IMG/VR virus record: IMGVR_UViG_3300045988_087221
From: a virus
DNA length: 64,000 nt
Direction: 5' to 3' (one strand)
A program made the position numbers and the translations under genes. This document shows positions 1 to 64,000 of the stretch, in pieces (within the stretch, counting starts at the first letter, position 1; each line of letters opens with the position of its first letter). The notes beneath the pieces were generated by a model. The model did not search any database, was not told where the DNA came from, and was given only the letters and a program-made list of their open reading frames with translations.

Positions 1-7
1 TTCAGAA

Positions 8-229
8 TTAGTCATTAAATAACTTTTCAATAGATTTCTTATAATCTGAATTCTTATGTACGAAATACAGAGCACATATAGTATTTATTAGAGGGCATAA
101 TACTATAAATAAAGTTAGCAAATTTATTTCTACTTTCTTAAGGTCCATGCGATAACTAATGTAGAAGCAACTTGCAAGATATATTACTATGCAAATAAGT
201 CCTATAATAAGTAACTCTCCAAAACTCAT
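8..229 (-). CDS. small membrane protein (hypothetical)
   Basis: 73-aa ORF with two hydrophobic segments. ATGA overlap with upstream gene. Confidence 0.5.
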   Translation of the reverse strand: MSFGELLIIGLICIVIYLASCFYISYRMDLKKVEINLLTLFIVLCPLINTICALYFVHKNSDYKKSIEKLFND

Positions 230-1377
230 AATTCTTTAATATCAGAATCTTCAGACTTTCCTAGATATATATCATTTATAATACAATTACTTGTACGTAA
301 TTGTTCTATAAAACGTATTATACCGATAATTCTTGGAGATTTATCTTGATAATCACATATAGTAGGAATGTACTTAGTCTTAAGGCAATCCCAATGAGTT
401 ATGACAATGTTAAACTTACAATGATATGTCTCACTATAATTATCTAAACAATGTCTTTCTACAGCTCTTTTAAACAAAGGATAGTCAAAAGGACCTGTTT
501 TAAACTCTCCTTGTGGTCCATCGTTAGTATTTGATGGTTCTTCTAGAGTAAAATACATTCCTAAGTCCATAGAATAAGGATTGTATCCATTTCCATGTCT
601 AGTTAAATATGGACGCATAACTAAGTATACTTCTGCATTTTCTAGACACTTCTCTGGGATTCCATTTAATCCTACTTTACTAGGAGTACAGTGAGGCATA
701 AATCCTCTTTCCATATCTAGAAGAAGACCTTGTGAACCCTCCCAAATAACAGTATCAACCTCATCAGGATAATAAGTTCCGATTATAAAAGTCTCAGGAT
801 GTTCTTTAATAAAGGTACAAGCCTCTTTAAAAAGATCATCTAGTTTAGTGTCCCGTTCTAGATTATGATAATCCCTTACAGTCTGTAAAGCTACATCTGC
901 ATATTCATCTGTATAAGGACACATACGAGCACTATAAGTTACATTATCTTTGTTTCTTTTAAAACAAGCATGTATACCTTTACCACAAGTTCCATTATAC
1001 TTCACTCGTCCATCCATAGAGTCAGCTAATACATCATAAGGTGTAATAACTCTACAGTTAGGATTTATATATAACTTAGGAACTTCAATACCCTCACTAA
1101 CTAAGACTTTATATTCATTATAAATACATATTGGGTCAATGAATACTTCCTTATATAAGCAAGTTGGTACTCCTAGCAAAACACCGCTTCCCCAAGAAGA
1201 ACATACGTGTGATTTACCTTTATAAACCACACGATGACCGGCTTGTGGACCTCCACTAAATCTGATGACAACAGGTTTGTAACTATTCATACATAGCCAT
1301 TGTACTACATTACCCTTACCCTCATCACCAAATAGAGATCCAAGTACTATTTGATTACGAATTTGTTTGCTGTCCAT
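226..1377 (-). CDS. adenylosuccinate synthetase (PurA)-like enzyme
   Basis: Motifs in PurA order: GDEGKGN P-loop, GGPQAGH, CGKGI, EGSQGLLLD..PS, TRHGNG. Start placed at MDSKQ; the track ORF extends to 1410. Confidence 0.75.
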   Translation of the reverse strand: MDSKQIRNQIVLGSLFGDEGKGNVVQWLCMNSYKPVVIRFSGGPQAGHRVVYKGKSHVCSSWGSGVLLGVPTCLYKEVFIDPICIYNEYKVLVSEGIEVPKLYINPNCRVITPYDVLADSMDGRVKYNGTCGKGIHACFKRNKDNVTYSARMCPYTDEYADVALQTVRDYHNLERDTKLDDLFKEACTFIKEHPETFIIGTYYPDEVDTVIWEGSQGLLLDMERGFMPHCTPSKVGLNGIPEKCLENAEVYLVMRPYLTRHGNGYNPYSMDLGMYFTLEEPSNTNDGPQGEFKTGPFDYPLFKRAVERHCLDNYSETYHCKFNIVITHWDCLKTKYIPTICDYQDKSPRIIGIIRFIEQLRTSNCIINDIYLGKSEDSDIKEL

Positions 1378-2167
1378 AACTGTTAGAAACAATACGAGCA
1401 ATAGATTCACCTACATGCTCTTTATCTGAAATAATAAGATTGTCTCCTACATAAGGCTTCCAACTATCTGAAACCCTTTCTACACTATAATAACCATCAT
1501 GTTCTACATGAATGTGATAAATATCCCACTTCTCAGCGCACTCTCTGTAAATGAAAGAGGTAGCTAAATCTTCACTACACTCATCACCTATATAATGAGT
1601 TACTGCTTCTTTAGGAAGAGTTTTATGAATTGGCTCATCACTAATTGTGATTAAACAGCCTTTAATACCTCTTTTCTCCAGAGCATCGGTCTTAATATGA
1701 TTAGCAGCGAAGTACCAACACATATGAGGATCTTCTCCTCCATTGCCACCTCCTTTACCTTCAAGGTCAACTTTACGGAGCCATTTCTCCATAAGTTCAT
1801 CACTTGATTCAAACTGTCCTACTTGTAAAGGAGCCTCTTCATAACAGCCCTCTACATCGCCAAATGCCATAAAACAGATTTGAGGATTATCAATACCTGC
1901 CTTCATAATACTAGCTACACAATCTGGTAAAGTATTATCAATAAGATATTTAGGCACTTTACCCATAGAACCAGTCTCATCCAAAGCAATAATGATAGGG
2001 AATGATTCTGGGTGTTCTTCAGAATCACAAGACTCTCTGAAATTAATGTTAAGAGGATTCATTTCAGGGTCTAACTTTTTCTTGCTGAATGTCTTTTCAA
2101 TAGACTGAGATCTGTAACTATGACTTCTAGCTACAGCATCATTATACGAATAACTACCACATCCCAT
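1355..2167 (-). CDS. von Willebrand factor A (vWA) domain protein, TerY-like
   Basis: IIIALDETGSMG MIDAS-like DxTxS motif followed by an alpha/beta pattern. 270 aa. Confidence 0.6.
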   Translation of the reverse strand: MGCGSYSYNDAVARSHSYRSQSIEKTFSKKKLDPEMNPLNINFRESCDSEEHPESFPIIIALDETGSMGKVPKYLIDNTLPDCVASIMKAGIDNPQICFMAFGDVEGCYEEAPLQVGQFESSDELMEKWLRKVDLEGKGGGNGGEDPHMCWYFAANHIKTDALEKRGIKGCLITISDEPIHKTLPKEAVTHYIGDECSEDLATSFIYRECAEKWDIYHIHVEHDGYYSVERVSDSWKPYVGDNLIISDKEHVGESIARIVSNSYGQQTNS

Positions 2168-3228
2168 TACGCTTCCTCCTTTGCTTGTGATTTAATATTA
2201 CTAGCTAATGCACTAACTAAAGCATTTACATTATCTGTAAGTGCATCTACCTTAGCATTAATTTTATCTAATTCCGATGGTTCTGAAGTTTCAGTAGCAG
2301 GTTTGCTTGCTGCACCAAACATATTACCAAACATATTACCACCTCCCATAAGCTGACTCATCATCATCATAGTCATAAAATCAGAACTATTATTATCAGC
2401 GAGAGCCATAAGCATCATAGGATTGAATCCCTTACCTGCATTATTAAATAGTCCACCACCATTCATAGCAGACATCATAAGCAGATTCTTAACATCAAAT
2501 TTATTTCCACTCATATAAGCAAGAGCAAGTGGATTAAATCCATTAGAAGAATCAAAGTTAAATGGATTGACAATAACTCTAAATGTTGCAGAACCCATCA
2601 ACTCATCTTCAATAGCAATCTTATTGTTAATATTGCCATTAAAGTTCATAATCTTGATAGAACCATCTTCTGCTTTAGTCTTAACTACACCATAAGACCT
2701 GCCTGATTTTACAATATCTCCGATTACAATTTGATCAGAGTTCTTGCTAATATTGTAAATACAAGGCATAGGGAAAGTCATCTTATACTTCTTGAGTTTA
2801 CCTGCCGGAGAAACGCCTACGTATGCACCGTCACTATTCTTAAAACAAAGAACACCATCAGTGATACTGATTCTAGCACTCTCCTCAGCCTGTGGCATAA
2901 ACTCATTATACATATCTTTAGTTAAATCTCCAAAGACATTATCAACATTCATTTTTCCAAATTGTTCCATACTTGAAATATTTTTACTTATAGTATTAAT
3001 TTGTTTACCATTAATCTCAGAAATTGTTACCGTCTCATAACTTTCTTGTTCTCTAGAACTTGCATAAGTCCAGACAACTTGAAACTTACTGTCATAACCT
3101 ACAAGTTGTACTAAATCACCTCTTTTAAGCCCAGGACACTCATTAGCTACTATATAAGGTACAGTAGTTTCTGAATTCATTCTAGTAGGACTTAATTTAG
3201 TATTTGTAAATATACCTCTAATTACCAT
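2167..3228 (-). CDS. hypothetical protein with Gly/Met/Asn-rich C-terminal region and coiled-coil tail
   Basis: 353-aa ORF with start/stop overlaps with its neighbours. Low-complexity GGGNMFGNMFG segment. Confidence 0.55.
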   Translation of the reverse strand: MVIRGIFTNTKLSPTRMNSETTVPYIVANECPGLKRGDLVQLVGYDSKFQVVWTYASSREQESYETVTISEINGKQINTISKNISSMEQFGKMNVDNVFGDLTKDMYNEFMPQAEESARISITDGVLCFKNSDGAYVGVSPAGKLKKYKMTFPMPCIYNISKNSDQIVIGDIVKSGRSYGVVKTKAEDGSIKIMNFNGNINNKIAIEDELMGSATFRVIVNPFNFDSSNGFNPLALAYMSGNKFDVKNLLMMSAMNGGGLFNNAGKGFNPMMLMALADNNSSDFMTMMMMSQLMGGGNMFGNMFGAASKPATETSEPSELDKINAKVDALTDNVNALVSALASNIKSQAKEEA

Positions 3229-3230
3229 AA

Positions 3231-3458
3231 TTATAAACTATTAAGTATGCTTTTATATCTATCTAAATATTTAGAACCTAATGCAGACATTATTTTATAA
3301 AATCCTGACCTAAATCCATCATCAGAACTAACTAATTGTTTTATGCTCTTTATATAATAATCAGGTATATCAGATCTACATTCATGTTGCATTAAGTTCC
3401 TAGCTAGTGCCATTTTATTTAATATTTCACCAGCTGCCTTAGCTTTATCTTCAGTCAA
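3231..3458 (-). CDS. hypothetical protein
   Basis: 75-aa ORF in a packed same-strand array. Confidence 0.45.
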   Translation of the reverse strand: MTEDKAKAAGEILNKMALARNLMQHECRSDIPDYYIKSIKQLVSSDDGFRSGFYKIMSALGSKYLDRYKSILNSL

Positions 3459-3668
3459 GTTTAAATATAACTAAATATACTAATAAAAAGACCAAAGCTA
3501 CTCCTAGAATATCTATAAACATTCAAATAGCTCTAATAGATTTAAATGGATAACGTTTCTGATCATAGCTACTAATGAAGTTTTCTTTTACTTTAGCTTC
3601 ATTAATACCTGTAAGTCTAATGGTTTGTTCTTTGTTTTTTAAAGAATCAAAATAAGTTACTTCAAATT

Positions 3669-4076
3669 TCATATAAAAGATTCTCTATTATTAAATTTAT
3701 TTTGAGCATCAAGTACTCCTTCTTTATCTGTAATATCTACAATAAGTCCTATTTGTCGTAACCAAACATCAAATGGACCACTGTACCCTAGGTCACCAAC
3801 CCAACCTCCTTTACAAAATACTATTTTCTTCCAAACAAAAATAGCACATAATATCCCATCAACTTCACATAAATGTTTGCCTTCTGGAATATCTAGGAAT
3901 GTTGGAGCTAAACCTACTCCCTCTCGATAATATTTAGATATTCGAGTATGAAATACATCATCCTGCATAACTACTGCATCTGTCTCATAATTAGTAGACA
4001 ATTTACCATGCAAATAAAAATCAGGCTGATAAATCCAATTCTCGTTTCGACTACTTAATGGCTTAAATTTAATCAT
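3669..4076 (-). CDS. hypothetical protein
   Basis: 135-aa ORF with ATGA-type coupling to flanking small ORFs. Confidence 0.55.
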   Translation of the reverse strand: MIKFKPLSSRNENWIYQPDFYLHGKLSTNYETDAVVMQDDVFHTRISKYYREGVGLAPTFLDIPEGKHLCEVDGILCAIFVWKKIVFCKGGWVGDLGYSGPFDVWLRQIGLIVDITDKEGVLDAQNKFNNRESFI

Positions 4077-4228
4077 TTATGTTTCTTTTTCCATCGAAAC
4101 CATAAACCTAATACAATACCAATTATAAACCAAACTAGTATTGTAATAATAAAGGTTCCAATATTAAGTACAATCATAATCTAATATTTATAGAGAGGGC
4201 TAGCTATTAACCAGTCCTCTCTCGTTAA

Positions 4229-6688
4229 TTACTTGAATAACTTTTTAGCCCAATACAGGAGTTCTCTACAAACTGGTACAATTGCAGTAAGACCTACAAT
4301 CTCCAACCATGTTTCAATACTTAATGGCTCTGTTCTGAACACATCGCCACCAAATTGAACTATCAAAATTTGACCAATAAATATAACCAAACATATTCCA
4401 ATAAATGCAGGATTACTTAACAAACCATTAAAGATACTTCTGTCTTGTCCAAATACTCTTGCATTAAACAAGTTCCAGAATTGTAACATAACAAAAATAG
4501 TGAAGAACTCTGTAAGGCTATATGTATTACTAATCAGCAAATATAATAATATGCCGAAATACAAAATACCTACACCAAAGATTTCATACCACATTCTCTT
4601 TGTGATAATAAATGCCTTAGGATCACGTGGCTGTTCAGACATTACTGCTTCATTAGCTGGTTCTGTAGCCAATGCTAAAGCAGCAAAAGTATCCATAATT
4701 AAGTTAACCCATAGCATTTGGATAACAGTGAATGGTAAGTCTACCCCAATAAATGGACCTACACAAGCAATACCAATAGCTACAACATTTACAGTAAGCT
4801 GGAAAAGAATAAAGTGCTGAATATTCTTATACAAGCTTCTTCCCCACTTAACTCCTAAGATAACAGAAGGGAATGAATTATCAAGAAGAATAACATCAGC
4901 TGCATTCTTAGCAATATCAGTACCATTATTCATAGCTACACCTACTTCAGCTTGGTTAAGAGCAGCTGAATCATTAGTTCCATCACCAGTTACAGCTACT
5001 ACTTCTCCCATTCTCTGGAATCTCTTAACAAGTGTCTGCTTGTCTTCAGGTTTAGTTCTGGCAAATACATCTACTTTACGTAAATTAGTATCTGTCTGAG
5101 CTTCGACTTCCTTACCAAGCATTGTGTTAGGAGTCTGAGAGATATTAGCTTGAGCAGCGATAGAAGCAGCTGTTTCAGGATTATCACCTGTCACAATCTT
5201 AACTTTAATTCCTGCGTTTCTAGCAGCCTGAATTGCATCAGGTACATTACTTCTTACTGGGTCTTCGATAGCTACGTAGCCATCCCATATGAAGTCTGAG
5301 AGGGTATTTATATCAGAACCAATCTTGTGTGCAAAAGCAATACATCTTCTGCCTTTAGATTGTTGTTCTGCAAAATTAGGTATGTTCTCATTAGAGCAGA
5401 AATTCATTACTATTTCTGGAGCTCCCTTAATATAAGTAACTGCTCCATCACTAGTAATCATATATTTATTCTTAGAATTAAATTCTACTCTACCTGTTAT
5501 ATGAGTTTTATTTCTTTTATCGGTGATGTCAACTGACTTTTGTACATATTGCAGACAAGCACCCTCTGTAGGATTTCCTACTACTTCTCCTGCAGGACTA
5601 AGATTAGCAGTAGAATTAAGTACAATATTATTTATGACAGCATTTCTATCTGTAAAGTCCTGGAATACTACTTTCATTTTATTCTCTGTAAGAGTTCCTG
5701 TCTTATCAGTAAGAATAAGAGTTGTAGCACCGAGAGTTTCACAAGCATGCATCTTTCTAATAAGGTTATTAGCTTTAGCCATTCTCTTCATAGAATAAGC
5801 AAGAGCAAGAGTTACCGCCATAGGTAAACCTTCTGGTACTGCTACTACAATAAGAGCTACTGCAATCATTAAGAATTGTAAGCAATCATTTACAATATCA
5901 ATAGTATCTTTGCCTACATATCCTTGCTCTATAAATATATAACGTATAGCAAGAGACACAATAAGGATACCTGCAGCTGTGAATGCTATCTTATTAATTA
6001 AGCTAGCTAATCCATTAAGCTGTTTATTAAGAGGTGTTTCTACATCAGTAATAGAAGATGCTTCTCTAGCAGTCTTACCTACTTCTGTTTCATCTCCTAC
6101 TGCAAATACTTCACCTACACAAGTACCCTCAGCTACAATAGTGCTTTTATAAATTCTATTTGTAGGATAGGTAGCAGTCTCTGATTCAAAATTAGTTTTA
6201 GTTACAGGATTTGTTTCTCCAGTTAAAGAAGCTTCACTTACCTTCAAATTGCTATATTCTCTAACAATAATATCGGCAGGAACTTCTTCACCAGCTTCAA
6301 GTATTACAATATCCCCTACAACTAAGTCTTTACGAGCTACTTGAATTACTCCATTATCTCGTCTTACCTTAACTAGAGTATCATCACTACTAGTTAAAAG
6401 AAGGTCAAACTTTTTAGCTGCTGACCAGGTATTCCAAAAACCAATACCTACAGCTAAAGCAATGGCTACAATAATACCAATAGGCTCTGTAAATTCACCC
6501 TTTACAAATCCTAAGGCAATAGATACTGCAGCTGCAATAAGTAATATTACAATAAGTGGGTCTTTAAATCCATCAAGTAACATTACATACCAAGCATCTC
6601 TCTTCGGAGGTGTCAATACATTAATGCCATGTCTAGCACGTGAATCTTCTACTTCTGTTAAGCTAAGACCGTAATTTATATCTGTCAT
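4229..6688 (-). CDS. P-type (P2) Ca2+-transporting ATPase
   Basis: DKTGTLT phosphorylation site, TGE, VPEGLP (TM4), TGDGTNDSAAL hinge, NLIMDTFAALALATEP (TM6), cation-ATPase N-terminal motif. 819 aa. Confidence 0.9.
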   Translation of the reverse strand: MTDINYGLSLTEVEDSRARHGINVLTPPKRDAWYVMLLDGFKDPLIVILLIAAAVSIALGFVKGEFTEPIGIIVAIALAVGIGFWNTWSAAKKFDLLLTSSDDTLVKVRRDNGVIQVARKDLVVGDIVILEAGEEVPADIIVREYSNLKVSEASLTGETNPVTKTNFESETATYPTNRIYKSTIVAEGTCVGEVFAVGDETEVGKTAREASSITDVETPLNKQLNGLASLINKIAFTAAGILIVSLAIRYIFIEQGYVGKDTIDIVNDCLQFLMIAVALIVVAVPEGLPMAVTLALAYSMKRMAKANNLIRKMHACETLGATTLILTDKTGTLTENKMKVVFQDFTDRNAVINNIVLNSTANLSPAGEVVGNPTEGACLQYVQKSVDITDKRNKTHITGRVEFNSKNKYMITSDGAVTYIKGAPEIVMNFCSNENIPNFAEQQSKGRRCIAFAHKIGSDINTLSDFIWDGYVAIEDPVRSNVPDAIQAARNAGIKVKIVTGDNPETAASIAAQANISQTPNTMLGKEVEAQTDTNLRKVDVFARTKPEDKQTLVKRFQRMGEVVAVTGDGTNDSAALNQAEVGVAMNNGTDIAKNAADVILLDNSFPSVILGVKWGRSLYKNIQHFILFQLTVNVVAIGIACVGPFIGVDLPFTVIQMLWVNLIMDTFAALALATEPANEAVMSEQPRDPKAFIITKRMWYEIFGVGILYFGILLYLLISNTYSLTEFFTIFVMLQFWNLFNARVFGQDRSIFNGLLSNPAFIGICLVIFIGQILIVQFGGDVFRTEPLSIETWLEIVGLTAIVPVCRELLYWAKKLFK

Positions 6689-6709
6689 TTTTTCTGTTAT
6701 TATAATTAA

Positions 6710-7336
6710 TTAAAGAAATGAAATTGTTGGACGCTTCATAGCATCAATTGAAGTCCAACCTCCGAACTCACCAACTGCCTTAAAGCGCCATTCACCATCC
6801 TTTTTATAGGCAACACCAAGGATAACTGCCTGCTTATCAGAAATCTTAGTACCTTCCTTACCGTCTTCAAGATTAAACTTAGCTAAGACATTTACAGGAG
6901 TATTAGTGTTTCTCTGTACTCTATCACCTGTATAAATACGAAGACCCATATAAGGAATCTCACCAAATGTCTGGTGTGTAAAGTTATTGAGAGTAAATGC
7001 AATATACTCAACACGTGGGTCAAGCTCATTTAAGCGTACCTCAATAGTCTCATTATCAAGACCATCATTACCATTTGTATCACCCGAACGATCATCACCA
7101 CTATGACGAATACCTGGAGCACTTAAATTGTAATAAGCTACTTCGCCAATACAATTCTTATTAGCATCATACAGAAGAACAGTAGAATCCAAATCTACCT
7201 TCTCGATAGAACCGCCAATGCCAAATAAACCCTTACGTCTGATAGCTCCCCAGTTTGAACCAAAGAATAATTTACTCAAACCATTGTTAGACTCTTTAGA
7301 CAGATTGATTCTGCCACCTTTACTTAAATTAATCAT
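6710..7336 (-). CDS. TerD-domain protein
   Basis: N-terminal INLSKGGRINLSK and Ca-binding GDDRSGDTNGNDGLDNETI motif typical of TerD/TerZ. Confidence 0.85.
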   Translation of the reverse strand: MINLSKGGRINLSKESNNGLSKLFFGSNWGAIRRKGLFGIGGSIEKVDLDSTVLLYDANKNCIGEVAYYNLSAPGIRHSGDDRSGDTNGNDGLDNETIEVRLNELDPRVEYIAFTLNNFTHQTFGEIPYMGLRIYTGDRVQRNTNTPVNVLAKFNLEDGKEGTKISDKQAVILGVAYKKDGEWRFKAVGEFGGWTSIDAMKRPTISFL

Positions 7337-7371
7337 AAAGCTTTATTAAATAATTGTGAATTACTAATTAA

Positions 7372-7405
7372 CTAAAAATGGGAGTACCTAATTAAAGATA
7401 CTCCC
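7372..7405 (-). terminator. hairpin plus U-tract terminator after the upstream TerD gene
   Basis: GGGAGTA/TACTCCC stem (7380-7405) followed on the minus strand by ATTTTT. Confidence 0.5.
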
Positions 7406-7447
7406 TTATAGAATCAAGAATTAAAACCGAATTAATTTATCAATTAA

Positions 7448-8050
7448 TTAAATAGCTGGGGCATCTGGCAAGATGAGTCCATAGTTACGAAGAATATCAC
7501 GATAGATAACATTCTGATAACTACCCTTGTCTTCTCCAAGAGCCTTGAACTTCCAATCACCATTGTGGCGATAAAGTTGGCAGAATACAACACAGCGAGA
7601 CATACTTGCATCCTCAGTAAGATCAAACTTAGCCAAAGGAGTAGTGTTACCTTTAGCATACAAGTTGCAATAAGCATTGTTAACCATACCAAAGTTCTGC
7701 TGACGATTCTTAGCATCGTGAATATTAACTAAGATGATAATTTTCTGGACATCTGCAGGAACCTTAGTAGTGTCTACTACAATTGTCTCATCATCTCCAG
7801 CACCAGCACCTGTACGGTTATCACCTGAATGCTTAATAGCATCTTTCCAATTTGGGTTATTGTAGAAAATGAAACCATTGTCAGGATCTACTGCTTTATC
7901 CTGAGCATTCAAAGGAATAGTAGCTACATCCAAGTCAAATTCTACACCTGCCTGGGATGCTACATCCCAACCCAAACCAATTGAAAACTCTGTTACACCA
8001 TTTGCTTCTTTAGCGAGGTTGATGTTACCTCCTTTACTTAATTGAATCAT
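7448..8050 (-). CDS. TerD-domain protein (paralog)
   Basis: IQLSKGGNINLAK and GDNRTGAGAGDDETIVVD TerD signature. Confidence 0.85.
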   Translation of the reverse strand: MIQLSKGGNINLAKEANGVTEFSIGLGWDVASQAGVEFDLDVATIPLNAQDKAVDPDNGFIFYNNPNWKDAIKHSGDNRTGAGAGDDETIVVDTTKVPADVQKIIILVNIHDAKNRQQNFGMVNNAYCNLYAKGNTTPLAKFDLTEDASMSRCVVFCQLYRHNGDWKFKALGEDKGSYQNVIYRDILRNYGLILPDAPAI

Positions 8051-8064
8051 AATTGTGAATTGAA

Positions 8065-8256
8065 TTAATATTTACCGCAAAATTTACGGCTAATTATAGT
8101 CATAACTTTATCATAAGTTAACTTTTTAGCTTCCTTCTCAGAATAACCTTCTATAATATAAGAATCTACTATTTTCTCAATTGCAGCATTCATTTCAGAG
8201 AATAAGTATTTTTGTTCTTTAGTTAACTTATCATCATATAAATAAGATTTATTCAT
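8065..8256 (-). CDS. hypothetical protein
   Basis: 63-aa ORF that overlaps the upstream gene end. Confidence 0.45.
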   Translation of the reverse strand: MNKSYLYDDKLTKEQKYLFSEMNAAIEKIVDSYIIEGYSEKEAKKLTYDKVMTIISRKFCGKY

Positions 8257-8515
8257 CTACTTGTAAATCAGCCTGAGTACTTTCTATATAATCTTTTACA
8301 TCTAAGTCTGTAATAAGATTAACTAAGTCTCCAACAGTCTTTAGATTCTGAACTTTATCATCTGTGATAGGATAACCAAACTCCTGTTCACACTCAGTAA
8401 TAATCTCTACTAAATCAAGACTGTCTGCATACAAATCATCGAAAGTATCTTCACTCTTGGCATCTACACCTAGTTCTTCATTAATTATATTAATGACCCT
8501 TGTTTCTATACTCAT
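8249..8515 (-). CDS. acyl carrier protein-like
   Basis: 88 aa, acidic. LYADSLDLVEIITECEQEFG matches the ACP DSLD phosphopantetheine-serine helix II motif. Confidence 0.7.
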   Translation of the reverse strand: MSIETRVINIINEELGVDAKSEDTFDDLYADSLDLVEIITECEQEFGYPITDDKVQNLKTVGDLVNLITDLDVKDYIESTQADLQVDE

Positions 8516-8907
8516 GCTTCAGGTCTTACTGGATAAATAGCGTCCTCGAAACCATCAATATCATCAGCATCAAGACCACTAATAGGCTTATCACTGAATA
8601 GCTGATTATGAATTGCTACGTCAATACTAATGGAGCGAGCAAGAATAACTAATTCTTCAGCTGCAGCATTAACATCTGTAGTGAATTTAACTGGATCAAT
8701 ACTTCTAATCTTAGAAGCAATATCCATAGTAGTGTCATCTCCGAGATCTAACAGAGAATCAAACTTCATTCTCTTGTTACGGAAATTCACCACTTTGCTC
8801 TGAATGTTCTGTTCAGAGACACTTGCCATGTTCTTTAAGGCACTACTAACTCTAGAATCTTTTAAATCCTTAGTTGAAGCACCTACTACTTCTTTAATAC
8901 TTTTCAT
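8512..8907 (-). CDS. hypothetical protein
   Basis: 131-aa ORF, overlap-coupled. Confidence 0.5.
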   Translation of the reverse strand: MKSIKEVVGASTKDLKDSRVSSALKNMASVSEQNIQSKVVNFRNKRMKFDSLLDLGDDTTMDIASKIRSIDPVKFTTDVNAAAEELVILARSISIDVAIHNQLFSDKPISGLDADDIDGFEDAIYPVRPEA

Positions 8908-8913
8908 TCTTAA

Positions 8914-9489
8914 TTAAATTAATAAACGTTTATTTAAAATTACTGGTGTACCCTTTGATTCCTTAGTTGGACCTGGTGCAGGGAGTGCTTGAGACTCTTC
9001 ACCCTTAGGCTTATAATGTTCTTGTATATATGTACTGAAGGGCTTTGAATCAAGTAACGTTGGAATATGCCAATCAAAAAGCTCATAATGGATAGCTACT
9101 TCATTATCTACCTTATAAGTATCTGTACGAGCTAGAACCTTTTTAAGATCCATTTTATTTTCCTTAGGCTCATCAAATATGTAAGCTATTGAATTTTCAT
9201 CTGGCACTAATCCTATGACAAATAGAAAATTATATCCTTTGTTACATAGAGATGGAACGCCAAATAAACCTACACAATAAGCATTTAGATATGACATGTT
9301 CTTTTCACACGCTTTATAAAAAGGCCCCTTGTTATAATCAGGTTTCTCCTTCATTATATATACTGTCTTACTATCTTCAGGACGTATTAAATAGTATTTA
9401 GCATCAGGAATAGAGTCTTTGGAATTATTTCCAAAAAAACCCACTTCTGTCGAGGGAATACAACCCTTTACTACCTCATCTTCATTCAT
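8914..9489 (-). CDS. hypothetical protein
   Basis: 191-aa ORF. Confidence 0.5.
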   Translation of the reverse strand: MNEDEVVKGCIPSTEVGFFGNNSKDSIPDAKYYLIRPEDSKTVYIMKEKPDYNKGPFYKACEKNMSYLNAYCVGLFGVPSLCNKGYNFLFVIGLVPDENSIAYIFDEPKENKMDLKKVLARTDTYKVDNEVAIHYELFDWHIPTLLDSKPFSTYIQEHYKPKGEESQALPAPGPTKESKGTPVILNKRLLI

Positions 9490-10292
9490 TATATATCTTC
9501 CTTTTTAGTGTTAAACACATGTTCAGTATGGGTAGAAGTAAATCCTGGATTATATTGTAATTTCTGAATACCAAGTATCTTATTATACATTACATTAGGA
9601 AAAGAATCCAACATCGAGTTCTGTTGCCTTACTGTTTCCATGCATGCTTCTTCTAACTTGTAATACTCTTCTCGTTGTCCATTTACAAATCCAGATAAGT
9701 CACCATAAAATTTAGTAAATTCAGAATAAGGAATATTTTGATTCTCTTGGAGCCATTTCCAAGTAACTTGCGCTCCATCATGTCTCCCCTCCATAATCAT
9801 ATTAGTGACTTCCAAGAAAGTATTCTTATTTAATTCACAAATTTCATACTTCTGAAGATACACTTTCCATAATTTATCGAAGAACATTTTACGGGCATAC
9901 TGTTGCTTGTCTAACTGATTAGTATATTCAATATTCTTATTATACAATTTTATTATAGCGCCAATAGGACTTATAAACCAACACAATATAATAATTCCGG
10001 GAATTATAATCCACTTTTTCTTAATATTTATATTTGAATAGTCTTCTGTTTTATCATTAAATGCACATATAGCAGTAATGGCAGTGACAAAAGTCGCAAT
10101 AAATAAAACCCATTGAATGACACAATGACAAAAACCCATCCTTATAGCATTAGGGGAACCCTCTAAAGTTAGAAATCCCTTGTCACTAATCATATCATCA
10201 AATATCTGAGTATTCCATAAAAGTAAGAACAGAATGGCACATATAATAGATGCACCTAAAAATAATAAACCATGCTTAATATTATTTTTCAT
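9489..10292 (-). CDS. multi-pass membrane protein (hypothetical)
   Basis: 267 aa with about 4 hydrophobic helices in the N-terminal half. Confidence 0.55.
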   Translation of the reverse strand: MKNNIKHGLLFLGASIICAILFLLLWNTQIFDDMISDKGFLTLEGSPNAIRMGFCHCVIQWVLFIATFVTAITAICAFNDKTEDYSNINIKKKWIIIPGIIILCWFISPIGAIIKLYNKNIEYTNQLDKQQYARKMFFDKLWKVYLQKYEICELNKNTFLEVTNMIMEGRHDGAQVTWKWLQENQNIPYSEFTKFYGDLSGFVNGQREEYYKLEEACMETVRQQNSMLDSFPNVMYNKILGIQKLQYNPGFTSTHTEHVFNTKKEDI

Positions 10293-10623
10293 ATTATTTA
10301 ATTAAAAATTTATTAAATTTATCATGAAGAGGCTGAAATTCTTTTCTAAGTTCTACTAGTTCTCCCATTTCTTCTATAGAACTAACATCACTTAGTTTAA
10401 TGTTATTAATTATATTCAAAGCATCTCTAAGACGACATTGAATACCTTTTATTGGAGTGTCATTTACCATAATTAAGATTCTATAAAGACTATTATAATT
10501 AAAAAGATAAGTGCAATAAGTGCTGTCGTTTTACAAAACTCAATGAGTTCCATATTCTGTACAGCAAGCACACTTTCTATTATACCAAATAGCAATAAAC
10601 TACCGCTAATTATTATAAGTTTT

Positions 10624-10935
10624 TTAATCATCACCTAATAAACCTAATTCCTCCAATGTAGAAGTGTCATCAATATCTACATGTAATGGATAATCCTTAT
10701 CCTTAATATCTCTATTAAACTCCATACGAGTTGCCCCATAATAAGCATCTAAATAAGCTTTTCGTAAAAGTCCTAAAAATAGACTAGTGGATAAAGTAAT
10801 AGTACCATTAACTTCTTCTAATCCCTCTAAATATTTACGACACCATTCATATGATGCGACTTTAGATAAGGGCTGTGAAGTACACATAGCAAAACCATCA
10901 AAATCAGGACATTTTGGACAATATAATTTAGCCAT
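10624..10935 (-). CDS. hypothetical protein
   Basis: 103-aa ORF. Confidence 0.5.
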   Translation of the reverse strand: MAKLYCPKCPDFDGFAMCTSQPLSKVASYEWCRKYLEGLEEVNGTITLSTSLFLGLLRKAYLDAYYGATRMEFNRDIKDKDYPLHVDIDDTSTLEELGLLGDD

Positions 10936-10942
10936 AATTAAT

Positions 10943-11326
10943 CTACTTAAGAATTTTAATTTTTACATGTCTTATACTAATTCTCTTAGAGTTTTTGGGG
11001 TGTATTAATATATCAATACGATGTTTATGTCTTTTGTTCATAACATCCCTAACTTCATATATTCCAAATCCTTCTATAAACACTTTTTTAGGTTTATTCT
11101 TTGGAAATAAATAAAGTAAATCACGAGATATAGCACACCATTTAATACTGCCCCTTTTTAAATGACGCAAGTTAATTTTAGAACCATCAGCTGTAACTAA
11201 TGGTTTACTGTCACACTGACTCTTTACTGGTTGATAACAAGTAAGAGTTACATGAGTAGTTGTTTGGCAGAAAGCCTTACTCATGAAGCTTAATAATAAT
11301 AAAAATATTAATATCTGTTTCCTCAT
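10943..11326 (-). CDS. secreted 3D-domain (MltA/RlpA-like) cell-wall protein
   Basis: Signal peptide MRKQILIFLLLLSF. TADGSKI..AISRDLL..IEGFGIYEVRDVMNKRHKHRIDIL resembles the 3D domain. Ends in TAG. Confidence 0.55.
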   Translation of the reverse strand: MRKQILIFLLLLSFMSKAFCQTTTHVTLTCYQPVKSQCDSKPLVTADGSKINLRHLKRGSIKWCAISRDLLYLFPKNKPKKVFIEGFGIYEVRDVMNKRHKHRIDILIHPKNSKRISIRHVKIKILK

Positions 11327-12475
11327 TTAATATATCTGATTAAGCTTACCTGAAGCACTTGAAGTGTATCCAGATTTAATTATATAAATATTAAAATTAC
11401 ATAAACTGGTTACAACGTAACGCTTTTGAGGGTCTATGTAGAATATAGTACGATCGTCAAACTCTTCTCCTATTTTGAGATACTTTATCTCCTTATTAGA
11501 TATAATAGTATCTGTGCGCATATAAGTGCCCTCCAGGACTTTCTTAGCTTCCAATTCTCTCTCAGAATATTCTTTAATAGGCTTTCCTGCAGCTTGGCAC
11601 ACTATTTCTCGACTTTCGACTATCTTATCAAAGAGTTGTCCATCAATATGAGGACTATTCCTTAATAATCCATCTCTTAATTCTAGAGATTCTACAAAAT
11701 AGGTAAAATTAGAGAACTCAAGATTAAAGTCTCTACGGATTGCCTCAATTTTGTCTTTACCATGAATATTAACTTCCTGAGCAAGAGCTTTTACTAGATC
11801 AACAGTAATTATCTGCATCTGTCTAATTAAGTCTAGTACTGGCTCTATTGCATCTTTGTCAATTAAAATATCATTAAGTAATTCAAGTGTAGTTTCTTCA
11901 GGTAGATTACCAAAAGAACGTACATATCTAATACGTGATGGGCGACCTAACAAATTATTATTAATTTCCAACTCATTAGTGGTAAGTAGAAATATTTTAC
12001 GATATTGTGAATTGTGAACACCGTCCATAAAAGAGAGAACTGATGAAGATTCCCTAAATTCTTTTTCGTATTCATCAAAGAAGAAGATACAGTCAAAGTT
12101 AATTTGAGTAGCTAAGAATTTAAGCATATCATTTACTTCTTTACAGGATTTAACAATAATAACTGGAAGTCCGATACGATTACAAAGCTCTTCTGCAGTA
12201 ACTGTTTTACCTGTTCCCTTGATACCATTAAATAATACTCCTAAATTACCTGTAGTATTATTGTAAGTTTTTACAAAATGATCAATAAACTCACTATTAA
12301 TACCATACAATTTGTAATTAAATACAAAAGAATCTCCAAGTCTATTTAAATAATAACCTGTCATTGATTCTTTAACTTCATAAATTCCTTTAGGCAATCC
12401 TTCAGGATGTGCTTTTGTTGTGGCACTACCCTTCACAAAAGTATTACCATCTTGAATCCAAATGTTTTGTTCCAT
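11327..12475 (-). CDS. AAA+ ATPase
   Basis: Walker A GIKGTGKT, Walker B IFFFDEYE, sensor-1-like LLTTNE. Confidence 0.75.
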   Translation of the reverse strand: MEQNIWIQDGNTFVKGSATTKAHPEGLPKGIYEVKESMTGYYLNRLGDSFVFNYKLYGINSEFIDHFVKTYNNTTGNLGVLFNGIKGTGKTVTAEELCNRIGLPVIIVKSCKEVNDMLKFLATQINFDCIFFFDEYEKEFRESSSVLSFMDGVHNSQYRKIFLLTTNELEINNNLLGRPSRIRYVRSFGNLPEETTLELLNDILIDKDAIEPVLDLIRQMQIITVDLVKALAQEVNIHGKDKIEAIRRDFNLEFSNFTYFVESLELRDGLLRNSPHIDGQLFDKIVESREIVCQAAGKPIKEYSERELEAKKVLEGTYMRTDTIISNKEIKYLKIGEEFDDRTIFYIDPQKRYVVTSLCNFNIYIIKSGYTSSASGKLNQIY

Positions 12476-12493
12476 AATTAAATTATTTTATCT

Positions 12494-12886
12494 TTATAAT
12501 CTCATATCAGAGTTTAACTCTAAACCAAATAGAAAATGTTGAAGTTGATGGACATATCTAATCTTTTTGAAGCGATGCTTAGTCTTACCACGACAAAGTT
12601 CCCATACAGAAGGATAATCTTTATTTGGTTTAATGAAGTAATATACACCATCAAATCTTGCTCTCCACCATGTATATCTCTTAGACTTTAACCTTTTCCA
12701 TTTGTTTTTGTCTAATATTTCTGGGGTAAGGGGGATTGGAACTATATCAGTACACTCAATATCTACATCATTATAATTTGCATCTAGAGCTTCATAGTAA
12801 TATTTACCACTGCTCATAATTGTATAATTATTGCAAAACTTTGGTATATAAACTAAATCTCCAGGAATATATTGAATTCGTTCCAT
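12494..12886 (-). CDS. hypothetical protein, paralog of 21902-22273
   Basis: Shares ..PGD.V....PLTPEILDKN.W......VHQLQHFLFGLELN with the other copy. Confidence 0.55.
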   Translation of the reverse strand: MERIQYIPGDLVYIPKFCNNYTIMSSGKYYYEALDANYNDVDIECTDIVPIPLTPEILDKNKWKRLKSKRYTWWRARFDGVYYFIKPNKDYPSVWELCRGKTKHRFKKIRYVHQLQHFLFGLELNSDMRL

Positions 12887-12888
12887 AA

Positions 12889-13476
12889 TTAAACTAGATT
12901 ATTCAACTTCTTATATTCTTCAAATACTTTATCTTCCGCTTCATCTCCCCACATAGTATATATTAGTACTCCATAAGGACAGTATTGAAATATTATAGGG
13001 TCTATTGGTTTAGAAGATATAATAGTTTTTATTTGAAGTTCAGACTCAGGACAAGCTATAAAGAAACAATTTTTATCTACACAAGTTCTCTTAAATATAA
13101 CACAATCTGCCCATTTTTGATCTTTGAAAAAATCTTTTATTTCCCATCCCATTTTTACATGAAAGATACTAAAGGTAGCATCCAAAGACTTCTGAATTAA
13201 TTTATTACTATAATCACTATAATTTTGTACACCAGTAACCCTCCAAATATCCTCATTTATGCGAAGTTCATAGTACTTATTACTTAATTTATACTTAATA
13301 CGTGCTAATTCTTCTAGATTAGCTGCAGGCACAACTCCAGTATAATTTTGTAGACGACCTATAGATAAATTATATTTATGACATAATTCATAGAAAGCTG
13401 AGGTACTAACTAATATTACTGAATCTCCTAAAAGTTCATTTATCACTTTTATATATTCCAGTAATTTTTTTTGCAT
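12889..13476 (-). CDS. hypothetical protein
   Basis: 195-aa ORF. Confidence 0.55.
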   Translation of the reverse strand: MQKKLLEYIKVINELLGDSVILVSTSAFYELCHKYNLSIGRLQNYTGVVPAANLEELARIKYKLSNKYYELRINEDIWRVTGVQNYSDYSNKLIQKSLDATFSIFHVKMGWEIKDFFKDQKWADCVIFKRTCVDKNCFFIACPESELQIKTIISSKPIDPIIFQYCPYGVLIYTMWGDEAEDKVFEEYKKLNNLV

Positions 13477-13768
13477 TTACAATAGCTTTATTATGATAAT
13501 TAATATTATCTAATTGTCTTTTAATAATTTTAGCATTAGCACTATTTTTCAATCCCAAATCAACCAGCTTATTATACTCACTGCTTAAATTATCTTCATC
13601 TAATGGAACTAATGAAGTATTCTTAGCAGCTCCAATTACTTCTATAGCTAAATTAGCTAAAGATTCTTTAATAGTTGGTTCTACTACAGGTTTTGTAGGA
13701 ACTTTTACAACTACGGGATTTTCCTCCTCTTTTGAATTTAGCTCAAATAAATTACTTAATATACCCAT
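13436..13768 (-). CDS. hypothetical protein
   Basis: 110-aa ORF. Confidence 0.5.
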   Translation of the reverse strand: MGILSNLFELNSKEEENPVVVKVPTKPVVEPTIKESLANLAIEVIGAAKNTSLVPLDEDNLSSEYNKLVDLGLKNSANAKIIKRQLDNINYHNKAIVNAKKITGIYKSDK

Positions 13769-13777
13769 TATTTAAAA

Positions 13778-14011
13778 TTATTTAATTGTTTCACCTACTC
13801 TGTAATCATCCCCATCGCACACACGAATAGTTTTAATCTCATATCGATTAGTTTTCTTATTATACATTCGTATTTTGAAAGCATAATACTCTAAGCATAT
13901 TGTTTTTGATATTATTACCCCTCCCTTATAATTCAATATAGAATCCTTACATTGAATTGAAGGACCACACGATACCAATAAAGATAAAATTACTAATACT
14001 ATTACTTTCAT
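13778..14011 (-). CDS. small lipoprotein (hypothetical)
   Basis: Signal peptide with lipobox LLVSC. Confidence 0.55.
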   Translation of the reverse strand: MKVIVLVILSLLVSCGPSIQCKDSILNYKGGVIISKTICLEYYAFKIRMYNKKTNRYEIKTIRVCDGDDYRVGETIK

Positions 14012-14097
14012 AATAATTTAAATACAAAAATCCCTGAACTATATAGGTAGCCCAGGGATTAAAATAACGTTAAATAATAAAAACAGTTCTATGAACC

Positions 14098-14433
14098 GGT
14101 GGAGCATTGGAGAGTCGAACTCCAGTCACTCCGATTTGCATCAAAACATTCTTACAGCATAGGTTTTAAAGACTATCCTTGTCTGCTAGGGTTGACAAGA
14201 TTAACATATTGTCAACTTCCACCACTCTGTTCCTAAAGTATACAGAGAACTTACAAAAGAAATGGAAAATAGTGCACCTTTCTGTTCCTAAGCAAGTGCT
14301 GCTCGGCTTCTCAGGCTGCGATAGCGTAAGAAGCGGAAGTGTTATTTACTTCGCCAATTAATTTTTTACTTGTCTATCCAAGTTGTCTTGCTGTGTTCCT
14401 TATCTCCTCGAAGTTCAAAACCACGAATGCCCC
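14098..14433 (-). ncRNA. ssrA: tmRNA (complete, phage-encoded)
   Basis: The 5' GGGGCAT pairs with the 3' ATGCTCC-A-CC, giving G3:U70. T-arm GGAGTTCGACTCTCC. Internal tag frame 14311-14355 reads GGC GAA GTA AAT AAC ACT TCC GCT TCT TAC GCT ATC GCA GCC TGA = GEVNNTSASYAIAA*. Confidence 0.85.
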
Positions 14434-14752
14434 ATTTAAAAGAGTCCTAATAGAACTCTTTAATATCTTCTGATTCTTCTACTATATGGAGAACCCATAT
14501 CATACCAATCATCTGGATCTATTCTATCTTCGTCACCCATAATCTAAAAATTAATTAATGTTAAAAACTATATGTTAATCTGTTTCTTTTCGGAATCATC
14601 TTCTAAATAATATAATTCTGTTTATTATACGGAAAGCCCTTTTAACTGCAGGTATTTTGGAATCATCTGGATGTAAATGATAATTCCTAATAACTACATT
14701 AGCCTCATGTAGTTTCTTGATTTCTCTTAAACTATACATAAATATGACTTTA

Positions 14753-15358
14753 TTATTCTTTATTAATCATACATTGTCTTAATATAGTTTCATTAATTAT
14801 ATTATCATTTTCTCTTGCGAGTTTATCTAACAACTCTAGATTAAATTCTTCCTTTTGAAACTTAAATTGAATCCAATTAGGTTCAAATTCTCTGTAATCT
14901 AGATGAGACAAAGGTTTATCTGTATTTAATACATATTTAACTAATCTAGTTAAACGTTCTCCAGCTAGTTTAGATACTACAAAACCAGATAAATCATAAC
15001 CTATACCTCTACTTCTCCAATATTCACCTATTTCAGGCTTAGAGTCTGGAGCAACATAGAACATTTTATAATAGTCTGAAGAACCTAAAGTTACATAAGT
15101 ACCTAACTGACCACTACATATAGATAATCCTACATAGGAATATAAAGTATCATTATGATCTAGTGTAAGAAATACTGGGACTTTATCAGGATCCAAATTA
15201 TTAATCTCACAATGATGCAGTGCAGTATGCACATACTCAAGTAATTTAGATACTGATATAGTACTTAGTTTGGTATCTTCTTCACCTTTGTTCTCTTTAA
15301 TGGCAGCATCAGAACATCTAGTGTGCCAATTTTTCCATTTATCTCCTTCTAAATACAT
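14753..15358 (-). CDS. hypothetical protein
   Basis: 201-aa ORF. Confidence 0.55.
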   Translation of the reverse strand: MYLEGDKWKNWHTRCSDAAIKENKGEEDTKLSTISVSKLLEYVHTALHHCEINNLDPDKVPVFLTLDHNDTLYSYVGLSICSGQLGTYVTLGSSDYYKMFYVAPDSKPEIGEYWRSRGIGYDLSGFVVSKLAGERLTRLVKYVLNTDKPLSHLDYREFEPNWIQFKFQKEEFNLELLDKLARENDNIINETILRQCMINKE

Positions 15359-15467
15359 AGTAATTAACTTATATAATACAATAAAAAAGTCATAGAAACA
15401 ATTAATATTCCTATTATAATAAAGAATAGAATTACAAATTGAATATCTGCATCCATATTATAGATAC

Positions 15468-15680
15468 TTAATCATCATAAGACAAACTATCCAAATACTG
15501 AGGAATAGTTACTTCCGTATTATTCTTCTCTTTTTCAAGTTGCTGAATAGCATTCGCCTGTCTAGTGACAGTTGCTTGTAACTCTTCAATTTCTATCTTT
15601 TGAGATGTGTTACTAACAGTTAAGCCTAGTACAGATATTACTAGACAAAACATTATTATTTTCCAAATTATATTATTCAT
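15468..15680 (-). CDS. small membrane-anchored protein (hypothetical)
   Basis: 70 aa with an N-terminal TM helix and a coiled-coil tail. Confidence 0.5.
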   Translation of the reverse strand: MNNIIWKIIMFCLVISVLGLTVSNTSQKIEIEELQATVTRQANAIQQLEKEKNNTEVTIPQYLDSLSYDD

Positions 15681-15684
15681 ATCT

Positions 15685-15924
15685 TTACCATATTATATAA
15701 AGTCCAGGGTCTCCATTAGCTAAATAAGATGTTTTAAATCCTAAACTATAAAAATAATCAAAATAAGCTTTTTCAGGCTTCATTTCTTTATGTATAAGGG
15801 TAATATTTGCACAGCGGTTACCCTTACTAGCTTCTGCAATTATAGCAGAGTTTACTCGGTCTAATATATGCTGGTCTAATACGACAGACCTAGATATAGC
15901 TTTTGCATCTTTTGCTTTAATCAT
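15685..15924 (-). CDS. hypothetical protein
   Basis: 79-aa ORF. Confidence 0.5.
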   Translation of the reverse strand: MIKAKDAKAISRSVVLDQHILDRVNSAIIAEASKGNRCANITLIHKEMKPEKAYFDYFYSLGFKTSYLANGDPGLYIIW

Positions 15925-16092
15925 TTATTATTTCTTTAAATTTATATAAATGTTTTAAATACTCTAAATCTGCGATTAATGAATTTCTTAATCCAGGAGA
16001 AGCCCACTCACAATATTTATCAACTATGTCAGCTGTAGATAAATGACCTTCTACTAAGTCATATATCATAAGTTTCGTACATTCTTCTACTG

Positions 16093-16497
16093 TCATAACT
16101 CTTTAACTTTTAAACTGGCGTCTTTAAACCATATATTAAGTCTATCTATGGCACTTTCCCACTCAGATTGAGAACAGATTTTATAATATTTTAAAAAGTC
16201 GATAGTATCTGCATTGAACTGGTATATACCCATACATTTACCACCAGGAGTGATTTTAGTCACAGTATATCCAGTACCATCATTGATAACTACTTTTAAA
16301 TAAGATGCGTTGTCTTTATAGTAAGGATGTTCTCTAAGAGCATGATTATTAACTTGTATCTTTTTAGCTCTTATATTACTTACTATTTCTCCTATAGTAT
16401 TCTCTATATTATCTCTCTGACTTAGAAACTTTATTTTTAGTTTCTCCAAGTCCTCAATGGACATTTCTGAATAATTGCTTATATTTTCTGTTTCCAT
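16093..16497 (-). CDS. hypothetical protein
   Basis: 134-aa ORF. Start lies in a TAGTTATG junction. Confidence 0.55.
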   Translation of the reverse strand: METENISNYSEMSIEDLEKLKIKFLSQRDNIENTIGEIVSNIRAKKIQVNNHALREHPYYKDNASYLKVVINDGTGYTVTKITPGGKCMGIYQFNADTIDFLKYYKICSQSEWESAIDRLNIWFKDASLKVKEL

Positions 16498-16499
16498 AA

Positions 16500-16796
16500 C
16501 TATAATTTTTTTAATATCTTTACATTTTTAATTAATGGCTCACCATCAGTACCAGTTTCATCTAACAAATCCCCTATTACTAGATATTTATTACCAGTAA
16601 AATGTCTTATATAATATATAAAATCATTAAATGCCATCTCATTTGTCGGAAATGGGAGAACGGGAGAGTATGTTCCATTTATGTTTTTATGAGCTTCATA
16701 AACCGAAACCCCAGGTTCTTCTCCAATTTTTTCGTCACCTCTCCAAATACATGATTTTTCATTTTTAGGAATTTCATTAAATCTATAAAATATCAT
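16500..16796 (-). CDS. hypothetical protein
   Basis: 98-aa ORF. Ends in TAG. Confidence 0.5.
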   Translation of the reverse strand: MIFYRFNEIPKNEKSCIWRGDEKIGEEPGVSVYEAHKNINGTYSPVLPFPTNEMAFNDFIYYIRHFTGNKYLVIGDLLDETGTDGEPLIKNVKILKKL

Positions 16797-17105
16797 TTTT
16801 TATAATATACATAATTATAGAAAAGATACTTACTGTAGCAGCTACTACACTAATAACTGCTATCAGAATCATTATAATTAATAAAGGAATACCCATAGCT
16901 ATTTTGTTTAATCTTATTTAAGTTCTACTGGCTCATCATTCCAAGATAATTCTCTTCCGATGAGTTTTTTGATACTGCCATTTGGAATACGAACTATTCC
17001 AAGATAACTCCACCAACAACCTATCTCAGTTCTGAAAGGTTCTTCTTCATAGATGTATTCGATACTATCTTTATCTACTGCTACCCATGCCATAACTATT
17101 TTTTA

Positions 17106-17564
17106 TTACAATTTACCAGTATCTATCCACTCTTTACTAAATATGATATTATCAGGAATTGGACCAGCTTCTAGAAACATATCTATCATCTCTAGTCCAG
17201 TATATCCATTAAGAGAAGTAGAATAAGTATTTCTATAAGCTATTTTAAACTGTTTATCAGAATATTGTTTAGCAGTTTCATAAAGCTTTTTAATAGACTT
17301 TATAATGTCTTCTTTTGAGATACTTCTTAGACCCCAATTTTCTTTCACTCGAAGATCTTTAGTAGGTAAAGCATAAGCATTACCTTGTAGACCTTCACCC
17401 TGACCATAAATAGCACCAAATTGATTTCTTGCTACTTTAGCTGCTCCTGCACCATGTCTTCCTTCAGGGTTACTACCAAATACAAATATAGTATTTGTCT
17501 CAGGAGTAATATTACCAATATAAAATTTTCTCATAACTATTTCTTCATTTTTGAATAAGGACAA
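17106..17564 (-). CDS. conserved phage protein, function unknown
   Basis: FVFGSNPEGRHGAGAAKVA...GNAYALPTKD motif. The true start is probably the internal MRKFY at 17534, which is preceded by AATAGTTATG. Confidence 0.55.
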   Translation of the reverse strand: MSLFKNEEIVMRKFYIGNITPETNTIFVFGSNPEGRHGAGAAKVARNQFGAIYGQGEGLQGNAYALPTKDLRVKENWGLRSISKEDIIKSIKKLYETAKQYSDKQFKIAYRNTYSTSLNGYTGLEMIDMFLEAGPIPDNIIFSKEWIDTGKL

Positions 17565-17634
17565 ACTACTACTTTTCGATAGTGTTCACACTTATCCTTG
17601 TAATTACAAATATCACAAAAACAATATGCCATAA

Positions 17635-17877
17635 CTATTCCTCCAACTTTGGACTCCAATATTTTGTCCCACAGTAATCTTCCCCACATAGCTCTCTATT
17701 GTTCTGATACTGACAATTAGAACAACTTCTCTCGCTTGGATTCCACAGCATGAAATAAATCGCATTACGAAAACCTTGGTCATATATCTCTTGTTCATAT
17801 GCGCTAAAATCTTCTATATAAGCTCCTTCTTCTTTTGCTTGTTGAATTATTTCATCTATTTTTTCATTAATTTCCAT
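17635..17877 (-). CDS. hypothetical Cys-rich protein
   Basis: 80 aa with CSNCQYQNNRELCGEDYCG. Ends in TAG. Confidence 0.5.
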   Translation of the reverse strand: MEINEKIDEIIQQAKEEGAYIEDFSAYEQEIYDQGFRNAIYFMLWNPSERSCSNCQYQNNRELCGEDYCGTKYWSPKLEE

Positions 17878-17879
17878 AA

Positions 17880-18290
17880 CTATTTCTCCACTTTTACACC
17901 GAATGGACTGTCATCAATAAAGGTGAAATCTTCGAATATATCCTTTAGAAAGAGTATTTCTGAGTTACACATACAGACAGAATTGTCTGAATTTATACTT
18001 CCAATAAAAGTTTTATTGCCGTCTCTATCTTTTACCCACCCAAATGGTTGATGCTTTTGCATTTCATTCCAGCATTCTTTTAGGTTTTCAAATGGATAAT
18101 ACTTTGGTTCTGGCTTGATGCGATATCTTTGTGGGGTAGCTATGAGAGTATCAAGAAACAAACCTTCTTCATTGCCATCTATATCTACCCAGCTATCACC
18201 ATTTACTCCAAATTGAATAGTTTTACCTTCTGCAAATGCTTTAAGAATAGGCATCAATTTATTAATATCTTTTTTATAAATTTTTTCCAT
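17880..18290 (-). CDS. hypothetical protein
   Basis: 136-aa ORF. Ends in TAG. Confidence 0.55.
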   Translation of the reverse strand: MEKIYKKDINKLMPILKAFAEGKTIQFGVNGDSWVDIDGNEEGLFLDTLIATPQRYRIKPEPKYYPFENLKECWNEMQKHQPFGWVKDRDGNKTFIGSINSDNSVCMCNSEILFLKDIFEDFTFIDDSPFGVKVEK

Positions 18291-18477
18291 ATTCTAACCT
18301 ATATAATTTTTTATTCTTCCGCACTTTCGGCATTCTTCAAAGTTGATTCTGCCGTATTCTTTATAGACATACTTATGACGACAAGTAACATTTTGCTGCC
18401 ACCATGTCTTTAAGAATAAAATTATATCTCCTATCATAATTAATTCTTCATCTCTTTTATTAATAAATTACTTTTTC

Positions 18478-18813
18478 CTAACTATTTAAATTGGTTTTAT
18501 AAAAGTCTGGAACTCTATTGACTTCCCACCAAAAACTTCCTTCGTCTCCCCAAGATACTATCCATACTGGTTCTTTAGTATCTTTATCTCGACAATATAC
18601 TATACCTTGAACCTCTTCTTGCATATCGAAAGGGCTGACTTCAAAGTCTAAATCCTCTAAAGTGGTATAGACTTTACAAGAAAACACATCTCTTTCTTCA
18701 CCATAGAATCTAGCAGCGGATTCTTCATCATTGCACAAGTCTATTTTAAGTATTTCTAGATTATTCTCTTCAACAACCTCTAGAATTGATTCTTTAACAT
18801 TCATTTTACCCAT
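18478..18813 (-). CDS. hypothetical protein
   Basis: 111-aa ORF. Ends in TAG. Confidence 0.5.
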   Translation of the reverse strand: MGKMNVKESILEVVEENNLEILKIDLCNDEESAARFYGEERDVFSCKVYTTLEDLDFEVSPFDMQEEVQGIVYCRDKDTKEPVWIVSWGDEGSFWWEVNRVPDFYKTNLNS

Positions 18814-19025
18814 TATTTATCCTTCTTGTTACAGTCCAAATATATCCTCATTATCAATGTCACATTCAATAAATGCATTATGTTTACTATCTACATTAAT
18901 TGCAATTAAATGCAAACAACCCAAACAATCATGGCAATCTTTTCTTGGTCTATCATTGTCTGGCACAAGTTCAAAAACATCTATATTCATATCTTTTTGA
19001 GTTTATTTAATAATTAATTTGTTAA

Positions 19026-19313
19026 TTAAGTATTCATAAAATCTTCTATTGGGTCTGATAAATATATCCATTCATCAGTTCCCTTTCTTCTGGCTTGAAA
19101 CTCCATAGGTGGAACATTTTCCCAATCATCAAAATTATACTTTTGGTGAGCATCAATCAGACATTCATATAAATCTTCACTGAAAGGTTTATCAAATATT
19201 GAACTTGGCTTATATTCTTTCGATGTAAATAATACATCTACCACATTATCTTTCTCATCCAATATAACTAATCTAAATTGGATTAAATCAATGCACTTAT
19301 TATACCATGTCAT
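19026..19313 (-). CDS. hypothetical protein
   Basis: 95-aa ORF. Confidence 0.5.
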   Translation of the reverse strand: MTWYNKCIDLIQFRLVILDEKDNVVDVLFTSKEYKPSSIFDKPFSEDLYECLIDAHQKYNFDDWENVPPMEFQARRKGTDEWIYLSDPIEDFMNT

Positions 19314-19358
19314 ATTTCCTCTTTCTACCCTCTCCCTTTCTCAGGAGAGGGTAATTTG

Positions 19359-19691
19359 CTAATCTGTTACAACTTCCCAATCTTCTGCAAACACATCGCT
19401 AGAAGAAGGAACCCATGAATCTGCTCTACCATCGAGATTGATAATTAACATTTGATTGGTATAGTCAATGTGAGGATTGTCACGAGACATCAAGATGTCC
19501 TTAGCAGATTGAGGAAGCGATTGCATCTTAGGAATGATATCACCTTCAATGTGTGAAGGAACCTGCTTAACGATAAACAATCCTTTACCATTCCAACCGC
19601 TACGACGGCAAGCTTTACCCTCTTTCAAAAACTGAATGGCATTTCCAAAATCAAAATGCCTATTTGCTAAATACTCATTATTTTCTGTCAT
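19359..19691 (-). CDS. DUF2829-like protein (Tad2-type candidate anti-Thoeris sponge)
   Basis: FDFGNAIQFLKEGKACRRSGWNGKGLFIV matches the DUF2829 N-terminal signature (..A...LK.GK...R.GWNGKG.F.). 110 aa. Ends in TAG. Confidence 0.6.
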   Translation of the reverse strand: MTENNEYLANRHFDFGNAIQFLKEGKACRRSGWNGKGLFIVKQVPSHIEGDIIPKMQSLPQSAKDILMSRDNPHIDYTNQMLIINLDGRADSWVPSSSDVFAEDWEVVTD

Positions 19692-19725
19692 ATTACAAAT
19701 TATTTTATATTCTCATAGGAGATGG

Positions 19726-20211
19726 TTAGTCTTTCTTAGGCTTAATGCCCCAAGCAATACATCCAAATCTAGTGTCTGTGTCAATATTTGAACCGTCAAA
19801 TACAATTTCTTCTCCACCGATAGATGTTAAAGTAATACCTGTAGGTAAAGAAGGATAAAGATATAGTGGAATTAAACGAAGTCCAAGAGTATTTTTCTGG
19901 TTAGCAACCTTCTTCTCAAATTCTTCCTTTGTAAGATGCCCCTTCCCAAATTCAGACCGAATGAGAGAAATCTCTTCTTCAACATCTTCATCAGATTGCC
20001 AACTTCCAAAATGCAAAGCCTTACATTGACTTTCTGTAAGAGTGCTCCAATCAATGTCTTTCTTGAACTGCTTTTGGACTTTTTGCCAAGCATCATTGAA
20101 ACTTTTCTTTTTATAATCTTCACCCCAATGATATACTTGAATACATGCAATTTGATTTGCAAGCCATTTCAAGGTATTATTAACCTTTTCTTCTAATGAA
20201 ATTTGTTTCAT
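19726..20211 (-). CDS. hypothetical protein
   Basis: 161-aa ORF. Confidence 0.55.
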   Translation of the reverse strand: MKQISLEEKVNNTLKWLANQIACIQVYHWGEDYKKKSFNDAWQKVQKQFKKDIDWSTLTESQCKALHFGSWQSDEDVEEEISLIRSEFGKGHLTKEEFEKKVANQKNTLGLRLIPLYLYPSLPTGITLTSIGGEEIVFDGSNIDTDTRFGCIAWGIKPKKD

Positions 20212-20377
20212 ATTACTTACATTTATGTCCTATAAGGACTGATTATTCTTCCACTTCAATGTACTTAACGGGATTGTTTGGGTCTGCACAACATGCGTGC
20301 TGAATACATTCAAACTTACCGTCATATACACATCCCTCACACATCAAAGTAGGGTCAGGAACTTCTTTAATCATAAT

Positions 20378-20836
20378 CTATTTATTATTTAATGTATCTT
20401 TAATATAACCTTCTTCAACACACCAATTATAGGCATTCTTGGCAGCTTCAAAGGGAGTTACTCCTTTTATTACTTCTATAGAATCACTCTCCTCTGCGTC
20501 TATCCAATCAATAGCCCACATTCCTTCAAACTTGTATAAAGTAGGAATATAAGCCCAATCATTATCTGTTGTTTCAAGTTTACCATTCTTAAAAGTAAAG
20601 TAAGGAAGTGCTATAATATAATCCTCCAATGTTGGTGTTGAATATTTAAGTTCACAGAAACTTACCATTGTTGCAGTTTTTCCATGTTCCTTAGTCTTAG
20701 CTTCTTCAAAAGCTTCAACATCTTCTTGAGTCATCATGGATTTCACTTCATAGATAGCTGTATACTCAAGATAAGGAATTGTTGATGTTTCTGATATGTC
20801 TACTCGATAGTTTACTAAATATTTTCTCATTGTCAA
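20378..20836 (-). CDS. hypothetical protein
   Basis: 152-aa ORF. Ends in TAG. Confidence 0.55.
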   Translation of the reverse strand: MTMRKYLVNYRVDISETSTIPYLEYTAIYEVKSMMTQEDVEAFEEAKTKEHGKTATMVSFCELKYSTPTLEDYIIALPYFTFKNGKLETTDNDWAYIPTLYKFEGMWAIDWIDAEESDSIEVIKGVTPFEAAKNAYNWCVEEGYIKDTLNNK

Positions 20837-21008
20837 ATATTTTATTCTTCTAATTCTTTTTGAATATCATCCAACATCTCTGAAACTTCATCTATAGATA
20901 AATTAGAATCAAGATCAGGATGACGAGCTCTATAATAGAGGTCTCTTCGAAATTCGATGATTTTATTTATAGCTGTAATCTTACTCATCTATTAATTTAA
21001 GTTTATTA

Positions 21009-21440
21009 TTAAAATATTGAGTGTCTTTTAGTTATAGTGAATTTAGATAAATCTTGAACATCCTTTATATCGGGTCTTCCCTTTGGACTAAGCCAGTAAT
21101 CATATCTAATATACAATTCATCATAGTCACCAAGTAACCAACATTTACGTCCATTTGAAATATCTACCAATTCATCATCTATGCAGACAACGTTTCCCTG
21201 ACTATCTTTAAGATTTGTAGTTCTCCTTATTTTAAACCAATAAGTTAGAACATCCTTAGTTTTCTTATTAATGTATACAGAAAAATCTACCGTACTTCCA
21301 TAAAGTAAATTATAACCTGGATATTTAGTAAATATCTCCTTCTCTGTATCTTCAAGCTCTTCCCAAGAATGAACTATTTTATACAGTTCCTTATTTAAAT
21401 ATACAAAGAACTCTGTTTTTACTATTTTACCAACGTTCAT
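21009..21440 (-). CDS. hypothetical protein
   Basis: 143-aa ORF. Confidence 0.55.
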   Translation of the reverse strand: MNVGKIVKTEFFVYLNKELYKIVHSWEELEDTEKEIFTKYPGYNLLYGSTVDFSVYINKKTKDVLTYWFKIRRTTNLKDSQGNVVCIDDELVDISNGRKCWLLGDYDELYIRYDYWLSPKGRPDIKDVQDLSKFTITKRHSIF

Positions 21441-21710
21441 TAATTAATATATTTATAAAAGTGCACAACCTATAATAGTAGCTGTAGTTATAAGTATTAA
21501 TATAACCCATCCTAATGCTTCATCTACTTCTGTCATTTATTTATATTTAATCCTTTATAGGATAATTAATCAATTTTTATTATTGCCATAGAGGAAACAT
21601 CCCTGATATTTCCATAACAAGTGTATACTGCCTCTATGAAATCGTTCTTAGTGAGAAACTTTTCATCAGGAGGCAATGTTATATCTATTGTGAACTTAAT
21701 ATGTTTCATA

Positions 21711-21905
21711 CTAATATCTATTTATGTTCAAAGTGTTAAACATCAGACATATTAAACTTAAAGAGGATACTGACATAATGACTACTCCGAATATGAAAAG
21801 AGGAACACCTACAACAGCAAACCATATACTCTTAGTCATTTCCATCCCGGAATAAGACATAATATAACCAAAAAGTATTGCTATTATTAACAATACTATA
21901 TTCAT
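21711..21905 (-). CDS. small two-TM membrane protein (hypothetical)
   Basis: 64 aa with two hydrophobic helices. Ends in TAG. Confidence 0.5.
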   Translation of the reverse strand: MNIVLLIIAILFGYIMSYSGMEMTKSIWFAVVGVPLFIFGVVIMSVSSLSLICLMFNTLNINRY

Positions 21906-22273
21906 ACTTCTATCTCATGATTAAGATTTAGACCAAAGAGAAGATGCTGTAGTTCATGAATATATTGTATGATGTTTAAACACTCACTATTATATACAAT
22001 TCTTAGAGTGTCTTTTCTAATTATAATAACTATAAATTTACTTATACTTTTCTTTCTATAATAAAGCTGTGTTTTAAAAGAAGCTTCTTCATCTTTTTCC
22101 CATCCATTCTTCTCTAGAATCTCTGGAGTAACAGGAACACCTGATAATTCTAATTGGTGTACTGGATGTTCTACATAAGATAGCTCATAATTATTTACCC
22201 CAAGCGTATCCATAATTGTATGTATTTTATTATCATACATAACAATATCACCTTTGATATATTCTTGCTCCAT
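21902..22273 (-). CDS. hypothetical protein, paralog of 12494-12886
   Basis: Shared VPVTPEILEKNGW and IHELQHLLFGLNLN motifs. Confidence 0.55.
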   Translation of the reverse strand: MEQEYIKGDIVMYDNKIHTIMDTLGVNNYELSYVEHPVHQLELSGVPVTPEILEKNGWEKDEEASFKTQLYYRKKSISKFIVIIIRKDTLRIVYNSECLNIIQYIHELQHLLFGLNLNHEIEV

Positions 22274-22631
22274 ATACTTTACTTATTATCCATCGCAAGA
22301 GCTATATCGTGCACTTTGCGACACATTTGACAAACATCTTCAAGACTTCTTGTATCCCAATCACAATACATTCTTCCGTGGTCTTCGGTTATTACTATAA
22401 TCTGTTTATCACAGAGGATTCGCCATATCATTCTTAATTTTTGTTTCATATGCTTTACTCCTTAACTTCTTTAAAAATTACCGATTTTCCATCTGAGCGT
22501 ACACCTTCACAACATGCAAATTTTATACATACTGGATTATCCTCAAAGAAGCAACCTCTACAACCATTTTGCTCAACTGCTTCAAGAGTGATTCTTTCTC
22601 CGACTTTAAGCTCTTTCATACGTCTAGTCTT

Positions 22632-22820
22632 TTATATATATTCATTTACCTCACCTAAAACCTTTGTTAACAGGTTTTTTAGAATCTGTAATTCATCATA
22701 TGAATATGCAGGTATCGGATCACCATTAATGGTAATATTGCCACTACTACGGTTTATCTTTAAGAAGCATTTGTTAAAGATACTATCTTTAGCTTCTACT
22801 GTTTTATTATTGTCCATCAT
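22632..22820 (-). CDS. hypothetical protein
   Basis: 62-aa ORF. Confidence 0.4.
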   Translation of the reverse strand: MMDNNKTVEAKDSIFNKCFLKINRSSGNITINGDPIPAYSYDELQILKNLLTKVLGEVNEYI

Positions 22821-22822
22821 AT

Positions 22823-23788
22823 CTAGCCCTCCACGTTATTTGTTGTACCTAACAATGATTCGTTGCCGATGTAAGGAATGCACTGCTTAAAAGCAAAATC
22901 TGTCATACTACGTCGGTTCATTATATGATATGGCTTATTCCAAGTACTATCAAACTTCTCAAAGAACCCTGGGAACCATTCTTCTGTATCGGTATTTCTA
23001 ACAAGCACCTTATCGAAAGGCTTGAACTCAACCTTTAGCTTCAAATCAACAATCTGTTTCTTCTCTGCATCCCAAGCTTTTCCTACCTTTGAAAGGGCAT
23101 CAAAAAGTTCTTTCTTTTCATCTTCTCTAGCAGGATAAAGTCTTGAAAGAAGAAAATTATCTATAGGTATATTAATTTTAACAAGTTTCTTATGTCTAAC
23201 CAAAGAAACTATTGATTCTGTTATATTTTCATCCTTATGAAGTATTAAGGTTGTATGTCTTGTATATGAATCTTCATCACAACTAAGTATATCTCCATCT
23301 TTAAACTTAGGCTGAGCTTTTTCAATTTTCGAAATCTCAAGATTGAGTTTACCGTTATTTATTTCTTCTACGCTTTTGATAAATTCAAGAGCTTCTTTCT
23401 TTGATGCTAAGATATAATAAGCTGTATCATAATAATAATAATGTGAATCCCCTAAGACTTTAATCTTGCCAAGGAACTTCGTGTAATCTTCATTCACCCA
23501 TTTATCAAAGAATACCTTGAAACCTGAACTATTTGTCAATACATCACCCTTTTTCCAAGCAAATTTACTCCAGTCTCGCATTTTCTTTGATGGGAAAATG
23601 ATGCATTCTCCACTATCATACATTTTCCCATTTGACTTGACTGAATGCACATTAGTGTCTTCTGAAAAGAAGTATACTTTATCTTTGTGAACACCATTAA
23701 ATTTTATATAGCCAAAAGTGGAACTATACAATTTAAGCTCGACGGGCTTATCCTTTAGGATTTCTGCTATGTTAAGTTTCTGTTCCAT
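22823..23788 (-). CDS. hypothetical protein
   Basis: 321-aa ORF. Ends in TAG with TGA two codons later. Confidence 0.6.
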   Translation of the reverse strand: MEQKLNIAEILKDKPVELKLYSSTFGYIKFNGVHKDKVYFFSEDTNVHSVKSNGKMYDSGECIIFPSKKMRDWSKFAWKKGDVLTNSSGFKVFFDKWVNEDYTKFLGKIKVLGDSHYYYYDTAYYILASKKEALEFIKSVEEINNGKLNLEISKIEKAQPKFKDGDILSCDEDSYTRHTTLILHKDENITESIVSLVRHKKLVKINIPIDNFLLSRLYPAREDEKKELFDALSKVGKAWDAEKKQIVDLKLKVEFKPFDKVLVRNTDTEEWFPGFFEKFDSTWNKPYHIMNRRSMTDFAFKQCIPYIGNESLLGTTNNVEG

Positions 23789-23941
23789 AATCTACTTAAT
23801 TTTAACGAAATATATTGTATATTATATCTTCATATTTAAGTTTGTCTATTACTTTATTCAAGTAATCGATAGCTACTGTACAATCAGGTCTAAATTTTTT
23901 TATTTCAGTAACTAATTGCTCTAAATCTGATAATCTAGTAT

Positions 23942-24133
23942 TCATTTATAAGTTTTATAATCGTTATTGCGTAGTTCATCGACTGAAATTTTAATATTTT
24001 CTATAGATTCTCTTGCAAGAGTCCGTAGCTGAGTTCTGCGAACAGTATTAGAGTATAGTTTAGTCCACTGTGATTTATCCTTGAGAATCTTCACAGTATT
24101 AATCTTTATCTTCATTACTTTCTTTATTAACAC
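23942..24133 (-). CDS. hypothetical protein
   Basis: 63-aa ORF. Shares an ILKDK..KLYS motif with the N-terminus of 22823-23788. Start uncertain. Confidence 0.35.
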   Translation of the reverse strand: MLIKKVMKIKINTVKILKDKSQWTKLYSNTVRRTQLRTLARESIENIKISVDELRNNDYKTYK

Positions 24134-24518
24134 TAGTTACAATAGAGTTATAAACTATATCCCAATTAGATTCTTCTTTATCTTTGAAATCAGGGTCTTG
24201 AAGATCCTTTATTACAGCAAGATAAGCATTTTTAAATTGTTCTGATGTAATTTTCTCCCAGTTTCTAATATCATATATATTAGATACATATCTACTAATA
24301 GAATCACGTTTTAAGCATATAAAATATATCCAATTATTTTTTATTGAAACAATTTTTAATAAATAGTTCCATACTTTATCTATGTAACAATCACCAACAG
24401 TAAACTTTGAACGAGCCTCTTTCTTCTCTAATGCCCTAATTTTACTGTAAATATTATTACTTTCTTCCTGTAATTTCTTATATTTATTCCTTAGTTCTTC
24501 TAATGTTTCCATAATCAA
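24099..24518 (-). CDS. hypothetical protein
   Basis: 139-aa ORF with an N-terminal coiled coil. Confidence 0.55.
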   Translation of the reverse strand: MIMETLEELRNKYKKLQEESNNIYSKIRALEKKEARSKFTVGDCYIDKVWNYLLKIVSIKNNWIYFICLKRDSISRYVSNIYDIRNWEKITSEQFKNAYLAVIKDLQDPDFKDKEESNWDIVYNSIVTSVNKESNEDKD

Positions 24519-25141
24519 TTTTTATAAATGGCATCAAGAATATCTTTAAAATTAGGATTATCTATTACATATTGTGCATCAGCTTCATTTTTAAATACTG
24601 GATTACCATAATATACATCAGAAGTTGGATTAATAATATTAACTTTATAATAAGGTTTTTTTATACTCCTATCATAAGCTATCATATAGCCGCGTTCACC
24701 GCTATTAACTTTATATTTCCAATCACCATTAAAATATTTAGCAATATCCATAAGATTACTTATTGCAATTATTTTCTTACGAGTTGACGTACTTACAGTA
24801 ATAGATGAATTAAGATATTCACACGCAACAATTTCTGCTATTGTTATCCATTTACTCCTAAATTTGATAATACCCTTAGCTAAATCACTATTTTCCAAGT
24901 CTATCTCCATTCCTTCAGGAATATCAATAGTTAATTGATTATTCTTTATTTCCATATCTTTTATTTCTTTAAATATTACACTAGTGTTATCCGATCTGCT
25001 ATTAGGTATACAATTACCCACAGATGGTCCAATAAGACCACATAGTTTACCATTAAATGCACAATGTGTACATAAAATAGATTTTACTACTTGATAGGTT
25101 TTACCATCATAAGTAAATACTTCACCTATTTTTCTTTCCAT
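24515..25141 (-). CDS. hypothetical protein
   Basis: 208-aa ORF with a Cys-rich N-terminus. Confidence 0.55.
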   Translation of the reverse strand: MERKIGEVFTYDGKTYQVVKSILCTHCAFNGKLCGLIGPSVGNCIPNSRSDNTSVIFKEIKDMEIKNNQLTIDIPEGMEIDLENSDLAKGIIKFRSKWITIAEIVACEYLNSSITVSTSTRKKIIAISNLMDIAKYFNGDWKYKVNSGERGYMIAYDRSIKKPYYKVNIINPTSDVYYGNPVFKNEADAQYVIDNPNFKDILDAIYKN

Positions 25142-25569
25142 AATTTTCTTGTATCATATTTTTTATCTGGCTGTACTTTTATATAGTTACCAGTATATAT
25201 AAGCCTATTTGATACTACTTCACCATTACTATTTAAACAATACAGAGTACCTGCAGGAATAAGAAATTCTCCTAAAAATATTGAATACTCTAATAGAGAT
25301 AAAGTATACCGAAGATTTTTTTGAGTATATAAATCTACAGCAGCTGGATATAGTGGATATAATATACAGTTAAGATAACTATGTAATCCATATTCTATTG
25401 AATCTGCAAATATAATTGGTTCAACTACTAATTGATTTGCAGGATAGTCAAAATTACTATAGAAAAATGGTTTAAAAGTACCCTTATCAGCATAAGTACC
25501 TATCTTATATACTTTAATACCTCTTTTAGCTACTAGTACCTTACTTTCTTTAGTCATATAAAAACACAT
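25126..25569 (-). CDS. MC(W/F)-N-terminus paralog family protein, copy 1
   Basis: Starts MCF. Shared motifs: (K/R)..VYKIG, G(L/Y)HSY, F(L/I)IP.G..Y, GE.VS..IIYTG. Confidence 0.65.
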   Translation of the reverse strand: MCFYMTKESKVLVAKRGIKVYKIGTYADKGTFKPFFYSNFDYPANQLVVEPIIFADSIEYGLHSYLNCILYPLYPAAVDLYTQKNLRYTLSLLEYSIFLGEFLIPAGTLYCLNSNGEVVSNRLIYTGNYIKVQPDKKYDTRKLWKEK

Positions 25570-25579
25570 AAGCTCGATA

Positions 25580-26041
25580 TTAAATTGAATTAAAAGATTC
25601 TTTCAAATTAGTATCAAAAACTCTCCATACACTAGAATATTGTCCTGTATAGATTATCTGATTAGATACAATTTCATTATCTTCATTAACGCAATAAATT
25701 GCTCCTTTAGGTACTATAAATTTACCTAAATATAGAGTCTCGTTAATTGTTGGATAGATACTAATTGTAGGTCTATCTTTAGTATTTTTTTGTATAACAA
25801 CAGATACTGGAGTAATAATAGTAATGGTTAAAGCTATATTTATATATCCATGAAATCCCTCATTTATATGAGATATATTGAAATTTGGATCAGTTGTATT
25901 TTTAATACCTGCTATATAAGAGAATTTAGTTATAAAGTAGGGTGTGAAGATAGCTTTATTAGCCTCCACACCTATTTTATAAACCACTATATCTCTTTTT
26001 GCTCTTAACACTTTACTTTGTTTCGATTTCCAAAAACACAT
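25580..26041 (-). CDS. MC(W/F)-N-terminus paralog family protein, copy 2
   Basis: Starts MCFW and carries the same motif set (EGFHGY, FIVPKGAIY, EIVSNQIIYTG). Confidence 0.65.
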   Translation of the reverse strand: MCFWKSKQSKVLRAKRDIVVYKIGVEANKAIFTPYFITKFSYIAGIKNTTDPNFNISHINEGFHGYINIALTITIITPVSVVIQKNTKDRPTISIYPTINETLYLGKFIVPKGAIYCVNEDNEIVSNQIIYTGQYSSVWRVFDTNLKESFNSI

Positions 26042-26219
26042 AAGCTTTTTATTTTACTTTTGAATAAATTACCAATTAGAACCGTTTCCATAAGGGTATC
26101 TATCTTCTGCTTCCGCATATTCATCACACCCTCCACAATTCTTTGATAGTTTATCGCACCAATAATTGTAATTAGCACAATTAATTTTTCCTTTATTAGG
26201 CCATCTACTGCTCATAAGC

Positions 26220-26567
26220 TTATTCTTTAAAATGTTTAACTATATAATCTAAAGCTCTATCATACTCTTCTTTAGTGCACTCTCTACAATATGCATTATT
26301 AAAAGCTCTATGATAAGGATAAACTATCGGGTTAATATATAGTTCAGACGTATCAGCTTCATACACGAATATAACATCTTCTTTAATATCATAGACTTTA
26401 CAGTATAAACCATTATTATCAGTATAATAGCCCTTCTTGATATTCTTTAATGCTATTTTATCTCTTAGCTCATTAATCTTATTTACTAAAGCTGTATCTT
26501 GCGCACTTAATAGAGTTCGTTGCTTTTGCAATTCTCTAATTTGATTAAAAATTTCTTGATTGTCCAT
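26220..26567 (-). CDS. hypothetical protein
   Basis: 115-aa ORF with an N-terminal coiled coil. Confidence 0.55.
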   Translation of the reverse strand: MDNQEIFNQIRELQKQRTLLSAQDTALVNKINELRDKIALKNIKKGYYTDNNGLYCKVYDIKEDVIFVYEADTSELYINPIVYPYHRAFNNAYCRECTKEEYDRALDYIVKHFKE

Positions 26568-26591
26568 AATTTATTTGTTAATGTATTAAAT

Positions 26592-26630
26592 ATAAAAAGG
26601 AGTATACTAACTAATTAGCTAATATACTCC
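26592..26630 (-). terminator. hairpin plus U-tract terminator closing the RNA island
   Basis: GGAGTATA/TATACTCC 8-bp stem followed on the minus strand by TTTTTATATTT. Confidence 0.55.
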
Positions 26631-26666
26631 TATGAAACCTGGCATTTCAGTCTATCAAAGACTTTG

Positions 26667-26844
26667 GAGAAGTAATACGAATCGAACGTACTTCGGCTAC
26701 TTGATGTATTAAGTCTATCTATTATTATTTATTTGCTAAAACATTACATAGCTAATAATAGAAGACTGTTCACCTGATCATTATCACGTTACCTTTTCGC
26801 CTTATCACCTGTCCTACACACTCCGGATTATGTAGGTAACTCCT
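26667..26844 (-). ncRNA. expanded tRNA-like RNA (family member P2)
   Basis: Canonical T-arm GTACG-TTCGATT-CGTAT. Acceptor AGGAGTT/TACTTCT (6 of 7 pairs). D-like arm CCTACA..TGTAGG. About 100 nt of extra structured sequence sits where the anticodon and variable arms should be. Confidence 0.4.
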
Positions 26845-26850
26845 CTTTTC

Positions 26851-26880
26851 TCTAATTAGGTACACAAATCCCTAATTAGA
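26851..26880 (-). repeat. 10-bp-stem hairpin between the two tRNA-like RNAs
   Basis: tctaattagg/cctaattaga perfect stem. The loop contains TTTGTG (minus sense), as in the conserved-loop hairpin family. Confidence 0.6.
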
Positions 26881-26902
26881 TACAATGACTGAAACTTCGC
26901 AG

Positions 26903-27038
26903 TGGGGGACTTACGAATTAAACGTACTTCGAAACTTTCGTTCACAATTCCTAGGGAGTTACTAGAATTACCCTATTCCATTGTTTCCGTTTCCTTATCA
27001 ATCTGTCCTATGCATTTGCAACTACATAGGTATCCCCC
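26903..27038 (-). ncRNA. expanded tRNA-like RNA (family member P1)
   Basis: Acceptor GGGGGAT/GTCCCCC, T-arm TACG-TTTAATT-CGTA, D-like arm CTATG..CATAG, then ACAGATTGATAAGG and about 60 extra nt. Paralogous to 26667-26844. Confidence 0.45.
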
Positions 27039-27053
27039 AAATTGGTTGTATTG

Positions 27054-27437
27054 TTATTCTTCCAATAAACCTAAATATTTAATATCAGTACTAACTACTT
27101 CTCTGCGTTTATAGTTGACATAGATAGTAGCACCCGCTGGAATTTCAAATATTCCTATTTCATCATATTCGTCCCTACTGCACTTAGCCATCTCTTCAGT
27201 TAAGTATGAATGATAACCTTCATGTATATAAAAATTATCGTAACTCCAAAGTTCATCTCGAGGTCCAAATACAAATTCAGGATCTATCTTTACTGTAGGT
27301 ACAGTCTGAGATTCACGGTACCTAAAATCTCGGTATAAACTTATAAAGCCACCGAAAATCGATGATGTACCTACTTTATAAACTATTAAAGGTTTCTTCA
27401 ATACCAATGGAATTGCAATAGTATTTGTCCAACACAT
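27054..27437 (-). CDS. MC(W/F)-N-terminus paralog family protein, copy 3
   Basis: Starts MCW, with HEGYHSY, FEIPAGATIY and EVVSTDIKYLG. Confidence 0.65.
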   Translation of the reverse strand: MCWTNTIAIPLVLKKPLIVYKVGTSSIFGGFISLYRDFRYRESQTVPTVKIDPEFVFGPRDELWSYDNFYIHEGYHSYLTEEMAKCSRDEYDEIGIFEIPAGATIYVNYKRREVVSTDIKYLGLLEE

Positions 27438-27511
27438 AACCTAATTTAAAATTATTAAAAAAGAGTCCAGCTAATTAAATAGTCAGACTCTAAATAATTA
27501 ATTATATTTTG

Positions 27512-27697
27512 TTACTCAGGATAGAATTTAGATTTATCTACCACATGAGCATCAGTATCGTCAATAGATTCAACTTCAATTAAATCACCTGGAGTAACTC
27601 CCCAGCGATTTTTAATTGCAACTACTGCAGCTACCTGCTTAGTAGGACATCCTGTAATGTAATAAGGAATACCCTTACATTTAAATATTTTTGCCAT
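27512..27697 (-). CDS. hypothetical protein
   Basis: 61-aa ORF. Confidence 0.45.
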   Translation of the reverse strand: MAKIFKCKGIPYYITGCPTKQVAAVVAIKNRWGVTPGDLIEVESIDDTDAHVVDKSKFYPE

Positions 27698-27699
27698 TT

Positions 27700-28032
27700 T
27701 TAATAAATAGTATTAAAACCATATTTAAGAAATAAACCAAATGGAGTAAGATAATCATCTTCTCTAAAAGTTCTGTTCCTAGCTAAACAGATAACTCTCT
27801 GAAATGTTAAATTATCTCTTTTTAAATGCCATAACTTATTAAACTTATCCTTAGTTAATTTATAGTGACCTTCATTTTCTATCCATTTACGAGGCTCATC
27901 ACAAGCATCAACTTGTACAGGATAAGTCAATACCATATCTCCATTAAGTACATCAAATTCAATATATTCACAATCGTCTGGGATTTTAACTAATTTACCC
28001 TTACCATTGTAATCATATATACGTATAATCAT
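27700..28032 (-). CDS. hypothetical protein
   Basis: 110-aa ORF. Confidence 0.5.
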   Translation of the reverse strand: MIIRIYDYNGKGKLVKIPDDCEYIEFDVLNGDMVLTYPVQVDACDEPRKWIENEGHYKLTKDKFNKLWHLKRDNLTFQRVICLARNRTFREDDYLTPFGLFLKYGFNTIY

Positions 28033-28247
28033 TATTTAAATAATTCTATAATTGGATAATAAATAATTGTATTATACTCAGCTATATTTAGTGTCCAAGC
28101 TGTAGCCCAAATCATGGCAAAGACTCCTAGTCCTACAGCGAAATACCCTGCTTTATATATAGTTCGAGTTTCATTTAATAATTGCGCTCTAAGTATTATA
28201 TATAATACAATTGTAACTATTCCTAACAATACCTCAAGTATAATCAT
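28032..28247 (-). CDS. small two-TM membrane protein (hypothetical)
   Basis: 71 aa, hydrophobic. Confidence 0.5.
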   Translation of the reverse strand: MIILEVLLGIVTIVLYIILRAQLLNETRTIYKAGYFAVGLGVFAMIWATAWTLNIAEYNTIIYYPIIELFK

Positions 28248-28474
28248 TTGTATGTATTTGCATCTAAATCAATAGCAGACATACCTGTTCTATATTCGCT
28301 ATAGATAACTATCTTATGAGGTCTTTTCTTAGAATCATACATTATTTCTAATGTTTTATACTCATAAGCTGGTGCTTTAGAGCCACTTCTAGTAGGATAA
28401 TTGTAACTATTAACTAAAGTAACGGTCAATAGTAATCCTATAATTAATAATACTTTTTTCATAATTTTAAACAT
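28244..28474 (-). CDS. small secreted protein (hypothetical)
   Basis: 76 aa with an N-terminal signal peptide. Confidence 0.5.
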   Translation of the reverse strand: MFKIMKKVLLIIGLLLTVTLVNSYNYPTRSGSKAPAYEYKTLEIMYDSKKRPHKIVIYSEYRTGMSAIDLDANTYK

Positions 28475-28896
28475 TTACCAGTATAAATGATTTTATCAGA
28501 TACAACTTCACCTTGGGCATTTATAATATATGTAGCACCTTTAGGGATTATAAAAGTTGCTATATAACCCTCATTTTCAAAAGGAACAGATATCCGTCGC
28601 TTTCCAACTAACATACCCTTAGACCTAATTGCCCTGTTATAAAAAGAAGAGTTACATATAAAATGTATCCCAGTATAACTATGATATGCTTTTTTTATGT
28701 TAACTACCTTATACTTAAAGCCAAGTACCTCATACTCTATAGTAGGTATATAATATGGAGTATTTACTGTATAATCAAAGCCCATAATAATAGACTTACA
28801 AGATTGCTTATTAGCATCGGATACTACCTTATAAACCTTAAAATCTCTATCAGCAATTTGAACATTTATCTTATCTTTAATTTCCGTCCAACACAT
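28459..28896 (-). CDS. MC(W/F)-N-terminus paralog family protein, copy 4
   Basis: Starts MCW, with KAYHSY, FIIPKGATY and EVVSDKIIYTG. Confidence 0.65.
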   Translation of the reverse strand: MCWTEIKDKINVQIADRDFKVYKVVSDANKQSCKSIIMGFDYTVNTPYYIPTIEYEVLGFKYKVVNIKKAYHSYTGIHFICNSSFYNRAIRSKGMLVGKRRISVPFENEGYIATFIIPKGATYIINAQGEVVSDKIIYTGKCLKL

Positions 28897-28900
28897 AGTC

Positions 28901-29314
28901 TTATAGTTTTAAATGGTTACCTGTGTAAATAATATTAGAAGAAACTATTTCTCCTCCATCATTCTCATAATACTCAGAACCTTTAGGTACAATGAATGTT
29001 GCAATAGAATAAATATTATATAATTTAATATCTTTCGCAATCTTACCTAAATAAATCGTTCTATAAAATGAGCGTAAATCAGAGTAAGGCATAGCTATAT
29101 CTTTATAAGAATGATACCCTTCATAAATTACATAAGAGGACTCATCTTTAAAGAATTTAATAGGGTTTAGTTCAACTTTTTTATTTATTTCTTTTGGTTC
29201 ATAAATAAAGTTTTGATATAAACTTTTAAAACCTTTATCAGATACACGACCTAATTTATAAACGTAAAAATCTCGTTTAGCTATTTTTACATCACATCTA
29301 CCTATCCAGCACAT
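28901..29314 (-). CDS. MC(W/F)-N-terminus paralog family protein, copy 5
   Basis: Starts MCW, with YEGYHSY, FIVPKGSEY and EIVSSNIIYTG. Confidence 0.65.
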   Translation of the reverse strand: MCWIGRCDVKIAKRDFYVYKLGRVSDKGFKSLYQNFIYEPKEINKKVELNPIKFFKDESSYVIYEGYHSYKDIAMPYSDLRSFYRTIYLGKIAKDIKLYNIYSIATFIVPKGSEYYENDGGEIVSSNIIYTGNHLKL

Positions 29315-29316
29315 AA

Positions 29317-29754
29317 TTATTTGCTAAAATTACTTATTCTTAAATATTTGCCTGTATAAATAATCTCAGAAGATACTATATGTCCATACTTATTTTCAAA
29401 GTATTCAGCACCCTTTGGAACTATAAACGTAGCTATACAACAGAACTTATATCCTTCTAAAGATTCTTCCAAATCCTTGATATAATTACCTAGACATAAA
29501 CATCTAGTTGGATAAGAGTTGTCATCTATAGCTACCCATTTATAAGAATGGTAACCTTTATCTATCGTATAAACACCTATACAAGGACTATAAGTTACTA
29601 AAGGGACTATTCTATTAAGACATTTAGGAGCATAGTTATACCCCCTAATATCACTAATAAAAATATTATTCCATACAATCTTCCCTATTTTATAGACATA
29701 GAAATCTCTTTCAGCTATCTTTTTAATAGCTGTATCATCGCCTGTCCAACACAT
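29317..29754 (-). CDS. MC(W/F)-N-terminus paralog family protein, copy 6
   Basis: Starts MCW, with DKGYHSY, FIVPKGAEY and HIVSSEIIYTG. Confidence 0.65.
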   Translation of the reverse strand: MCWTGDDTAIKKIAERDFYVYKIGKIVWNNIFISDIRGYNYAPKCLNRIVPLVTYSPCIGVYTIDKGYHSYKWVAIDDNSYPTRCLCLGNYIKDLEESLEGYKFCCIATFIVPKGAEYFENKYGHIVSSEIIYTGKYLRISNFSK

Positions 29755-29756
29755 AA

Positions 29757-29975
29757 TTATTTAACTAATTTATAGTCGCCAATTTCAAATCCTGCTTCTG
29801 TAGTATCTAAAGACCAAACTTCAGGAAATACATTAAGACCATCAAATGAATGACACTCTACTTCTATGCTGTTACTAGTTCTATCTATATTAAGAACCTT
29901 AAACCACATAGGTTTCTGACACCCTTTCCACGCTTGGGAAAAGATGTCATTTACCTGTAATATTACTTTGTCCAT
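29757..29975 (-). CDS. hypothetical protein
   Basis: 72-aa ORF. Confidence 0.5.
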   Translation of the reverse strand: MDKVILQVNDIFSQAWKGCQKPMWFKVLNIDRTSNSIEVECHSFDGLNVFPEVWSLDTTEAGFEIGDYKLVK

Positions 29976-30256
29976 TCTGAATCAATATTAAGAAGTCTAA
30001 ATACGCCTCTAACAGTATACATAAGATGCTCATCAGGTTTCATATTTTTCCATATCTGATAAGCTAGTTCAGCATATTCTTTCTTTTCAAATCTGAAAGT
30101 GCCGAACATTCTCTTATCAGAGCTAACATAGTAACCATGTTCATCTTTACTAATAGTGTACTCAGGCTTCTTATCAAGCTTTACACGTAATGCATTATAC
30201 ATTACATTTTGCTCTCCCGGACTTAGTGAATCAATAATTTTATTTATATCTTTCAT
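29963..30256 (-). CDS. hypothetical protein
   Basis: 97-aa ORF. Confidence 0.5.
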   Translation of the reverse strand: MKDINKIIDSLSPGEQNVMYNALRVKLDKKPEYTISKDEHGYYVSSDKRMFGTFRFEKKEYAELAYQIWKNMKPDEHLMYTVRGVFRLLNIDSEWTK

Positions 30257-30267
30257 ATGTTAATGTG

Positions 30268-30543
30268 TTATTTAATTTTCAATTTTGATTTATACCTTTT
30301 ATTATCAAATAATTTGTAAAGACTGCAAACTATTAGCGCCCTGTCGGGACTCTTAAATGGAGTGCTTCGAAGACTTCTTGGCAAATCATTCTTATATCCT
30401 TTTGAAACGCGTAGAAAATATTTGCCATATCTACACTTTACAGAATATTTATTTTTATGTTTTGTTGGCATACCAGTTAGATATAGTAGGTTAAGTAAAC
30501 CCATTCTGCCAACTTTTCTATTTAAATTATGTATTCTACCCAT
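30268..30543 (-). CDS. hypothetical basic protein
   Basis: 91-aa ORF, Lys/Arg-rich. Confidence 0.5.
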   Translation of the reverse strand: MGRIHNLNRKVGRMGLLNLLYLTGMPTKHKNKYSVKCRYGKYFLRVSKGYKNDLPRSLRSTPFKSPDRALIVCSLYKLFDNKRYKSKLKIK

Positions 30544-30566
30544 GTGTTAATGTGTTATTTAATTAA

Positions 30567-30605
30567 ACAATAAAAGAGCCTAACTAGATTAACTAATTAG
30601 ACTCT
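30567..30605 (-). terminator. hairpin plus U-tract terminator after the tRNA island
   Basis: 13-bp stem (30575-30605). Its two imperfect positions are G:U only in the minus-sense RNA. Followed by CTTTTATTG. Confidence 0.55.
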
Positions 30606-30637
30606 CTAAAATGTAATAATATGATAAAAGAAATAAG

Positions 30638-30711
30638 TCCGTGTTGAGGGACTTGAACCCCCGACCACTTAGGTATAAGCTGAGCACTCTAACCAACTGA
30701 GTTAAACACGG
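30638..30711 (-). tRNA. tRNA-Ile (anticodon TAT)
   Basis: Cloverleaf: acceptor CCGTGTT/AACACGG, D ACTC..GAGT, anticodon loop CTTATAC, T GGGGG-TTCAAGT-CCCTC. One C-A mismatch in the anticodon stem. Confidence 0.8.
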
Positions 30712-30954
30712 ATTAAAAAGTGCCTAAGGGTCGCTACTTCCTCTCCTCCCTAATTGCTAGCAGGGTATGCACTTGCCACTAAGACACTTAGCGCTTTAGG
30801 CTTTTTAAGGAGCCTTAACTTATTAAAGTTCTCACATATATTCATAACCAAAAACAGATAAATAATTCCATTTTCACAAACAGAACTTTTACCGAAAACT
30901 TAGAAAATTTTCAAACTTATGAGTATAAAACATCGAATATGAATAATAATAGAG

Positions 30955-31027
30955 TAAATACGGACAGACTCGAACTGCCAACCTCCGGATTAGTGTCCGT
31001 TGCTCTATCCAATTGAGCTACGCATTC
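30955..31027 (-). tRNA. tRNA-like gene with a 6-nt anticodon loop CACTAA (contains CTA); identity undetermined or pseudo
   Basis: Good acceptor (GAATGCG/CGTATTT), D arm (GCTC..GAGC) and T arm (GGCAG-TTCGAGT-CTGTC). The anticodon stem CGGA/TCCG encloses only 6 nt. Confidence 0.5.
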
Positions 31028-31186
31028 CACTACGAATCTCACGTAGATGCTATTCTAGTATACACAATAGCTAATTCTAGTTAGTTGATTATGTGCCACC
31101 ACATACTGCCATACTATTCAGTCAGACAGCCTATTCCAGGGATTAAGCATCTGGACATGCTTTTATACTAGTATTGCTATATAGCC

Positions 31187-31750
31187 TTATTTATATGCAT
31201 AAAGACATATGTTTTTATTATTACTTAGTATTTTACTTAATTGCTTAAACTTTATAGGACTTATAACAAAACAACCTTCACTTACATTCATTGGTGCATA
31301 AATAGGATAAGTTGGAATATCACTAACAGTATAGTAAGGATGAATTAATAACATTCTTTGTTTTGCATTACTATTGGTATTAGATAATCCTTCTAGTATG
31401 TAACTAGGTAAGTTTAATCTTGTTATATTATAACCTCCTACTTTATAAAATCCTAAAGAAGAACAATGACTCCCTAACTTATTACTAAATACGGGATGAT
31501 CTTTTGTACTTCCTAAACCCATTCCATGAGCACATAAACTTTCTAGTACCACAGTTTTCTTATGTAAATCATATACATAAAATCTATTTTTACCAGAATG
31601 TTTATTAAAATCAACAAATATAATATAGTTAGTATTCATATTGTATTTATTTACATATTGAATACCTTTATTAATTACTTGTTGAGACAGCTCATCATGT
31701 GAACAACTTACACATAATAAGCTAATTAAAAATATTAATATTTGCTTCAT
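31187..31750 (-). CDS. lipoprotein, L,D-transpeptidase (YkuD_2)-like
   Basis: Lipobox LLCVSC. C-terminal H..(n)..SEGCFV resembles the LDT His/Cys active site. Standard code. Confidence 0.5.
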   Translation of the reverse strand: MKQILIFLISLLCVSCSHDELSQQVINKGIQYVNKYNMNTNYIIFVDFNKHSGKNRFYVYDLHKKTVVLESLCAHGMGLGSTKDHPVFSNKLGSHCSSLGFYKVGGYNITRLNLPSYILEGLSNTNSNAKQRMLLIHPYYTVSDIPTYPIYAPMNVSEGCFVISPIKFKQLSKILSNNKNICLYAYK

Positions 31751-31775
31751 ATCTAATTAAAATTTCCAATTTTGT

Positions 31776-32921
31776 TTATTTGGATATATAATTGCCATTT
31801 CTATCCTTGTAAGGATGTTCCTTTGTACCTGGTCGGTGAACTCCTGTAATACCCCAATCTAAAGTAGGACCTTGTTCAGAAACCATAAACTTACTAATCG
31901 GGTCTAACGATATAGTACCATTAACATTATGTAAAATGTAAGTTCCTCTTTTATTATTATGGTTTGGCTGAATAACTACTCCAGTATGTGAATTACTTCT
32001 ATTCAAAGTACCATTATTCCATGCCTCATCATTATGCGCTGAATTAGCAGAATATAAATCAACCATATCACCTTGCTAAAAATCGATATTGTTAAAATTA
32101 GCTTGAACAGCTGCAGATGCAGCAAGATTCTATAGTGTATGGGTAACTTTGTTGTAACCTCCAACTTTAGGAAGATATTTATAACCATTAAATATGGTAG
32201 AATCTCCATAAACACCTCGACCATCCCAAGCATTCATATCAGTTTTATGAGGACCAAGAACTCTTTCAATCTAGTTACGTGTCATAGCACACTATGTAAC
32301 TTTACCTGTTTTAGGGTTATACAAACTATATGTACCATCCCCATTAGGTACTAAACCTAAGTCTCCCATTCGAGACCCTCCAACTTTATGTCCAGTTCTA
32401 TCCTTATCAAATGCTGTATATGCATCATCTTTATATCTCCATGGTTTACTATTTGCATAACTATTTTGAGAGACTCTTTGTTCATCAGGGGTTCCATTAA
32501 CTAAATCCACAATAGGTTTAACTATATTTTTACCAAACCAATTTAATTTTGGAGCTGATGAAGTTTGATTAAATCGAGCATTATCTGCATCTTGTAGTTT
32601 CTACTATTTCTATTTTTGATAACTCTACCAAGCAGCTTCACTTTGTTTACCCCAATCTCCATCAATAGCTAGTTTATAACCTTTGTTGACTAGTTCTTTC
32701 TGTTTAGCTAAAGCCCCGGCTATATCATAACCAGCACCATGCTTAGCCATCAATCTAGCATTATAACTCCTAGATTTAGCCCTTCGCTAATTAATTGTAT
32801 TAGTAGCTCTCTAATTCATCTATTTTACTTTTCTTAATCTTGAATTAGTAAAATCCTGCATTTTCTATCTCTGTACTCCAATAATGTTTCCAAGATAACT
32901 ATTTTCAAAATTTCCTGTCAT
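31776..32921 (-). CDS. endolysin-like cell-wall hydrolase (PG-binding domain plus CHAP/NlpC-like Cys-His domain), TAG-recoded
   Basis: A single 381-codon frame links track ORFs 31776-32066 and 32292-32510 only if 12 in-frame TAG are sense codons. LVNKGYKLAIDGDWGKQSEAAW is a PG_binding_1 motif. A QCAMT Cys and SHTGVVI His follow. Ends in TAA. Confidence 0.7.
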
Positions 32922-33006
32922 AAATATTAATATTTAAGTTATTATTTTTAATTGATTAATCACTTATTTAGTATATATCTAGAACATAGAAATTACTAAT
33001 TAATTA

Positions 33007-33040
33007 AAACTCATACTACTTTCACAAGCAATATGAGTTT
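33007..33040 (-). repeat. conserved-loop hairpin R6
   Basis: 9-bp stem aaactcata/tatgagttt. Loop (minus sense) TTGCTTGTGAAAGTAG matches the family consensus. Confidence 0.6.
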
Positions 33041-33210
33041 AAAATGAAAGATAAAAATCTTCTACAAATCCAAAAATTCTACATTACTTATAAATTTTCA
33101 CAAATTCATAGTAATTATAAATAATTTCCATTTTCTCAAAACATAAATAATCAATTATGTGATTCGGACGGGACTTGAACCCGTACAGTCATTCCTGACC
33201 AAGGGATTTT

Positions 33211-33782
33211 CCTACCACACTTGCTTTTACACAAGCTAACTTAAATAAAGGGATTCGAACCCTTAATCCTCAAGAGATATTTAACGACGACTTTAGAGGC
33301 GCTTCCGTCAATCTGCTGCCGTATACCAATTCCGCCATATTTAAGTTATTGTGGTCTGGACTATTTTACTACCATATTAGAAATCTTGCAAGTAAGTATA
33401 TAAGGTTTAATCTAACCTCTAATAGCAGTCTGCTCCCCTTATTTCTGCGAATCTTGCCAGTTTAATTTTAAATATACAATTTCTAACTTAGGTATCTCCT
33501 CTATAGTCTCTACGCCATTTATGCTGTAACACTTCAATTTACATTTAAGATAGATTAGCGTTCTATCACAATTTAGTTCGCCATCGCCAAAATCTTATGT
33601 CACCATAGATGAGGTTTCTGTTGCAAGTCAATTAGATTTCTGAATACTGCTTCTATAATCATTACTCTGTTTCTTACACAGACGCTAACCTTTTTACAAT
33701 TAGTAATTAACTTGTTTAATTAGGGAGATTCTACTTCTGACCTTTCGTATCAGAGCACTCAAAACTGAATAAAGTATTTTTT
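33211..33782 (-). ncRNA. group I intron (IC3-like) in the anticodon loop between U34 and A35
   Basis: P1 ACUU^AAAA pairs with UUUUGAGU, with U-G at the splice site. The terminal nucleotide is G. The core GUAGAGACUAUAGAGGAGAUACCUAAG resembles the cyanobacterial tRNA-Leu intron P7/P3/P8 (GCAGAGACUCGACGGGAGCUACCCUAACG). P7' is AUAGUCCA. Confidence 0.75.
33239..33345 (-). ncRNA. tRNA-like element nested in the intron P9 loop
   Basis: Perfect 7-bp acceptor, Leu-like D arm GGCGGAATTGGTATAC, and canonical T arm AAGGG-TTCGAAT-CCCTT. The central arm GACGG/TCGTC carries a 14-nt loop containing CTCTAAA. 106-107 nt. Confidence 0.45.
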
Positions 33783-33871
33783 AAGTCCCTCGTGTCTACC
33801 AATTCCACCACCGAACCATTTGGCAGTTTTAGTATTTAACGTCTAAGTGGAATAATACTGCCAACCTTTAG

Positions 33872-33905
33872 ACAAAAAAGGAGCAACTAATTATCTGCTA
33901 GTTGC
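33872..33905 (-). terminator. hairpin plus U-tract terminator
   Basis: GCAACTA/TAGTTGC stem followed on the minus strand by TCCTTTTTTG. Confidence 0.55.
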
Positions 33906-34091
33906 CAACAATATTTGGGAAAAAACCAACATGTAATTTATGGGGTTGGTATTCTTATTTTTCAAACAAATTAAATCCGTTCAACATCATAGTCATATCC
34001 AATACCAATGTTCTCTAATAACCACGATGGATCATCCAATACATAATCATCTGGAACTTCTACTGTTACTTTTAATACTATCTTTTTCATA

Positions 34092-34451
34092 TTATAATTG
34101 TTCTAAAATTCCTTTTGCAATATATGAAGACACTTCTCTAGTAGTGTGATAAGAATCATTAAGTACTAAAATATACTTATCTTTATCATCAGGTTTCTTA
34201 GTTAATTCAGATATATATTTCTTATTAATTAAGAATCCTTTAGTTACTACTATATAATCAAGACACAATTTCTTAGTAATACTAGTTAAAGAACAACCAA
34301 TAGTAAACTTTCTATTATCCTTAGTTATTATTAAGACATATTTATCTAATGTCTCTAAACTAACAATATTCTCTACATTTATTTGTCTGTATTCAATGCC
34401 TTTAAATACAAGAAATGTATCAGAATCAATCTGTATTGTTTTTATTTCCAT
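34092..34451 (-). CDS. LytTR-type DNA-binding domain protein (candidate regulator)
   Basis: 119 aa. The pattern I..IVSLE......IITKD.....SL..I...L.....V.KGFLINKKYI is LytTR-like. Confidence 0.45.
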   Translation of the reverse strand: MEIKTIQIDSDTFLVFKGIEYRQINVENIVSLETLDKYVLIITKDNRKFTIGCSLTSITKKLCLDYIVVTKGFLINKKYISELTKKPDDKDKYILVLNDSYHTTREVSSYIAKGILEQL

Positions 34452-34464
34452 ATTATTTATTTAA

Positions 34465-34854
34465 TTAACCCATAATAAAGTGAGCACTTACGATATTCTC
34501 AGGATGATGAATAGTCTTAGCTAATTCATCTTTTGCCCATTTTTCAATAGCAGAATGTTTAACACCTGGAGCAATTTCGTGATAATACATTAAATCATAT
34601 ACTTTACCATTCTTAAAGGTTACACGTATTTGAAAAGTAGGGTCTACTCCATCTTCTATGAGTTTATCTGCTTCTTCTCTAGTTACCATATAACTAAATA
34701 ATGGATTAGAAAGATGTTCCTCCCAAAATTGCTTCTCTAGTTTAGCTAACTCTGCTCGTGCATATTTAAGCACATTCTTACAACCTAACTTCTCGGCACT
34801 ATCTATTTGCGCCAATAGTTTGGTCTTTTTAATAAAACGTTCTTCTCTTGTCAT
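34465..34854 (-). CDS. hypothetical protein
   Basis: 129-aa ORF. Confidence 0.55.
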   Translation of the reverse strand: MTREERFIKKTKLLAQIDSAEKLGCKNVLKYARAELAKLEKQFWEEHLSNPLFSYMVTREEADKLIEDGVDPTFQIRVTFKNGKVYDLMYYHEIAPGVKHSAIEKWAKDELAKTIHHPENIVSAHFIMG

Positions 34855-35040
34855 AATTTTATCTGTTAATGTGTTAATAATCTATTTAAATAATAGGCGA
34901 TTTTCACTGGTTATATTTAAACTATTCCATTGTCCTCAGCTATCTAACGTTCCTTCTCTTTTTAACCCAAATGATTAATTTTAAGGTGATTACGCTATTT
35001 AATAGAGTCACTGAGAGTTGTTTAGTACCTATTAAAATTG

Positions 35041-35111
35041 TTGGACTACCCAGATTCGAACTGGGGCTGACAGAACCAAAATCTGTAGTGCTACCATTAC
35101 ACCATAGTCCA
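35041..35111 (-). tRNA. tRNA-Gln (anticodon TTG)
   Basis: Acceptor TGGACTA/TAGTCCA (U1:A72), D GTGT-AATGGTA-GCAC, anticodon loop TTTTGGT, T CCCAG-TTCGAAT-CTGGG. Confidence 0.9.
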
Positions 35112-35113
35112 AT

Positions 35114-35141
35114 AAAATACTATTCTCACGAACCATATTTT
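35114..35141 (-). repeat. conserved-loop hairpin R0
   Basis: AT stem aaaata/tatttt. Loop (minus sense) TGGTTCGTGAGAATAG. Lies 3 nt upstream of tRNA-Gln. Confidence 0.45.
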
Positions 35142-35175
35142 CCAACTACAAGTTCACAATTTGTCATAAATGTTG

Positions 35176-35263
35176 CGGAGAAAGAAAGATTCGAACCTTC
35201 GAGCCACATAACATGACTAACACCTTAGCAGGGTGCCGCTTTAGACCACTCAGCCATTTCTCC
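35176..35263 (-). tRNA. tRNA-Ser (anticodon GCT)
   Basis: Type II: acceptor GGAGAAA/TTTCTCC, G73, anticodon loop CTGCTAA, long variable arm, T GAAGG-TTCGAAT-CTTTC. Confidence 0.85.
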
Positions 35264-35268
35264 AATAG

Positions 35269-35341
35269 GGTCACGCTAGGGATTCGAACCCTGTACTGTA
35301 GTCTCACAAACTACCGTGTTACCAGTTACACTAGACGGACC
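35269..35341 (-). tRNA. tRNA-His (anticodon GTG), imperfect acceptor
   Basis: G-1 present. D GTGT..ACAC and anticodon arm GTAGT-TTGTGAG-ACTAC are clean. The acceptor needs two bulges and the T stem has a C-A mismatch. Confidence 0.6.
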
Positions 35342-35346
35342 ATAAT

Positions 35347-35374
35347 GGCTTCCTATCTTCACAGACCAGAAGCC
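35347..35374 (-). repeat. conserved-loop hairpin R1
   Basis: Stem ggcttc/gaagcc. Loop (minus sense) TGGTCTGTGAAGATAG. Lies 5 nt upstream of tRNA-His. Confidence 0.6.
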
Positions 35375-35458
35375 TAACAACTCTTTAACGTTATAAAATC
35401 CACTGATTTTATATTTTAAACATTAATCGTATTAGTTTTATAAAATAATATGAAAGAG

Positions 35459-35531
35459 CAGCACTAACGAGACTCGGACTCGTTTTTCCACCTTGAAAGA
35501 GTGGCGTCCTAACCAGGTAGACGATAGTGCC
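35459..35531 (-). tRNA. tRNA-Glu (anticodon TTC)
   Basis: Acceptor GGCACTA/TAGTGCT, anticodon arm CCACT-CTTTCAA-GGTGG, T ACGAG-TCCGAGT-CTCGT. Confidence 0.85.
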
Positions 35532-35535
35532 AAGT

Positions 35536-35566
35536 AGATTCTCTATCTATCGCAGACCAAGAATCT
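35536..35566 (-). repeat. conserved-loop hairpin R2
   Basis: Stem agattct/agaatct. Loop (minus sense) TGGTCTGCGATAGATAG. Lies 4 nt upstream of tRNA-Glu. Confidence 0.6.
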
Positions 35567-35609
35567 CAGATAAATTTACATGTTTTTACGATTAAGTTAA
35601 ATCTCTATG

Positions 35610-35683
35610 CGCACCCTGCAGGATTCGAACCTGCGACATCAAAATTAACAGTTTTGCGTTCTAACCAACTGAACTAAGGGTAC
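35610..35683 (-). tRNA. tRNA-Asn (anticodon GTT)
   Basis: Acceptor GTACCCT/AGGGTGC, D GTTC..GAAC, anticodon arm CAAAA-CTGTTAA-TTTTG, T GCAGG-TTCGAAT-CCTGC. Confidence 0.9.
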
Positions 35684-35687
35684 AAAT

Positions 35688-35716
35688 CTTCACCTATTTA
35701 TCACAAACCAGTGAAG
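35688..35716 (-). repeat. conserved-loop hairpin R3
   Basis: Stem cttcac/gtgaag. Loop (minus sense) TGGTTTGTGATAAATAG. Lies 4 nt upstream of tRNA-Asn. Confidence 0.6.
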
Positions 35717-35753
35717 CACCAATTTAAAACGAATATTCTTTTAAGAGAATCGG

Positions 35754-35839
35754 TGTTCCCTATGGGATTCGAACCCATGACCCTCGGATTAAAAGTCCGA
35801 TGCTCTCAAGCCTTACGGAACCAACTGAGCTAAGGGAAC
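35754..35839 (-). tRNA. tRNA-Lys (anticodon TTT) with a 12-nt insertion in the D-loop
   Basis: Acceptor GTTCCCT/AGGGAAC, anticodon arm TCGGA-CTTTTAA-TCCGA, T ATGGG-TTCGAAT-CCCAT. The D region is GCTC-AGTTGGTT[CCGTAAGGCTTG]A-GAGC. Confidence 0.7.
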
Positions 35840-35847
35840 TAATTTTG

Positions 35848-35937
35848 CATACGGAGTAGGATTCGAACCCACGTTGTTTAACTCTCGTCTCTATAGGTTT
35901 TGGAGACCTACCCTTTCGACCACTCAGGCATCCGTAC
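35848..35937 (-). tRNA. type II (Ser-like) tRNA with anticodon CCA
   Basis: Acceptor GTACGGA/TCCGTAT, G73, Ser-like D arm GCCTGAGTGGTCGAAAGGG, perfect anticodon stem TAGGT/ACCTA with loop CTCCAAA, 21-nt variable region, T GTGGG-TTCGAAT-CCTAC. Confidence 0.65.
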
Positions 35938-35941
35938 ATAG

Positions 35942-36014
35942 TGGAGATACGTGGAATCGAACCACAATCTCGGGATTTTCAGTCCCGCGCTCTGACCTTC
36001 TAAGCTATATCTCC
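35942..36014 (-). tRNA. tRNA-Phe (anticodon GAA)
   Basis: Acceptor GGAGATA/TATCTCC, anticodon arm CGGGA-CTGAAAA-TCCCG, T GTGGT-TCGATTC-CACG region. Confidence 0.9.
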
Positions 36015-36247
36015 ATAGCCCACATTTCTATAAGTAGAATAGTGGTAAGAACTTTGCCCAAATAGGCATAACACACTAACAAAATATGATTAATTACAAT
36101 AAATTCAAATTAAAGTGATAGCGTCTTCTCATATCATGGCTGGTGATTGTAGAAACTCTACATACATGAGGCACTAAGAGAATCATTTCTCTCCCGTTAC
36201 TTCCCAAATTTAGACCAAATCTCCATAATTAGATAGCTAACTAATTA

Positions 36248-36440
36248 CAAAAATTAAAGGATTCGAACCCCTGTTTCTATCACTATATTTAAAATAGTTA
36301 TACTGATTGCAGGCTGTTAATTAATTAGCTATCTTAACTAACAGTTATTTCATATTAATCTTACCTAAGTAAGCTTGCGCAATATTTTGAAACTAAACAC
36401 TTATTGCCTATCCATCACTCACAGCTGCTAGATAATTTAA
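36248..36440 (-). ncRNA. possible third expanded tRNA-like RNA (P3)
   Basis: T arm AGGGG-TTCGAAT-CCTTT, AT-only partial acceptor, D-like arm CTAGC..GATAG, several internal hairpins. The weakest member of the family. Confidence 0.3.
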
Positions 36441-36499
36441 TTGTGTCCTATACTTCCTCTGGGAGGAGAGTATCAATATAACTTAAAATAAATATCAAT

Positions 36500-36582
36500 T
36501 TAAAAAGAAAGTTTAGTGGACTTTGAGTGCTAGATATATTAAATAGTACATCCTAAATAATACTCTAGTTATCCACCAAACT
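36500..36582 (-). terminator. long imperfect hairpin plus U-tract (terminator or small RNA)
   Basis: 11-bp outer stem AGTTTGGTGGA/TCCACTAAACT, inner stem CTAGA/TCTAG, followed by TTCTTTTTA on the minus strand. Confidence 0.4.
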
Positions 36583-36597
36583 TATCTCTGAAGAAAC

Positions 36598-36626
36598 CTA
36601 CAACTATTTATCACAAACCATTGTAG
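36598..36626 (-). repeat. conserved-loop hairpin R4
   Basis: Stem ctacaa/ttgtag. The loop is identical to R3 (TGGTTTGTGATAAATAG). Confidence 0.6.
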
Positions 36627-36709
36627 AACAATATTTTGTCGACCTATTTTAATTCACAATTATTACAACTTGAAAATATTTTAAATATCTTTGTTGTAAC
36701 TTGTAGTTG

Positions 36710-36783
36710 TGCTCCCATCCAGATTCAAACTGGAAACCCACAGCTTAGAAGGCTGTTGCTCTATTCAGTTGAGCTATGGGAGC
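36710..36783 (-). tRNA. tRNA-Arg (anticodon TCT)
   Basis: Acceptor GCTCCCA/TGGGAGC, D GCTC..GAGC, anticodon arm ACAGC-CTTCTAA-GCTGT, T TCCAG-TTTGAAT-CTGGA. Confidence 0.9.
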
Positions 36784-36922
36784 TGCTAATAATTAGCCTT
36801 TTTTCATCAACCTTGCCAAGTGAACTAACTATATAGTCAGTTATTTAGAATTGGTAGTTAATAAATGTTAATTTATAATCAACACTTAAAAACTTACCAA
36901 TTCTTTTATAGGCATAGAATGA

Positions 36923-37375
36923 TTATAGGGAATTAATTTTCTTCTTTAATTCTTTCATCTCAGCTTTAATACCACTGAGCACTTGTTGATAATATTGATT
37001 AGTTATTTTAGAGACTGCATCTTCATCACAACAAGTAAGCCAATAACTAAGAGAATGTGTCCATAATCCATAAATATCACCTAAGAATACTTCACTAGGA
37101 TCCATAGTTGATATGTTTTTAGTTCTGAACATTCCATATCTATCTGGACATATTGCAGGATTCCATGCTAAATGCATTGCCCCTAATTGTCTATGAATTT
37201 TAAAAGTGTCTTCAAGAGTGTGATGAGACATCAATTCACCCTTAAATTTAGTCAGCTGAAGGATTTGATGTTCTATCACATGTTTTTTATCCTTCTTCTC
37301 CTGATTTTTTCGAGCCATAACTCCAACTATAATAAATATAATTAAAGCTAGTAAGGCTATTACTGTTATTACCAT
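36923..37375 (-). CDS. membrane-anchored protein (hypothetical)
   Basis: 150 aa with an N-terminal TM helix. Confidence 0.55.
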   Translation of the reverse strand: MVITVIALLALIIFIIVGVMARKNQEKKDKKHVIEHQILQLTKFKGELMSHHTLEDTFKIHRQLGAMHLAWNPAICPDRYGMFRTKNISTMDPSEVFLGDIYGLWTHSLSYWLTCCDEDAVSKITNQYYQQVLSGIKAEMKELKKKINSL

Positions 37376-37389
37376 AATCTAATTAATTA

Positions 37390-37719
37390 CTACAATAGAG
37401 GTGCTTCTCTATTTTGTTTATACTCATTTCCTATTAACCAATAATAAAGATACTTATAGTTATTAACTAATTCAATAATTGGATAGTTTCTAATATAAAT
37501 ATATTTATAATGGTCTATTACTAACTCGCACAAAGCCTTAGCTGGGTTAGTTTTGTATCTCTTCTTCCATTCCTTAGTACAGCATAAATAGTTAGTAGAC
37601 CAAGTATTGGTTTTTCTAACACTTATTCTATTCTTAGGAATTACTGGAAGGACACTATCATTAACCCAGAAATCTAAGGCTTCAATTAGTAATTTGAAAT
37701 TATCTTTATCGATAATCAT
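37390..37719 (-). CDS. hypothetical protein
   Basis: 109-aa ORF. Ends in a TAG TAA tandem stop. Confidence 0.5.
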   Translation of the reverse strand: MIIDKDNFKLLIEALDFWVNDSVLPVIPKNRISVRKTNTWSTNYLCCTKEWKKRYKTNPAKALCELVIDHYKYIYIRNYPIIELVNNYKYLYYWLIGNEYKQNREAPLL

Positions 37720-37875
37720 TCTTACTTAGTCATTTCGGAACCTACAATAGCTACAAATATTAATCCAAATACTATAGCCCAAACAATTCTAAGAAACTCC
37801 ATTATTCTTTACTTTTTAATACTAAAATAATAATAATAGGAATTGCTCCACAAATTATATTTAATAGTGTCATAA

Positions 37876-38274
37876 CTATTTGTCGTTAGTTAACTTGTAG
37901 ATATAATCCCAGATGTCTTGAGGAATATTGTTGCCTGTCTCATGCACATAATCCTTCATATGACACATATTGCCATCTTCAGCAGTCTTAATTACTGCTT
38001 CAGTGAAGAGCTTAATGTCCTTGAGATTTGGAGTAACAAGAGTAATCTTTGTTGAATCTGTAGCACCAATGCCAGTAATCAGACCCTCAAAAGCAGTAAG
38101 GTCGCCACTCTTAACCTTACCTTCAATAGCCTTACTAGTAATGTGAGCAGCCATCATAAGGACCTCCTTATCTTCATCAGTCTTGGTTACACTGACGCTC
38201 TCCATGATGTCGTTGTTAACTACCAATACGTTACTGAACAAACCAAAATCGTTTACTTTCTTTGTAAAATCCAT
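37876..38274 (-). CDS. hypothetical protein
   Basis: 132-aa ORF. Ends in TAG within TAGTTATG. Confidence 0.55.
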   Translation of the reverse strand: MDFTKKVNDFGLFSNVLVVNNDIMESVSVTKTDEDKEVLMMAAHITSKAIEGKVKSGDLTAFEGLITGIGATDSTKITLVTPNLKDIKLFTEAVIKTAEDGNMCHMKDYVHETGNNIPQDIWDYIYKLTNDK

Positions 38275-38425
38275 AATCTTATCTATTTAATTAATTATCT
38301 AAAAAATACATAAGTCTTGTCTTATGATTAACCAATTTACTTTCCAAGATGTCAACTATTTATTATACTCTATAGTACTAGAGTCCTATTTTATCTTTAT
38401 TCGTATTTCTATATAAATGTGTATA

Positions 38426-38656
38426 CTATTCAGGGCATTTTAAAGAACGTCCGTCTACTACACATGTCCCTTGTAAATCAGAGATTATATATTTAGATGG
38501 TTTATTATCTTCGTACTGAATAGCAGCTACGATACTAGAATCTATTGTCATAGTATCAGGCTTAATATCCACACCCATTAACATAGTCTCTAATTGTGCT
38601 GCAATCTTTTCTGCTTCTGCTGTTGTCATAGTTGTTCCATAATTAACAAGTCCCAC
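38426..38656 (-). CDS. hypothetical protein
   Basis: 76-aa ORF. Ends in TAG. Confidence 0.5.
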   Translation of the reverse strand: MGLVNYGTTMTTAEAEKIAAQLETMLMGVDIKPDTMTIDSSIVAAIQYEDNKPSKYIISDLQGTCVVDGRSLKCPE

Positions 38657-38752
38657 AACCTTACTAAATAGTAAAGACCTAACTAAACAATAATTAGTTA
38701 ACTAACTAAAGTCTAATTAGGTCTTTTTGATTATGGAACTTAACAGAAAAAA

Positions 38753-39262
38753 TTATTTCTTCTCATTATAGAGAAGATGCATAGCGTACTGTGCCTTCTC
38801 CATTACAAAGCCAAACAATGTACCAAATGTGTATGGCTTACGATGCCACTTCTTAGGAACATAAGCAAGTGCTTTCTCCAACTGGCACCACATATGAGCT
38901 GTAAACTCATCAAACTTTTCTTCTTCTGCTAACTTAATAGCTTCCTTCATTGCTTGATGTGATTTAAGCTCAAAGGTATCATCACAATCTCCCTTGGTAC
39001 GATATTCCCAAGAGTCTGCCTTACGCTCGCCACGCTCCTTAGCGTTAACAAGCTCATGCTCACATTTATCTATACGCTCTTTAAGCGCATAAATAATGTC
39101 ATCCTTAAACAAGTGCAACAACTCAACGTCATCAAACTCATGTGGCTTGTAATCACCATTTGAGTTCAAGATGATCTCAGTTCTTTGCACTCCGTTAGCT
39201 ACCTCTGTTTCGGTAGTCACTTTGACACCCTCAGATGTCCAAGAAAAAATTCCATTTTTCAT
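38753..39262 (-). CDS. hypothetical protein
   Basis: 169-aa ORF, less AT-rich than average. Confidence 0.6.
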   Translation of the reverse strand: MKNGIFSWTSEGVKVTTETEVANGVQRTEIILNSNGDYKPHEFDDVELLHLFKDDIIYALKERIDKCEHELVNAKERGERKADSWEYRTKGDCDDTFELKSHQAMKEAIKLAEEEKFDEFTAHMWCQLEKALAYVPKKWHRKPYTFGTLFGFVMEKAQYAMHLLYNEKK

Positions 39263-39476
39263 TGTTGTAAATCTAAAATTGTGAATCTATAAACAGACAT
39301 AGTGTCTGTCTTATTATAATTGTGAATTGATACCTAAATACAACCTAACTACACTTAATTAGACTAAAAACCATATTAAATTTTATGGCAAAATCCTTAC
39401 ATTAGTTTCAAAACTAGTAGGCTCACGACTTTTCTTAAACTGTTTCATTTTTTATTACTATTTATATTGTTAATAA

Positions 39477-39686
39477 CTAGGAATTAGCCCATTTAATAAG
39501 CCAATCCCAACCTGTATATTCCTTAAACAGTTCTTCGTTCATAAAGGTAGAACAAAGAACACAAAGGGCAAATGCCCCAAAGCCCATAAATGCTGCCACA
39601 AAGAGTGACATATGAGCAATGTAATCTATACCACATATGTAAATAATGATATAGAATGCTGTGAAGTAAAAATAAAATCTTTTCAT
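39477..39686 (-). CDS. small membrane protein (hypothetical)
   Basis: 69 aa with two hydrophobic helices. Ends in TAG. Confidence 0.5.
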   Translation of the reverse strand: MKRFYFYFTAFYIIIYICGIDYIAHMSLFVAAFMGFGAFALCVLCSTFMNEELFKEYTGWDWLIKWANS

Positions 39687-39720
39687 TTGTTAATGTGTTT
39701 AATTATTTTATTACTAGCTG

Positions 39721-40020
39721 TTAAATCGATACATTATTAGCTAATTTAAATAGAGCAATATCTACTTTAACAATAGACATCTTTCTAATTGAGAATTTCT
39801 CATTAATTACGAGAGACATCAACTTAAACATCTCTGGAGTATATTCTAATCCGGATTCTTTAATAAGCTGATTTACTGCGTAATTATGAGCCTTTCTATT
39901 AGCTATTGCTATATTACGATATTTAGCAGCATTAAATTTCCAGTTTCTATGTTCCTTCTCTTTTATCTTATTCTGATAAAACTGGAATACCTGAATAAGT
40001 GTTGAACTGCCTGTAATCAT
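39721..40020 (-). CDS. hypothetical protein
   Basis: 99-aa ORF. Confidence 0.5.
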   Translation of the reverse strand: MITGSSTLIQVFQFYQNKIKEKEHRNWKFNAAKYRNIAIANRKAHNYAVNQLIKESGLEYTPEMFKLMSLVINEKFSIRKMSIVKVDIALFKLANNVSI

Positions 40021-40104
40021 TTTCTGTTAAGTGTGTAATTAATTAAAGTGAGCAGTTTAAACTCATGCTCAGGAGCCTGTCTTAAAACTATGTGCGAATA
40101 TGAG

Positions 40105-40305
40105 TTACTTAACTAAACCTACATACATAGTAGTGTAATTATTAGCTACTGAATCCATTTCACTAATCTGATTAGCCTGCATAAGTACAGTCTTTCTCAG
40201 CTGCTTGTTAGCTGTGTGACAATTAACTAAATTAATTGACAATACAACTACTGCACTTACTAATACTAACATAATAAGTGCTGTTACTTTATTTACCTTA
40301 TTCAT
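40105..40305 (-). CDS. small membrane-anchored protein (hypothetical)
   Basis: 66 aa with an N-terminal TM helix. Confidence 0.5.
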   Translation of the reverse strand: MNKVNKVTALIMLVLVSAVVVLSINLVNCHTANKQLRKTVLMQANQISEMDSVANNYTTMYVGLVK

Positions 40306-40502
40306 ATTGTTAATGTGTATTAATTGTTTATAATACTAAATTTTCTGTAACTTATTTCTTTACAGTCATTGCATTCCAAAGAATTTTGTCACAGTTATAA
40401 TTAGTGTTCACCCATTGCTGAATCTCTCTGAGAACATTTTCAGAGTTAGATTCAATACTTAATTTGTATACCATAATTTTATTATTGTTAAATAGTTATT
40501 AA

Positions 40503-40895
40503 TTAATAATGAAACTCAAAGTAATATTTTTTACGAATACCCTCTGATAAAAAGAACTTAATGAGTGTTTTCACCTGTTCAAGTTCATAGTTAAGTGTCT
40601 CAAAATCATCAGTAGGTAATACTAATTTACCCTCATAAATAATAAGACACTTTACTACTTGATCACAAGTCATCATACGATTACTGTGATTATGTACTAC
40701 TTGTTCATACATTATGGAATCTTTAGCCTTTTCAGCAATATCCGCATAAGTGTTAAATACACCTTCTAACCAGTGAAACCATAACCCAAACTCTTTGGAA
40801 AGTTCTGGAGTACCAGTAAATGTACAATACTTACTGTCAAACTCCGCCAAATTAATTGGCTGTTTTGTTGTTGTGTTAATAATTTGAAACGTCAT
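40503..40895 (-). CDS. hypothetical protein
   Basis: 130-aa ORF. Confidence 0.55.
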   Translation of the reverse strand: MTFQIINTTTKQPINLAEFDSKYCTFTGTPELSKEFGLWFHWLEGVFNTYADIAEKAKDSIMYEQVVHNHSNRMMTCDQVVKCLIIYEGKLVLPTDDFETLNYELEQVKTLIKFFLSEGIRKKYYFEFHY

Positions 40896-40990
40896 AATTT
40901 ATTTAGTTAAAGAGTTAATAATTAGAACTCCAGTCAGGTTACAATCCTGATACAATGCTTTTATTTACTGGAGTTGTTTAAAGATGAGCT

Positions 40991-41572
40991 TTATCTTACG
41001 AATCCAGGTACAGAAACGATGAATCCGTTTTCTCTCTTGCAGTCTGGATGACCAGTAGCTGGTGCTACTAAATCCTTTCTGCGAAGATTAATGTGCTTTT
41101 CCTTTTCAACACTAAGCACCATTGCTGAAACAATGTACATTGTACCCCTCTTAGGTTCAGGAAGGTTTTCAACCTCCCCATAGAATACCTTTGCAATACC
41201 ACAGCAAAAGTTGGTAAAGCTATTGGCTACTCTAGCTATTTTACCTGATGCAGGATAGGTAGTTCCATCATTTAATTTGATATCATGTGGGGTGAGATTG
41301 ATGAACTCTGTGGGAAGTACATCGAAGTGTATCCCTTCTTCATTCATATCAAGGTCGTCACAACCTTCCTCATGATTATCCAAATGAATATCATAGTATA
41401 CTTTACCATTATATTCATAGGAACTTGTAATAGTTCCTAACTCGTTAGTACACTCTTCATCAGGAGCATAGCTAATTATGCGTGTGCCATTTTCTAAAAT
41501 TTTTTTCATTTTATTTATTGTTAATGTGTTATTCCAAATTTTATCTAGTTTTGGATTTACTAGTATAAACAT
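40991..41572 (-). CDS. hypothetical protein
   Basis: 193-aa ORF. About 700 nt of non-coding sequence lies upstream. Confidence 0.6.
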   Translation of the reverse strand: MFILVNPKLDKIWNNTLTINKMKKILENGTRIISYAPDEECTNELGTITSSYEYNGKVYYDIHLDNHEEGCDDLDMNEEGIHFDVLPTEFINLTPHDIKLNDGTTYPASGKIARVANSFTNFCCGIAKVFYGEVENLPEPKRGTMYIVSAMVLSVEKEKHINLRRKDLVAPATGHPDCKRENGFIVSVPGFVR

Positions 41573-42288
41573 TTAATTGTTCATAGATAGCTAATAACGT
41601 ACAACTGTTACTAACTATTTCGTCCAAGTCTCATCAGTATGAATTTTATAGTCTCCTTGGCTGACTAAACAATTTCTCTTACTCCTTGTTCAAGGGAAGC
41701 CTCTCTTTAAGCACTGAGGTTATTGCTTTAAAAATGTGTAGTTCTTCAACACTTACTATCTCCTACACTGATTTTCATTCAGCTTTCTTTTTGTATATTT
41801 GTAAAATATACTCAAATACTCTCAATGTGTTACGACTGCTTATCTACTTCTCATACAACTTAGCTTTATAATAATGTTAATTAATTATATATTAAGAAGC
41901 AACTCCACTCTAGATAAGTAAGTGAGCTGTGTTTTTTTACTTTAAACTTATTTTTAGTTTAACCGTCTAACTAAATAAAGGACTTAATGTTGTTTTAATT
42001 TTGTCATTTTTGTTTTTTCAAATAATACAAAGTAACAGCTCCCCATACACCAAATTGGCAAAATGGCAAATAAAGTGAAAGTACACTAAATGTGCCCTCC
42101 CACACATCTGCCGTTGCGCGCTTACCTCTCTAGTGTATCAGAGAGCTATGTTACTGTGTTTTATTTTTAATTTTGTTGTTAAATTTAGCTGTCTTTCCAG
42201 CTTGCCAGAATAAAAAATAGAAACATTGTTAACTAACTCTGTTGTTTTGTTGTTTATTGTTTTGTTGTGATTTTGTTGTTTACGACAG

Positions 42289-42477
42289 TTACAGTACCAC
42301 TCGTCGACTAATTCGATACCAACCGTCGTCTAAATCATGTAATTCAAAGTAGCCATATTGAGGATGAGGTGTAAATTGTCCACATAATGTAAACTCTCTA
42401 CCATCATCACTTACAAATGTACTACCTGAATAGGTTCCTTTAAGACAAATAACCTTTTTTGTTCTTATTTTTTTCAT
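42289..42477 (-). CDS. hypothetical protein
   Basis: 62-aa ORF preceded by a duplicated 20-bp motif. Confidence 0.5.
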   Translation of the reverse strand: MKKIRTKKVICLKGTYSGSTFVSDDGREFTLCGQFTPHPQYGYFELHDLDDGWYRISRRVVL

Positions 42478-42496
42478 ACACTAAAATAATTACATT

Positions 42497-42573
42497 ATCG
42501 GCACTTGCTTACAAATTTTAAAATATACACTAGTACAAAATGAACATTGTTTCATCGGCACTAGCTTACAAAT
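42497..42573 (-). promoter_or_regulatory. two 20-bp direct repeats (atcggcacNtgcttacaaat), candidate promoter or operator pair
   Basis: Copies at 42497-42516 and 42554-42573, 19/20 identical and 57 bp apart. Minus sense reads ATTTGTAAGC.AGTGCCGAT with a TTTG element. Confidence 0.4.
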
Positions 42574-42587
42574 GTAATAATTAATAA

Positions 42588-42605
42588 GTAGGGATTTCTC
42601 CCTAC
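42588..42605 (-). terminator. GTAGGGA-GAAA-TCCCTAC hairpin after 42614-43228
   Basis: Perfect 7-bp stem with a GAAA tetraloop, followed on the minus strand by a T-rich TTATTAATTATT. Confidence 0.5.
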
Positions 42606-42613
42606 CTATTAAT

Positions 42614-43228
42614 TTAGAGTGACCATACGTTCACTCTCATTACTCTGTGCGCTCCCTTTGCGTAGTCGAGATTTCCCTGAGATACCGCACGTGTTGCCAC
42701 GATTGGACGACAACCCTGAGCCACCAAAGTAAGCTCATTTGGGAGCTGCTTCTTTCCGGCTTTTACAGCCATAAACAGCTCTAAAACGTTACGGGTCTCT
42801 GCGTCAAAGAACTCAACATTTGCAGGGTCAAAGCCCTCAATATGTTGAGCTGTATGCTCTGTCTCTGTGCGAGATTTGCCCTCTTTTCCGTTGTCCTCTT
42901 TGAACGTGCCTTCCCACTTGTAACCGGCTAAGCTTGGCTTAATTAAGTTACGTAAGGAAATATTACGACCATCAGATAACTTAGCACCAAAGAAGGTGTT
43001 TTGTGGAACCTGTGCGCCATTTACATTTGCGTAAACGACCACAATCTCAACCTCACCTGTAAGGTGAATGGTCTCTCCAATAGTGAAACCATTACCGCCC
43101 TCTTGTCGAGATTGCATCTGTTTCCAGGCGTCATCAGTTAACTCGTTCAAACCTGCACTTTTGCGGATTTTATTCAATTCCTCAAACTGCTTTTTCAAAT
43201 CGGCTGCACTTGCTTTAAAATCTTTCAT
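42614..43228 (-). CDS. hypothetical protein, first gene of the minus-strand block, GC-rich outlier
   Basis: 204-aa ORF. Sampled 60-nt lines are 43-55% GC against about 15-37% elsewhere. Confidence 0.65.
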   Translation of the reverse strand: MKDFKASAADLKKQFEELNKIRKSAGLNELTDDAWKQMQSRQEGGNGFTIGETIHLTGEVEIVVVYANVNGAQVPQNTFFGAKLSDGRNISLRNLIKPSLAGYKWEGTFKEDNGKEGKSRTETEHTAQHIEGFDPANVEFFDAETRNVLELFMAVKAGKKQLPNELTLVAQGCRPIVATRAVSQGNLDYAKGAHRVMRVNVWSL

Positions 43229-43278
43229 AATTTCTAATTTTTTAAATTAATAATATGTTTCTTTTTTTATTCAAGTTT

Positions 43279-43288
43279 GAGGGGGGGA
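43279..43288 (+). repeat. G-tract element 1 (TGAGGGGGGGACTAAAGTGG)
   Basis: G7 run at 43281-43287 in an AT-rich spacer. Confidence 0.7.
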
Positions 43289-43349
43289 CTAAAGTGGGTG
43301 TCTACCGTAGCTTAAATAACTCTCTAAATTTTTAGCATTGGATTAAATT

Positions 43350-43360
43350 GGGGGGGGGGA
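43350..43360 (+). repeat. G-tract element 2 (TTGGGGGGGGGGAATTAAAATGG)
   Basis: G10 run at 43350-43359. The flanks resemble element 1. Confidence 0.7.
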
Positions 43361-43512
43361 ATTAAAATGGTGATTTTTGGCAATAATTTAGGTATAAAGT
43401 TCTAATTGTCACATTTTAAATTATTTTAACTTTTATATTTTCAACAATTAATCTATTGTAGAATGTGATTAAAAAAGAACTAAATTAAAACAATTTTAAA
43501 ATATTAATTAGT

Positions 43513-43911
43513 ATGGTTGAAAACTTGTTAGAAGGAATAATGACAAATGAAGAATTTCAAGAGCTTATGAAAGCTTCTGAAAATAACAAAGATTATAAAT
43601 TTAATAAAAATGGTTTAGATATTTCAATGAATAGTTCAGATAATGGTTTTGAACTTAGTGTTAAATACACTAATCCAGTACAATCTGAAGTAGAGAAGTT
43701 TACAGATTTCTTGAATGGTTTGGATGATGAGTTGTTTGTAGACATTTGTGAACAGATTGGTAATGATGGATTACAAAAGATTCAAAATTGTTTGGACTCA
43801 GAAAATATTGAATCTGTTCGTTCTGCTGTCTCTTATTTTAAAGCACATGCACGAAAATTCATTGCAGATAAAACTAACTATTTAAATGAGCAATTAGTTA
43901 AATTTAACTAA
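43513..43911 (+). CDS. hypothetical acidic protein
   Basis: 132-aa ORF in the standard code. First plus-strand gene. Confidence 0.6.
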   Translation: MVENLLEGIMTNEEFQELMKASENNKDYKFNKNGLDISMNSSDNGFELSVKYTNPVQSEVEKFTDFLNGLDDELFVDICEQIGNDGLQKIQNCLDSENIESVRSAVSYFKAHARKFIADKTNYLNEQLVKFN

Positions 43912-43927
43912 TAACTTAAACACACAT

Positions 43928-43955
43928 TTAGCTAGTTCCCTTGATAACTAGCTAA
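43928..43955 (+). other. 10-bp-stem hairpin immediately upstream of the suppressor tRNA
   Basis: ttagctagtt/aactagctaa with an 8-nt loop. Ends 3 nt before the tRNA 5' end. Confidence 0.55.
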
Positions 43956-43958
43956 TAT

Positions 43959-44030
43959 TCTCTTATGGTGTAATGGTCAGCACAGAAGACTCTAAATCTT
44001 TTAGTCAGGGTTCGAATCCTTGTGAGAGAA
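43959..44030 (+). tRNA. amber suppressor tRNA (anticodon CTA), Gln-like
   Basis: Canonical cloverleaf: acceptor TCTCTTA/TGAGAGA (U1:A72), D GTGT-AATGGTCA-GCAC, anticodon arm GAAGA-CTCTAAA-TCTTT, T CAGGG-TTCGAAT-CCTTG. The D arm is nearly identical to that of tRNA-Gln(TTG) at 35041-35111. Confidence 0.9.
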
Positions 44031-44055
44031 CAATTTAATTATAAAAATATGTATT

Positions 44056-44376
44056 ATGATTATTGCAATTTATAAACTAAATGACAAGCTGTTAAAAACA
44101 ACTAATTTAGAAAAGAAACTTAAAAAGTTGAAAAAGTCTAAATTAGATAGTAAAATACAAATTCTTTTCCAAGAGGATTATGAGGGGGATTTAAAAGAGG
44201 CTGAGAATTATTTAGATTACATAATTAAAAAGAACTATGTAATAGATGACAATGTAGATGATACTAGTAATGTGGTTTTCCATCATTATATTAATAGACA
44301 AACTGGTTATACACACACTAGTATATATGATAATGATATAAGAATAATAAATGAAGGTTATGAGCAAATTGACTAA
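44056..44376 (+). CDS. hypothetical protein
   Basis: 106-aa ORF in the standard code. Confidence 0.55.
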   Translation: MIIAIYKLNDKLLKTTNLEKKLKKLKKSKLDSKIQILFQEDYEGDLKEAENYLDYIIKKNYVIDDNVDDTSNVVFHHYINRQTGYTHTSIYDNDIRIINEGYEQID

Positions 44377-44536
44377 AAATTATAATATTTACGAAGACTA
44401 TTTAAATAGAAATGCTACGCTGTCTTTAAATAAAGCGGAGGAAACAGTAGATAAAGTATTAACAGAACCGTTTAAAAATAAGCAATGGTTTCTTAATTAT
44501 CTAGATGAATTAAATAAACAATCAGTAAGGTACTAA
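44351..44536 (+). CDS. hypothetical protein
   Basis: 61-aa ORF. Confidence 0.45.
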   Translation: MKVMSKLTKNYNIYEDYLNRNATLSLNKAEETVDKVLTEPFKNKQWFLNYLDELNKQSVRY

Positions 44537-44550
44537 TGTAATTCTAAATA

Positions 44551-44862
44551 ATGATTGATTATAAAGCAACTATTAAAAATATACACTCAGCATTGTCTGA
44601 TTTAAATATAGATGAATTATTAATTATACTTGATTGTATTAAAGAGATTCCTAGTTATAATAATTCTGTACACATTAATAGTGGAGGTTATACATATCCT
44701 AGTATGGATAATGTTCTGTTAAATTCAAAATTGAAATCTCCATCTGTTTCAGATACATTATATTCTTTGCAATTAGAAACAGACCATACTACATGTAATT
44801 CAGTAAATTGTACTAATGTAGCTAAGAAACGTGAAGATAATAAGATTAATGTTTCAATTTAA
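44551..44862 (+). CDS. hypothetical protein
   Basis: 103-aa ORF. Confidence 0.5.
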   Translation: MIDYKATIKNIHSALSDLNIDELLIILDCIKEIPSYNNSVHINSGGYTYPSMDNVLLNSKLKSPSVSDTLYSLQLETDHTTCNSVNCTNVAKKREDNKINVSI

Positions 44863-44884
44863 GTTTATAAATTATAAAATATTT

Positions 44885-44920
44885 AAGGCGACCTAGCAAT
44901 TAAGCTAAGCCGCCTTTTAT
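44885..44920. terminator. bidirectional hairpin terminator between convergent units
   Basis: AAGGCG/CGCCTT outer stem with inner TAGC/GCTA stem, followed by TTTTATT. Confidence 0.55.
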
Positions 44921-45151
44921 TGTATCTATTAATTACTATAATTAATTATTTTCTCCATATACTAGTTATACTATCTATACCTAGTAGTCCCATACAACAA
45001 TATAAAACTGTATCTATCATATTAGGAGCTTGTATCTAACTAATAGAACAGTATATTAGAATAATTAAACTAACTACCCATCCTAATATTCCACATACTC
45101 TTTTACTACTTACTCCGGTATGCGCTGTTATTAATTTAATTAAAAACTATT

Positions 45152-47086
45152 TCATTTCTAAGAACTATTTAAGAATGGTAAACTCATACCTATAGGTGCT
45201 GCTACTCTAAATATATTAGGATCTGACCAATTTCTAGGAATACGTAAATCATAAGGTAGTAAAGATTTAACATTGGATTTATTCCAATTAGGTACGGCAA
45301 AATAAGTATAATCATCATGTTCATCTCTTAATGGGCTATTTGGATTAGATTTAAGTAATCCCTACTATTTTTTCTAAGCATCCTTTAAAATATAGTCATA
45401 ATGTTCTGCCATAGCATTTCTCTCATTAGTAGGATTTAATGGACCATGATAATTTACTTTACTGCCTCCCTTTATTAACCAATCATCATTAAGTACACTT
45501 ATTTCTTTAGAAGCGTCTCTAACAGCTGGAGTTCTAACTACAAAAGCATTAATATTATTAGTTTTTGATTCAGAATATTTTGCTGGAAGTTTATATACTG
45601 CATTATCTCCAAATCGTGTGGGGTAAGTTACTAAAGGTTTAGCATCTTTAGGAATTACCTAACTGATTTCAGTGTGATATTTACCATCACCACCTAAAAC
45701 TTTTGCTCCTGTACCACTACCAATTAATTTTGAGTGACCATTAAATTCCTAACCCCTTACTAAATATCTTTCTAATCCCATGCTGTTCTGTCCCGTTCCT
45801 GGTAATTCCCCTAGAAATAGTGTTCCTAAAGAATTATCCATAGTTCCAGATTTAGTAGCTAAGTCAGTAGGAGAAGGATGGTCTTTTAGCTAAGTATAAG
45901 CTTTTGTATCTCCTCTAAATAAAAGCTATGGTTCTCCTTGACTATTTACAGCAGCGCTGCCTTTACCAAGTTCGTTAGTATGTTTATATAAAGCCTAAGC
46001 TATTTCTTCATCAGAGATATTAGGGTTATCCATTAAGCCATAACGTTCTCTAGCTTCCATTACATATTTACGTAACTAGTCTCCATTAAGACTTCCTTCA
46101 GGAATCGGAGTTCCTCCATATTCTTTAAACATTTTTACAGCATCTTCACCCTATAGGTAATGATTTAAAGGTTTCTAAAATATCCCTACTTCAACAGGTT
46201 CTTTAGTTCCCTTCATAGTAAGTTGTCTAGTTCCATTCTAGATAAATCCAAAGTCTTTACCAAATCTATTTATACCATGAATGCCTCCTTTAGATACAGA
46301 ACCCCAAGTAGAGAGATTAGCACCTTCAGGTACTTCATCTGCAACTTTAGCAAATAACTACATTTTATTACCATAGTTTAAACCATTTCTATCTGTTTTA
46401 AAATGGACTGAATAATTATTAGGTTCAACGTCCTTTACTAATTCAAATCTTTGATTAGGCTATTGTTTAAAGAAATAAGAAGTAGCTTCATTTCCTTCAG
46501 CTTTTCCAGTATTCCAAGCTTTTCTAGTAGGTTTATAATAAGATAACTGCATAATAGGATTATCACCTGTTGTATATTCTTTAGCAGCTAAGTTATTAGT
46601 AATTCCTTGAGATACATTTTTAGTTAAATTTCCAGCAGTCTCATTAAGTAAACTATTTCTAGCCCAATGTGAAACTGCATTCTAACCCATCTTAGAAAGA
46701 GCCATTTTACCTAAACCTAATCCTAAATTTCCTGCAGCAGTTCCTACTATAAATTCTCCTACTGGATCGGCTCCTGACATAGCCCCTGCTTGAGGATTAG
46801 TACTAGTTTTAGTATTTCCCTACTAATCCTTTACTGTAACCACCTCACTATGAGGCATACTCCTCTTAGCTAAAGCTGTCCTTTCTTTAACTGATAAATT
46901 ATTATATTTAGCTTTTAAATTTTTAGCAGCAGGCTATAATCTATTTTTTAAATTAGTAGGATTAAGAGTACCCGCAGATTGAGCGTTTCTAGTTATTTCC
47001 TAATCCTACTTAGATTGTTGCCAAGGTAATCCAGTGGTTTTAAAATTTAATTTACCTGCTTTCTAATATTTAGGTATCCATTTCAT
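45152..47086 (-). CDS. large hypothetical protein (644 aa), TAG-recoded
   Basis: The ATG-to-TGA span is 1935 nt (645 codons) with no TAA or TGA but many in-frame TAG. No ORF of 60 aa or more exists here in the standard code. Confidence 0.65.
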
Positions 47087-47199
47087 ATCTTTTCACACAG
47101 TTTTAATAAGGAATCTCGAGTAATCTCAGAATATGATATTTCTACGGGGTGTTCTATTCTCCATAGTAATCCTTTTCCAGTTTTAATTACTTGTTTCAT
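47083..47199 (-). CDS. small hypothetical protein (38 aa)
   Basis: ATGA overlap with the downstream 644-aa gene. No TAG. Confidence 0.35.
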   Translation of the reverse strand: MKQVIKTGKGLLWRIEHPVEISYSEITRDSLLKLCEKI

Positions 47200-47296
47200 A
47201 TCTTCTTAAATATTTATTCCATAACTACTTATCTCTCTCATCTACAAAATCTAAAAATTCTTGTAGTTCGTCTAGTTGTATATTTATATCTCTCAT
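47183..47296 (-). CDS. small hypothetical protein (37 aa if TAG is read through, 23 aa otherwise)
   Basis: ATGA overlap with the upstream 379-aa gene. One in-frame TAG. Confidence 0.3.
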
Positions 47297-48432
47297 ACCT
47301 AGTTAATATTCTAATTATATATTTGAGCGATTGGATTTAAACCCTATTGTTTATTCCACTAATTAATAATCTATTTATCTCTATTTCTTCCTCTATTCAT
47401 TTCTACATTATAGAAGGCAGGTCTTGTATTATAGTTCTTCTATTTCAATCCCTATTTAAACTGTCCAAAGTTCTATACATTCTATAAATTTCTATATCTA
47501 CCATTAGTTAAACTATCAGTCGCATTCTTAGTCCATCCACCCAAGTTGGAAGCCCTTCTTCCGAATGAATAATATTTTCCAGGTCTGCCATCTTCTATCA
47601 TAGATAAGTGTGAAGTGTCGAAAGCAGCTTGTTGTGGAATACCCTAATTAACTAAGGAGATATATCTTTGTAGCACTTGAGGCTATGAATTATTAATCTG
47701 AAAATTTCCACCCTACTAATGTTTTTTAATTGTATTAGGATAAATTTTTATCTAATCGTAAGTATTATCTATATAGTTTCCCTATTTAGGAGTTACAGTA
47801 ATTTCAGGCAGTACAACTCCACCTTTATAAATCATAGTGGTCTAACCATCCTAGTTACCGTCTGCAGTTCCAAATAATGTAAGATTTGGATTTTGCATTC
47901 CGAAATCAGTTAAATAGAATTTAGTTCCTGATTTATTAAATCTACCTCTAGAAGGATGCGTTGGATGATTACTTAATTTTACAATATCATCATAATGTCC
48001 TGCATCATTGGGTTTTAACTAAGATAATAATTTATTATTAACATTATTATAATTTCCATTTCCATATTTTACTTGATTAGGAAAATACCGAGTTGTATTA
48101 GCTAATGCTCCTGTAGTAAAATTACCGCCCTACTAATATGTAAGAGGATGATTCTTCTTTAAGTCTTTTGTCTTAAACCATCCATTATCTAATATTGATC
48201 TATGACCATTTGGCTTATGTACTTCACCACCATCTTCATGTTTCCATTTCTTTGCATTCTAAGCAAATATGGCTCTTTTTCTAGTTAGAGGGTTTTTACT
48301 ATGTGTTAATTCTTCAGTAGTTTTACCTGTTCTCTTTTTAGTCTCAGTAAATTTCCCTCTATTTTCTTTTTTAATGTGTATTCCCGAACCTTTAGCTAGA
48401 TAAGGGATACCAAATATTTCTAAATCTTCCAT
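47293..48432 (-). CDS. hypothetical protein (379 aa), TAG-recoded
   Basis: 1140-nt frame from ATG to TGA, open only with TAG as sense. Repeated (Y/H)QQGGNF motif in which both Q are TAG. Confidence 0.65.
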
Positions 48433-48555
48433 TTTAATTAAATTTAAGAGTTTATATTACTAATTAATTTGTTATACACCTAATTATATATTATTATTGA
48501 AAAGTTAAAAATTAGTTTAGATAAATATAAAATAAATGTAAAATGTTAATGTTAT

Positions 48556-49470
48556 ATGGAAAATTTAAGTATTGATAAACAAAACGGAACAGTAGTTTTT
48601 AATGAGAAAGCTCATCGTTATTGGGATGTTAATGACCCTTCTATCAAGTTTACTTCTGTAACTACTATGATTGAGCAATTTGGTCAGCCATTTGATAAAG
48701 AATTTTGGTCAGCATATAAAGCTTTAGAGAAATTGTTACCTGCTGATGAATTTAAGATTGAGAAGAAATCTCTTTTAAATACTAAGAAATTTGATCCAGT
48801 TCTATTAGAGGCACATAATATTACCGAGCTAGATTTTAATAAAGCACAGCAAGAAATATTAGACTCTTGGGACGAGGAGAATAGAAGATCTTGTGAAAGA
48901 GGTACTAAAATACATGCAGGATTAGAAAATTCCTTCTATACTAAGAAAAAGAACATTACTCTAGATAAATATCAAATAGGAGGTAAATTTGAGTGTCAAA
49001 AAGATAGAACTTCTCTAGATTTGGAAAATGCAGTATATCCTGAGTATTTAATTCATTGGGATTCTCCATCTGGTAAATTACATATTGCAGGTCAGATTGA
49101 TTTATTAGTTAAAAAGGGCAATTCTATCATAATCGGAGACTGGAAAACTAATAAGAAGATTGATACTAAAAGCTATTTTGATTCCAAAGTAAGAAGTTCT
49201 GTTAAGATGAAGTTTCCTCTAAATAATTTAGATGATTGTAATTATTATCATTATTGTCTTCAGCTTAGTACTTATGCTTATATAATTGAATCATATAATC
49301 CTGACTTTAGTATAGAAGACTTAGTATTAGTACATTTTGACCACAATGACAATATGACTGTTTATCATCTGCCTTATCTTAGAAAAGAAGTAGAACGTAT
49401 GTTATCTTATTATGAAAAGGAACATCTTCTACAAGAACGTAGATTAAAGAATAAACGAATTGAATATTAA
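48556..49470 (+). CDS. PD-(D/E)XK family nuclease
   Basis: GQIDLLVKKGNSIIIGDWKTNKK (D...D-x-K core) preceded by ERGTKIHAGLE. Standard code. Confidence 0.6.
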   Translation: MENLSIDKQNGTVVFNEKAHRYWDVNDPSIKFTSVTTMIEQFGQPFDKEFWSAYKALEKLLPADEFKIEKKSLLNTKKFDPVLLEAHNITELDFNKAQQEILDSWDEENRRSCERGTKIHAGLENSFYTKKKNITLDKYQIGGKFECQKDRTSLDLENAVYPEYLIHWDSPSGKLHIAGQIDLLVKKGNSIIIGDWKTNKKIDTKSYFDSKVRSSVKMKFPLNNLDDCNYYHYCLQLSTYAYIIESYNPDFSIEDLVLVHFDHNDNMTVYHLPYLRKEVERMLSYYEKEHLLQERRLKNKRIEY

Positions 49471-49561
49471 TATGATACTATGTATAGCATTATTACTAAT
49501 AGCTTATTTAATTTATAGCACTATAATTGAATTAACTAAGAATTAATATACAAATTAATAT

Positions 49562-49783
49562 ATGGAAGAATATATAACTAAACGTACTAAAATATGTAGA
49601 GCTTGTCCTATTTGTGACCAAGAAAATGAGATTTGTAATGCACATTTGTATTTAAATCCTGAAAATAATGATGTAAGTACAACACCTAAGAAGGGATATT
49701 TAAAGGGATGCGGATGCCACCTAAAATGGAAGATTAATAATAAAAACTCACATTGTCCTTGTAATAAATGGGAAGCAGAATGA
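49562..49783 (+). CDS. small Cys-rich (zinc-binding?) protein
   Basis: 73 aa with CRACPICD...CNAH...CGCH...CPC. Confidence 0.5.
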   Translation: MEEYITKRTKICRACPICDQENEICNAHLYLNPENNDVSTTPKKGYLKGCGCHLKWKINNKNSHCPCNKWEAE

Positions 49784-50025
49784 AATTAAACATATTAATT
49801 AAATGGTTACATGGTATTTTAACTAAGCCATTAACTATATTAAAAAGCATATATTATAATATTAAGAATAAACATCAAGATATAGCAATCAAGAGATTAG
49901 ATATATGTCATAGATGTGATCATAAATTAGATACTAACTTCGGTGGTTTATGTGATTTATGTGGATGTGTGTTAGATAATAAAACTAGAATTAAAGATGA
50001 ATTTTGTGAACAAGGTAAATGGTAA
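49768..50025 (+). CDS. small Cys-rich (zinc-binding?) protein, related to the previous ORF
   Basis: 85 aa with CHRCDH...CDLCGC...C. Confidence 0.5.
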   Translation: MGSRMKLNILIKWLHGILTKPLTILKSIYYNIKNKHQDIAIKRLDICHRCDHKLDTNFGGLCDLCGCVLDNKTRIKDEFCEQGKW

Positions 50026-50048
50026 TTATTGCCATAAATTAAATGTAA

Positions 50049-50654
50049 ATGACTATGGATTTTAGAAGTGAATTAAATGGAAAAGAGAAAGTAGCTCAAT
50101 CACTTATCGGTATGGAAAGTACAGGAACTCCTATTGTAGTTAATGGACAAAGAGCAGATGTTATTTTAGCTAATGAAAAGAAGTCTAAATTTAATACTAG
50201 AGTAGATGAATATGTAGATAAATTTGAAAAACACAATAAAGCACTTGAGGACTATGCTAAGGAAATCTCAAAGGACATCAATGGTTTAGAGATATTACCA
50301 ATGGGTTCTTATGCATTGATTAAACCCTTTGAGGAGAATCCTTTCCAAAAGGTAACAGTAGAGAGTGGAATTATTACAGACTTGGGTGGATTTACTCCTC
50401 AATATAAGAGTGAAGAGGATGGTCAAATTCATGAATTAGAACAGTTTATTCGTGTTGGTACTGTAATTGAAACCGGATTCAAATGCGAGTTCTTAAAAGA
50501 GGGTGATGTAGTATTCTTTACTAAAGCTAGTGAAGCTACTGTTCCATTTTTCAAGCAAGGATTTGTAGTAGTTAATGAATCGCGAATTATGGCAATAGTT
50601 AATGAGAAATTAACAGAAAGAAAGAATCAAATTAAAGATAATGGAAACAAGTAA
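50049..50654 (+). CDS. GroES/gp31-like co-chaperonin domain protein
   Basis: The C-terminal half follows the Cpn10 pattern: LIKPFEE...ESGIITD...VGTVIETG...LKEGDVVFF...VVVNESRIMAIVNE. Last gene in the standard code. Confidence 0.4.
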   Translation: MTMDFRSELNGKEKVAQSLIGMESTGTPIVVNGQRADVILANEKKSKFNTRVDEYVDKFEKHNKALEDYAKEISKDINGLEILPMGSYALIKPFEENPFQKVTVESGIITDLGGFTPQYKSEEDGQIHELEQFIRVGTVIETGFKCEFLKEGDVVFFTKASEATVPFFKQGFVVVNESRIMAIVNEKLTERKNQIKDNGNK

Positions 50655-50664
50655 TAAAGTTTAC

Positions 50665-50850
50665 ATGCAGCCGGGAGATGTAGTTTAGTTACGTTAGCGT
50701 GACAAAATGCATTGTCCGGCTATGCTTGTTATTAGAAAAGAGCAAGCATTATTTAAAGATGAAATGAAAGGATTGAGATGTAGATGGTTTACTGACTCAG
50801 GTTTAATGCAGGAAGCAGTATTCAACACTAAGGATCTAATACTTGTATAA
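50665..50850 (+). CDS. DUF2158 (YodC)-like small protein, TAG-recoded
   Basis: 61 aa with 2 in-frame TAG. GDVV(Q)L...PAMLV...CRWF...EAVF pattern. Confidence 0.55.
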
Positions 50851-50852
50851 TT

Positions 50853-52412
50853 ATGGCATGGAAAACAGTTAATGCAGCATAGTCAACAGATGCTCAAAGT
50901 CAAAATGCTTTTAGAAGATTTTCTAATATACTTATGTCACATCGAAATGCTAATGGTAATATTTAGTATAATCCCCAAGATAAATCTTACCGATTAGTAA
51001 ATGATAATGGAATATTTTATTCTAATGGCAGATTCTTTTCTAGATCTGGAGCAAAGGGTAATTATGACATAAATACAGGAAATTTTTTAAAGAAAAAAGT
51101 AAATAAACCAGCTACTTCTGTAAAATAGTAGTCCTCTACTGGATCCAAAGATATAGTATCCTAGGTGACTAATCCTAACTACTTATATGGTTATAAAGAG
51201 TAGGTAAATAAATAGAACAAAATTCCTATGAATTCTCCTGCTATTAACAAATCAAGAACTACATTAGCTCCAAAAACTTCTACATCTAATTCATGGATTA
51301 ATAAGAGTAGAGGAATATGGAATTATAATGGAGTATCCCAAGCAGATGTAGCAAATGCTTATAAGACGGGAGATTTCAGTAAAGTAGGAAGTTACTTGTC
51401 TCAACATAGAGATTTAGCTAGTTATTTAAATAATATTTATAGTAAGAGGGGAGGCAACTAGTTTAATTCATCTACACCAACTTAGCAAGCAACTCCTATT
51501 AAAGGAACTCCCGGATATGGCATTCATGTTGGAAATGGTAGTGTAACTTTATCTACTCCAAATGGCTCAACTACAGATATAACTAATTCTCATAATGTAT
51601 CTACCTTAATTAATAATGGTAATTATAAAGCACCTAATTTAGGAGGTATGACTACTAATTATTTAGAAAGTAGACCATTAAATAGTTATTCAGAACTTAC
51701 TAAGCATAATTTTGATAGAGGTGATATTAGATAGGGTATGAAAGCAAATGGGATAAATCCCTATGATTATTCAGGTTCAGATAGAAAATAGTTAAGAACA
51801 TATTTAAATAATCCTACAACTGATAACTATACTCAATCTGTAAGTAAAATTATAGGAGATGGTAAAATCTAGTAGAATATGTTAAATAATGCTGTTCAGA
51901 ACTAGACTAATTAGTATCAATTAACTAAACCTAATTTAGGATATAATCCAAATTAGAATAATTAGTTAGTTAATTTAAAATTTAAACAAGGAGGATAGAT
52001 GTATAAATACGCAGCAGGAGCACAAATGGTACAACCACAATAGGCAAGTGGACAATAGGGAATGGAATAGTAGGCAATAGCTTTAGTTTAGGCAGCTATG
52101 TAGGGTGACTAGCAAGCTAACTAGACTATTTAGAAAATTATGTAGGCAGCACAACAAGGTGATTAGCAAGCAGTTCAGGTAGCTAAGTTACTACAAGCTA
52201 TTGCTCAGCAAATGAAGGGATCTCGTAAAGCAAGACTCGGTGCTAAGTTAGATTATATTAAATAGTCTATTGGAGAATGCCCTGAAGGTCAAGAAGTAGT
52301 ATATTTTAAAAAGGGAGGAGAAATCTGTAAAATATGTGCAGGTAAAAAGATGCAAGATGGGGGAAAATCTGACCCTATTAAAAACTTTAAGAAAAAGAAA
52401 AAGATGAAATAA
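50853..52412 (+). CDS. hypothetical protein (519 aa) with Gln-rich helical region and C-terminal CxxG..CxxC motif, TAG-recoded
   Basis: Track ORF 51228-51461 lies in the same frame (offset 375). Continuous only with TAG as sense. Ends in TAA. Confidence 0.6.
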
Positions 52413-52439
52413 AATACTGATGTTTAATGTTAATGATTT

Positions 52440-53000
52440 ATGAATGTATTTAATTATGATAGCGACCATCTTATTCTAGAATTAAATGAGCCTGAGATTC
52501 TTTTAATTAGAGAATTTAAGGCTCTTCTAGATAGAGATAAAACGAAAACTAAGACTAGAGTAAATAAAGAACTTACTTATATTTATTTGGCTTTGGATTG
52601 GAAGTCCCCTTATTCTAATTATTTAGAATAGGAAAGACATGAAGAAGCCCTAGCTGATAGTGGTTTGACAGAAGCTTAGTTTAATGACCCTATATTTAGA
52701 GAAGCTTGTCGAAAATATAGGAAATTACAAGAATCAAATAAATCTGTGAAATTATTGGAGGCAGCTCGAAGAGCAGCAGATTAGTTTATAGATTATTTTG
52801 AGACTATTGTAGATTTAAATGAACGAGATATTAATGGTAAACCTATTTTCTCTGCAGAAAAAGTAATGAAAGAGATGGCTTAGTTGAGTAATGTCCATGA
52901 GCAATTAATTACTTTAGAGAAAGAAGTTAAAGAGTCTGTATCACAAGAATCTGCAACTAGGGGTGGAGTTAACACTGGATATGACCCAGGTGATTTTTAA
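52440..53000 (+). CDS. hypothetical protein (186 aa), possible small terminase subunit by position, TAG-recoded
   Basis: Extends track ORF 52440-52631 through 4 in-frame TAG to TAA. Lies directly upstream of TerL. Confidence 0.5.
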
Positions 53001-53005
53001 TTAAT

Positions 53006-55366
53006 ATGCCCAGAAAGAAGAAAGTATTACCTGATGAAATCTAGTTAATTGTAGATGAAGTAAAAAAGAAATAGTAGGAAGAAGATACTAAAGAAGCTAA
53101 GAAATTAGTTGATGAATATAGAATTGAACGTTCTAATGATAAGACATATTGGGATATTACTAAGGATATGAAAATAGAATGCTTCGATCCTACTCTATCT
53201 TACGAATTAACTGGTTATAGACCTATAGATGAAACTCATGGTTTAGATTTTGACCCTTCATGGTTTACTGAAGTTAGAGAAACATTTCTAAGAACTGGAA
53301 GATATTGTTCTTATTTACCTAGAAGTAAAAGATGGGATGCATTTTGGAAAGAACAATATACTAGATGTAAATATGGTATGACCTCACATGGATATACTAT
53401 TACTGGAGATAACTATTTCTTCTTAAATTTTTATTAGTTACCAGTAGTAGATATGGATAAGGCATCAGGTGAAGGTACTAATGAAAGTTTTCCAGTATTC
53501 TTTGCTTCACAATATATGTTCTTTCATTATTTATAGATGTGTAGAGTATTACATAAAAATGCTGCCTTAATGAAGGCACGTTCAATTGGTTTTAGTGAGA
53601 TAAATGCCTCTCTTGCAGCTAGACTATACACTACTATAAAAAGAAGTAGAACTATGATTACTTGTTTTAAAGATACTTATTTAAATGGTACCTTTAGTAA
53701 ATTAGACCATGCTCTCACATTCATTAATACAAATGCTGATGGATTTTTTAAACCTAGATTAACCGATAAAGCATTAGAAAAGAAATCAGGATACCAAGTT
53801 AAAATAGATGGTCAGTTTACAGACTTTGGATGGCGTTCTGTTGTAATAGGAATTAATGGAAGCAAGCCTTCTAATATTCGTGGTGATCGTGTTGATCTTC
53901 TTATTTATGATGAGGCTGGTTCGTGGCCGGATTTAACTACTGCTGTAGTACAAGGACAAGAGTTATGTGAAGTACAGGGTGTTCCTAGAGGTATTATGTT
54001 GTTTGGTGGTACTGGAGGTGACTTTGGTCCCCCTCTTGAAGGATTAAAAAAGATTTATTATAATCCTAAGGCTTTTAAGATTCTACCATTTAGACATAAA
54101 TGGACACAAGATGGAACTACTATAGAGAGTGGATTCTTTCTTCCTTATTTTCTACAATCTTTGAATCCTGAATACATGGATTCTAGAGGAGTTTGTAATT
54201 AGACCGAATATAAGAAATTATTACAAGAAGAAAGAAATAATCTATTAGCTGTTCCTGAAGACTACCTTAAAAAGTGTGCTGAGCGTTGTTGGAATGCAGA
54301 AGAAGCATTTACTCTCGAAGGTTAGAATAAGTTTAATAAAATGAAGATAGCAGATTAGTTAGCTAAAATACGTCTTCATAAAATTGGACCTAGACCACAA
54401 GTAGGAACTATTGATTATACTTACAAATCTAATAAGCATTCTTTAGAAAATATAGATGGATTTAGATGGCTTCTTAATTCTGGCAAAGTTTAGATATTGG
54501 AACATCCAGTATGGTCTGATTTATATAAAGAATAGATTGAGAAATAGAAGAAAGAAGCTGAGGAATAGGGAATCGATTTTGAAGCCCCTGTATATACAGA
54601 AATGAATGATTTATATGTAGCAGGTATTGATGGTATTGATATTGGTGCTGCTTAGACTTCTAAAGAAACTAGAGACCCTTCTGATTTTTGTATTGTAATT
54701 AAACGTAGAGCCTTTGGTCTTAATGAACCACAATATGTAGCTATGTATAAAGATAGACCTCAAAATATTAGAGAAGCTTATAAGATAGCTATGTGTATGT
54801 GTAGATATTATAATTGTAGAATTAATATAGAGGCTACCCGTGTAGGTATGATTACCTGGGCTAGAGAAAATAAATGTCTACAATACTTTATGAAAAGACC
54901 TAGAGCTACTTTGACTGATATTAAATATGGTACTACTAAATAGTATGGTACTCCTGCAACTAAAACTATTATAGAACAGCAAACAGACCTTATAGCAGAT
55001 TATGTAGAAGACTATGGACATAATATCTGGTTTGAAGATATGTTGGTGTAGTTAAATGGTTATAATGATGAGAATAAAACAAAGTTTGATATTATAGCTG
55101 CTCTTGGAATGGTTGAACTTGCAGATTAGGAGTTATCGGGAAGACAACCTACAAAAGTTGACAAAGAAGTTGAAGAATTTTAGGACTATGGATATTATAT
55201 AAATGACAAAGGTTATAGAGAATTTGGGGTTATTCCAAAGAAACAATCAAATCAAATAGTAATTAAATAGGAGGAAAACAATGACCCATACCGAATTGAA
55301 ACAAGTGATCCTAGATTATATGAGAACACAGTTTTAGATAGACTTTATAGGAGATATTCGTATTGA
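53006..55366 (+). CDS. terL: terminase large subunit, TAG-recoded
   Basis: Track ORFs 53168-53437, 53537-54202 and 54743-54943 are all in one frame (offsets 162, 531, 1737). 18 in-frame TAG by my count. Walker B VDLLIYDEAGSW, then LFGGTGGD, then a nuclease-type AGIDGIDIG motif. The 3' end could instead be the TAG at 55268. Confidence 0.8.
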
Positions 55367-55583
55367 AGATTTAGACCCTATAGGATATAAAGTTTCTCTT
55401 AATCTAGACCACGCTGAGAACCCTTTTGTACTAATGGCAGATTTACCTGATGATAAATTTGTAGATTTTATAAAAGAGGAATTAAGAAGAAGTAAATTAC
55501 ATAGAGTAAAGTATTTTAAAGCAATTAAAATACAACCTCCAGAACCTAAACTATGTTATGACAGACAAAGAGCTTATAGATAA
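55281..55583 (+). CDS. hypothetical protein (100 aa), TAG-recoded
   Basis: ATG preceded by TAGGAGGAAAACA. 1 in-frame TAG. Overlaps the TerL tail and the portal start. Confidence 0.45.
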
Positions 55584-57729
55584 GACTAACGAAACCATTT
55601 CTGAACTTGTATATGATAAAACTAAGCTATAGAAAGCTTATAATTATTATAATGGAAAAAGAGACAAGGAATAGTTTCGTTATCTAGAAGAAAACTTTGG
55701 TATAGGAAGTCCTACTTCTGTTGAATTTACACCTTTACTAAGAAAGCATGTAGATGCTTTAGTTGGTGAATTTCTAGGAACTCCTATATTACCAAAAATA
55801 TCCTGTAAAGATGCAGGGACTATCAGTAATATGGATAGAGAAAAATAGCTATTAATATAGACACAAATAATAGGATTTTTAAAAACACACTTAAATAATT
55901 CTTTACTTAAATTTGCTAATAACTAGGATATTACTGATAAATCTATTAAATAGTAGTTAGATAAAATAATTGAAGAGTAGGATTAGCAATTTGTTTCTCA
56001 ATATGAGATTGCTGCTTAGAATATTCTTCAATACATTATGTAGTCTGAAGAAATTGATTTTGTAACTAAACTTAGACAATTATTTATAGATTTATTAGTT
56101 ACAGGTTATTGTTTTTACAGAGTAAAACCATCATTTAGTAAAACTAACATTGAGATAGAGGTATTAAATCCTTTAAATACCTTTGTAGACAGAAATCCTG
56201 AATCTCCTTATGTTAAGAAGTCTTATAGGTCAGTTGTGAGACAATGGCTTTCTAAAAGTTAGATATTAGCTAAATATGGAAATGAATTAAGTAAAGAAGA
56301 CTTACGTAATTTTAAATAGAATTGGACAGATGATGATACAGCTAGATATAGAAGAGCATATGGTCCAGTTGTAGATATAGATGAAGCTAGTGACGATGAC
56401 GAAGAACAGGATTTACTTCCTGGTTATCCTGAAGATGATTCTCATAGATATAATCTGATTCCAGTATATGAAGTAGAATGGATAGAAACTGATGATAAAT
56501 TTATTATGTAGAGATATAATACAATTAGAATCGGTGATGAATATTATATTCTTAGAGGAATTGATAAATAGGTAATCAGAAGTCATGATAATCCTAATTA
56601 TTGTGGATTATCAGTAAATGGTGTTTATTTTTTAAATAGAGCTCGTTAGCCTTATAGTTTAATCTTAAAATGTGCTCATTTGTAGGATCGTTATGATCTT
56701 TTACATTACTATAGAGATGCTATTGTAGCAAATAGTGGAGTTAAGGGTAGCATTATTGATATTTCTATGATTCCTAAAGTGTTAGGACCCGATTTTGGAG
56801 CTAGAGTAAAGAAATGGAGAGCTTATAAGAAACAAGGAGAGATGTTAATTGATTCTTCTCAAGAGGGAAGAATGGAAGATGGATAGGCTCCTTTAAATAC
56901 TATATTTAATGGCTATGATGAATCTTTACCAGCATAGGTAATACAAGCAATTGATTTAGCTATACAATCTATTGAATCTACTGTATCATCTATTACAGGT
57001 GTATTTAGAGAAAGACTTAATGGTATTGAACAGAGAGACGCCGTAACTAATGTTAAATAGGGAGTAACTAATTCTTATACTGTGACTAAACCTATTTATT
57101 AGCAAATGGATTTAGTTGTAAGAGAAGTCTTACTTGATAGTCTTAATTAGGCTAAAATAGTTTATAAGAAAGGACTGACTGGTACTATTACTCTAGGAGA
57201 TAAATATTAGAAAATATTTACGGCACTTCCTGAATACTTTACAGTTACAGACTATGATATACATGTAATATCTAGTACTGAAATTATGTAGGATATGTAG
57301 ACAATTAAATCTACATTACCTGATTTAATTAAGTCTGGATTAGTTAGTGCTGACATTATATTTGAAGCTCTTACTGCTAAGAGTTTAACTGAACTTAAAT
57401 ACACTGTTAAGAAAGCCATAGAAAAATAGAAAGCTGAAAATAATTAGTTATAGCAACTGTAGCAGAAGTTAGAGGAAACTAGTTAGTAGTTACAATAGGC
57501 ATAGCAAGAGTTACAGAAGGCTCAATAGAAAGCAGAATCTCTTAATGAACAAAGAATGTAGCTTGATTAGCAGAAGATTCAATTAGAATATCAAGTTAAT
57601 TGGTATAAAGCTCAAACAGATAGAACTTATAAAGATAGACAATTAGATATAGAGGATTAGAGAACTAAAGTTGAATTAGCTTAGTTAAATGATGGTAATC
57701 CTTATAATGACAAAATTAGACAATCGTAA
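55558..57729 (+). CDS. portal protein (probable), TAG-recoded
   Basis: 723-codon frame open only with TAG as sense. Position just after TerL. N-terminal Y.YYNGKRDKEQF.YLEENFG and a very Gln-rich coiled-coil C-terminus. Confidence 0.6.
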
Positions 57730-58619
57730 TGGCAATCAGTTGTGAAAAAGTATACTCTGGAACTGGTGATTAGATTTATCCAGAGACAGCAGATAAAGCA
57801 GTTACAGTTCTAGCTAAAAATACTACACTCGACCTATATTTAGCAGACCTTGCTAGATAGATTTCAGAAAAATAGGGAGCTGATGAAGTAGCTAAATCTT
57901 TAAAATTTAAAGTAGATTATTTAGCTACAAATACAGCAGATGTTGCTAAAGTGAAGGAGTTAGAAGATTAGCCTGAAACTAATTAGTGGGGTGAAAACTT
58001 TGTATTACCTTCTGTGAAGACTCCTTACACCTGGAAAAGAACCATTGTATATTTTGAAGGATAGAATCTTAAAGACGGTTAGAAATTTTATGAAATTGTA
58101 ACTGCTGATATTGCTGAGATTAGTTAGACTCTATATATGGTAAAAGATAATTCTTAGTAGCCTAAGGTAATATATCCATAGAAAGCGGTAGAAATAGATG
58201 GAGAACTATAGAATGTAGACGATACAGATGCTTCTATAGATGAAATAATTAAAGCCAGTGAAGCGGGTAAAAATAATTGGAGTAAATATCCATCAGAAAT
58301 AACTGCATCTAATCCATATGGATTTATGGCGGTACGATAGAGAGTGAGTGGTGCTTGGAGTTTATTTAAAGTTGCATTATATTCTAAGTGGGCTTATGAT
58401 AGTAGACTTGTTACTAAATTTACAGTAACTAGTACTTTTGAAAGACCTCAATTAATTAAAACTGCAATAAATCCAGGCAACTAGTGGACAGATACTAATG
58501 AATAGGAATTTACTGGCTATCTATGGATGATTTCTGCATCTTAGAACAATAATAATTATGTTTTAGACGACAATAAGAATATATGGAGTGAACCTCAATT
58601 AATTTCAATAGTTAAGTAA
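57729..58619 (+). CDS. hypothetical virion-module protein (296 aa), TAG-recoded
   Basis: TAATG overlap with the portal gene. Frame open only with TAG as sense. Confidence 0.55.
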
Positions 58620-59398
58620 TGGAATTTAAAATAGATATTTGTAATTCAGTACAAGGTGATTTAACTGTATTAGATTTATCTAAAGAGTACGGTCAATATT
58701 TATCTGAAGCAGAAGAAGTAGCCAGTACTTATGAAGATACATTATTATTTAAATACAGTAAGTCAGTAACTGTAAATGTATTAATGAAAATAGGAACTAC
58801 AGAAATAACATTCTTAGATGCATTAATACACGAACATAATTAGTTAGAAAATGGAGTATATAAAGATGATGCATGTACTTTCAACCTTAAGGAAGATGGT
58901 TTTTACACTATTGACCATTATGTATTTCCGAATATAGATTGGTATAATTGGTATAAAACTGAAGCTTCACAAGAATATAAAGATAAAATAAATAGAGTAT
59001 ATATAATAGATGAGGGAGTTATTAAGAAGGAAGTAGACGGGGTATTAAAAGAAACTACTCTTAGAGAAGTACTAGAAATGAATTTAGAAGGAACTCCTAT
59101 TTAGTAGGAACATATAAATACTTTCTTTACAGGAAATATGCAACAGTGTTATGTTAATTATTGTAAGAGATTATTTAATGCACTATTAAATAAATGTCGA
59201 ACTTCTGCGTATAATGAAGATTTATATGCGAGAGACTTCATTTGGATGACTCTTAATATAATAGATTATTTAATCTAGTTTGAACAATTTATGGAAGCTG
59301 AAAAAATAGTAGAAGAATTTAATACTTGTGGAGGCTTCTGTTAGAATAATGAATATGGATAGCATACAGCTCATGGATGTGGATGTTCTAAAGCGTAA
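58619..59398 (+). CDS. hypothetical protein (259 aa) with Cys-rich C-terminus, TAG-recoded
   Basis: Extends track ORF 58619-58843 through 6 in-frame TAG to TAA. Confidence 0.55.
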
Positions 59399-59603
59399 AG
59401 CAATAGAACTTTATAGAGATTTATTAAATAGAGCAAAGAAAGGTTATCAAGATGATTATTCATTATTGTTAAATATTATTTGTTTTATTAGTTTACCTAT
59501 AGATATAGATAACAAAGAATTTATTAAAGAGAACTTACTAAATTAGAATGATACACTCTATTTACAATTAGGTAGGGAAGGTAGGTTTAACACCATGTTC
59601 TAA
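59349..59603 (+). CDS. hypothetical protein (84 aa; 65 aa if the TAG at 59544 terminates)
   Basis: Same frame as track ORF 59328-59546. ATG at 59349. Confidence 0.4.
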
Positions 59604-60870
59604 AGAAAGACCTAAACAACTTATACCTCTTTTAAAGAGTAATTTTTTAGGAGAATTTCAAACAGAACTAGAAAAGAAATTGGCTAGAGAAAGTATAGGT
59701 GTAACAGTTACAGGTAAATATACATATAAACCTGACAGTGACCATATAACAAATACAGAATAGATTACATCTATATATGAAGCACTTGACTATGCTTTAA
59801 CTCTAGCTAAGTCTTATCAAGATAAAAAGATAGAAGAATAGATAGAAACTATTAAAGCTAATATAAATTAGTTAACTAGCACTGTTACTAATTAGGGATA
59901 GGAGTTATCTACTTTATAGGAATTAGTTAATACTATTAATACATAGGTAGGAATCTTAAATGGTCAATTAGCTAATTTAAATGTAGATGATAAAATAGAA
60001 GCATGGATTAGAGCCCATTCAGGTTCAGTAGCTCTAAATGAAGAATCTAAGTTAGATTTTGCTATATCTAAAGCTGAAGGTAATGCTATTAAATCTAATG
60101 AAGATGGTCTTTATGTTGAAAGCTCTTCTGCTGCAGTATATAAGTCAGAATTGTCTGATAATATTAAAATGAATACTTCTGTGGGAGGACTTAAATAGGG
60201 AACTAAGGTATCTGATTTAAAAGGCAAAGCATTCTCTACTATATTAGATAAACTATTATTTCCAGTATTAGTTAGAGAATTGGTTCAACCTTATGTAGTA
60301 TCTAATGTATCTAGTTAGTTAGTAGAAGTAGGTAGTCCAGTTATTCCAGCAAATACAACTTTTATCAAAGGAGATGCTGGAGATGTAACTTCTAAAACAG
60401 ATTCTATAACTCATAATGATTAGACTTACACAGAGTCTACATATACAGAGTTAGGAGACTACATTTATAAAGTAGTAATTAATTATTCTGCTGGAGAATA
60501 TTTGATTGATGATAGAGGATAGACTACTGATAAAAGAATTGAAGCAGGTTCCATAAATAAAACTGTGGCTACTGTTTCAGCAACATATCCTTGGTATTAT
60601 AATACTCATAAAGGTACCTTAGTTAAATATGGCACTCAATCTGATATAATGGAAATTAATTTATCTGGCAAAGCTGTTATTAAAATACCAGGTACTAACT
60701 CAACTTTAGATAGTCTAAAAGTAAATGGTGGTTTAGGATTCTTAGATGTTGATATGTCTGGATGGACTAAAACTACTGAACAGATAAATGATTATACATA
60801 TTAGGTATGGACTAAGAATGATTCTTATACTTCTGAACTACCTCATCAAATTCAATTTACATTAGCATGA
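59548..60870 (+). CDS. tail fibre-like protein (440 aa), TAG-recoded
   Basis: Track ORF 60565-60804 is in frame (offset 1017). N-terminal coiled coil and Ser/Thr/Asn-rich beta region. Ends in TGA. Confidence 0.55.
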
Positions 60871-61982
60871 AATATACAGGTGATTCGTTGTTAGGAGTTT
60901 CATTTTCAGTAAAAACTCCTAAACCATTAGATTGTAGAACTGTAGTAGATACTACTTAGGAATTATATACTATTCCTGCTGAAATAGCATACGAAGGTAT
61001 GTCAGTTTCTAATCTTGAAGATGGTTATATTTATATGTTAGTAGACAAAACTAATATAACTAATTCTGATGGATGGGTAGCTTCTTATAAGGCTCTTTAG
61101 TTAGTTAGTTGCACAGAAGCTGAGTATACAGAATGGAAGAAAAATACTACAGAACAAGGAACTGCAATAGATTCTGAAAAGCCTTATTTACATAATGATA
61201 CTTATTATTATATCTATGAGGATAGTATCGAAAATAAAGATACATATTATGTAAATCAAGAATAGTACCAACGTGTTTGGAACTTAGCATCCTCTAAAGC
61301 TGATAACACTAGTTTCTTAGCTTTACAAAAGAAAGTGGAAAGTAATAATACTAATATCACTACTAACTACTTAACTAAAAAAGATGCTACAAATACTTAT
61401 ATAAATAAATCATTTTTAGAGGGTACTACAGAAACTACTTTAAAAGAAGTAACAGATAAGTATCAAACTGCGGAAACATCTGATTCTAAATATTTAAAGC
61501 CCTCAAATTTTGGGGTAGATGATGTAAATACTTAGTTTTCGTTTTTAAATACTACAGCTTTCGAGGAATACAAGGCTACAGTTACAGAATAGTTAGACAC
61601 TAAAATAACTAAAAACTCCAGAGCTACCTTAGAAAGTTTAATGGTAAATACTATTTAGAATACTTCAGGTAATACTATGAGTATTAAAACTGATGGTATA
61701 TTCTATGGTGCAGAGAAATTAGCTAAAGTTTCAGAAGTGCCTAAGTGGATGTGTTTATCTCAAGAAGAATATAAATAGTTAGAGACAGATGGTACTTTAC
61801 AGGATGATACTTATTATTTAACATATGGCAAAAATACAGATGATTCTGGATTTGTAACTGCAGACTTATTAGAGAGATAGATAAAGTCTATTATGCAAGG
61901 TGTGACTAAACTACAAGATTCAGCAACTTTAGCAGATTGTATTTCTAAAGTAAATGAAATAATAGATAAATTCAAAGTTTAA
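60867..61982 (+). CDS. tail fibre/structural-like protein (371 aa), TAG-recoded
   Basis: ATGA overlap. Track ORF 61335-61535 is in frame (offset 468). Confidence 0.55.
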
Positions 61983-62039
61983 TAATATTCTTATATTGTT
62001 GTCTTTTCCTATTATTTATTAAACTAAAACTTATTTATT

Positions 62040-62648
62040 ATGTCAACAATTTGGAAAAATGGAAAATATTAGCCTTTAATTAGGTATGTCACTAATAAAG
62101 ATTTTAAACTATTATCTAACCTTGTAAATATTATAAATGGGGATTCCAATACTAAAGGTTCCTTTAGAAAAATTATAAAAGACTTAATTGGAGGAGCCCC
62201 TGAAGCTTATGATACATTGAAGGAGATTGCAGATAAACTCAAGAATAATGATGATTTATATACAGCTATTAGTAATACTATTGCTACTAAAGCTACTACA
62301 GTTGCCCTTAATGAAGAGATTACAAGAGCTAAAACAGCAGAAGCGTCTATTACATCAGATGTTACAGAAAAGCTTGCACAGAAAGCAGACACTACTGTAC
62401 TTAATGACTATGTTCTTACAACAGCACTTAATTAGCAGGTTGATATGTTAAAGGCTTCTATTGATGCAAAGCAGCCTAAGGGTAATTATCTTACAGAGCA
62501 TCAATCTCTTGAAGAATATGCTAAGAAAAGTGAGATTGCTAAATAGATTGCTGCTAAGGCTGACATTACAGCTCTTACAGCACTTGAAGCACGTATTGCA
62601 GCACTTGAAGCCAAGCATACTGAAACTAATACTTAGATAGAAGCTTAA
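62040..62648 (+). CDS. tail fibre-like coiled-coil protein (202 aa), TAG-recoded
   Basis: GAPEAYDTLKEIADKL motif common in phage fibre proteins, plus heptad repeats. 4 in-frame TAG. Confidence 0.55.
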
Positions 62649-62668
62649 TAAATTATATTAGATTTTAA

Positions 62669-62890
62669 ATGATATATAGAAATGGTAAGTTAGTTTCTGA
62701 AATTAATAAAAATCTTTCAGAATTAATTGATACAATTGAATAGGTAGCACAGAGAAGTATAGGAGCTGTATACAAGGGTTCCTAGTTAGTATTTTTAACT
62801 GTGCTAAATGCTATAAAGAGCTGTTATGGTAGTGGTTCTTGGCTTTCAGATAAAAATTGGTTAGATAATGATTATTGGAAAAATAAATAA
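62669..62890 (+). CDS. hypothetical protein (73 aa), TAG-recoded
   Basis: 2 in-frame TAG. Ends in TAA. Confidence 0.4.
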
Positions 62891-62895
62891 ATAAA

Positions 62896-64000
62896 ATGGC
62901 AATCTTTAAAGATTTAGAAAATAAAATTGAACTTGAGACACCTTGGAATGAAAAGACCGGTCAATAGGTAGAAGATTTAATCTCTCGCCATCTTGTTAAT
63001 TCTATGGATTTTGCTGATAGCACACTTACATTAAGAGATTATAATGGAGATGCAATTACTTCTACTAGAGTCACTGTAGAAACCCCATCTTATGATTAGG
63101 ATGTGTTAGTTGTTGCTGTTAGAATTAATGGTACTATTTATAAAACTGGGGAAGTAGTTATGTAGTGCAATTCTAAGAGCAAGGTAGAATTAGCAGTAGC
63201 TACAAGTCATACTTCTACTACCTAGTCTTTTGGTGTTTAGGATGCAGCAGGTGCCGTAAAAGTTAAGATACAATATGGAGTAAATAGTATGGAAACTACT
63301 GTCGCTCCTTATGCTTTAAAAGATTTTACATTAGATTCCTCTGGTACTAAAATTGAACATCTTAATAAAGCGGATAGTGAATTAAAATGGATTAATATCA
63401 CAGAATTATTTACAGATTCATAGGAGAGTACTATTACAGCAACACTTGTAGATTACCCTCAAAAGTCTAGTGTTCTTAATGTATCTATTAAAAGTCAAAA
63501 GATAAGTTTATCTTATACAGGTAATGTTATTTCTAATAATGCAGAATTTACTCTTAAAGGAGGTTCTCCTGCAGATTATCATCTTGAGGGTTATTTAAAT
63601 GCAAATCGTATTTATACTACTGATGGTAATTTATCTTATAATAAATTACAATCTGGTTTAAATATATTAACAGTTAGGGCAGTACATAAATCCTAGAATA
63701 TTGCAACAGATTATGTAAATGCATGTGTAATTAAATCAGAAGGATTTACAGGAGTTGCAGTAGCAGTAAATGGTATTACTGGTTCTATTAATAATCATGA
63801 TACAGTAAAATTATATACTATTACAGTTTATAGTCCTACTAAGGATTCTGTTACTATTAATACATATTTAAATTCTGATTCATCTTAGGATAGACAAAAC
63901 TTACTTGACACTATTATAGTTAATGCATAGAACTATGGTTCAGATAATAAATATGAAACTACTTATAAGAAATATATAGAAGTAAATAGTGATAATGCTA
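62896..64000 (+). CDS. structural (fibre/receptor-binding-like) protein, 5' partial in window, TAG-recoded
   Basis: Frame opens from the ATG at 62896 and runs to the window edge with TAG as the only stops. Confidence 0.5.

Follow-up and report, generated by a model that had tools for sequence, protein, structure and literature searches.

Why should a gene interrupted by 12 in-frame TAG codons lie in the midst of genes that follow the standard code, what does it encode, and when is its product made? The locus belongs to a 64,000-nucleotide stretch of viral DNA (IMG/VR record IMGVR_UViG_3300045988_087221, hereafter the window) from a distant crAss-like gut phage (genome size ~185 kb) whose late genes use TAG for glutamine. 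In TAG-recoded crAss-like and TGA-recoded Agate phages, recoding preferentially affects lysis genes and has been proposed to keep lytic proteins from being translated too early (Borges et al., bioRxiv 10.1101/2021.08.26.457843). At a probability of roughly 0.55, we favor the view that the gene specifies a late-made, suppressor-gated peptidoglycan hydrolase of the endolysin type, encoded in a two-gene unit with a TAG-free YkuD_2 partner (Table 1).

Table 1. Features of the recoded locus, in window coordinates
Feature	Position	Strand	Remarks
Recoded gene	31776–32921	−	381 codons plus TAA; 12 in-frame TAG, read as Gln; probable peptidoglycan hydrolase
In-frame TAG codons	codons 19, 34, 37, 45, 99, 104, 106, 107, 210, 217, 264, 282	−	
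N-terminal module, codons 1–60	32742–32921	−	MTGNFENSYLGNIIG...; predicted single long helix; 4 of the 12 TAGs
PG_binding_1-like segment, codons ~62–110	32592–32738	−	QKELVNKGYKLAIDGDWGKQSEAAWQSYQ
C-terminal Cys/His/His domain, codons ~150–366	31824–32474	−	unclassified family; invariant residues
Catalytic-candidate residues	Cys211 32289–32291; His312 31986–31988; His331 31929–31931	−	
YkuD_2 (L,D-transpeptidase-fold) partner	31187–31750	−	25 nt past the TAA of the recoded gene; no TAG; lipoprotein-type signal
Leader, hairpin to ATG	32922–33003	−	82 nt; almost invariant in relatives
Hairpin	33004–33043	−	arms 33004–33021/33026–33043; 15-bp stem; GUGA loop; then UUUUAAUU
Suppressor tRNA, anticodon CUA	43959–44031	+	63 bits; needed for translation of the recoded gene

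The recoded frame is one real, selected gene and not two fragments. It opens at ATG 32919–32921, the first start past an in-frame TAA five codons upstream, and, as a preliminary description of the window had proposed, it runs through all 381 codons without a TAA or TGA ahead of the terminal TAA, where ~24 would be expected from the base composition of the region (probability of none ~2e-11); the longest TAA/TGA-free run seen when the full window was shuffled 30 times was 203 codons. More than 90 full-length homologues of the recoded protein exist at ~93% identity, and comparison with a 91%-identical relative (L001) gives a dN/dS of 0.14 across the whole frame, the two genes having 11 TAGs in common and TAG exchanged with CAA or CAG at four positions. 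Decoding of TAG as glutamine is supported by the homologue alignment, in which codon 264 falls on a nearly invariant glutamine column and codon 282 on an invariant one, both occupied by CAA or CAG in the TAG-free relative L005; in other crAss-like phages the same assignment was shown by metaproteomics (PMC9523058; summarized in PMC10136315). TAG furthermore accounts for 0.48 of the glutamine codons of the gene, as compared with 0.47–0.89 in the terminase, portal, and other plus-strand genes and 0 in all neighbors tested. In-frame TAG is absent from 31187–31750, 34092–34451, and 34465–34854, in agreement with the earlier statement that the same-strand neighbors use the standard code, and the gene is the sole strongly TAG-containing long ORF of the minus-strand block from 1 to 43.2 kb. 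All that the standard code finds in the region are the two ORFs already described, 31776–32066 (96 aa) and 32292–32510 (72 aa), and standard-code gene callers would fragment the gene and hence miss it. Such fragments are also what a decaying pseudogene would leave, with TAG as a true stop and short peptides or nothing as the product, but the stop-free frame, the dN/dS value over its entire length, the full-length homologues, the conserved glutamine columns, and a TAG fraction like that of the terminase and portal genes all speak against decay, and we reject this explanation as having practically negligible probability.

The recoded protein appears modular. A predicted helix spans residues 9–60, and neither a signal peptide nor a transmembrane segment is found in the sequence. 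The PG_binding_1-type motif GYKLAIDGDWGKQSEAAW reported earlier is present in the recoded translation, but the Pfam model itself (PF01471) gives no match on the window protein even at E ≤ 1, and three of 20 close homologues match no better than E = 0.004. The resemblance emerges from profile comparison: hhalign aligns the segment with the PG_binding_1 segments of four distant family members (P0183, P0199, P0216, and P0224), which lie above the Pfam cutoff, at 93% probability (E = 3e-7, 37 columns). Residues 31–106 also weakly match the PHROG endolysin family phrog_2649 (E = 6.8e-4), and closer relatives carry LysM in place of this segment. An N-terminal PG_binding_1 domain followed by a C-terminal catalytic domain is the modular layout of the Gram-negative endolysins KZ144 (phiKZ gp144) and EL188 (EL gp188), which share with the window protein a wall-binding N-terminus, a catalytic C-terminus, and the lack of a signal peptide. 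Unlike these transglycosylases, the window protein has a Cys/His/His catalytic domain, a wall-binding segment too divergent for Pfam, and an extra 60-residue N-terminal helix, although the SLT domain of the distant family member P0224 is 41% identical to a region of phiKZ gp144.

In the C-terminal half, which the preliminary description had termed hydrolase-like on account of its Cys and His residues, C211, H312, and H331 do not vary among 20 homologues or among 29 diverse domain sequences. No known hydrolase family is matched significantly. An early AlphaFold model built from 20 sequences was poor (pLDDT 54) and its fold search uninformative; the model of P0001, a 98%-identical homologue, that was built from an alignment of 95 sequences was usable, with pLDDT ~90 in the C-terminal domain. 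There the Cys lies at the N-terminus of helix 211–222 and the two His residues (P0001 residues 310 and 329, equivalent to window His312 and His331) on adjacent strands, 310–315 and 326–331, all three being invariant, so that in this model the fold looks papain-like. Foldseek searches against PDB and BFVD returned no significant match: the best PDB entry was the CHAP-type Gsp amidase 3a2z (E = 0.12, probability 0.38, target-normalized TM 0.32), and the other top matches were papain-like as well (cathepsins and USPs/deubiquitinases, all at E ≥ 0.12). Sequence searches of the recoded protein in Pfam, NCBIfam, and PDB found no significant hydrolase match, and the HMMs for PG_binding_1, CHAP, and NlpC/P60 gave none on the code-15 translation; CHAP (PF05257) was likewise missing among the 25 families listed for 95 relatives at E ≤ 1, and NlpC/P60 (PF00877) had no Pfam match on the recoded protein. 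PDB profile searches gave only weak matches to a chitosanase (E = 1.7) and to YiiX (E = 0.11), while Peptidase_C92 matched three relatives (best E = 0.0016) and DUF1175 one (E = 1.3e-4).

NlpC/P60 and CHAP are reportedly papain-like peptidoglycan amidases and endopeptidases (Anantharaman and Aravind 2003). They share with the window domain the helix-opening Cys, a His followed by a second polar residue or His on adjacent strands, an L-x-x-G-D-hydrophobic motif ahead of the His, and the association with peptidoglycan. Unlike in these families, ~100 residues including insertions separate Cys and His in the window domain, and by sequence it falls outside both: besides the missing HMM matches, hhalign of the domain alignment against Escherichia coli MepS/MepH/NlpC/YafL gave 5.7% probability with the Cys unaligned, the comparison with MepS alone was negative, and a database search with MepS returned close orthologues only. 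The Cys/His/His domain is a candidate wall hydrolase domain, putatively restricted to phages and missing from Pfam, NCBIfam, and PDB. In a set of 1.84 billion proteins it is represented by ~113 clusters at 50% identity; a tblastn search of 50,697 phage records with the recoded protein gave no match, two distant members found SLT-domain matches only or none in the same records, and a scan of cellular genomes yielded no more than one weak match and a 3.4-kb contig from an Alistipes bin.

The distribution of the TAG codons bears directly on how the protein can be made. With the standard code, translation stops after 18 residues, at the TAG of codon 19. TAG codons 217, 264, and 282 separate Cys211 from His312, so that no standard-code sub-ORF holds both residues and an active product requires suppression. 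The phage encodes the tRNA with the matching anticodon. Of the earlier proposal that lysis depends on the suppressor tRNA, the dependence of the enzyme stands and its role in lysis is putative; gating of a peptidoglycan hydrolase by the suppressor tRNA is likely. Further tRNA genes flank the recoded gene on both sides, as first described, with 30638–30711 and 30955–31027 downstream and a split tRNA-Leu (33159–33817) and a cluster at 35041–36783 upstream. They include Ile(UAU), the split Leu(UAA), and a tRNA whose CUA lies in an anticodon loop of abnormal length, 6 nt. The insert in tRNA-Leu had no Rfam match to a group I intron, and neither a release factor nor a synthetase gene was seen within the window.

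In light of these results, we propose that the gene would give rise to a cytoplasmic, modular peptidoglycan hydrolase composed of the N-terminal helix, a PG_binding_1-like wall-binding segment, and a papain-like C-terminal domain in which Cys211, His312, and His331 may serve an amidase or endopeptidase of a family that Pfam does not yet include. Ribosomes of the host would halt at codon 19 until the phage tRNA(CUA) has accumulated, and since this stop persists up to that point, the enzyme would be made only late, whatever the time at which its mRNA appears. It could then help to destroy the wall at lysis, which would make it an endolysin-type enzyme, and its exported, TAG-free YkuD_2 partner would be translatable under the host code. 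Late timing, and lysis from within rather than entry, are presumed here, as is the 'early' orientation of the minus strand, which we deduce from coding and strand only.

The partner itself is securely assigned. The adjacent gene, described earlier as a standard-code lipoprotein resembling L,D-transpeptidases, matches YkuD_2 (PF13645) over its full length (E = 1.9e-31, 109 bits against a cutoff of 27), with the His and SxGC motifs intact and with IH and S.GCF invariant in eight orthologues. The preliminary description had overlooked the conserved pairing of a recoded peptidase with a TAG-free YkuD_2. In eight of nine recoded loci (L003, L006–L008, L010–L012, and L014) the YkuD_2 gene lies directly downstream, and in the ninth, L001, a 149-aa TAG-containing gene is placed between the two; across the nine, the peptidase contains 8–15 TAGs in eight and is frameshifted in L007, and the YkuD_2 partner is free of TAG. 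L005 and L013 carry a TAG-free version of the pair. The two genes are probably cotranscribed, and if they do share one mRNA, any timing difference between the proteins must arise in translation. A bolder and doubtful extension is a two-step wall program written in two codes on one transcript, in which exported YkuD_2, translated by the host code as soon as there is mRNA, would edit cross-links or tethers and the suppressor-released cytoplasmic Cys/His/His enzyme, which would found a new family of wall hydrolases, would then attack the edited wall; were it true, recoding would order two enzymes within one operon, beyond marking genes as 'late'.

The same pairing is compatible with functions other than lysis. 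The two enzymes might form a wall-remodeling pair, YkuD_2, translatable from the outset, editing host cross-links or tethers and the recoded peptidase acting later on that substrate, for instance in the exclusion of other phages or in setting cell shape or size. The pair is strictly conserved across relatives at 35–95% identity, and in L003 and L005 the stop codon of one gene overlaps the start codon of the other; YkuD_2 has an invariant catalytic His and SxGC, and the split coding is kept in all recoded lineages sampled. YkuD-fold proteins also include hydrolytic wall editors in addition to transpeptidases (preprint on type VI secretion effectors, 10.1101/2020.02.18.954545), and E. coli DpaA, of the same fold, is annotated as an amidase. 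A common substrate for the two proteins is unsupported, however, no YkuD_2 follows where this locus carries a variant of the P0116 or P0118 type, and a cytoplasmic enzyme that has no signal peptide can get to the wall only through a lesion in the membrane, which suggests action at lysis; remodeling by the pair strikes us as rather improbable. Very unlikely, in turn, is a papain-like protease or deamidase that acts on a host or phage protein and whose resemblance to wall-binding proteins is incidental. Such a target would agree with the lack of any significant match to a wall hydrolase family and with the deubiquitinases and cathepsins among the weak Foldseek matches, but the Pfam domains that co-occur in 95 family members at E < 0.001 tell otherwise: all partners of defined function are wall-binding or muramidase domains, namely PG_binding_1 (8), Phage_lysozyme (2), PG_binding_2 (2), Phage_lysozyme2, SLT, LysM, and PG_binding_3, and the only others are DUF192 (E = 4.4e-21) and DUF1175, in one member each and without a defined function. 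Together with the 93% hhalign match of the wall-binding-like segment and the wall enzyme encoded next door, these partners suggest that the product is very probably directed at peptidoglycan. We assign it as a hydrolase because of the invariant Cys/His/His residues, the papain-like although nonsignificant model matches, and the domain fusions of distant relatives; hydrolase activity and a peptidoglycan substrate are both read from fusions and motifs.

A peptidoglycan hydrolase made late could also be carried in the virion, packaged by way of its N-terminal module and ejected to breach the wall at entry, with the endolysin encoded in the ~120 kb outside the window. Of the original label 'TAG-recoded endolysin' the recoding has held, and the endolysin part is unproven: there is no adjacent holin or spanin, and a virion-carried hydrolase would agree with the same observations. 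No ORF with a transmembrane segment adjoins the recoded gene, the nearest holin-like ORF (44946–45155, 69 aa) is 12 kb away, and the YkuD_2 product has a signal peptide and no C-terminal transmembrane segment; in L017, the ORF that comes after a variant lysin encodes a 164-aa multi-transmembrane product. TAG usage resembles that of the structural genes, and in P0116, P0118, and P0120 the N-terminal 60–110 residues are conserved as in the window protein and the C-terminal domains exchanged, as would befit a packaging or docking module. Distant relatives are multidomain proteins of 700–1015 aa with SLT or tail-lysozyme domains, a size (700–1000 aa) more typical of virion-associated lysins. In L015/L016 and L003-type phages, moreover, the gene adjoins TAG-rich genes homologous to window ORFs 47293–48432 and 50853–52412, which border the structural block; Pfam searches on seven TAG-rich and eight further ORFs gave nothing informative. 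The standard-code relative L005 offers a second candidate: 2 kb upstream it encodes a separate glucosaminidase with a membrane anchor, which could be the true endolysin of that phage and has no homologue in the window. Against a virion enzyme stand the position of the gene outside the structural module both here and in eight other loci, a 381-aa protein with an N-terminal wall-binding and a C-terminal catalytic part, as is usual for modular Gram-negative endolysins, and a partner that is an exported wall enzyme and not a tail protein; exchange of domains at a fixed locus is likewise typical of endolysins. On balance we judge carriage in the virion unlikely, if well worth keeping in view, and retain the late-made endolysin-type enzyme as the preferred reading.

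How, then, does the locus relate to recoded phages described before? It shares with those of Borges et al. a phage-encoded suppressor tRNA, a standard-code host, and in-frame stops in late or lysis genes. In their crAss-like phages, a single alternatively coded unit takes in lysis and structural genes alike, and the lysin, encoded beside a spanin, is an amidase of the lysozyme type, whereas the window gene stands alone in a 43-kb standard-code block, ~18 kb from the late plus-strand genes, with an unclassified catalytic domain and a TAG-free partner directly 3′ of it. Recoded late genes dispersed among standard-code genes, and tRNA genes adjoining lysis genes, are features of the earlier-known recoded phages as well, but here the canonical suppressor is ~11 kb from the gene and on the other strand. 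The published idea that recoding holds back dangerous late proteins is thereby extended to a recoded gene among ordinary-code neighbors, and a lone recoded gene with a TAG-free partner, the split being kept across several phage lineages, provides a clean natural test of whether recoding gates lytic functions.

It is also of interest how transcription of the gene might be arranged. The preliminary description had placed a 'family hairpin' ~85 nt upstream; the stem is real and strong (−17.4 kcal/mol, z = −5.45), lies 85 nt from the ATG, and is kept in L001, L006, and L008, but the window holds one copy of it even at three mismatches, and the notion of a family within the window was rejected, the other intergenic hairpins being generic terminator-like stems with no common sequence. 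The hairpin looks like a terminator that parts the upstream tRNA-Leu from the recoded gene. Among candidate regulatory sequences, the 14-mer AATTAATTAGTAAT occurs exactly only upstream of the recoded gene and of the TAG-rich ORF 47293–48432; it was rejected as a late promoter because the spacing is not the same and a copy with one mismatch lies ahead of a standard-code TerD gene. TTGTGAAA showed no enrichment. A parallel to the proposed withholding of the product is found in phage T4, whose lysozyme gene e is a lysis enzyme gene outside the late structural block with a product withheld after transcription until late in infection: its early transcripts reportedly go untranslated, owing to an RNA hairpin, until late transcripts are made (McPheeters et al. 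1986). In gene e it is the ribosome binding site that is sequestered by a hairpin, whereas the block in the window gene would consist of 12 stop codons, which only a suppressor tRNA can read. Between hairpin and start codon, the leader is nearly invariant even in L001, whose sequence farther upstream has diverged, and it is a candidate site for a promoter or regulatory element of the gene's own.

Read with TAG as a sense codon, the minus strand at 31776-32921 is one open frame, 381 sense codons long and closed by TAA, with TAG at codons 19, 34, 37, 45, 99, 104, 106, 107, 210, 217, 264 and 282, no in-frame TAA or TGA, and an ATG (32919-32921) that is the earliest start past an in-frame TAA five codons upstream. 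From the regional base composition about 24 TAA/TGA would be expected in this frame (probability of none ~2e-11), shuffling the whole window 30 times gave no run free of them longer than 203 codons, and the remaining five frames across the region carry 9-54: the open length is far above chance. The single recoded frame with 12 TAG proposed in the preliminary description is thus upheld, and the two ORF fragments noted there (31776-32066 and 32292-32510) are indeed the sole ORFs under the standard code.

A search of 5.8 billion proteins returned more than 90 full-length homologues of this probable peptidoglycan hydrolase (hereafter the peptidase), of 374-384 aa and ~93% identity, and more distant ones down to 35%; their DNA likewise contains in-frame TAG, and table 11 translation does not give the query. 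Against its counterpart in L001 (L numbers denote related loci from other phages or contigs; 91% protein identity), the frame has dN=0.042, dS=0.30 and dN/dS=0.14, with 11 TAG in common, four positions that exchange TAG and CAA/CAG, and one that sets TGG against TAG. The L005 gene carries no TAG at all, and window TAG codons 264 and 282 fall in Gln columns that are, respectively, nearly invariant and invariant across L005 and the whole family. The homologues, the dN/dS of 0.14 and the conserved Gln columns exclude a pseudogene; judged from these sequence comparisons, the peptidase is a real gene in which TAG is to be read as Gln. The same assignment has been demonstrated by metaproteomics in other crAss-like phages (PMC9523058; PMC10136315).

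An ORF map built with TAA and TGA alone as stops divides the window into a minus-strand block from 1 to ~43.2 kb, whose genes have essentially no internal TAG, and a TAG-rich plus-strand block from ~50.8 kb that encodes the large terminase (phrog_6681, E=1e-66) and portal protein (phrog_6547, E=5e-46). Because the terminase shares 26-28% identity with Crassvirales terminases and 42-47% with those of two unannotated human-gut phage records, and because relatives of the peptidase sit on contigs of 183-188 kb, we assign the window to a large-genome, distant crAss-like phage. Inside the standard-code block the peptidase is the sole long, strongly TAG-containing ORF: of its 25 Gln codons, 12 are TAG (0.48). 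The fraction ranges over 0.47-0.89 across eleven late-type ORFs that contain TAG, of which nine lie on the plus strand between 50853 and 62648 and two are the minus-strand TAG-rich ORFs of the table; it is 0 in the peptidase's neighbors, which are standard-code as previously described. That this block is the "early strand" we infer from its standard coding and orientation. Eleven standard-code ORFs on the minus strand (1-43300) terminate at TAG, each with an in-frame TAA or TGA 1-45 codons on, a backup that would limit read-through under an active suppressor.

Features of the window discussed in the text
Feature	Position	Strand	Remarks
P-type cation-transporting ATPase gene	4229-6688	-	
TerD-like genes (two)	6710-8050	-	
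tmRNA	14097-14433	-	
tRNA with odd loop	30955-31027	-	6-nt anticodon loop CACUAA containing CUA
YkuD_2 gene	31187-31750	-	
Peptidase gene	31776-32921	-	
tRNA-Leu(UAA)	33159-33817	-	long variable arm, well-formed; seen only with introns allowed
LytTR gene	34092-34451	-	
RAGATH-1 hammerhead ribozyme	41581-41667	-	
tRNA, anticodon CUA	43959-44031	+	
TAG-rich ORF	45152-47086	-	outside standard-code block; 644 aa
TAG-rich ORF	47293-48432	-	outside standard-code block

The gene immediately downstream, beginning 25 nt past the peptidase's TAA, matches YkuD_2, which has an L,D-transpeptidase catalytic fold, over its full length (109 bits vs. a cutoff of 27), and its product bears a lipoprotein-type signal peptide. 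It lies directly 3′ of the peptidase in eight of nine recoded loci (L003, L006, L007, L008, L010, L011, L012 and L014), and the two genes overlap by 4 nt in L003 and L005; in the ninth, L001, a 149-aa gene with 4 TAG (11154-11603) intervenes. The N-terminus of this L001 protein (MGNFINESY) resembles that of the peptidase. YkuD_2 contains no TAG in the window or in any recoded lineage, the peptidase 8-15 wherever its frame is intact (that of L007 is frameshifted), and in L005 and L013 the pair is wholly TAG-free. The catalytic His and S-x-G-C motif of YkuD_2 are invariant. The two genes look like a single operon split between codes, which is the most interesting feature of the locus and is absent from the preliminary description.

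The hydrolase domain that the preliminary description expected from simple HMM searches was not detected: the recoded translation has no Pfam match (PG_binding_1, CHAP and NLPC_P60 included) and none in NCBIfam, and PHROGs give a weak endolysin match alone (phrog_2649, E=6.8e-4, residues 31-106). Judged by the refuting condition that the preliminary description set, this simple test comes out negative, and its reading as a recoded endolysin is supported in part. Profile searching of 1.84 billion cluster representatives places the C-terminal domain in a small family of 113 clusters, where C211, H312 and H331 are invariant in 20 homologues and 29 diverse domain sequences. In an AlphaFold model of the 98%-identical homologue P0001 (95 sequences; domain pLDDT ~90; P0001 numbering), helix 211-222 begins at the Cys, and His 310 and 329 (window His312 and His331) sit on strands 310-315 and 326-331, the papain-like arrangement of NlpC/P60 and CHAP folds. 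Searched with Foldseek, neither the PDB nor BFVD yielded a significant match to the model; the top-ranked PDB entries, all nonsignificant, are papain-like (Gsp amidase/CHAP, E=0.12; cathepsins; USPs). Weak sequence echoes of YiiX (E=0.11), Peptidase_C92 (three relatives, best E=0.0016) and DUF1175 (one relative, E=1.3e-4) point in that direction too. Since profile comparison with E. coli MepS/MepH/NlpC/YafL was negative (5.7% probability), the domain is not filed under NlpC/P60 or CHAP; it represents an unclassified Cys/His/His family whose fold is probably papain-like. Queries with the window protein and two distant relatives gave no match to it in 50,697 deposited phage genomes, and it is all but missing from 185,579 genomes of cellular species.

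Its link to peptidoglycan comes from domain partners: among 95 members, every co-occurring Pfam family of defined function (E<0.001) is PG_binding_1 (8 members, best E=2e-17), Phage_lysozyme (2), PG_binding_2 (2), Phage_lysozyme2, SLT, LysM or PG_binding_3, the remainder being DUF192 (E=4.4e-21) and DUF1175, of unknown function and in one member each. LysM replaces the window-type N-terminal segment in closer relatives, and hhalign matches the window segment QKELVNKGYKLAIDGDWGKQSEAAWQSYQ, with 93% probability, to PG_binding_1 segments from distant members; those segments exceed the Pfam cutoff.

We favor an endolysin-type role, lysis from within, at a probability of about 0.55. The peptidase has a suitable size, a layout in which the wall-binding part precedes the catalytic one, and no export signal (neither signal peptide nor TM segment); its gene lies outside the structural module, domains are swapped at a fixed locus downstream of a LytTR gene, and published recoding is biased towards lysis genes (bioRxiv 10.1101/2021.08.26.457843). 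However, no holin or spanin adjoins it: the nearest ORF of holin-like size and topology (44946-45155, minus strand; 69 aa, two TM/hydrophobic segments, 2 TAG, no Pfam match) is 12 kb off and overlaps the end of ORF 45152-47086 by 4 nt. A separate membrane-anchored glucosaminidase lies near the peptidase in L005, and the more distant members of the family are large proteins with multiple domains.

The N-terminal module, moreover, is constant while catalytic domains vary: L017 (1746-3516) and L018 (529-1853) keep the first ~110 residues with other C-terminal domains, 14 and 21 TAG and no YkuD_2 next, and in L017 a 164-aa multi-TM ORF follows. Also against an endolysin, the gene in other lineages adjoins homologues of two window ORFs that flank the structural block, 47293-48432 and 50853-52412; the former shares 59% identity with the gene that neighbors the L015 homologue, the latter is a relative of the recoded gene that immediately precedes the L003 peptidase, and L009, L010 and L012 have ORFs with the same N-terminal motif in that position. 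That the peptidase is instead a virion-carried hydrolase seems unlikely, and that it forms a wall-remodelling pair with YkuD_2 somewhat less likely again.

In crAss-like and other gut phages it is established that late and lysis genes are recoded and that the phage supplies a suppressor tRNA; crAss-like phages are described as having their structural and lysis genes together as one alternatively coded unit, and scattered recoded modules are noted for other clades (bioRxiv 10.1101/2021.08.26.457843). The endolysin candidate varies this scheme in three respects: it is a lone recoded wall-enzyme gene isolated inside the standard-code block of a crAss-like relative, its catalytic domain falls outside known families, and it is coupled to a nonrecoded, exported wall enzyme.

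The hairpin described 85 nt upstream is real (15-bp stem, GUGA loop; -17.4 kcal/mol, z=-5.45; followed by UUUUAAUU), although its membership in a sequence family was not confirmed. Together with the 82-nt leader to the ATG it is almost invariant in relatives, including L001, where sequence farther upstream has diverged; it looks like the terminator of the upstream tRNA-Leu, followed by the peptidase's own control region, in which a search upstream of the gene identified no promoter. The 14-mer AATTAATTAGTAAT has exactly two minus-strand copies, at 32992-33005, which is 71 nt before the peptidase ATG, and at 48456-48469, 24 nt before ORF 47293-48432; a one-mismatch copy (7360-7373, minus strand) precedes a standard-code TerD gene by 24 nt, and matches within two mismatches number 20 against 8.5 expected.

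The tRNA-Leu is interrupted after U34, the classic tRNA-Leu group I intron site, by a 572-nt insert that has no Rfam match to a group I intron at E<=1; it holds a tRNA-like element (33240-33344, Rfam 33 bits) and a 139-nt stretch (33485-33623) of 86-94% identity to Prevotella Lak megaphages. A LytTR DNA-binding protein is encoded just upstream of the stretch that holds tRNA-Leu and peptidase. The odd tRNA, 160 nt downstream of YkuD_2, is read by ARAGORN as anticodon "ct", type Ser|Pyl, and could represent either a defective tRNA or an additional amber suppressor of unusual form. Similar sequences GA.AAAATGGAA(A)TTATTTAT, just downstream of this tRNA (30861-30890) and of the tRNA-Leu 3′ exon (33125-33155), both on the minus strand, may be a repeated flank of tRNA genes.

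TAG-rich proteins of unknown function (window 45152-48432, minus strand, and 50853-52412, plus strand; L003 5892-6908; L015 3488-4078) share the motifs KQGG, LPE[VI]TVTP and NPVQRFK, without Pfam matches or, for window members, PHROG matches. Accessory genes include an 819-aa P-type ATPase (E1-E2_ATPase, E=1.5e-38) and two TerD-like genes recognized through L001 homologues, and the phage also encodes a tmRNA and a RAGATH-1 hammerhead ribozyme (81 bits).

Follow-up and report, generated by a model that had tools for sequence, protein, structure and literature searches.

Among the closest described counterparts of the element reported here are the promoter-early stem-loops (PeSLs), which are cassettes of T4-type phages (Arbiol et al., 2010, PMC2839356; Comeau et al., 2014, PMC4122927). 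PeSLs are small composites of a host-type promoter and a stem-loop that acts as terminator or attenuator. They occur as many repeats in plastic accessory regions beside ORFans, and the element marks breakpoints of the insertions, deletions and replacements that distinguish close relatives. In one subclass the stem-loop lies just 3' of the -10 box. Intrinsic (Rho-independent) terminators and leader attenuators are also stable hairpins followed by a short U tract, and GNRA tetraloops are frequent in them. Ordinary terminators lack conserved sequence and an invariant wobble or mismatch, and they do not lie 2-9 nt before the next gene. Lambda boxB/N, HIV TAR/Tat, the LoaP leader hairpin and RAT/BglG may offer a functional resemblance; in these systems a short hairpin near the transcript start presents a conserved surface, in its loop or internal loop (GNRA-like in boxB), within a variable context and acts on elongation or termination. 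Finally, Theta (HDV-like) ribozymes are structured RNAs attached to tRNA genes of gut phages, including recoded phages, and the paper describing them makes no mention of upstream hairpins (Kienbeck et al., 2024, PMC10879173).

The hairpin described here shares with PeSLs the composite make-up, the promoter and terminator parts being putative, as well as the repeats beside ORFans and the breakpoints, and its proposed arrangement is that of the subclass. In PeSLs, however, the promoter is conserved and the stem-loop is a plain G-run/C-run at variable positions, whereas here conservation lies in the tip, with a freely varying lower stem and a weakly recognizable putative promoter. The hosts also differ (sigma-70 Enterobacteria for PeSLs, Bacteroidales here), as does the tie to tRNA 5' ends, and no homology to PeSLs is implied. 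Unlike in the boxB and TAR types, the conserved part lies within the terminator-like hairpin itself; no boxA-like element, alternative antiterminator fold or partner protein that would be a candidate for binding the tip was found. Theta ribozymes, which adopt a nested double pseudoknot, directly adjoin the tRNA on its 3' side, whereas this hairpin is 5', simple and without a ribozyme core.

The window is the whole 64-kb stretch of viral DNA that we analyzed. The original prediction had placed six hairpins on its minus strand, and all six were present in the sequence, by a regular expression with flanks and by covariance model (Table 1). A relaxed core expression had 12 matches in the window, of which six were these copies, with 6-9 bp of complementary flanks, and six others had no such flanks. 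The covariance-model search that had been proposed yielded a seventh window copy, and copies in relatives and covariation were found as well. With a model built from copies of other phages, the window contained exactly seven copies: the six reported (E = 3.5e-10 to 6.8e-5) and the degenerate hairpin G (E = 0.0035), the next match having E = 0.33. The six hairpins are genuine and far beyond chance. In L001, L002 and L012 the ortholog of hairpin G is a canonical copy (TTGCTTGTGAAAGTAG). The sequence at 26851-26880, which had been taken for a shorter relative, is detected by neither model at E ≤ 10 and has only TTTGTG in common with the family.

Table 1. Hairpins, neighboring RNA genes and putative promoter boxes in the window
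Feature	Coordinates	Strand	Sequence (5' arm / tip / 3' arm, or boxes)	Bits	Remark
Hairpin A	36597..36627	-	TCTACAA / TGGTTTGTGATAAATAG / TTGTAGG	27.6	82 nt 3' of tRNA-Arg; 7 nt 5' of long hairpin RNA
Long hairpin RNA	36504..36589	-	long hairpin, then UUUCUUUUU		sRNA-like unit with hairpin A at its head
Hairpin B	35688..35716	-	CTTCAC / TGGTTTGTGATAAATAG / GTGAAG	28.6	ends 4 nt 5' of tRNA-Asn
tRNA-Asn(GUU)	35609..35683	-			downstream partner of hairpin B
Putative promoter boxes before hairpin C	35571..35601	-	TTTA, 19 nt, TAAATTTA		4 nt to stem; inferred
Hairpin C	35536..35566	-	AGATTCT / TGGTCTGCGATAGATAG / AGAATCT	25	ends 4 nt 5' of tRNA-Glu
tRNA-Glu(UUC)	35458..35531	-			downstream partner of hairpin C
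Hairpin D	35347..35374	-	GGCTTC / TGGTCTGTGAAGATAG / GAAGCC	41.7	ends 5-6 nt 5' of tRNA-His
tRNA-His	35269..35340	-			detected by Rfam only; downstream partner of hairpin D
Hairpin E	35114..35141	-	AAAATA / TGGTTCGTGAGAATAG / TATTTT	33.5	ends 2 nt 5' of tRNA-Gln
tRNA-Gln(UUG)	35040..35111	-			downstream partner of hairpin E
Putative promoter boxes before hairpin F	33046..33074	-	TTTG, 17 nt, TATCTTTC		5 nt to stem; inferred
Hairpin F	33007..33040	-	AAACTCATA / TTGCTTGTGAAAGTAG / TATGAGTTT	34.3	U-rich tail 3', then ~1.8-kb ORF cassette
Hairpin G (seventh, degenerate)	30862..30889	-	AAAGTT / CTGTTTGTGAAAATGG / AATTAT	19.6	64 nt 3' of a tRNA; 150 nt 5' of tRNA-Ile

The conserved 16-17 nt had been described as an open loop, but they form an inner helix with a GNRA tetraloop at its end. 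From the base upward, the fold consists of a variable lower stem of 5-10 bp, a Y-G position, an N×A position, a G·U pair, three mostly Y-R pairs and a GUGA tetraloop. The three inner pairs covary (TTT/AAA, TCT/AGA, TTC/GAA, CTT/AAG), and in hairpin F the pairing is complete, with U-A instead of the G×A mismatch. In a wide set of 107 distinct copies from ~100 viral contigs, 98.2% of cells were paired, compared with 34-48% when the partner was slid, and double changes occurred at 10 of 11 pairs. Among relatives of this phage the corresponding values were 97.2% and 9 of 11. The proposal of a selected structure is thus borne out, with stems that covary in the window, between orthologous copies of relatives and across ~100 unrelated viral contigs. 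Because G·U cells (213) far exceed A·C cells (6), the structure forms on the tRNA-sense strand, where the mean dG is -12.6 kcal/mol compared with -6.5 kcal/mol on the antisense strand. Stems are unrelated in sequence, whereas the tip keeps the G·U pair in 105, the A in 102 and GUGA in 101 of the 107 copies. Because the tip is constant while all stem positions turn over, in Crassvirales as well as in unrelated contigs, these comparisons indicate that the tip is under purifying selection.

Copies precede tRNA genes, small RNAs and small genes, always in the orientation of the flanking tRNAs, and they are concentrated in plastic accessory regions. In 48 of 49 cases where a tRNA follows, it begins 2-9 nt beyond the stem. 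In 84 of 85 cases an upstream tRNA ends 30 nt or more before the hairpin; such distances range from 30 to 214 nt and cluster at 30-44 nt. The 3-5 nt originally given for the tRNA distances in the window are corrected to 2 nt for tRNA-Gln, 4 nt for tRNA-Asn and tRNA-Glu and 5-6 nt for tRNA-His (Table 1). Where tRNAs are packed 3-5 nt apart there are no copies, and copies are present where tRNAs have a spacer. A tRNA or T-arm-like element lies downstream of ~35% of 124 non-redundant copies compared with 1.2% of random positions, and ~90% of copies have either a tRNA-like element within 2-13 nt downstream or a U-rich tract. Downstream ORFs encode small proteins without assigned function, and the distance from hairpin to ATG clusters at 24-38 nt (9 of 18 cases); the 5' UTR of Bacteroides is typically 23-32 nt long (PMC7366714). 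The copy expected before a long hairpin RNA is hairpin A, which is followed by a hairpin of ~86 nt with a U tract. The 151-nt stretch 36480-36630, which includes hairpin A, has an MFE of -37.5 kcal/mol (z = -3.6). Because the long hairpin RNA starts so close to hairpin A, there is no space for a separate promoter between them. No confirmation was obtained that the ORFs after 33007 encode an endolysin, as had been suggested for the region beyond hairpin F.

The 3' flank resembles that of an intrinsic terminator. At positions +1 to +5 after the stem, 56-67% of the bases are T, at least four T occur in the first 8 nt in 73% of non-tRNA and 49% of tRNA contexts, and the mean dG of the hairpin in the terminator comparison is about -14 kcal/mol. 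The tRNA-adjacent copies of the window would terminate poorly because their U tracts are weak (ATTT, ACTT, ATTAT, AT) and their stems AT-rich. In the 30 nt before the hairpin, T accounts for 45% and C for 10% of the bases. TAnnTTT occurs there in 38% of copies compared with 6-8% in controls, and TAnnTTTG in 10% compared with 1%. A composite -33/-7 match with two or fewer mismatches was found in 36% compared with 20-21% in controls (~1.7-fold). These boxes resemble the -7 promoter element of Bacteroidetes and may act as promoters. The low enrichment of the composite match and the loose position of the -7-like boxes, 0 to 12 nt from the stem, count against this part. Placement of the hairpin, with a tRNA gap of at least 30 nt and a T-rich flank, suggests that an upstream element is required. 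The boxes before hairpin C sit in a 43-nt spacer, and when the window is compared with MT835539 the spacers of this orthologous hairpin are unrelated while boxes of this kind are kept in both. The folded tip, the U tract after the stem, the upstream T-rich spacer of at least 30 nt and the wide distribution were all absent from the original prediction.

Differences between close relatives break at the hairpins. In some relatives tRNA-Gln is replaced by an exact gene swap after hairpin E, and hairpin D lies directly 5' of tRNA-Ser instead of tRNA-His. The ~1.8-kb cassette right after hairpin F is inserted or deleted, being missing in some relatives. Spacers of orthologous sites are not conserved in sequence.

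Our tentative preference is that the hairpin is a transcribed RNA module that stands at the start of small transcription units, works as terminator or attenuator and offers its tip as a docking site for a factor. It would then serve Bacteroidales phages as a punctuation mark that opens small expression units in accessory regions, whether these hold tRNAs, small structured RNAs or ORFan genes. Each unit would consist of a T-rich spacer of ~30-45 nt with a Bacteroidetes-type promoter (-33/-7-like), the hairpin, a short U tract and the product gene. Through its terminator anatomy, the hairpin plus U tract would insulate units from one another by halting or attenuating transcription that enters from upstream. 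The unit's own transcripts would start at or just before the hairpin, leaving the hairpin or its tip as a 5' leader that RNase P would take off tRNAs. The invariant non-canonical tip could be where a trans-acting phage or host factor docks and sets the amount of read-through. Against this reading, a terminator-like hairpin directly after its own promoter would also threaten the transcripts of its own unit. Such a threat would be avoided if initiation occurred within the 5' arm or if a factor intervened.

It is unlikely that the hairpin instead belongs purely to RNA 3' ends, marking the end of the upstream RNA as made by intrinsic termination or RNase P. The freed spacer-plus-hairpin, or the hairpin alone, would then be a stable small RNA or decoy whose tip binds or sequesters a factor. 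The tRNA-like element or U-rich tract that follows most copies would in either case give a short 3' tail, and in some phages (L086, L100, L076) 4-7 hairpins follow one another at intervals of ~60-160 nt, and nothing recognizable lies between them. The phage tRNA genes here, as read from sequence, do not encode CCA; endonucleolytic 3' processing of such tRNAs would free trailer-plus-hairpin fragments. However, the position of the hairpin is tied to the downstream rather than the upstream RNA, a seed-bearing sRNA is unlikely because the spacers of orthologous sites are not conserved, and neither a target nor a mimicked host RNA was identified.

We consider it quite improbable that the hairpin is an endoribonuclease recognition site or a leader determinant of tRNA 5' maturation that cuts long precursors into units, much as RNase III sites cut T7 early RNA. 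A host RNase III-like enzyme, a phage nuclease or modulation of RNase P would be candidates. The tight, consistent placement near mature tRNA 5' ends fits this, as does the restriction of copies to tRNAs with a spacer, and the non-canonical internal region and tetraloop look like a recognition surface for an enzyme or other protein. Nevertheless, the 11-16 bp between loop and base make a short helix by the standards of bacterial RNase III, and the U tract and T-rich spacer are left unexplained. Given that the RNase P protein contacts the leader, RNase P should be impeded rather than helped by a stable hairpin lying 2-5 nt upstream.

A factor-independent folding insulator has little probability. 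In this reading a stable hairpin that folds fast would stop spacer sequence from pairing wrongly with a tRNA or ribosome-binding region downstream, and the similarity of tips would come from descent and cassette spread rather than from recognition. The first tRNA of the B. xylanisolvens XB1A array has an unrelated GCCCGG-UUCG-CCGGGC hairpin 3 nt upstream, and the hairpin-to-ATG cluster is near the Bacteroides 5' UTR length, both of which agree with an insulator. An insulator, however, has no need for an invariant G·U, unpaired A and GUGA, Watson-Crick pairs being more stable, and does not predict a tip held by purifying selection. The unrelated XB1A hairpin occupies the position that motif hairpins have further along the same array, and the terminator at the end of that array is an ordinary hairpin without the motif.

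Least probable of all is a DNA-level element (a hairpin or cruciform serving as an N4-type single-stranded promoter, as a recombination site for cassette shuffling or as a single-strand signal that initiates replication): gene replacements and insertion/deletion breakpoints adjoin hairpins that cluster in plastic regions, but such unit-boundary breakpoints are expected for any regulatory cassette, e.g. PeSLs, the U tract or tRNA after the stem is an RNA-level feature, orientation follows the flanking tRNAs, and by the wobble counts it is the sense, non-template strand that folds. In N4 the template strand folds at promoters, into hairpins with a 3-nt loop. The hairpin-type promoter raised in the original prediction, if taken as N4-style, is disfavored by the sense-strand fold, the antisense fold being ~6 kcal/mol weaker.

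The hairpin is widespread: numerous further phages of gut Bacteroidales carry it, among them cultured crAss-like phages. It is present in crAss001, DAC15 and Bacteroidales prophages, and its pairing with tRNA-Glu is common to the window (hairpin C), crAss001 and DAC15. Because crAss001 (100 kb scanned) and DAC15 (5.8 kb scanned) each have a single copy within a tRNA array, these two phages do not use the element as a general class of promoter or terminator. As originally proposed, no described motif matches: Rfam 15 contained no matching RNA family at E ≤ 10 and a full-text sequence search of the literature found no description. The hairpin is probably a new regulatory signal, and its function is now open to experimental test.

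All six hairpins of the original prediction (A–F) were present where reported, on the minus strand of the window, which is also the strand of the tRNA genes. Their lower stems of 6–9 bp are unrelated between copies, are complementary within each copy, and enclose a core of 16–17 nt. A relaxed regular expression for this core had 12 matches in the window, and complementary flanks were found in the six copies and in none of the six other matches. We searched the window, unfiltered, with two covariance models: R1, built from nine copies of the window and its relatives, and R2, built from 139 copies in unrelated viral contigs. The search yielded the six copies and a seventh, hairpin G, which has a degenerate core (CTG TTT GTGA AAA TGG) and corresponds in position to a canonical, orthologous copy in three relatives. 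With R2, the six copies had E values from 3.5e-10 to 6.8e-5, hairpin G had 0.0035 and the next hit 0.33. A hairpin at 26851–26880 had been proposed as a shorter relative, but neither model recovered it and we do not regard it as a family member. Coordinates of these and other features are collected in the table.

The core had been taken for an open loop. RNA folding instead pairs it with itself. Next to the variable stem, positions 1 and 17 form a U·G or C-G pair. Position 2 faces an invariant A16, usually as a G×A or A×A mismatch and in some copies as U-A, and G3·U15 is an invariant wobble. Three covarying inner pairs follow, in which the 5′ arm is pyrimidine and the 3′ arm purine (UUU/AAA, UCU/AGA, UUC/GAA, CUU/AAG), and the cap is a GUGA tetraloop that has an additional U in three window copies.

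To compare copies, relatives were collected with ORF 34465–34854 as the query, which gave 14 viral contigs of 106–225 kb, and by megablast, which gave MT835539. A wider sample came from an exact scan of IMG/VR with 14 nt of the core, which matched at least 120 loci. Among the loci listed, 87 had a match to the core expression (the bait or another copy) with complementary flanks of at least 5 bp, many had additional copies with other cores (for example TTC/GAA, CTT/AAG, TCC/GGA and TTT/AAA), and R1 found 139 copies in 100 loci, 107 of them distinct. Each locus has one copy whose core is fixed by the bait; the same consensus emerged from the 68 copies without the bait 14-mer. Since a single core variant served as bait and metagenome project 3300045988 contributed many of the contigs, copies in this sample are not fully independent.

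The covariation read from the window extends to the relatives, all of which have hairpins at orthologous sites whose stem changes are compensatory. Before tRNA-Asn, stems in the window and relatives are CTTCAC/GTGAAG, CTCTAC/GTAGAG and CTCCAT/GTGGAG, and before tRNA-Glu the stem changes from AGATTCT to AGACTCT/AGAGTCT. In the set of relatives 97.2% of cells were paired, with double changes in 9 of 11 pairs, compared with 44–51% in slid controls. The 107 distinct copies of the wide set gave 98.2% and 10 of 11 pairs, with slid controls at 34–48%. The G·U pair was conserved in 105, the A in 102 and GUGA in 101 of these 107 copies. The tip, comprising the wobble, the A and the tetraloop, is conserved across copies; stems and spacers are not. 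Paired columns of the wide set held 213 G·U or U·G cells versus 6 A·C or C·A cells, and mean fold energy was –12.6 kcal/mol for the sense strand versus –6.5 kcal/mol for the complement; in 105 of 107 copies the sense strand was the more stable of the two. The G·U excess and the stability of the sense strand show that the structure is selected on the strand co-transcribed with the tRNAs.

Cultured phages also carry the element. In 100 kb of crAss001 that was scanned there is one copy, at 1880–1907, located 7 nt before tRNA-Glu. DAC15, cr126_1 and PhiCrAssBcn4 have a copy at the same site with identical cores on stems of CUAUAU/AUAUAG, CCACUC/(U)AGUGG (with one mismatched pair) and ACUAUC/GAUAGU, respectively. 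Scanning 185,579 species genomes with a 16-mer yielded 119 matches. Hairpin flanks occurred in 35 of these, 29 of them in Bacteroidales, and the isolates with such flanks include B. xylanisolvens XB1A, B. congonensis, B. acidifaciens and Parabacteroides hominis. The contexts in bacterial genomes look like prophage tRNA arrays. From this distribution, the element belongs to Bacteroidales phages and prophages and is not a general host-terminator feature.

The position of the hairpin is tied to what follows it. A downstream tRNA started 2–9 nt past the stem in 48 of 49 cases. For an upstream tRNA, the gap between its end and the stem was 30 nt or more in 84 of 85 cases and varied (30–214 nt), with a cluster at 30–44 nt. 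Where tRNAs of the window are only 3–5 nt apart, there is no hairpin between them. About 35% of 124 non-redundant copies had a tRNA or T-arm-like element next, compared with 1.2% of random positions; this fraction is approximate, since ARAGORN misses some intron-bearing tRNAs. Other downstream products are a long hairpin RNA, a hammerhead-like sequence and small ORFs without assigned function, which begin 8–65 nt downstream (half of them at 24–38 nt). A PHROGs search of the downstream ORFs returned no function and nothing informative. An ORF-coverage comparison of convergent versus divergent neighbors was too noisy and underpowered to be used, as half of the copies lack a long ORF in the 500 nt upstream.

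Where relatives differ, the breakpoints lie at the hairpins. After hairpin E there are three different tRNA-Gln genes, with flanks that are identical up to 3 nt past E and again from about 10 nt past the tRNA. Similarly, a cassette of about 1.8 kb directly after hairpin F is absent in L003, L004, L005 and other relatives, where F is joined to sequence matching about 31190 of the window.

Features of the window and of fetched viral and bacterial loci (L numbers)
Feature	Location	Strand	Observation
Hairpin A	36597–36627	–	
Hairpin B	35688–35716	–	Before tRNA-Asn
Hairpin C	35536–35566	–	Before tRNA-Glu
Hairpin D	35347–35374	–	Before tRNA-His
Hairpin E	35114–35141	–	Before tRNA-Gln
Hairpin F	33007–33040	–	
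Hairpin G	30862–30889	–	Degenerate copy
Long hairpin	36504–36589	–	About 86 nt, then a U tract; starts 7 nt past A; no Rfam match at E ≤ 10 over 32800–36900; probable small RNA, function not assigned
tRNA-Gln(UUG)	35040–35113		Replaced precisely by two unrelated tRNA-Gln in L006:5806–5890 and L009:8028–8110
Cassette after F	~31200–33006	–	
Last ORF of cassette	31187–31750		Lipoprotein-like
Noncoding region	26600–27050	–	Surrounds the rejected hairpin; T-arm-like sequences (e.g. GTTCGATTC near 26690) suggest further unannotated or fragmented RNA genes
tRNA-Lys, 86 nt	35754–35839	–	Insertion or abnormal anticodon loop; may have an intron or be an unusual tRNA
tRNA-like match, 105 nt	33240–33344	–	As for tRNA-Lys
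"tRNA-???", 2-nt anticodon call	30955–31027	–	As for tRNA-Lys
tRNA, anticodon CUA (amber suppressor)	43959–44031	+	ARAGORN "Pyl"; no family hairpin; consistent with TAG recoding
RAGATH-1 hammerhead ribozyme	41581–41667	–	80.8 bits (gathering score 56.3); no adjoining family hairpin
tmRNA, phage-encoded	14097–14433	–	Tag peptide GEVNNTSASYAIAA
ORF, phrog_1211 match	226–1410	–	Adenylosuccinate-synthetase-like family (3.8e-43); may be PurZ/PurA-like and thus bear on modified-base (2-aminoadenine) DNA
B. xylanisolvens XB1A array	L223:3760–4660 (NC_021017, ~1.003–1.005 Mb)	–	Chromosomal, prophage-like tRNA array; unrelated UUCG-loop hairpin 3 nt upstream of first tRNA; two later tRNAs with family hairpins, each after a repeated GU-rich block TGTTTTATTTTGTGTTTGTG; ends in an ordinary terminator
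Hairpin-dense locus	L086:9590–10875	–	Six or seven family hairpins within 1.3 kb, alternating with a repeated segment (GGAC-GAAA-GUCC mini-hairpin) and intron-bearing tRNA-like genes
Hammerhead-like core	L100:169–300		CUGAUGAG...CGAAAC about 45 nt after a family hairpin; four family hairpins within 820 nt of L100
crAss001 Gp96	L137:46870–48288	–	TROVE (Ro60-like) protein beside a noncoding gap of about 900 nt that has no family hairpin

Of the competing explanations, the likeliest is that the hairpin is a 3′-end or decoy RNA, generated either by termination or by RNase P. The anatomy of an intrinsic terminator, a stable stem-loop and a U tract, is there: T made up 56–67% of positions +1 to +5 past the stem, and four or more T fell within the first 8 nt in 73% of contexts without a tRNA and 49% of those with one. 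In the window, A, F and G have this anatomy and B–E have it weakly. Mean ΔG was –13 to –15 kcal/mol, and hairpin strength in tRNA and non-tRNA contexts was not significantly different (p = 0.06). The position is not that of a terminator, which marks the 3′ end of a unit and is set by the upstream gene; here the upstream distance varies and the downstream distance is 2–9 nt. Proximity to the downstream RNA, together with a gap of 30 nt or more on the other side, speaks against a plain terminator of the upstream gene. This asymmetry suits an element placed at the head of a unit and dependent on about 30–45 nt of preceding sequence, a length that matches a compact Bacteroidetes promoter.

The spacer of at least 30 nt upstream is obligatory, and the 30 nt before the hairpins contain 45% T and 10% C. 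TAnnTTT, which is most of the Bacteroidetes –7 box (PMC7366714), occurred there in 38% of cases versus 6–8% in three controls, and TAnnTTTG in 10% versus 1%. A composite –33/–7 match was enriched only about 1.7-fold, promoter inference being weak in AT-rich DNA. The promoter-like boxes lie 0–12 nt upstream of the hairpin, and orthologous hairpins with unrelated spacers still have such boxes in those spacers. We rejected a –7 box in the 3′ arm or U tract as the driver of the tRNA because the start site would land inside the tRNA.

The next alternative is that the hairpin is an endonuclease or RNase P determinant. An intercistronic position is shared with RNase III sites of the T7 R-site type; those sites span about two turns of double-stranded RNA with an internal loop, whereas the family helix has only 11–16 bp. 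A passive folding insulator is less likely still; neither insulation nor termination explains the wobble, the A and the tetraloop. A hairpin acting at the DNA level is the weakest alternative; selection on the sense strand means an RNA or, less likely, the non-template DNA strand. The hairpin-type promoter considered in the original prediction is likewise disfavored, because N4 promoter hairpins are on the template strand with a 5–7 bp stem and a 3-nt loop, whereas this element folds on the sense strand into a longer helix with a tetraloop.

That no described motif matches was borne out. Rfam 15 placed no family on any hairpin, either at gathering thresholds over the whole window or at E ≤ 10 over 32800–36900, and no open-access full text contained any of the six core sequences in DNA or RNA spelling. 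Searches of the open-access literature for hairpins or promoters in crAss-like phages and tRNAs gave nothing relevant. A close likeness is to PeSLs (promoter-early stem-loops) of T4-type phages, which are composite promoter/stem-loop cassettes in plastic regions (PMC2839356, PMC4122927). The family hairpins share the plastic location, with adjoining ORFans and insertion, deletion and replacement breakpoints at the hairpins. By contrast, PeSLs have a conserved promoter and a generic stem-loop with G/C runs, whereas here the tip is conserved and stems and spacers are free. boxB, TAR and LoaP leader hairpins lie in the 5′ leader past the promoter and have a dedicated RNA-binding partner protein; this element has promoter-like boxes 0–12 nt upstream, and no candidate partner was identified for it. 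Theta (HDV-like) ribozymes are nested double pseudoknots directly 3′ of a tRNA, and the paper on them is silent about upstream hairpins (PMC10879173); the family members are simple hairpins 5′ of a tRNA, separated from the preceding tRNA by 30 nt or more. CRISPR repeats and repeat mimics are near-identical including the stem, whereas stems here are unrelated. Hammerhead, HDV-like, pistol and hatchet ribozymes, SRP domain IV, the sarcin-ricin loop, the K-turn and CRISPR-repeat mimicry were set aside by inspection, as the element lacks their defining cores.

A resemblance to the 5′ end of human Y1 RNA, and the presence of the TROVE protein Gp96 in crAss001, raised the idea of a Ro60/Y-RNA link. 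We rejected this. Y RNAs form a stem from their own 5′ and 3′ ends with a bulged C and are found beside a TROVE gene, whereas this is a local hairpin. The single crAss001 copy is about 6 kb from the TROVE gene Gp96 and none adjoins it, and tblastn found no TROVE homolog in the window or fetched loci except two crAss001 loci that were the source of the query.

Together, the data lead us to favor, tentatively and with somewhat less than even confidence, a composite punctuation cassette that is PeSL-like and includes recognition by a factor. The hairpin would stop or attenuate incoming transcription, and transcripts of the unit itself would begin at or within the hairpin. Insulation and termination leave the invariant wobble, the unpaired A and the specific tetraloop unexplained, and these features suggest that a putative factor recognizes the hairpin. 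It is rather unlikely, though conceivable, that the tip is the site of a dedicated factor that gates transcription or processing into tRNA and accessory genes, as a TAR/boxB-like switch common to crAss-like and other Bacteroidales phages, timing tRNA supply and, in recoded phages, the code change; in a variant, RNase P would release the hairpin as an abundant decoy RNA.

In the human gut, crAss-like phages rank among the most abundant viruses and, to our knowledge, almost nothing is known about their transcription control and the expression of their tRNA arrays. The motif is short, strongly supported by covariation, specific to Bacteroidales phages and prophages, and present in cultured crAss001 (B. 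intestinalis) and DAC15 (B. thetaiotaomicron), phage–host systems in which its function is open to direct testing. If it marks unit boundaries, it would allow transcription units to be delimited, unannotated small RNA genes to be located and cassette shuffling to be predicted from sequence across thousands of uncultured phage genomes. Should a factor bind the tip, this would be the first cis-regulatory RNA switch to be defined in this group of phages, and it might be adopted in Bacteroides engineering as a portable insulator or regulatory element.

Follow-up and report, generated by a model that had tools for sequence, protein, structure and literature searches.

Two questions are raised by this locus: whether the interrupted tRNA-Leu(UAA) gene of a phage is restored by splicing, and what kind of RNA is the tRNA-like element (hereafter TLE) that lies within the interrupting sequence. 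The locus was found in gut-phage DNA, within a stretch of 64,000 nt from the IMG/VR record IMGVR_UViG_3300045988_087221 (the window), in which the split gene occupies the minus strand from 33817 to 33160. Its three parts are as follows.

33783-33817, minus strand, 35 nt: 5′ exon, with the acceptor 5′ strand, the D arm, the anticodon stem 5′ strand, and C32, U33 and U34 (ARAGORN, spliced and genomic)
33211-33782, minus strand, 572 nt: putative group I intron, with no ORF of 40 aa or longer; it ends in the terminal (omega) G, G 33211
33160-33210, minus strand, 51 nt: 3′ exon, with A35, A36, A37 and A38, the anticodon stem 3′ strand, the long variable arm, the T arm, the acceptor 3′ strand and A73 (ARAGORN)

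When the two exons are joined, an 86-nt type II tRNA-Leu(UAA) with the anticodon loop CUUAAAA is formed, and ARAGORN detects this tRNA both in the spliced sequence and in the genomic DNA, in the latter as i(36,572). The insertion point, between U34 and A35, is fixed by the terminal G together with the U.G pair. The intronless alleles of two relatives (L008 and L041) carry the junction exactly as GGGACTT^AAAATCCC, the same as that of the joined exons in the window, for which the predicted junction of the spliced RNA is GGGACUU^AAAAUCCC. The split tRNA-Leu(UAA), the U34/A35 site and the 572-nt gap claimed in the initial annotation were thus all verified, together with the exons, the junction and the loop. 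In comparison with sister phages, the acceptor pairs 3:70 and 6:67 are changed on both sides (GGUUCGG/CCGAAUC versus GGCUCAG/CUGAGCU); these changes span the intron and therefore argue that selection acts on the joined tRNA. A second tRNA-Leu(UAA) was not found in the window by ARAGORN, and the same window also encodes a canonical tRNA(CUA) and, elsewhere, a normal tmRNA. Since the intronless alleles share the junction and the covariation statistics given below support both RNAs, the split gene and the nested RNA are beyond chance.

The elements of the intron core, all on the minus strand, are listed below in the order of the RNA.

33757-33764, minus strand: internal guide UUUUGAGU, its GAGU forming P1 with exon ACUU and its UUUU forming P10 with AAAA of the 3′ exon, as read from the sequence
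33737-33753, minus strand: P2 hairpin CUGAUAC-GAAA-GGUCAG with a GAAA tetraloop and, in the window, one A.G mismatch
33724-33729, minus strand: P3 5′ strand AUCUCC, partner of GGAGAU at 33494-33499
33625-33713, minus strand: lineage-specific 89-nt insert, seemingly breaking the P4 5′ strand, from comparison with L118/L043, Lak and IAS
33516-33624, minus strand: region comprising P4-P5 (33576-33624) and P6 (33516-33575), which includes the Q-like CGAACUAAAUUG; alignment to L042 made by eye
33494-33508, minus strand: R element, with the P7 5′ strand GACUAU (33503-33508), AGA and the P3 3′ strand GGAGAU (33494-33499)
33369-33492, minus strand: P8, with the stem UUAGAAAU/AUUUCUAA, the receptor halves CCUAAG (33487-33492) and UAUGG (33372-33376), and a 94-nt terminal insert (33385-33478)
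33359-33364, minus strand: P7 3′ strand AUAGUC, in the S element AAAAUAGUCC
33350-33354, minus strand: P9 5′ strand CCACA, partner of UGUGG at 33215-33219
33220-33236, minus strand: P9b hairpin GCUUG-UGUAAAA-GCAAG, inside P9 on the 3′ side of the nested element

The proposed helices were examined in an alignment of 14 related introns with 35 proposed pairs (alignment A2), using as controls a slid partner strand and 500 shuffles. A total of 97.7% of the proposed pairs form, as against 30-43% with the partner slid, and 13 pairs show double changes, a level reached by none of the 500 shuffles. In this alignment P3 and P7, with 6 pairs each, are both 98.8% paired and contain one compensated pair each (for P3, U-A to C-G in L125), while P8 is 100% paired with both-sided changes in 7 of its 9 inner pairs, its receptor letters being almost invariant. 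P9 shows a C-G to U-A exchange (CUACA/UGUAG) in 5 relatives, and P9b (helix 8), which is kept in all relatives including those with different P9 inserts, is changed from CUUG/CAAG to CUUA/UAAG in cr116_1 and Lak-C1. The P2 stem varies among the relatives (CCUAUGA/UCAUAGG, CUAUUA/UAAUAG and CCGGAG/CUCUGG) around a constant GAAA loop, which in the window intron is accompanied by an 11-nt receptor in the basal part of P8. At the splice sites, P1 of the window intron places a U34.G pair at the 5′ splice site and P10 pairs UUUU with the four nucleotides that open the 3′ exon; the guide is identical in 12 relatives, that of L125 (GAUU followed by GUGUG) is matched to its own exons CUCAU and AAUC, and the terminal G is present in 14 of the 14 aligned introns. 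The elements P1, P3, P7, P8 and P9 and the terminal G, as proposed in the initial annotation, were all located, and P3, P7, P8 and P9 are supported by covariation.

P4 is canonical in L042, L125 and Lak-A1, and the P5 and P6 hairpins are seen in the window; the candidate P4 of the window, CAAC/GGCG, has two mismatches and is the best of several registers as judged by eye. At the putative P4 site, L118/L043 carry a 14-nt hairpin, Lak carries no insert and IAS carries one of about 190 nt. The check recommended earlier, a search with the Rfam model Intron_gpI (RF00028; curated cutoff, 50 bits), gave a divided answer: with E<=10 allowed, no match was obtained on the window intron, nor was there one on the introns of IAS, cr116_1 and Lak-C1, and matches were limited to the shorter relatives, i.e., the tRNA-Leu(UAA) intron of L042 with 53.7 bits, above the cutoff, and L125 with 41.5 bits (E 4e-9). 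The L042 counterpart of the Q-like CGAACUAAAUUG, CGCCGAGCUAAAUUG, lies within the RF00028-matching stretch, and the stretch of the R element is the RF00028 consensus region in both L042 and L125. The miss on the window intron is most likely due to its large inserts.

The same intron family splits the primase gene in two crAss-like phages, IAS virus and cr116_1, at CTT^AAAAT, and the predicted CTT^AAAA junctions give back uninterrupted primase ORFs in both. An intron of this family also interrupts the tRNA-Leu gene of a Lak megaphage; Lak megaphages and crAss-like phages are the groups in which the family circulates. A tblastn search with an AAA ATPase, made to place the window phage, yielded no close named relative; its assignment to the crAss-like, large-genome group is tentative and is drawn from contig sizes and the shared intron family. 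From these comparisons we infer that the interruption in the window is an ORF-less group I intron and that it would be spliced.

Between CCACA and UGUGG of P9, the initial annotation had placed a tRNA-like module of 106 nt with acceptor, D and T arms. The element and its three arms were recovered at this place, with a corrected length of 105 nt, and its parts are as follows.

33240-33344, minus strand, 105 nt: TLE, supported by the Rfam tRNA model, our own model R1 and the covariation in alignment A1
33344-33338 with 33247-33241, minus strand: acceptor stem of TLE, followed by its last base, G 33240
33335-33318, minus strand: D arm, with GG, Leu-like
33310-33305 with 33290-33285, minus strand: stem of the central hairpin, with a 14-nt loop
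33264-33248, minus strand: T arm, containing GGUUCGAAUCC
33345-33348, minus strand: UAAC, pairing with GUUA 33240-33237 and extending the TLE acceptor stem into P9, as read from the sequence

The TLE scores 33 bits against the Rfam tRNA model RF00005 (cutoff 29), with a 33-nt insertion at the place of the anticodon loop, and 115 bits against R1, a model built from its relatives, by which it is the sole copy in the window. In A1, double changes were found in 7 of 7 acceptor pairs and 4 of 5 T-stem pairs, with 94.8% of the cells paired; at least 15 different versions of the acceptor stem occur, all of them compensated, while in the central part some 50 nucleotides hardly vary among the relatives. 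The stem of the central hairpin, GACG/CGUC, is compensated as GAUG/CAUC, GGCG/CGCC and GACA/UGUC, and its loop is 13-14 nt long across the relatives. The TLE folds as a cloverleaf in which the acceptor stem, D arm and T arm are present, but the five-pair stem and seven-base loop of an anticodon arm are absent. The pairing near the anticodon position is AGA/UCU at most, enclosing 33 nt in the window copy and as many as about 60 nt in the long forms, and AGA is invariant even where it was left out of the search pattern. The discriminator base varies and CCA is not encoded. In the window lineage the acceptor stem is lengthened by 4-11 extra pairs, both inside the intron and in free-standing copies, a form atypical for an RNase P substrate. 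Deletions were found in four nested copies, of 7 nt in L036, L101 and L129 and additionally of part of the hairpin loop in L074; selection on the nested copies is therefore not uniform.

Several other foldings and assignments were considered and rejected. The minimum-free-energy register of the central part, UUGACGG/UCGUUAA, is ruled out by the variants CGUCA and CGUCAC, a variable-arm hairpin AAGCU/GGUUU by L007 and L108, and a pairing of CGCC in the loop with GGCG in the D arm by the frequent variant GCACC. A tmRNA can also be discarded, because the pair 3:70 is G-C, A-U, U-A or C-G and never G-U. For a mini-tmRNA, which the codon-like pattern of the loop variants (GCN CCN UAA/UGA) might suggest, G3:U70 is lacking as well; the window lineage contains a 1-nt indel, and stops in frame would arise by chance in AT-rich sequence.

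The distribution of the TLE indicates that the intron is not its usual place. Most of its copies stand free beside tRNA genes, always in tRNA arrays and in the same orientation, and the element is retained where the intron is absent, degenerate or provided with another P9 insert. Copies outside introns include those next to intronless tRNA-Leu genes and those in Buchavirus-like phages. A second, independent nesting was identified in another phage, L125, in which the TLE lies in P5 (L5) of a tRNA(CAU) intron. The P9 site of the related introns (L043, L046, IAS, cr116_1 and Lak) holds unrelated inserts, or none as large. The view of the element as a speciality of the tRNA-Leu intron is therefore not tenable, and the most suitable reading of the TLE is that of an RNA gene in its own right for which the intron is a carrier. 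Its sources are metagenome contigs of gut, freshwater and soil type together with two contigs of Bacteroidota MAGs. In genome and metagenome scans, the true members were 2/120 and 4/120 among the matches listed; these are Bacteroidota-associated or of no assigned origin, and their central part adds no variation. Among GenBank phages the TLE was found in cr60_1 only, where it is unannotated. After clustering of the ORFs within 4 kb of 53 distinct TLE copies, no protein family common to different lineages was found among these neighbours, which hence give no pointer to a partner of the TLE.

Against this background, four other explanations were weighed. That the TLE is a structural or cofactor-recruiting domain of the intron, serving as a folding scaffold of P9 or P5 or as a handle for a tRNA-binding protein that aids splicing, as tRNA synthetases do for some mitochondrial group I introns, is considered unlikely. 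In both nestings it sits at a helix tip (P9 in the window, L5 in L125) and continues the helix without a break, and its D arm is Leu-like; however, most copies lie outside introns, and introns of the same family do without it. Slightly less probable is a dead intron, with the window tRNA-Leu as a pseudogene and the TLE as its sole functional part, or with nothing functional at all. Clear intron remnants downstream of intact tRNA-Leu genes in L016, L023 and L034 would fit such a decay, as would the RF00028 result and the mismatches in P2 and P4, which are not present in the sister introns; because P4 is non-canonical (89-nt insert, two mismatches) and P2 has the A.G mismatch, the activity of the intron may indeed be reduced or lost. 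On the other hand, no damage is seen in P1, P10, P3, P7, P8, P9 or the terminal G, the compensated acceptor changes span the intron, and ARAGORN sees no further tRNA-Leu(UAA) in the window.

For the TLE itself, it is very unlikely that a type II tRNA gene was duplicated and that the element is the functionless remnant of this duplication. The missing anticodon arm, the D arm resembling that of tRNA-Leu and the deletions in some nested copies could be so explained, but the compensated acceptor stems and the invariant centre, maintained across gut, freshwater and soil-type contigs and the two contigs of Bacteroidota MAGs, would not result from neutral decay. Least of all do we expect a decoding tRNA, either an amber suppressor using CUA or the tRNA-Leu(UAA) with a 25-nt intron that ARAGORN -i reports for the TLE as tRNA-Leu(taa) i(37,25). 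The window copy contains CUCUAAA (33298-33292, minus strand) inside the 14-nt hairpin loop, from which a supF-type amber loop had been proposed; in addition, these phages recode TAG, and a suppressor tRNA is found 13 nt away from the TLE copy of Buchavirus type. Around the CUCUAAA motif, however, there is no 7-nt loop closed by a 5-bp stem, and the suppressor reading fails because the motif is not conserved: the relatives carry CCCUAAA, CUCUGAA, CCACGAA, CCUUAAA, CCAUAAA or CCCCAAA, so that CUA is replaced by CUG, ACG, UUA, AUA or CCA, and a 1-nt indel shifts its position. Furthermore, the A-type copies allow no 5-bp stem with a 7-nt loop whether the hairpin is included or not, ARAGORN reads nearly identical copies differently (Leu, Val or Pyl), and the window already possesses the canonical tRNA(CUA).

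We consequently favor, as the probable reading of the sequence, a phage tRNA-Leu(UAA) that is split by a splicing, ORF-less group I intron and carries the TLE as a passenger RNA gene. The guide UUUUGAGU would pair with the end of the 5′ exon, ACUU (P1, with the U.G pair), and with the initial AAAA of the 3′ exon (P10). Guanosine would attack after U34, and the freed exon would then attack after the terminal G (33211), giving the 86-nt tRNA and the free intron. The core would be held by the P3/P7 pseudoknot and probably also by docking of the P2 GAAA loop in the 11-nt receptor at the P8 base, with the three peripheral, lineage-specific inserts at P4, the P8 tip and P9. In the P9 insert, a branched, sequence-conserved central domain would replace the anticodon arm of a tRNA whose acceptor, D and T arms are kept. 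The TLE would be a gene of its own, co-transcribed with tRNAs, that became lodged, in the window lineage, in the closed P9 tip, and it should leave the core undisturbed because its acceptor stem merely lengthens a helix at this tip. It may be freed from the excised intron or from the precursor by the enzymes that process tRNA ends, and may act as a non-decoding tRNA mimic binding a conserved tRNA-recognizing factor. A wider proposal, tentative and in our estimate doubtful, is that the TLE forms a new class of phage non-decoding tRNA mimics, for which group I introns in phage tRNA genes are the expression vehicles, both nestings having been selected and release being coupled to splicing. Such a mimic could, for example, be a decoy or inhibitor of a Bacteroidota anticodon nuclease of host defence, of a synthetase, or of a modification or processing enzyme, or could carry an amino acid outside translation.

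A literature search found no description of such a nesting, of group I introns in phage tRNA genes, or of the TLE itself; for bacteria and phages, this applies to any functional RNA gene inside the self-splicing intron of another RNA gene. The TLE constitutes a conserved family of tRNA-shaped RNA in Bacteroidota-associated phage sequences, overlooked by annotation and scoring at the tRNA cutoff, and it is relevant to recoded Crassvirales, for which "pseudo-tRNAs" and a lack of suppressors have been reported. Its arrangement in the intron offers a natural scaffold design; if the reading as mimic and vehicle is true, it would also be the counterpart, in viruses of bacteria, of the small RNAs hosted by introns.

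In cyanobacteria and plastids, tRNA-Leu(UAA) is split at U34/A35 by what textbooks present as the "ancient" intron of bacteria (Anabaena type), and the window intron shares with it both the host gene and the site U34^A35. Like it, the tRNA-Ile intron of Azoarcus belongs to subgroup IC3, and the window core, GAGACUA...AUAGUCC with the P8 receptor CCUAAG/UAUGG, presumably resembles IC3 cores. The cyanobacterial, plastid and Azoarcus introns are of about 205-250 nt, whereas the window intron is of 572 nt, resides in a phage and has three large peripheral inserts. In the Azoarcus and Anabaena introns P1 is very short and is backed by the anticodon stem (PMC3895272), and the same is seen in the window intron. 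Unlike the Anabaena type, the phage family is also found in a protein gene, that for primase, at CTT^AAAAT, and the shared U34/A35 site may for this reason reflect targeting by the guide sequence and not common descent; with a related-looking intron at this site in gut phages, re-invasion of the site versus descent becomes directly testable. A high density of introns in the crAss-like group of 145-192 kb was described by Yutin et al. 2021, who found them via endonuclease ORFs in protein genes and made no mention of tRNA introns, ORF-less introns or a tRNA-like element (PMC7886860). The virus group of that study shares the family of the window intron (IAS virus and cr116_1).

In the twin-ribozyme introns (Didymium GIR1) and the introns that host eukaryotic snoRNAs, a second structured and separately functional RNA is likewise placed in a peripheral part of the intron on the same transcript; here, in contrast, the guest is a tRNA mimic, the host is a phage tRNA gene, and the family of the guest is mostly non-intronic. 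The tRNA cluster of phage T4 also produces stable non-tRNA RNAs, species 1 and 2 (rnaC and rnaD), which are small, structured and matured with the tRNAs; the TLE differs in keeping the full tRNA elbow of D and T arms. With the tRNAs of RF00005, the TLE shares the acceptor stem, the D arm with GG and the T arm, while the anticodon stem-loop is replaced by 33-60 nt of one or more conserved hairpins.

The tRNA-Leu(UAA) gene of the window contains a group I intron that in turn houses a further RNA gene, and this nested RNA, a tRNA-like element (hereafter TLE) situated within P9, is of an undescribed family.

The split gene, its intron and the nested element
33817 down to 33160 (-): tRNA-Leu(UAA) gene (5′ exon, intron, 3′ exon)
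35 nt (-): 5′ exon, GGUUCGGUGGUGGAAUUGGUAGACACGAGGGACUU
572 nt (-): intervening sequence between the two exons
51 nt (-): 3′ exon, AAAAUCCCUUGGUCAGGAAUGACUGUACGGGUUCAAGUCCCGUCCGAAUCA
Guide, P10 and P1: UUUUGAGU
P2: hairpin with GAAA loop
P3: AUCUCC/GGAGAU
R element: GUAGAGACUAUAGAGGAGAU
P8: enclosed by CCUAAG/UAUGG (11-nt tetraloop-receptor motif)
S element: AAAAUAGUCC
P9: CCACA/UGUGG
P9 interior, in order (-): UAAC, 105-nt TLE (33344-33240), UUA, small hairpin
33211: terminal G, 3′ end of the intron

After joining of the exons, ARAGORN identified an 86-nt type II tRNA-Leu(UAA), and with introns allowed it also found the gene in the unspliced DNA, reported as i(36,572); the split gene was not picked up by the default ARAGORN or Rfam scans of the window. 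Two requirements, a final 5′-exon U paired to G in the guide GAGU and a G as last intron base, put the intron between U34 and A35, in agreement with the initial annotation. The acceptor stem, GGUUCGG/CCGAAUC in the window versus GGCUCAG/CUGAGCU in sister phages, is compensated at 3:70 and 6:67, the partners standing on either side of the 572-nt intron. Loci near-identical to this one were found on contigs of 108-225 kb, and for the one protein compared, even the closest named relatives are distant. Immediately upstream of the gene, a terminator-like hairpin, GGCAACUAGCAGAUAAUUAGUUGCU, is followed by a U run (33882-33906, minus strand), and a second hairpin also lies directly upstream, both being kept in all sister contigs.

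The group I anatomy is complete apart from P4, which in the window is tentatively CAAC/GGCG with two mismatches (CGAC/GACG in contig L118 and IAS virus) and appears to be interrupted by an 89-nt insert. P2 includes one A.G mismatch absent from sister introns, and the intron contains no ORF of ≥40 aa. The hallmarks proposed at the outset (U-G of P1, terminal G, P7/P3/P8 and P9) were located, and the pairing of P3, P7, P8 and P9 is backed by covariation in an alignment of the window intron with 13 relatives: large gut-phage contigs supply seven (in tRNA-Leu(UAA) genes), the crAss-like phages IAS virus and cr116_1 two (in DNA primase genes), the megaphages Lak-C1, Lak-B1 and Lak-A1 three, and contig L125 one (in a tRNA(CAU) gene). 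The 35 proposed pairs are 97.7% paired, falling to 30-43% upon sliding of the 3′ partner, and 13 pairs show both-sided changes (P8 contributes seven of its nine, P3, P7 and P9 one apiece); the pairing and covariation values were matched by none of 500 shuffles. The GAAA loop of P2 stays constant while its stems vary among lineages. The search with RF00028, the Rfam group I model, proposed in the initial annotation left the window unmatched, also when a 1.2-kb slice was searched at E≤10, but recognized two shorter relatives, the intron in the tRNA-Leu(UAA) gene of L042 at 53.7 bits (cutoff 50) and that of L125 at 41.5 bits (E 4e-9). The window intron belongs to a family with a member passing this model.

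Two alleles, L008 and L041, are intronless with a junction identical to that predicted, and the primase ORFs of IAS virus and cr116_1 become uninterrupted (...EGKVTL|KIYQPF...) once their annotated fragments are joined at the predicted sites. Together with the acceptor-stem compensation, these sequence comparisons argue that introns of the window family are spliced at CTT^AAAA. The two adjacent RefSeq 'DNA primase' CDS are one split gene in both phages, with introns of 605 nt (L002 1306-1910, IAS virus) and 569 nt (L004 1355-1923, cr116_1). The gene structure and the covariation-supported helices are established; the transcript would self-splice by the standard two-step guanosine pathway, with the 4-bp P1 probably assisted by the anticodon stem, an effect reported for tRNA introns of Azoarcus and Anabaena (PMC3895272).

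Group I introns interrupt the Lak tRNA-Leu(UAA) gene twice (L003 1105-1839 in Lak-C1; L190 304-1047 in Lak-B1), one in the D-loop after GGUGGAAUUGGUA with its own core, GCAGAGACUAUA...AUAUAGUCC, and the other, a member of the window family, at U34^A35. The same-family intron of Lak-A1 (L191 ~780-1290) has a canonical P4, GAAUAU/AUAUUC, and its host is a degenerate tRNA-like gene, AAGCUUAGAU...AUCUAAGCUU, without an ARAGORN call.

The proposal of a tRNA-like module between the P9 strands was borne out: the TLE, present in the window as a single copy (115 bits with a covariance model built from its relatives), scores 33 bits against Rfam tRNA, with a 33-nt insertion in the anticodon loop, and its acceptor and T stems covary. 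Pattern scans of IMG/VR gave 47 distinct relatives, with acceptor stems such as GGGAGAG, UUAAAUA, ACCCCUA, GUGAGUG, ACACUAU, GGUCAGG, GGGCGGG and UAUUAUA. In an alignment of 34 short-form sequences, all seven acceptor pairs and four of five T-stem pairs show both-sided changes, and 94.8% of cells are paired, a level reached by no shuffle. The central hairpin, (U)GACG(G)/(U)CGUC(R), has the compensated forms GAUG/CAUC, GGCG/CGCC and GACA/UGUC, and the stretch UGGCGGAAuUGGuAUACGGCAGuAGAUUGrCGGAAGCrCC...AAGUCGyC is nearly unchanging, the central stretch being equally stable, among the matches listed, with its 5′ half left unfixed in the scan. In some members one or two additional hairpins follow the central one, and GAAA loops cap several of these. 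In the large-phage lineage the acceptor stem is extended by 4-11 pairs, whether intron-nested or not (UAAC/GUUA in the window, AAGCUAA/UUAGCUU in L016, AAUAAAC/GUUUAUU in L008). Four intron-nested copies (L036 4288-4385, L101 2719-2816, L129 3849-3946 and L074 3663-3754) carry deletions, a 7-nt loss in the variable region by two independent events, and from the conserved hairpin loop of L074 GAAGCG is missing as well; the free-standing copies showed no deletions.

Locations of the TLE
In P9 of the tRNA-Leu intron: window, L028, L036, L039, L074, L078, L091, L101, L118, L129
15 nt downstream of intronless tRNA-Leu(UAA): L008, L041
Downstream of intron-bearing tRNA-Leu with a different P9 insert: L042, L043, L046
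After another intact tRNA-Leu(UAA) and a recognizable intron remnant, followed by the leftover old 3′ exon end: L016, L023, L030, L034
13 nt upstream of tRNA(CUA), usually with tRNA-Met further downstream: ~100-kb phages, e.g. cr60_1 (Buchavirus)
In the loop closing P5 in a tRNA(CAU) group I intron, as an insertion in the RF00028 alignment: L125
Elsewhere, among the matches listed: at least two Bacteroidota MAG contigs, a few environmental contigs

These placements indicate that the TLE persists through intron loss, decay and exchange, and since P9 of same-family introns in IAS virus, cr116_1 and the Lak phages holds other sequences, the intron can do without it; the TLE is independent of the intron. 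Its orientation is always that of the adjacent tRNA genes. On L125, a 99.9-kb IMG/VR contig, the tRNA(CAU) gene (~1230-1880) is split after the anticodon by the TLE-bearing intron, the P5 loop being an independent, second site of nesting; at 693-758 lies a RAGATH-1-like hammerhead (50 bits, below cutoff). The cr60_1 copy (L001 1494-1596, NC_055891.1 ~24065-24167) is unannotated, and the gene beside it, annotated as tRNA-Gln, has anticodon CUA and is thus an amber suppressor. The P7′-P9 strand, GUCCAGACCACAAUAAC, is similar to the 3′ terminus of the tRNA with its flank, GUCUGAGCUACAUAAUU, and where the TLE lies downstream of tRNA-Leu, a duplicated UCUGAGCUACA comes after it; recombination between such stretches could move the TLE between P9 and the position after the tRNA.

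The initial annotation had read CUCUAAA as a supF-type amber-suppressor loop. The 13-14-nt hairpin loop is CCUCUAAAG in the window lineage and CCCUAAAG, CUCUGAAG, CCACGAAG, CCUUAAAG, CCAUAAAG or CCCCAAAG in others, so that CUA is neither conserved nor set in a proper anticodon stem, and a CUA-reading tRNA was rejected. So were the ARAGORN intron-mode identities, near-identical copies being given Leu(taa), Val(gac) and Pyl(cta). The discriminator base is variable, 3:70 is never G-U, and elsewhere in the window an ordinary tRNA(CUA) and a tmRNA are encoded. The acceptor/T minihelix and D/T elbow are features used by tRNA-end processing enzymes, and the TLE, retaining both, may be matured from the excised intron or precursor. 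We favor a non-decoding tRNA mimic that would be directed at some conserved factor; the unpaired central nucleotides, near-invariant across habitats beside freely co-varying stems, suggest a conserved binding partner. No protein family in the TLE neighborhoods was common to different lineages.

Other features in the window
14097-14433 (-): phage-encoded tmRNA, tag GEVNNTSASYAIAA
43959-44031 (+): tRNA, anticodon CUA (amber suppressor)
30955-31027 (-): tRNA with 6-nt anticodon loop CACUAA, ARAGORN tRNA-???; sister-phage counterparts at the same relative place have two-letter 'anticodons' tt, ta, at, gg
35754-35839 (-): tRNA-Lys(UUU) whose D-loop has acquired a 14-nt mini-hairpin insert (CC-GUAA-GG); ends differ between ARAGORN and Rfam
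41581-41667 (-): RAGATH-1 hammerhead ribozyme, 80.8 bits (cutoff 56.3)
4229-6688 (-): P-type cation-transporting ATPase of 819 aa with the complete set of Pfam domains
226-1410 (-): adenylosuccinate synthetase
Beyond 48 kb: long standard-code ORFs scarce, which suggests TAG-recoded late genes

Group I introns are reported to be dense in protein genes of crAss-like phages (PMC7886860). Our literature search found no account of phage tRNA introns or of the TLE, nor any report of a tRNA-like module nested in a tRNA intron, in line with the novelty claimed initially. The window intron is like the classical cyanobacterial and plastid intron in host gene and insertion site, and its core has an IC3-like appearance. 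The family also occurs in the primase ORF, at CTCTT^AAAAUU, an occurrence that agrees equally well with targeting by the guide UUUUGAGU and with descent.
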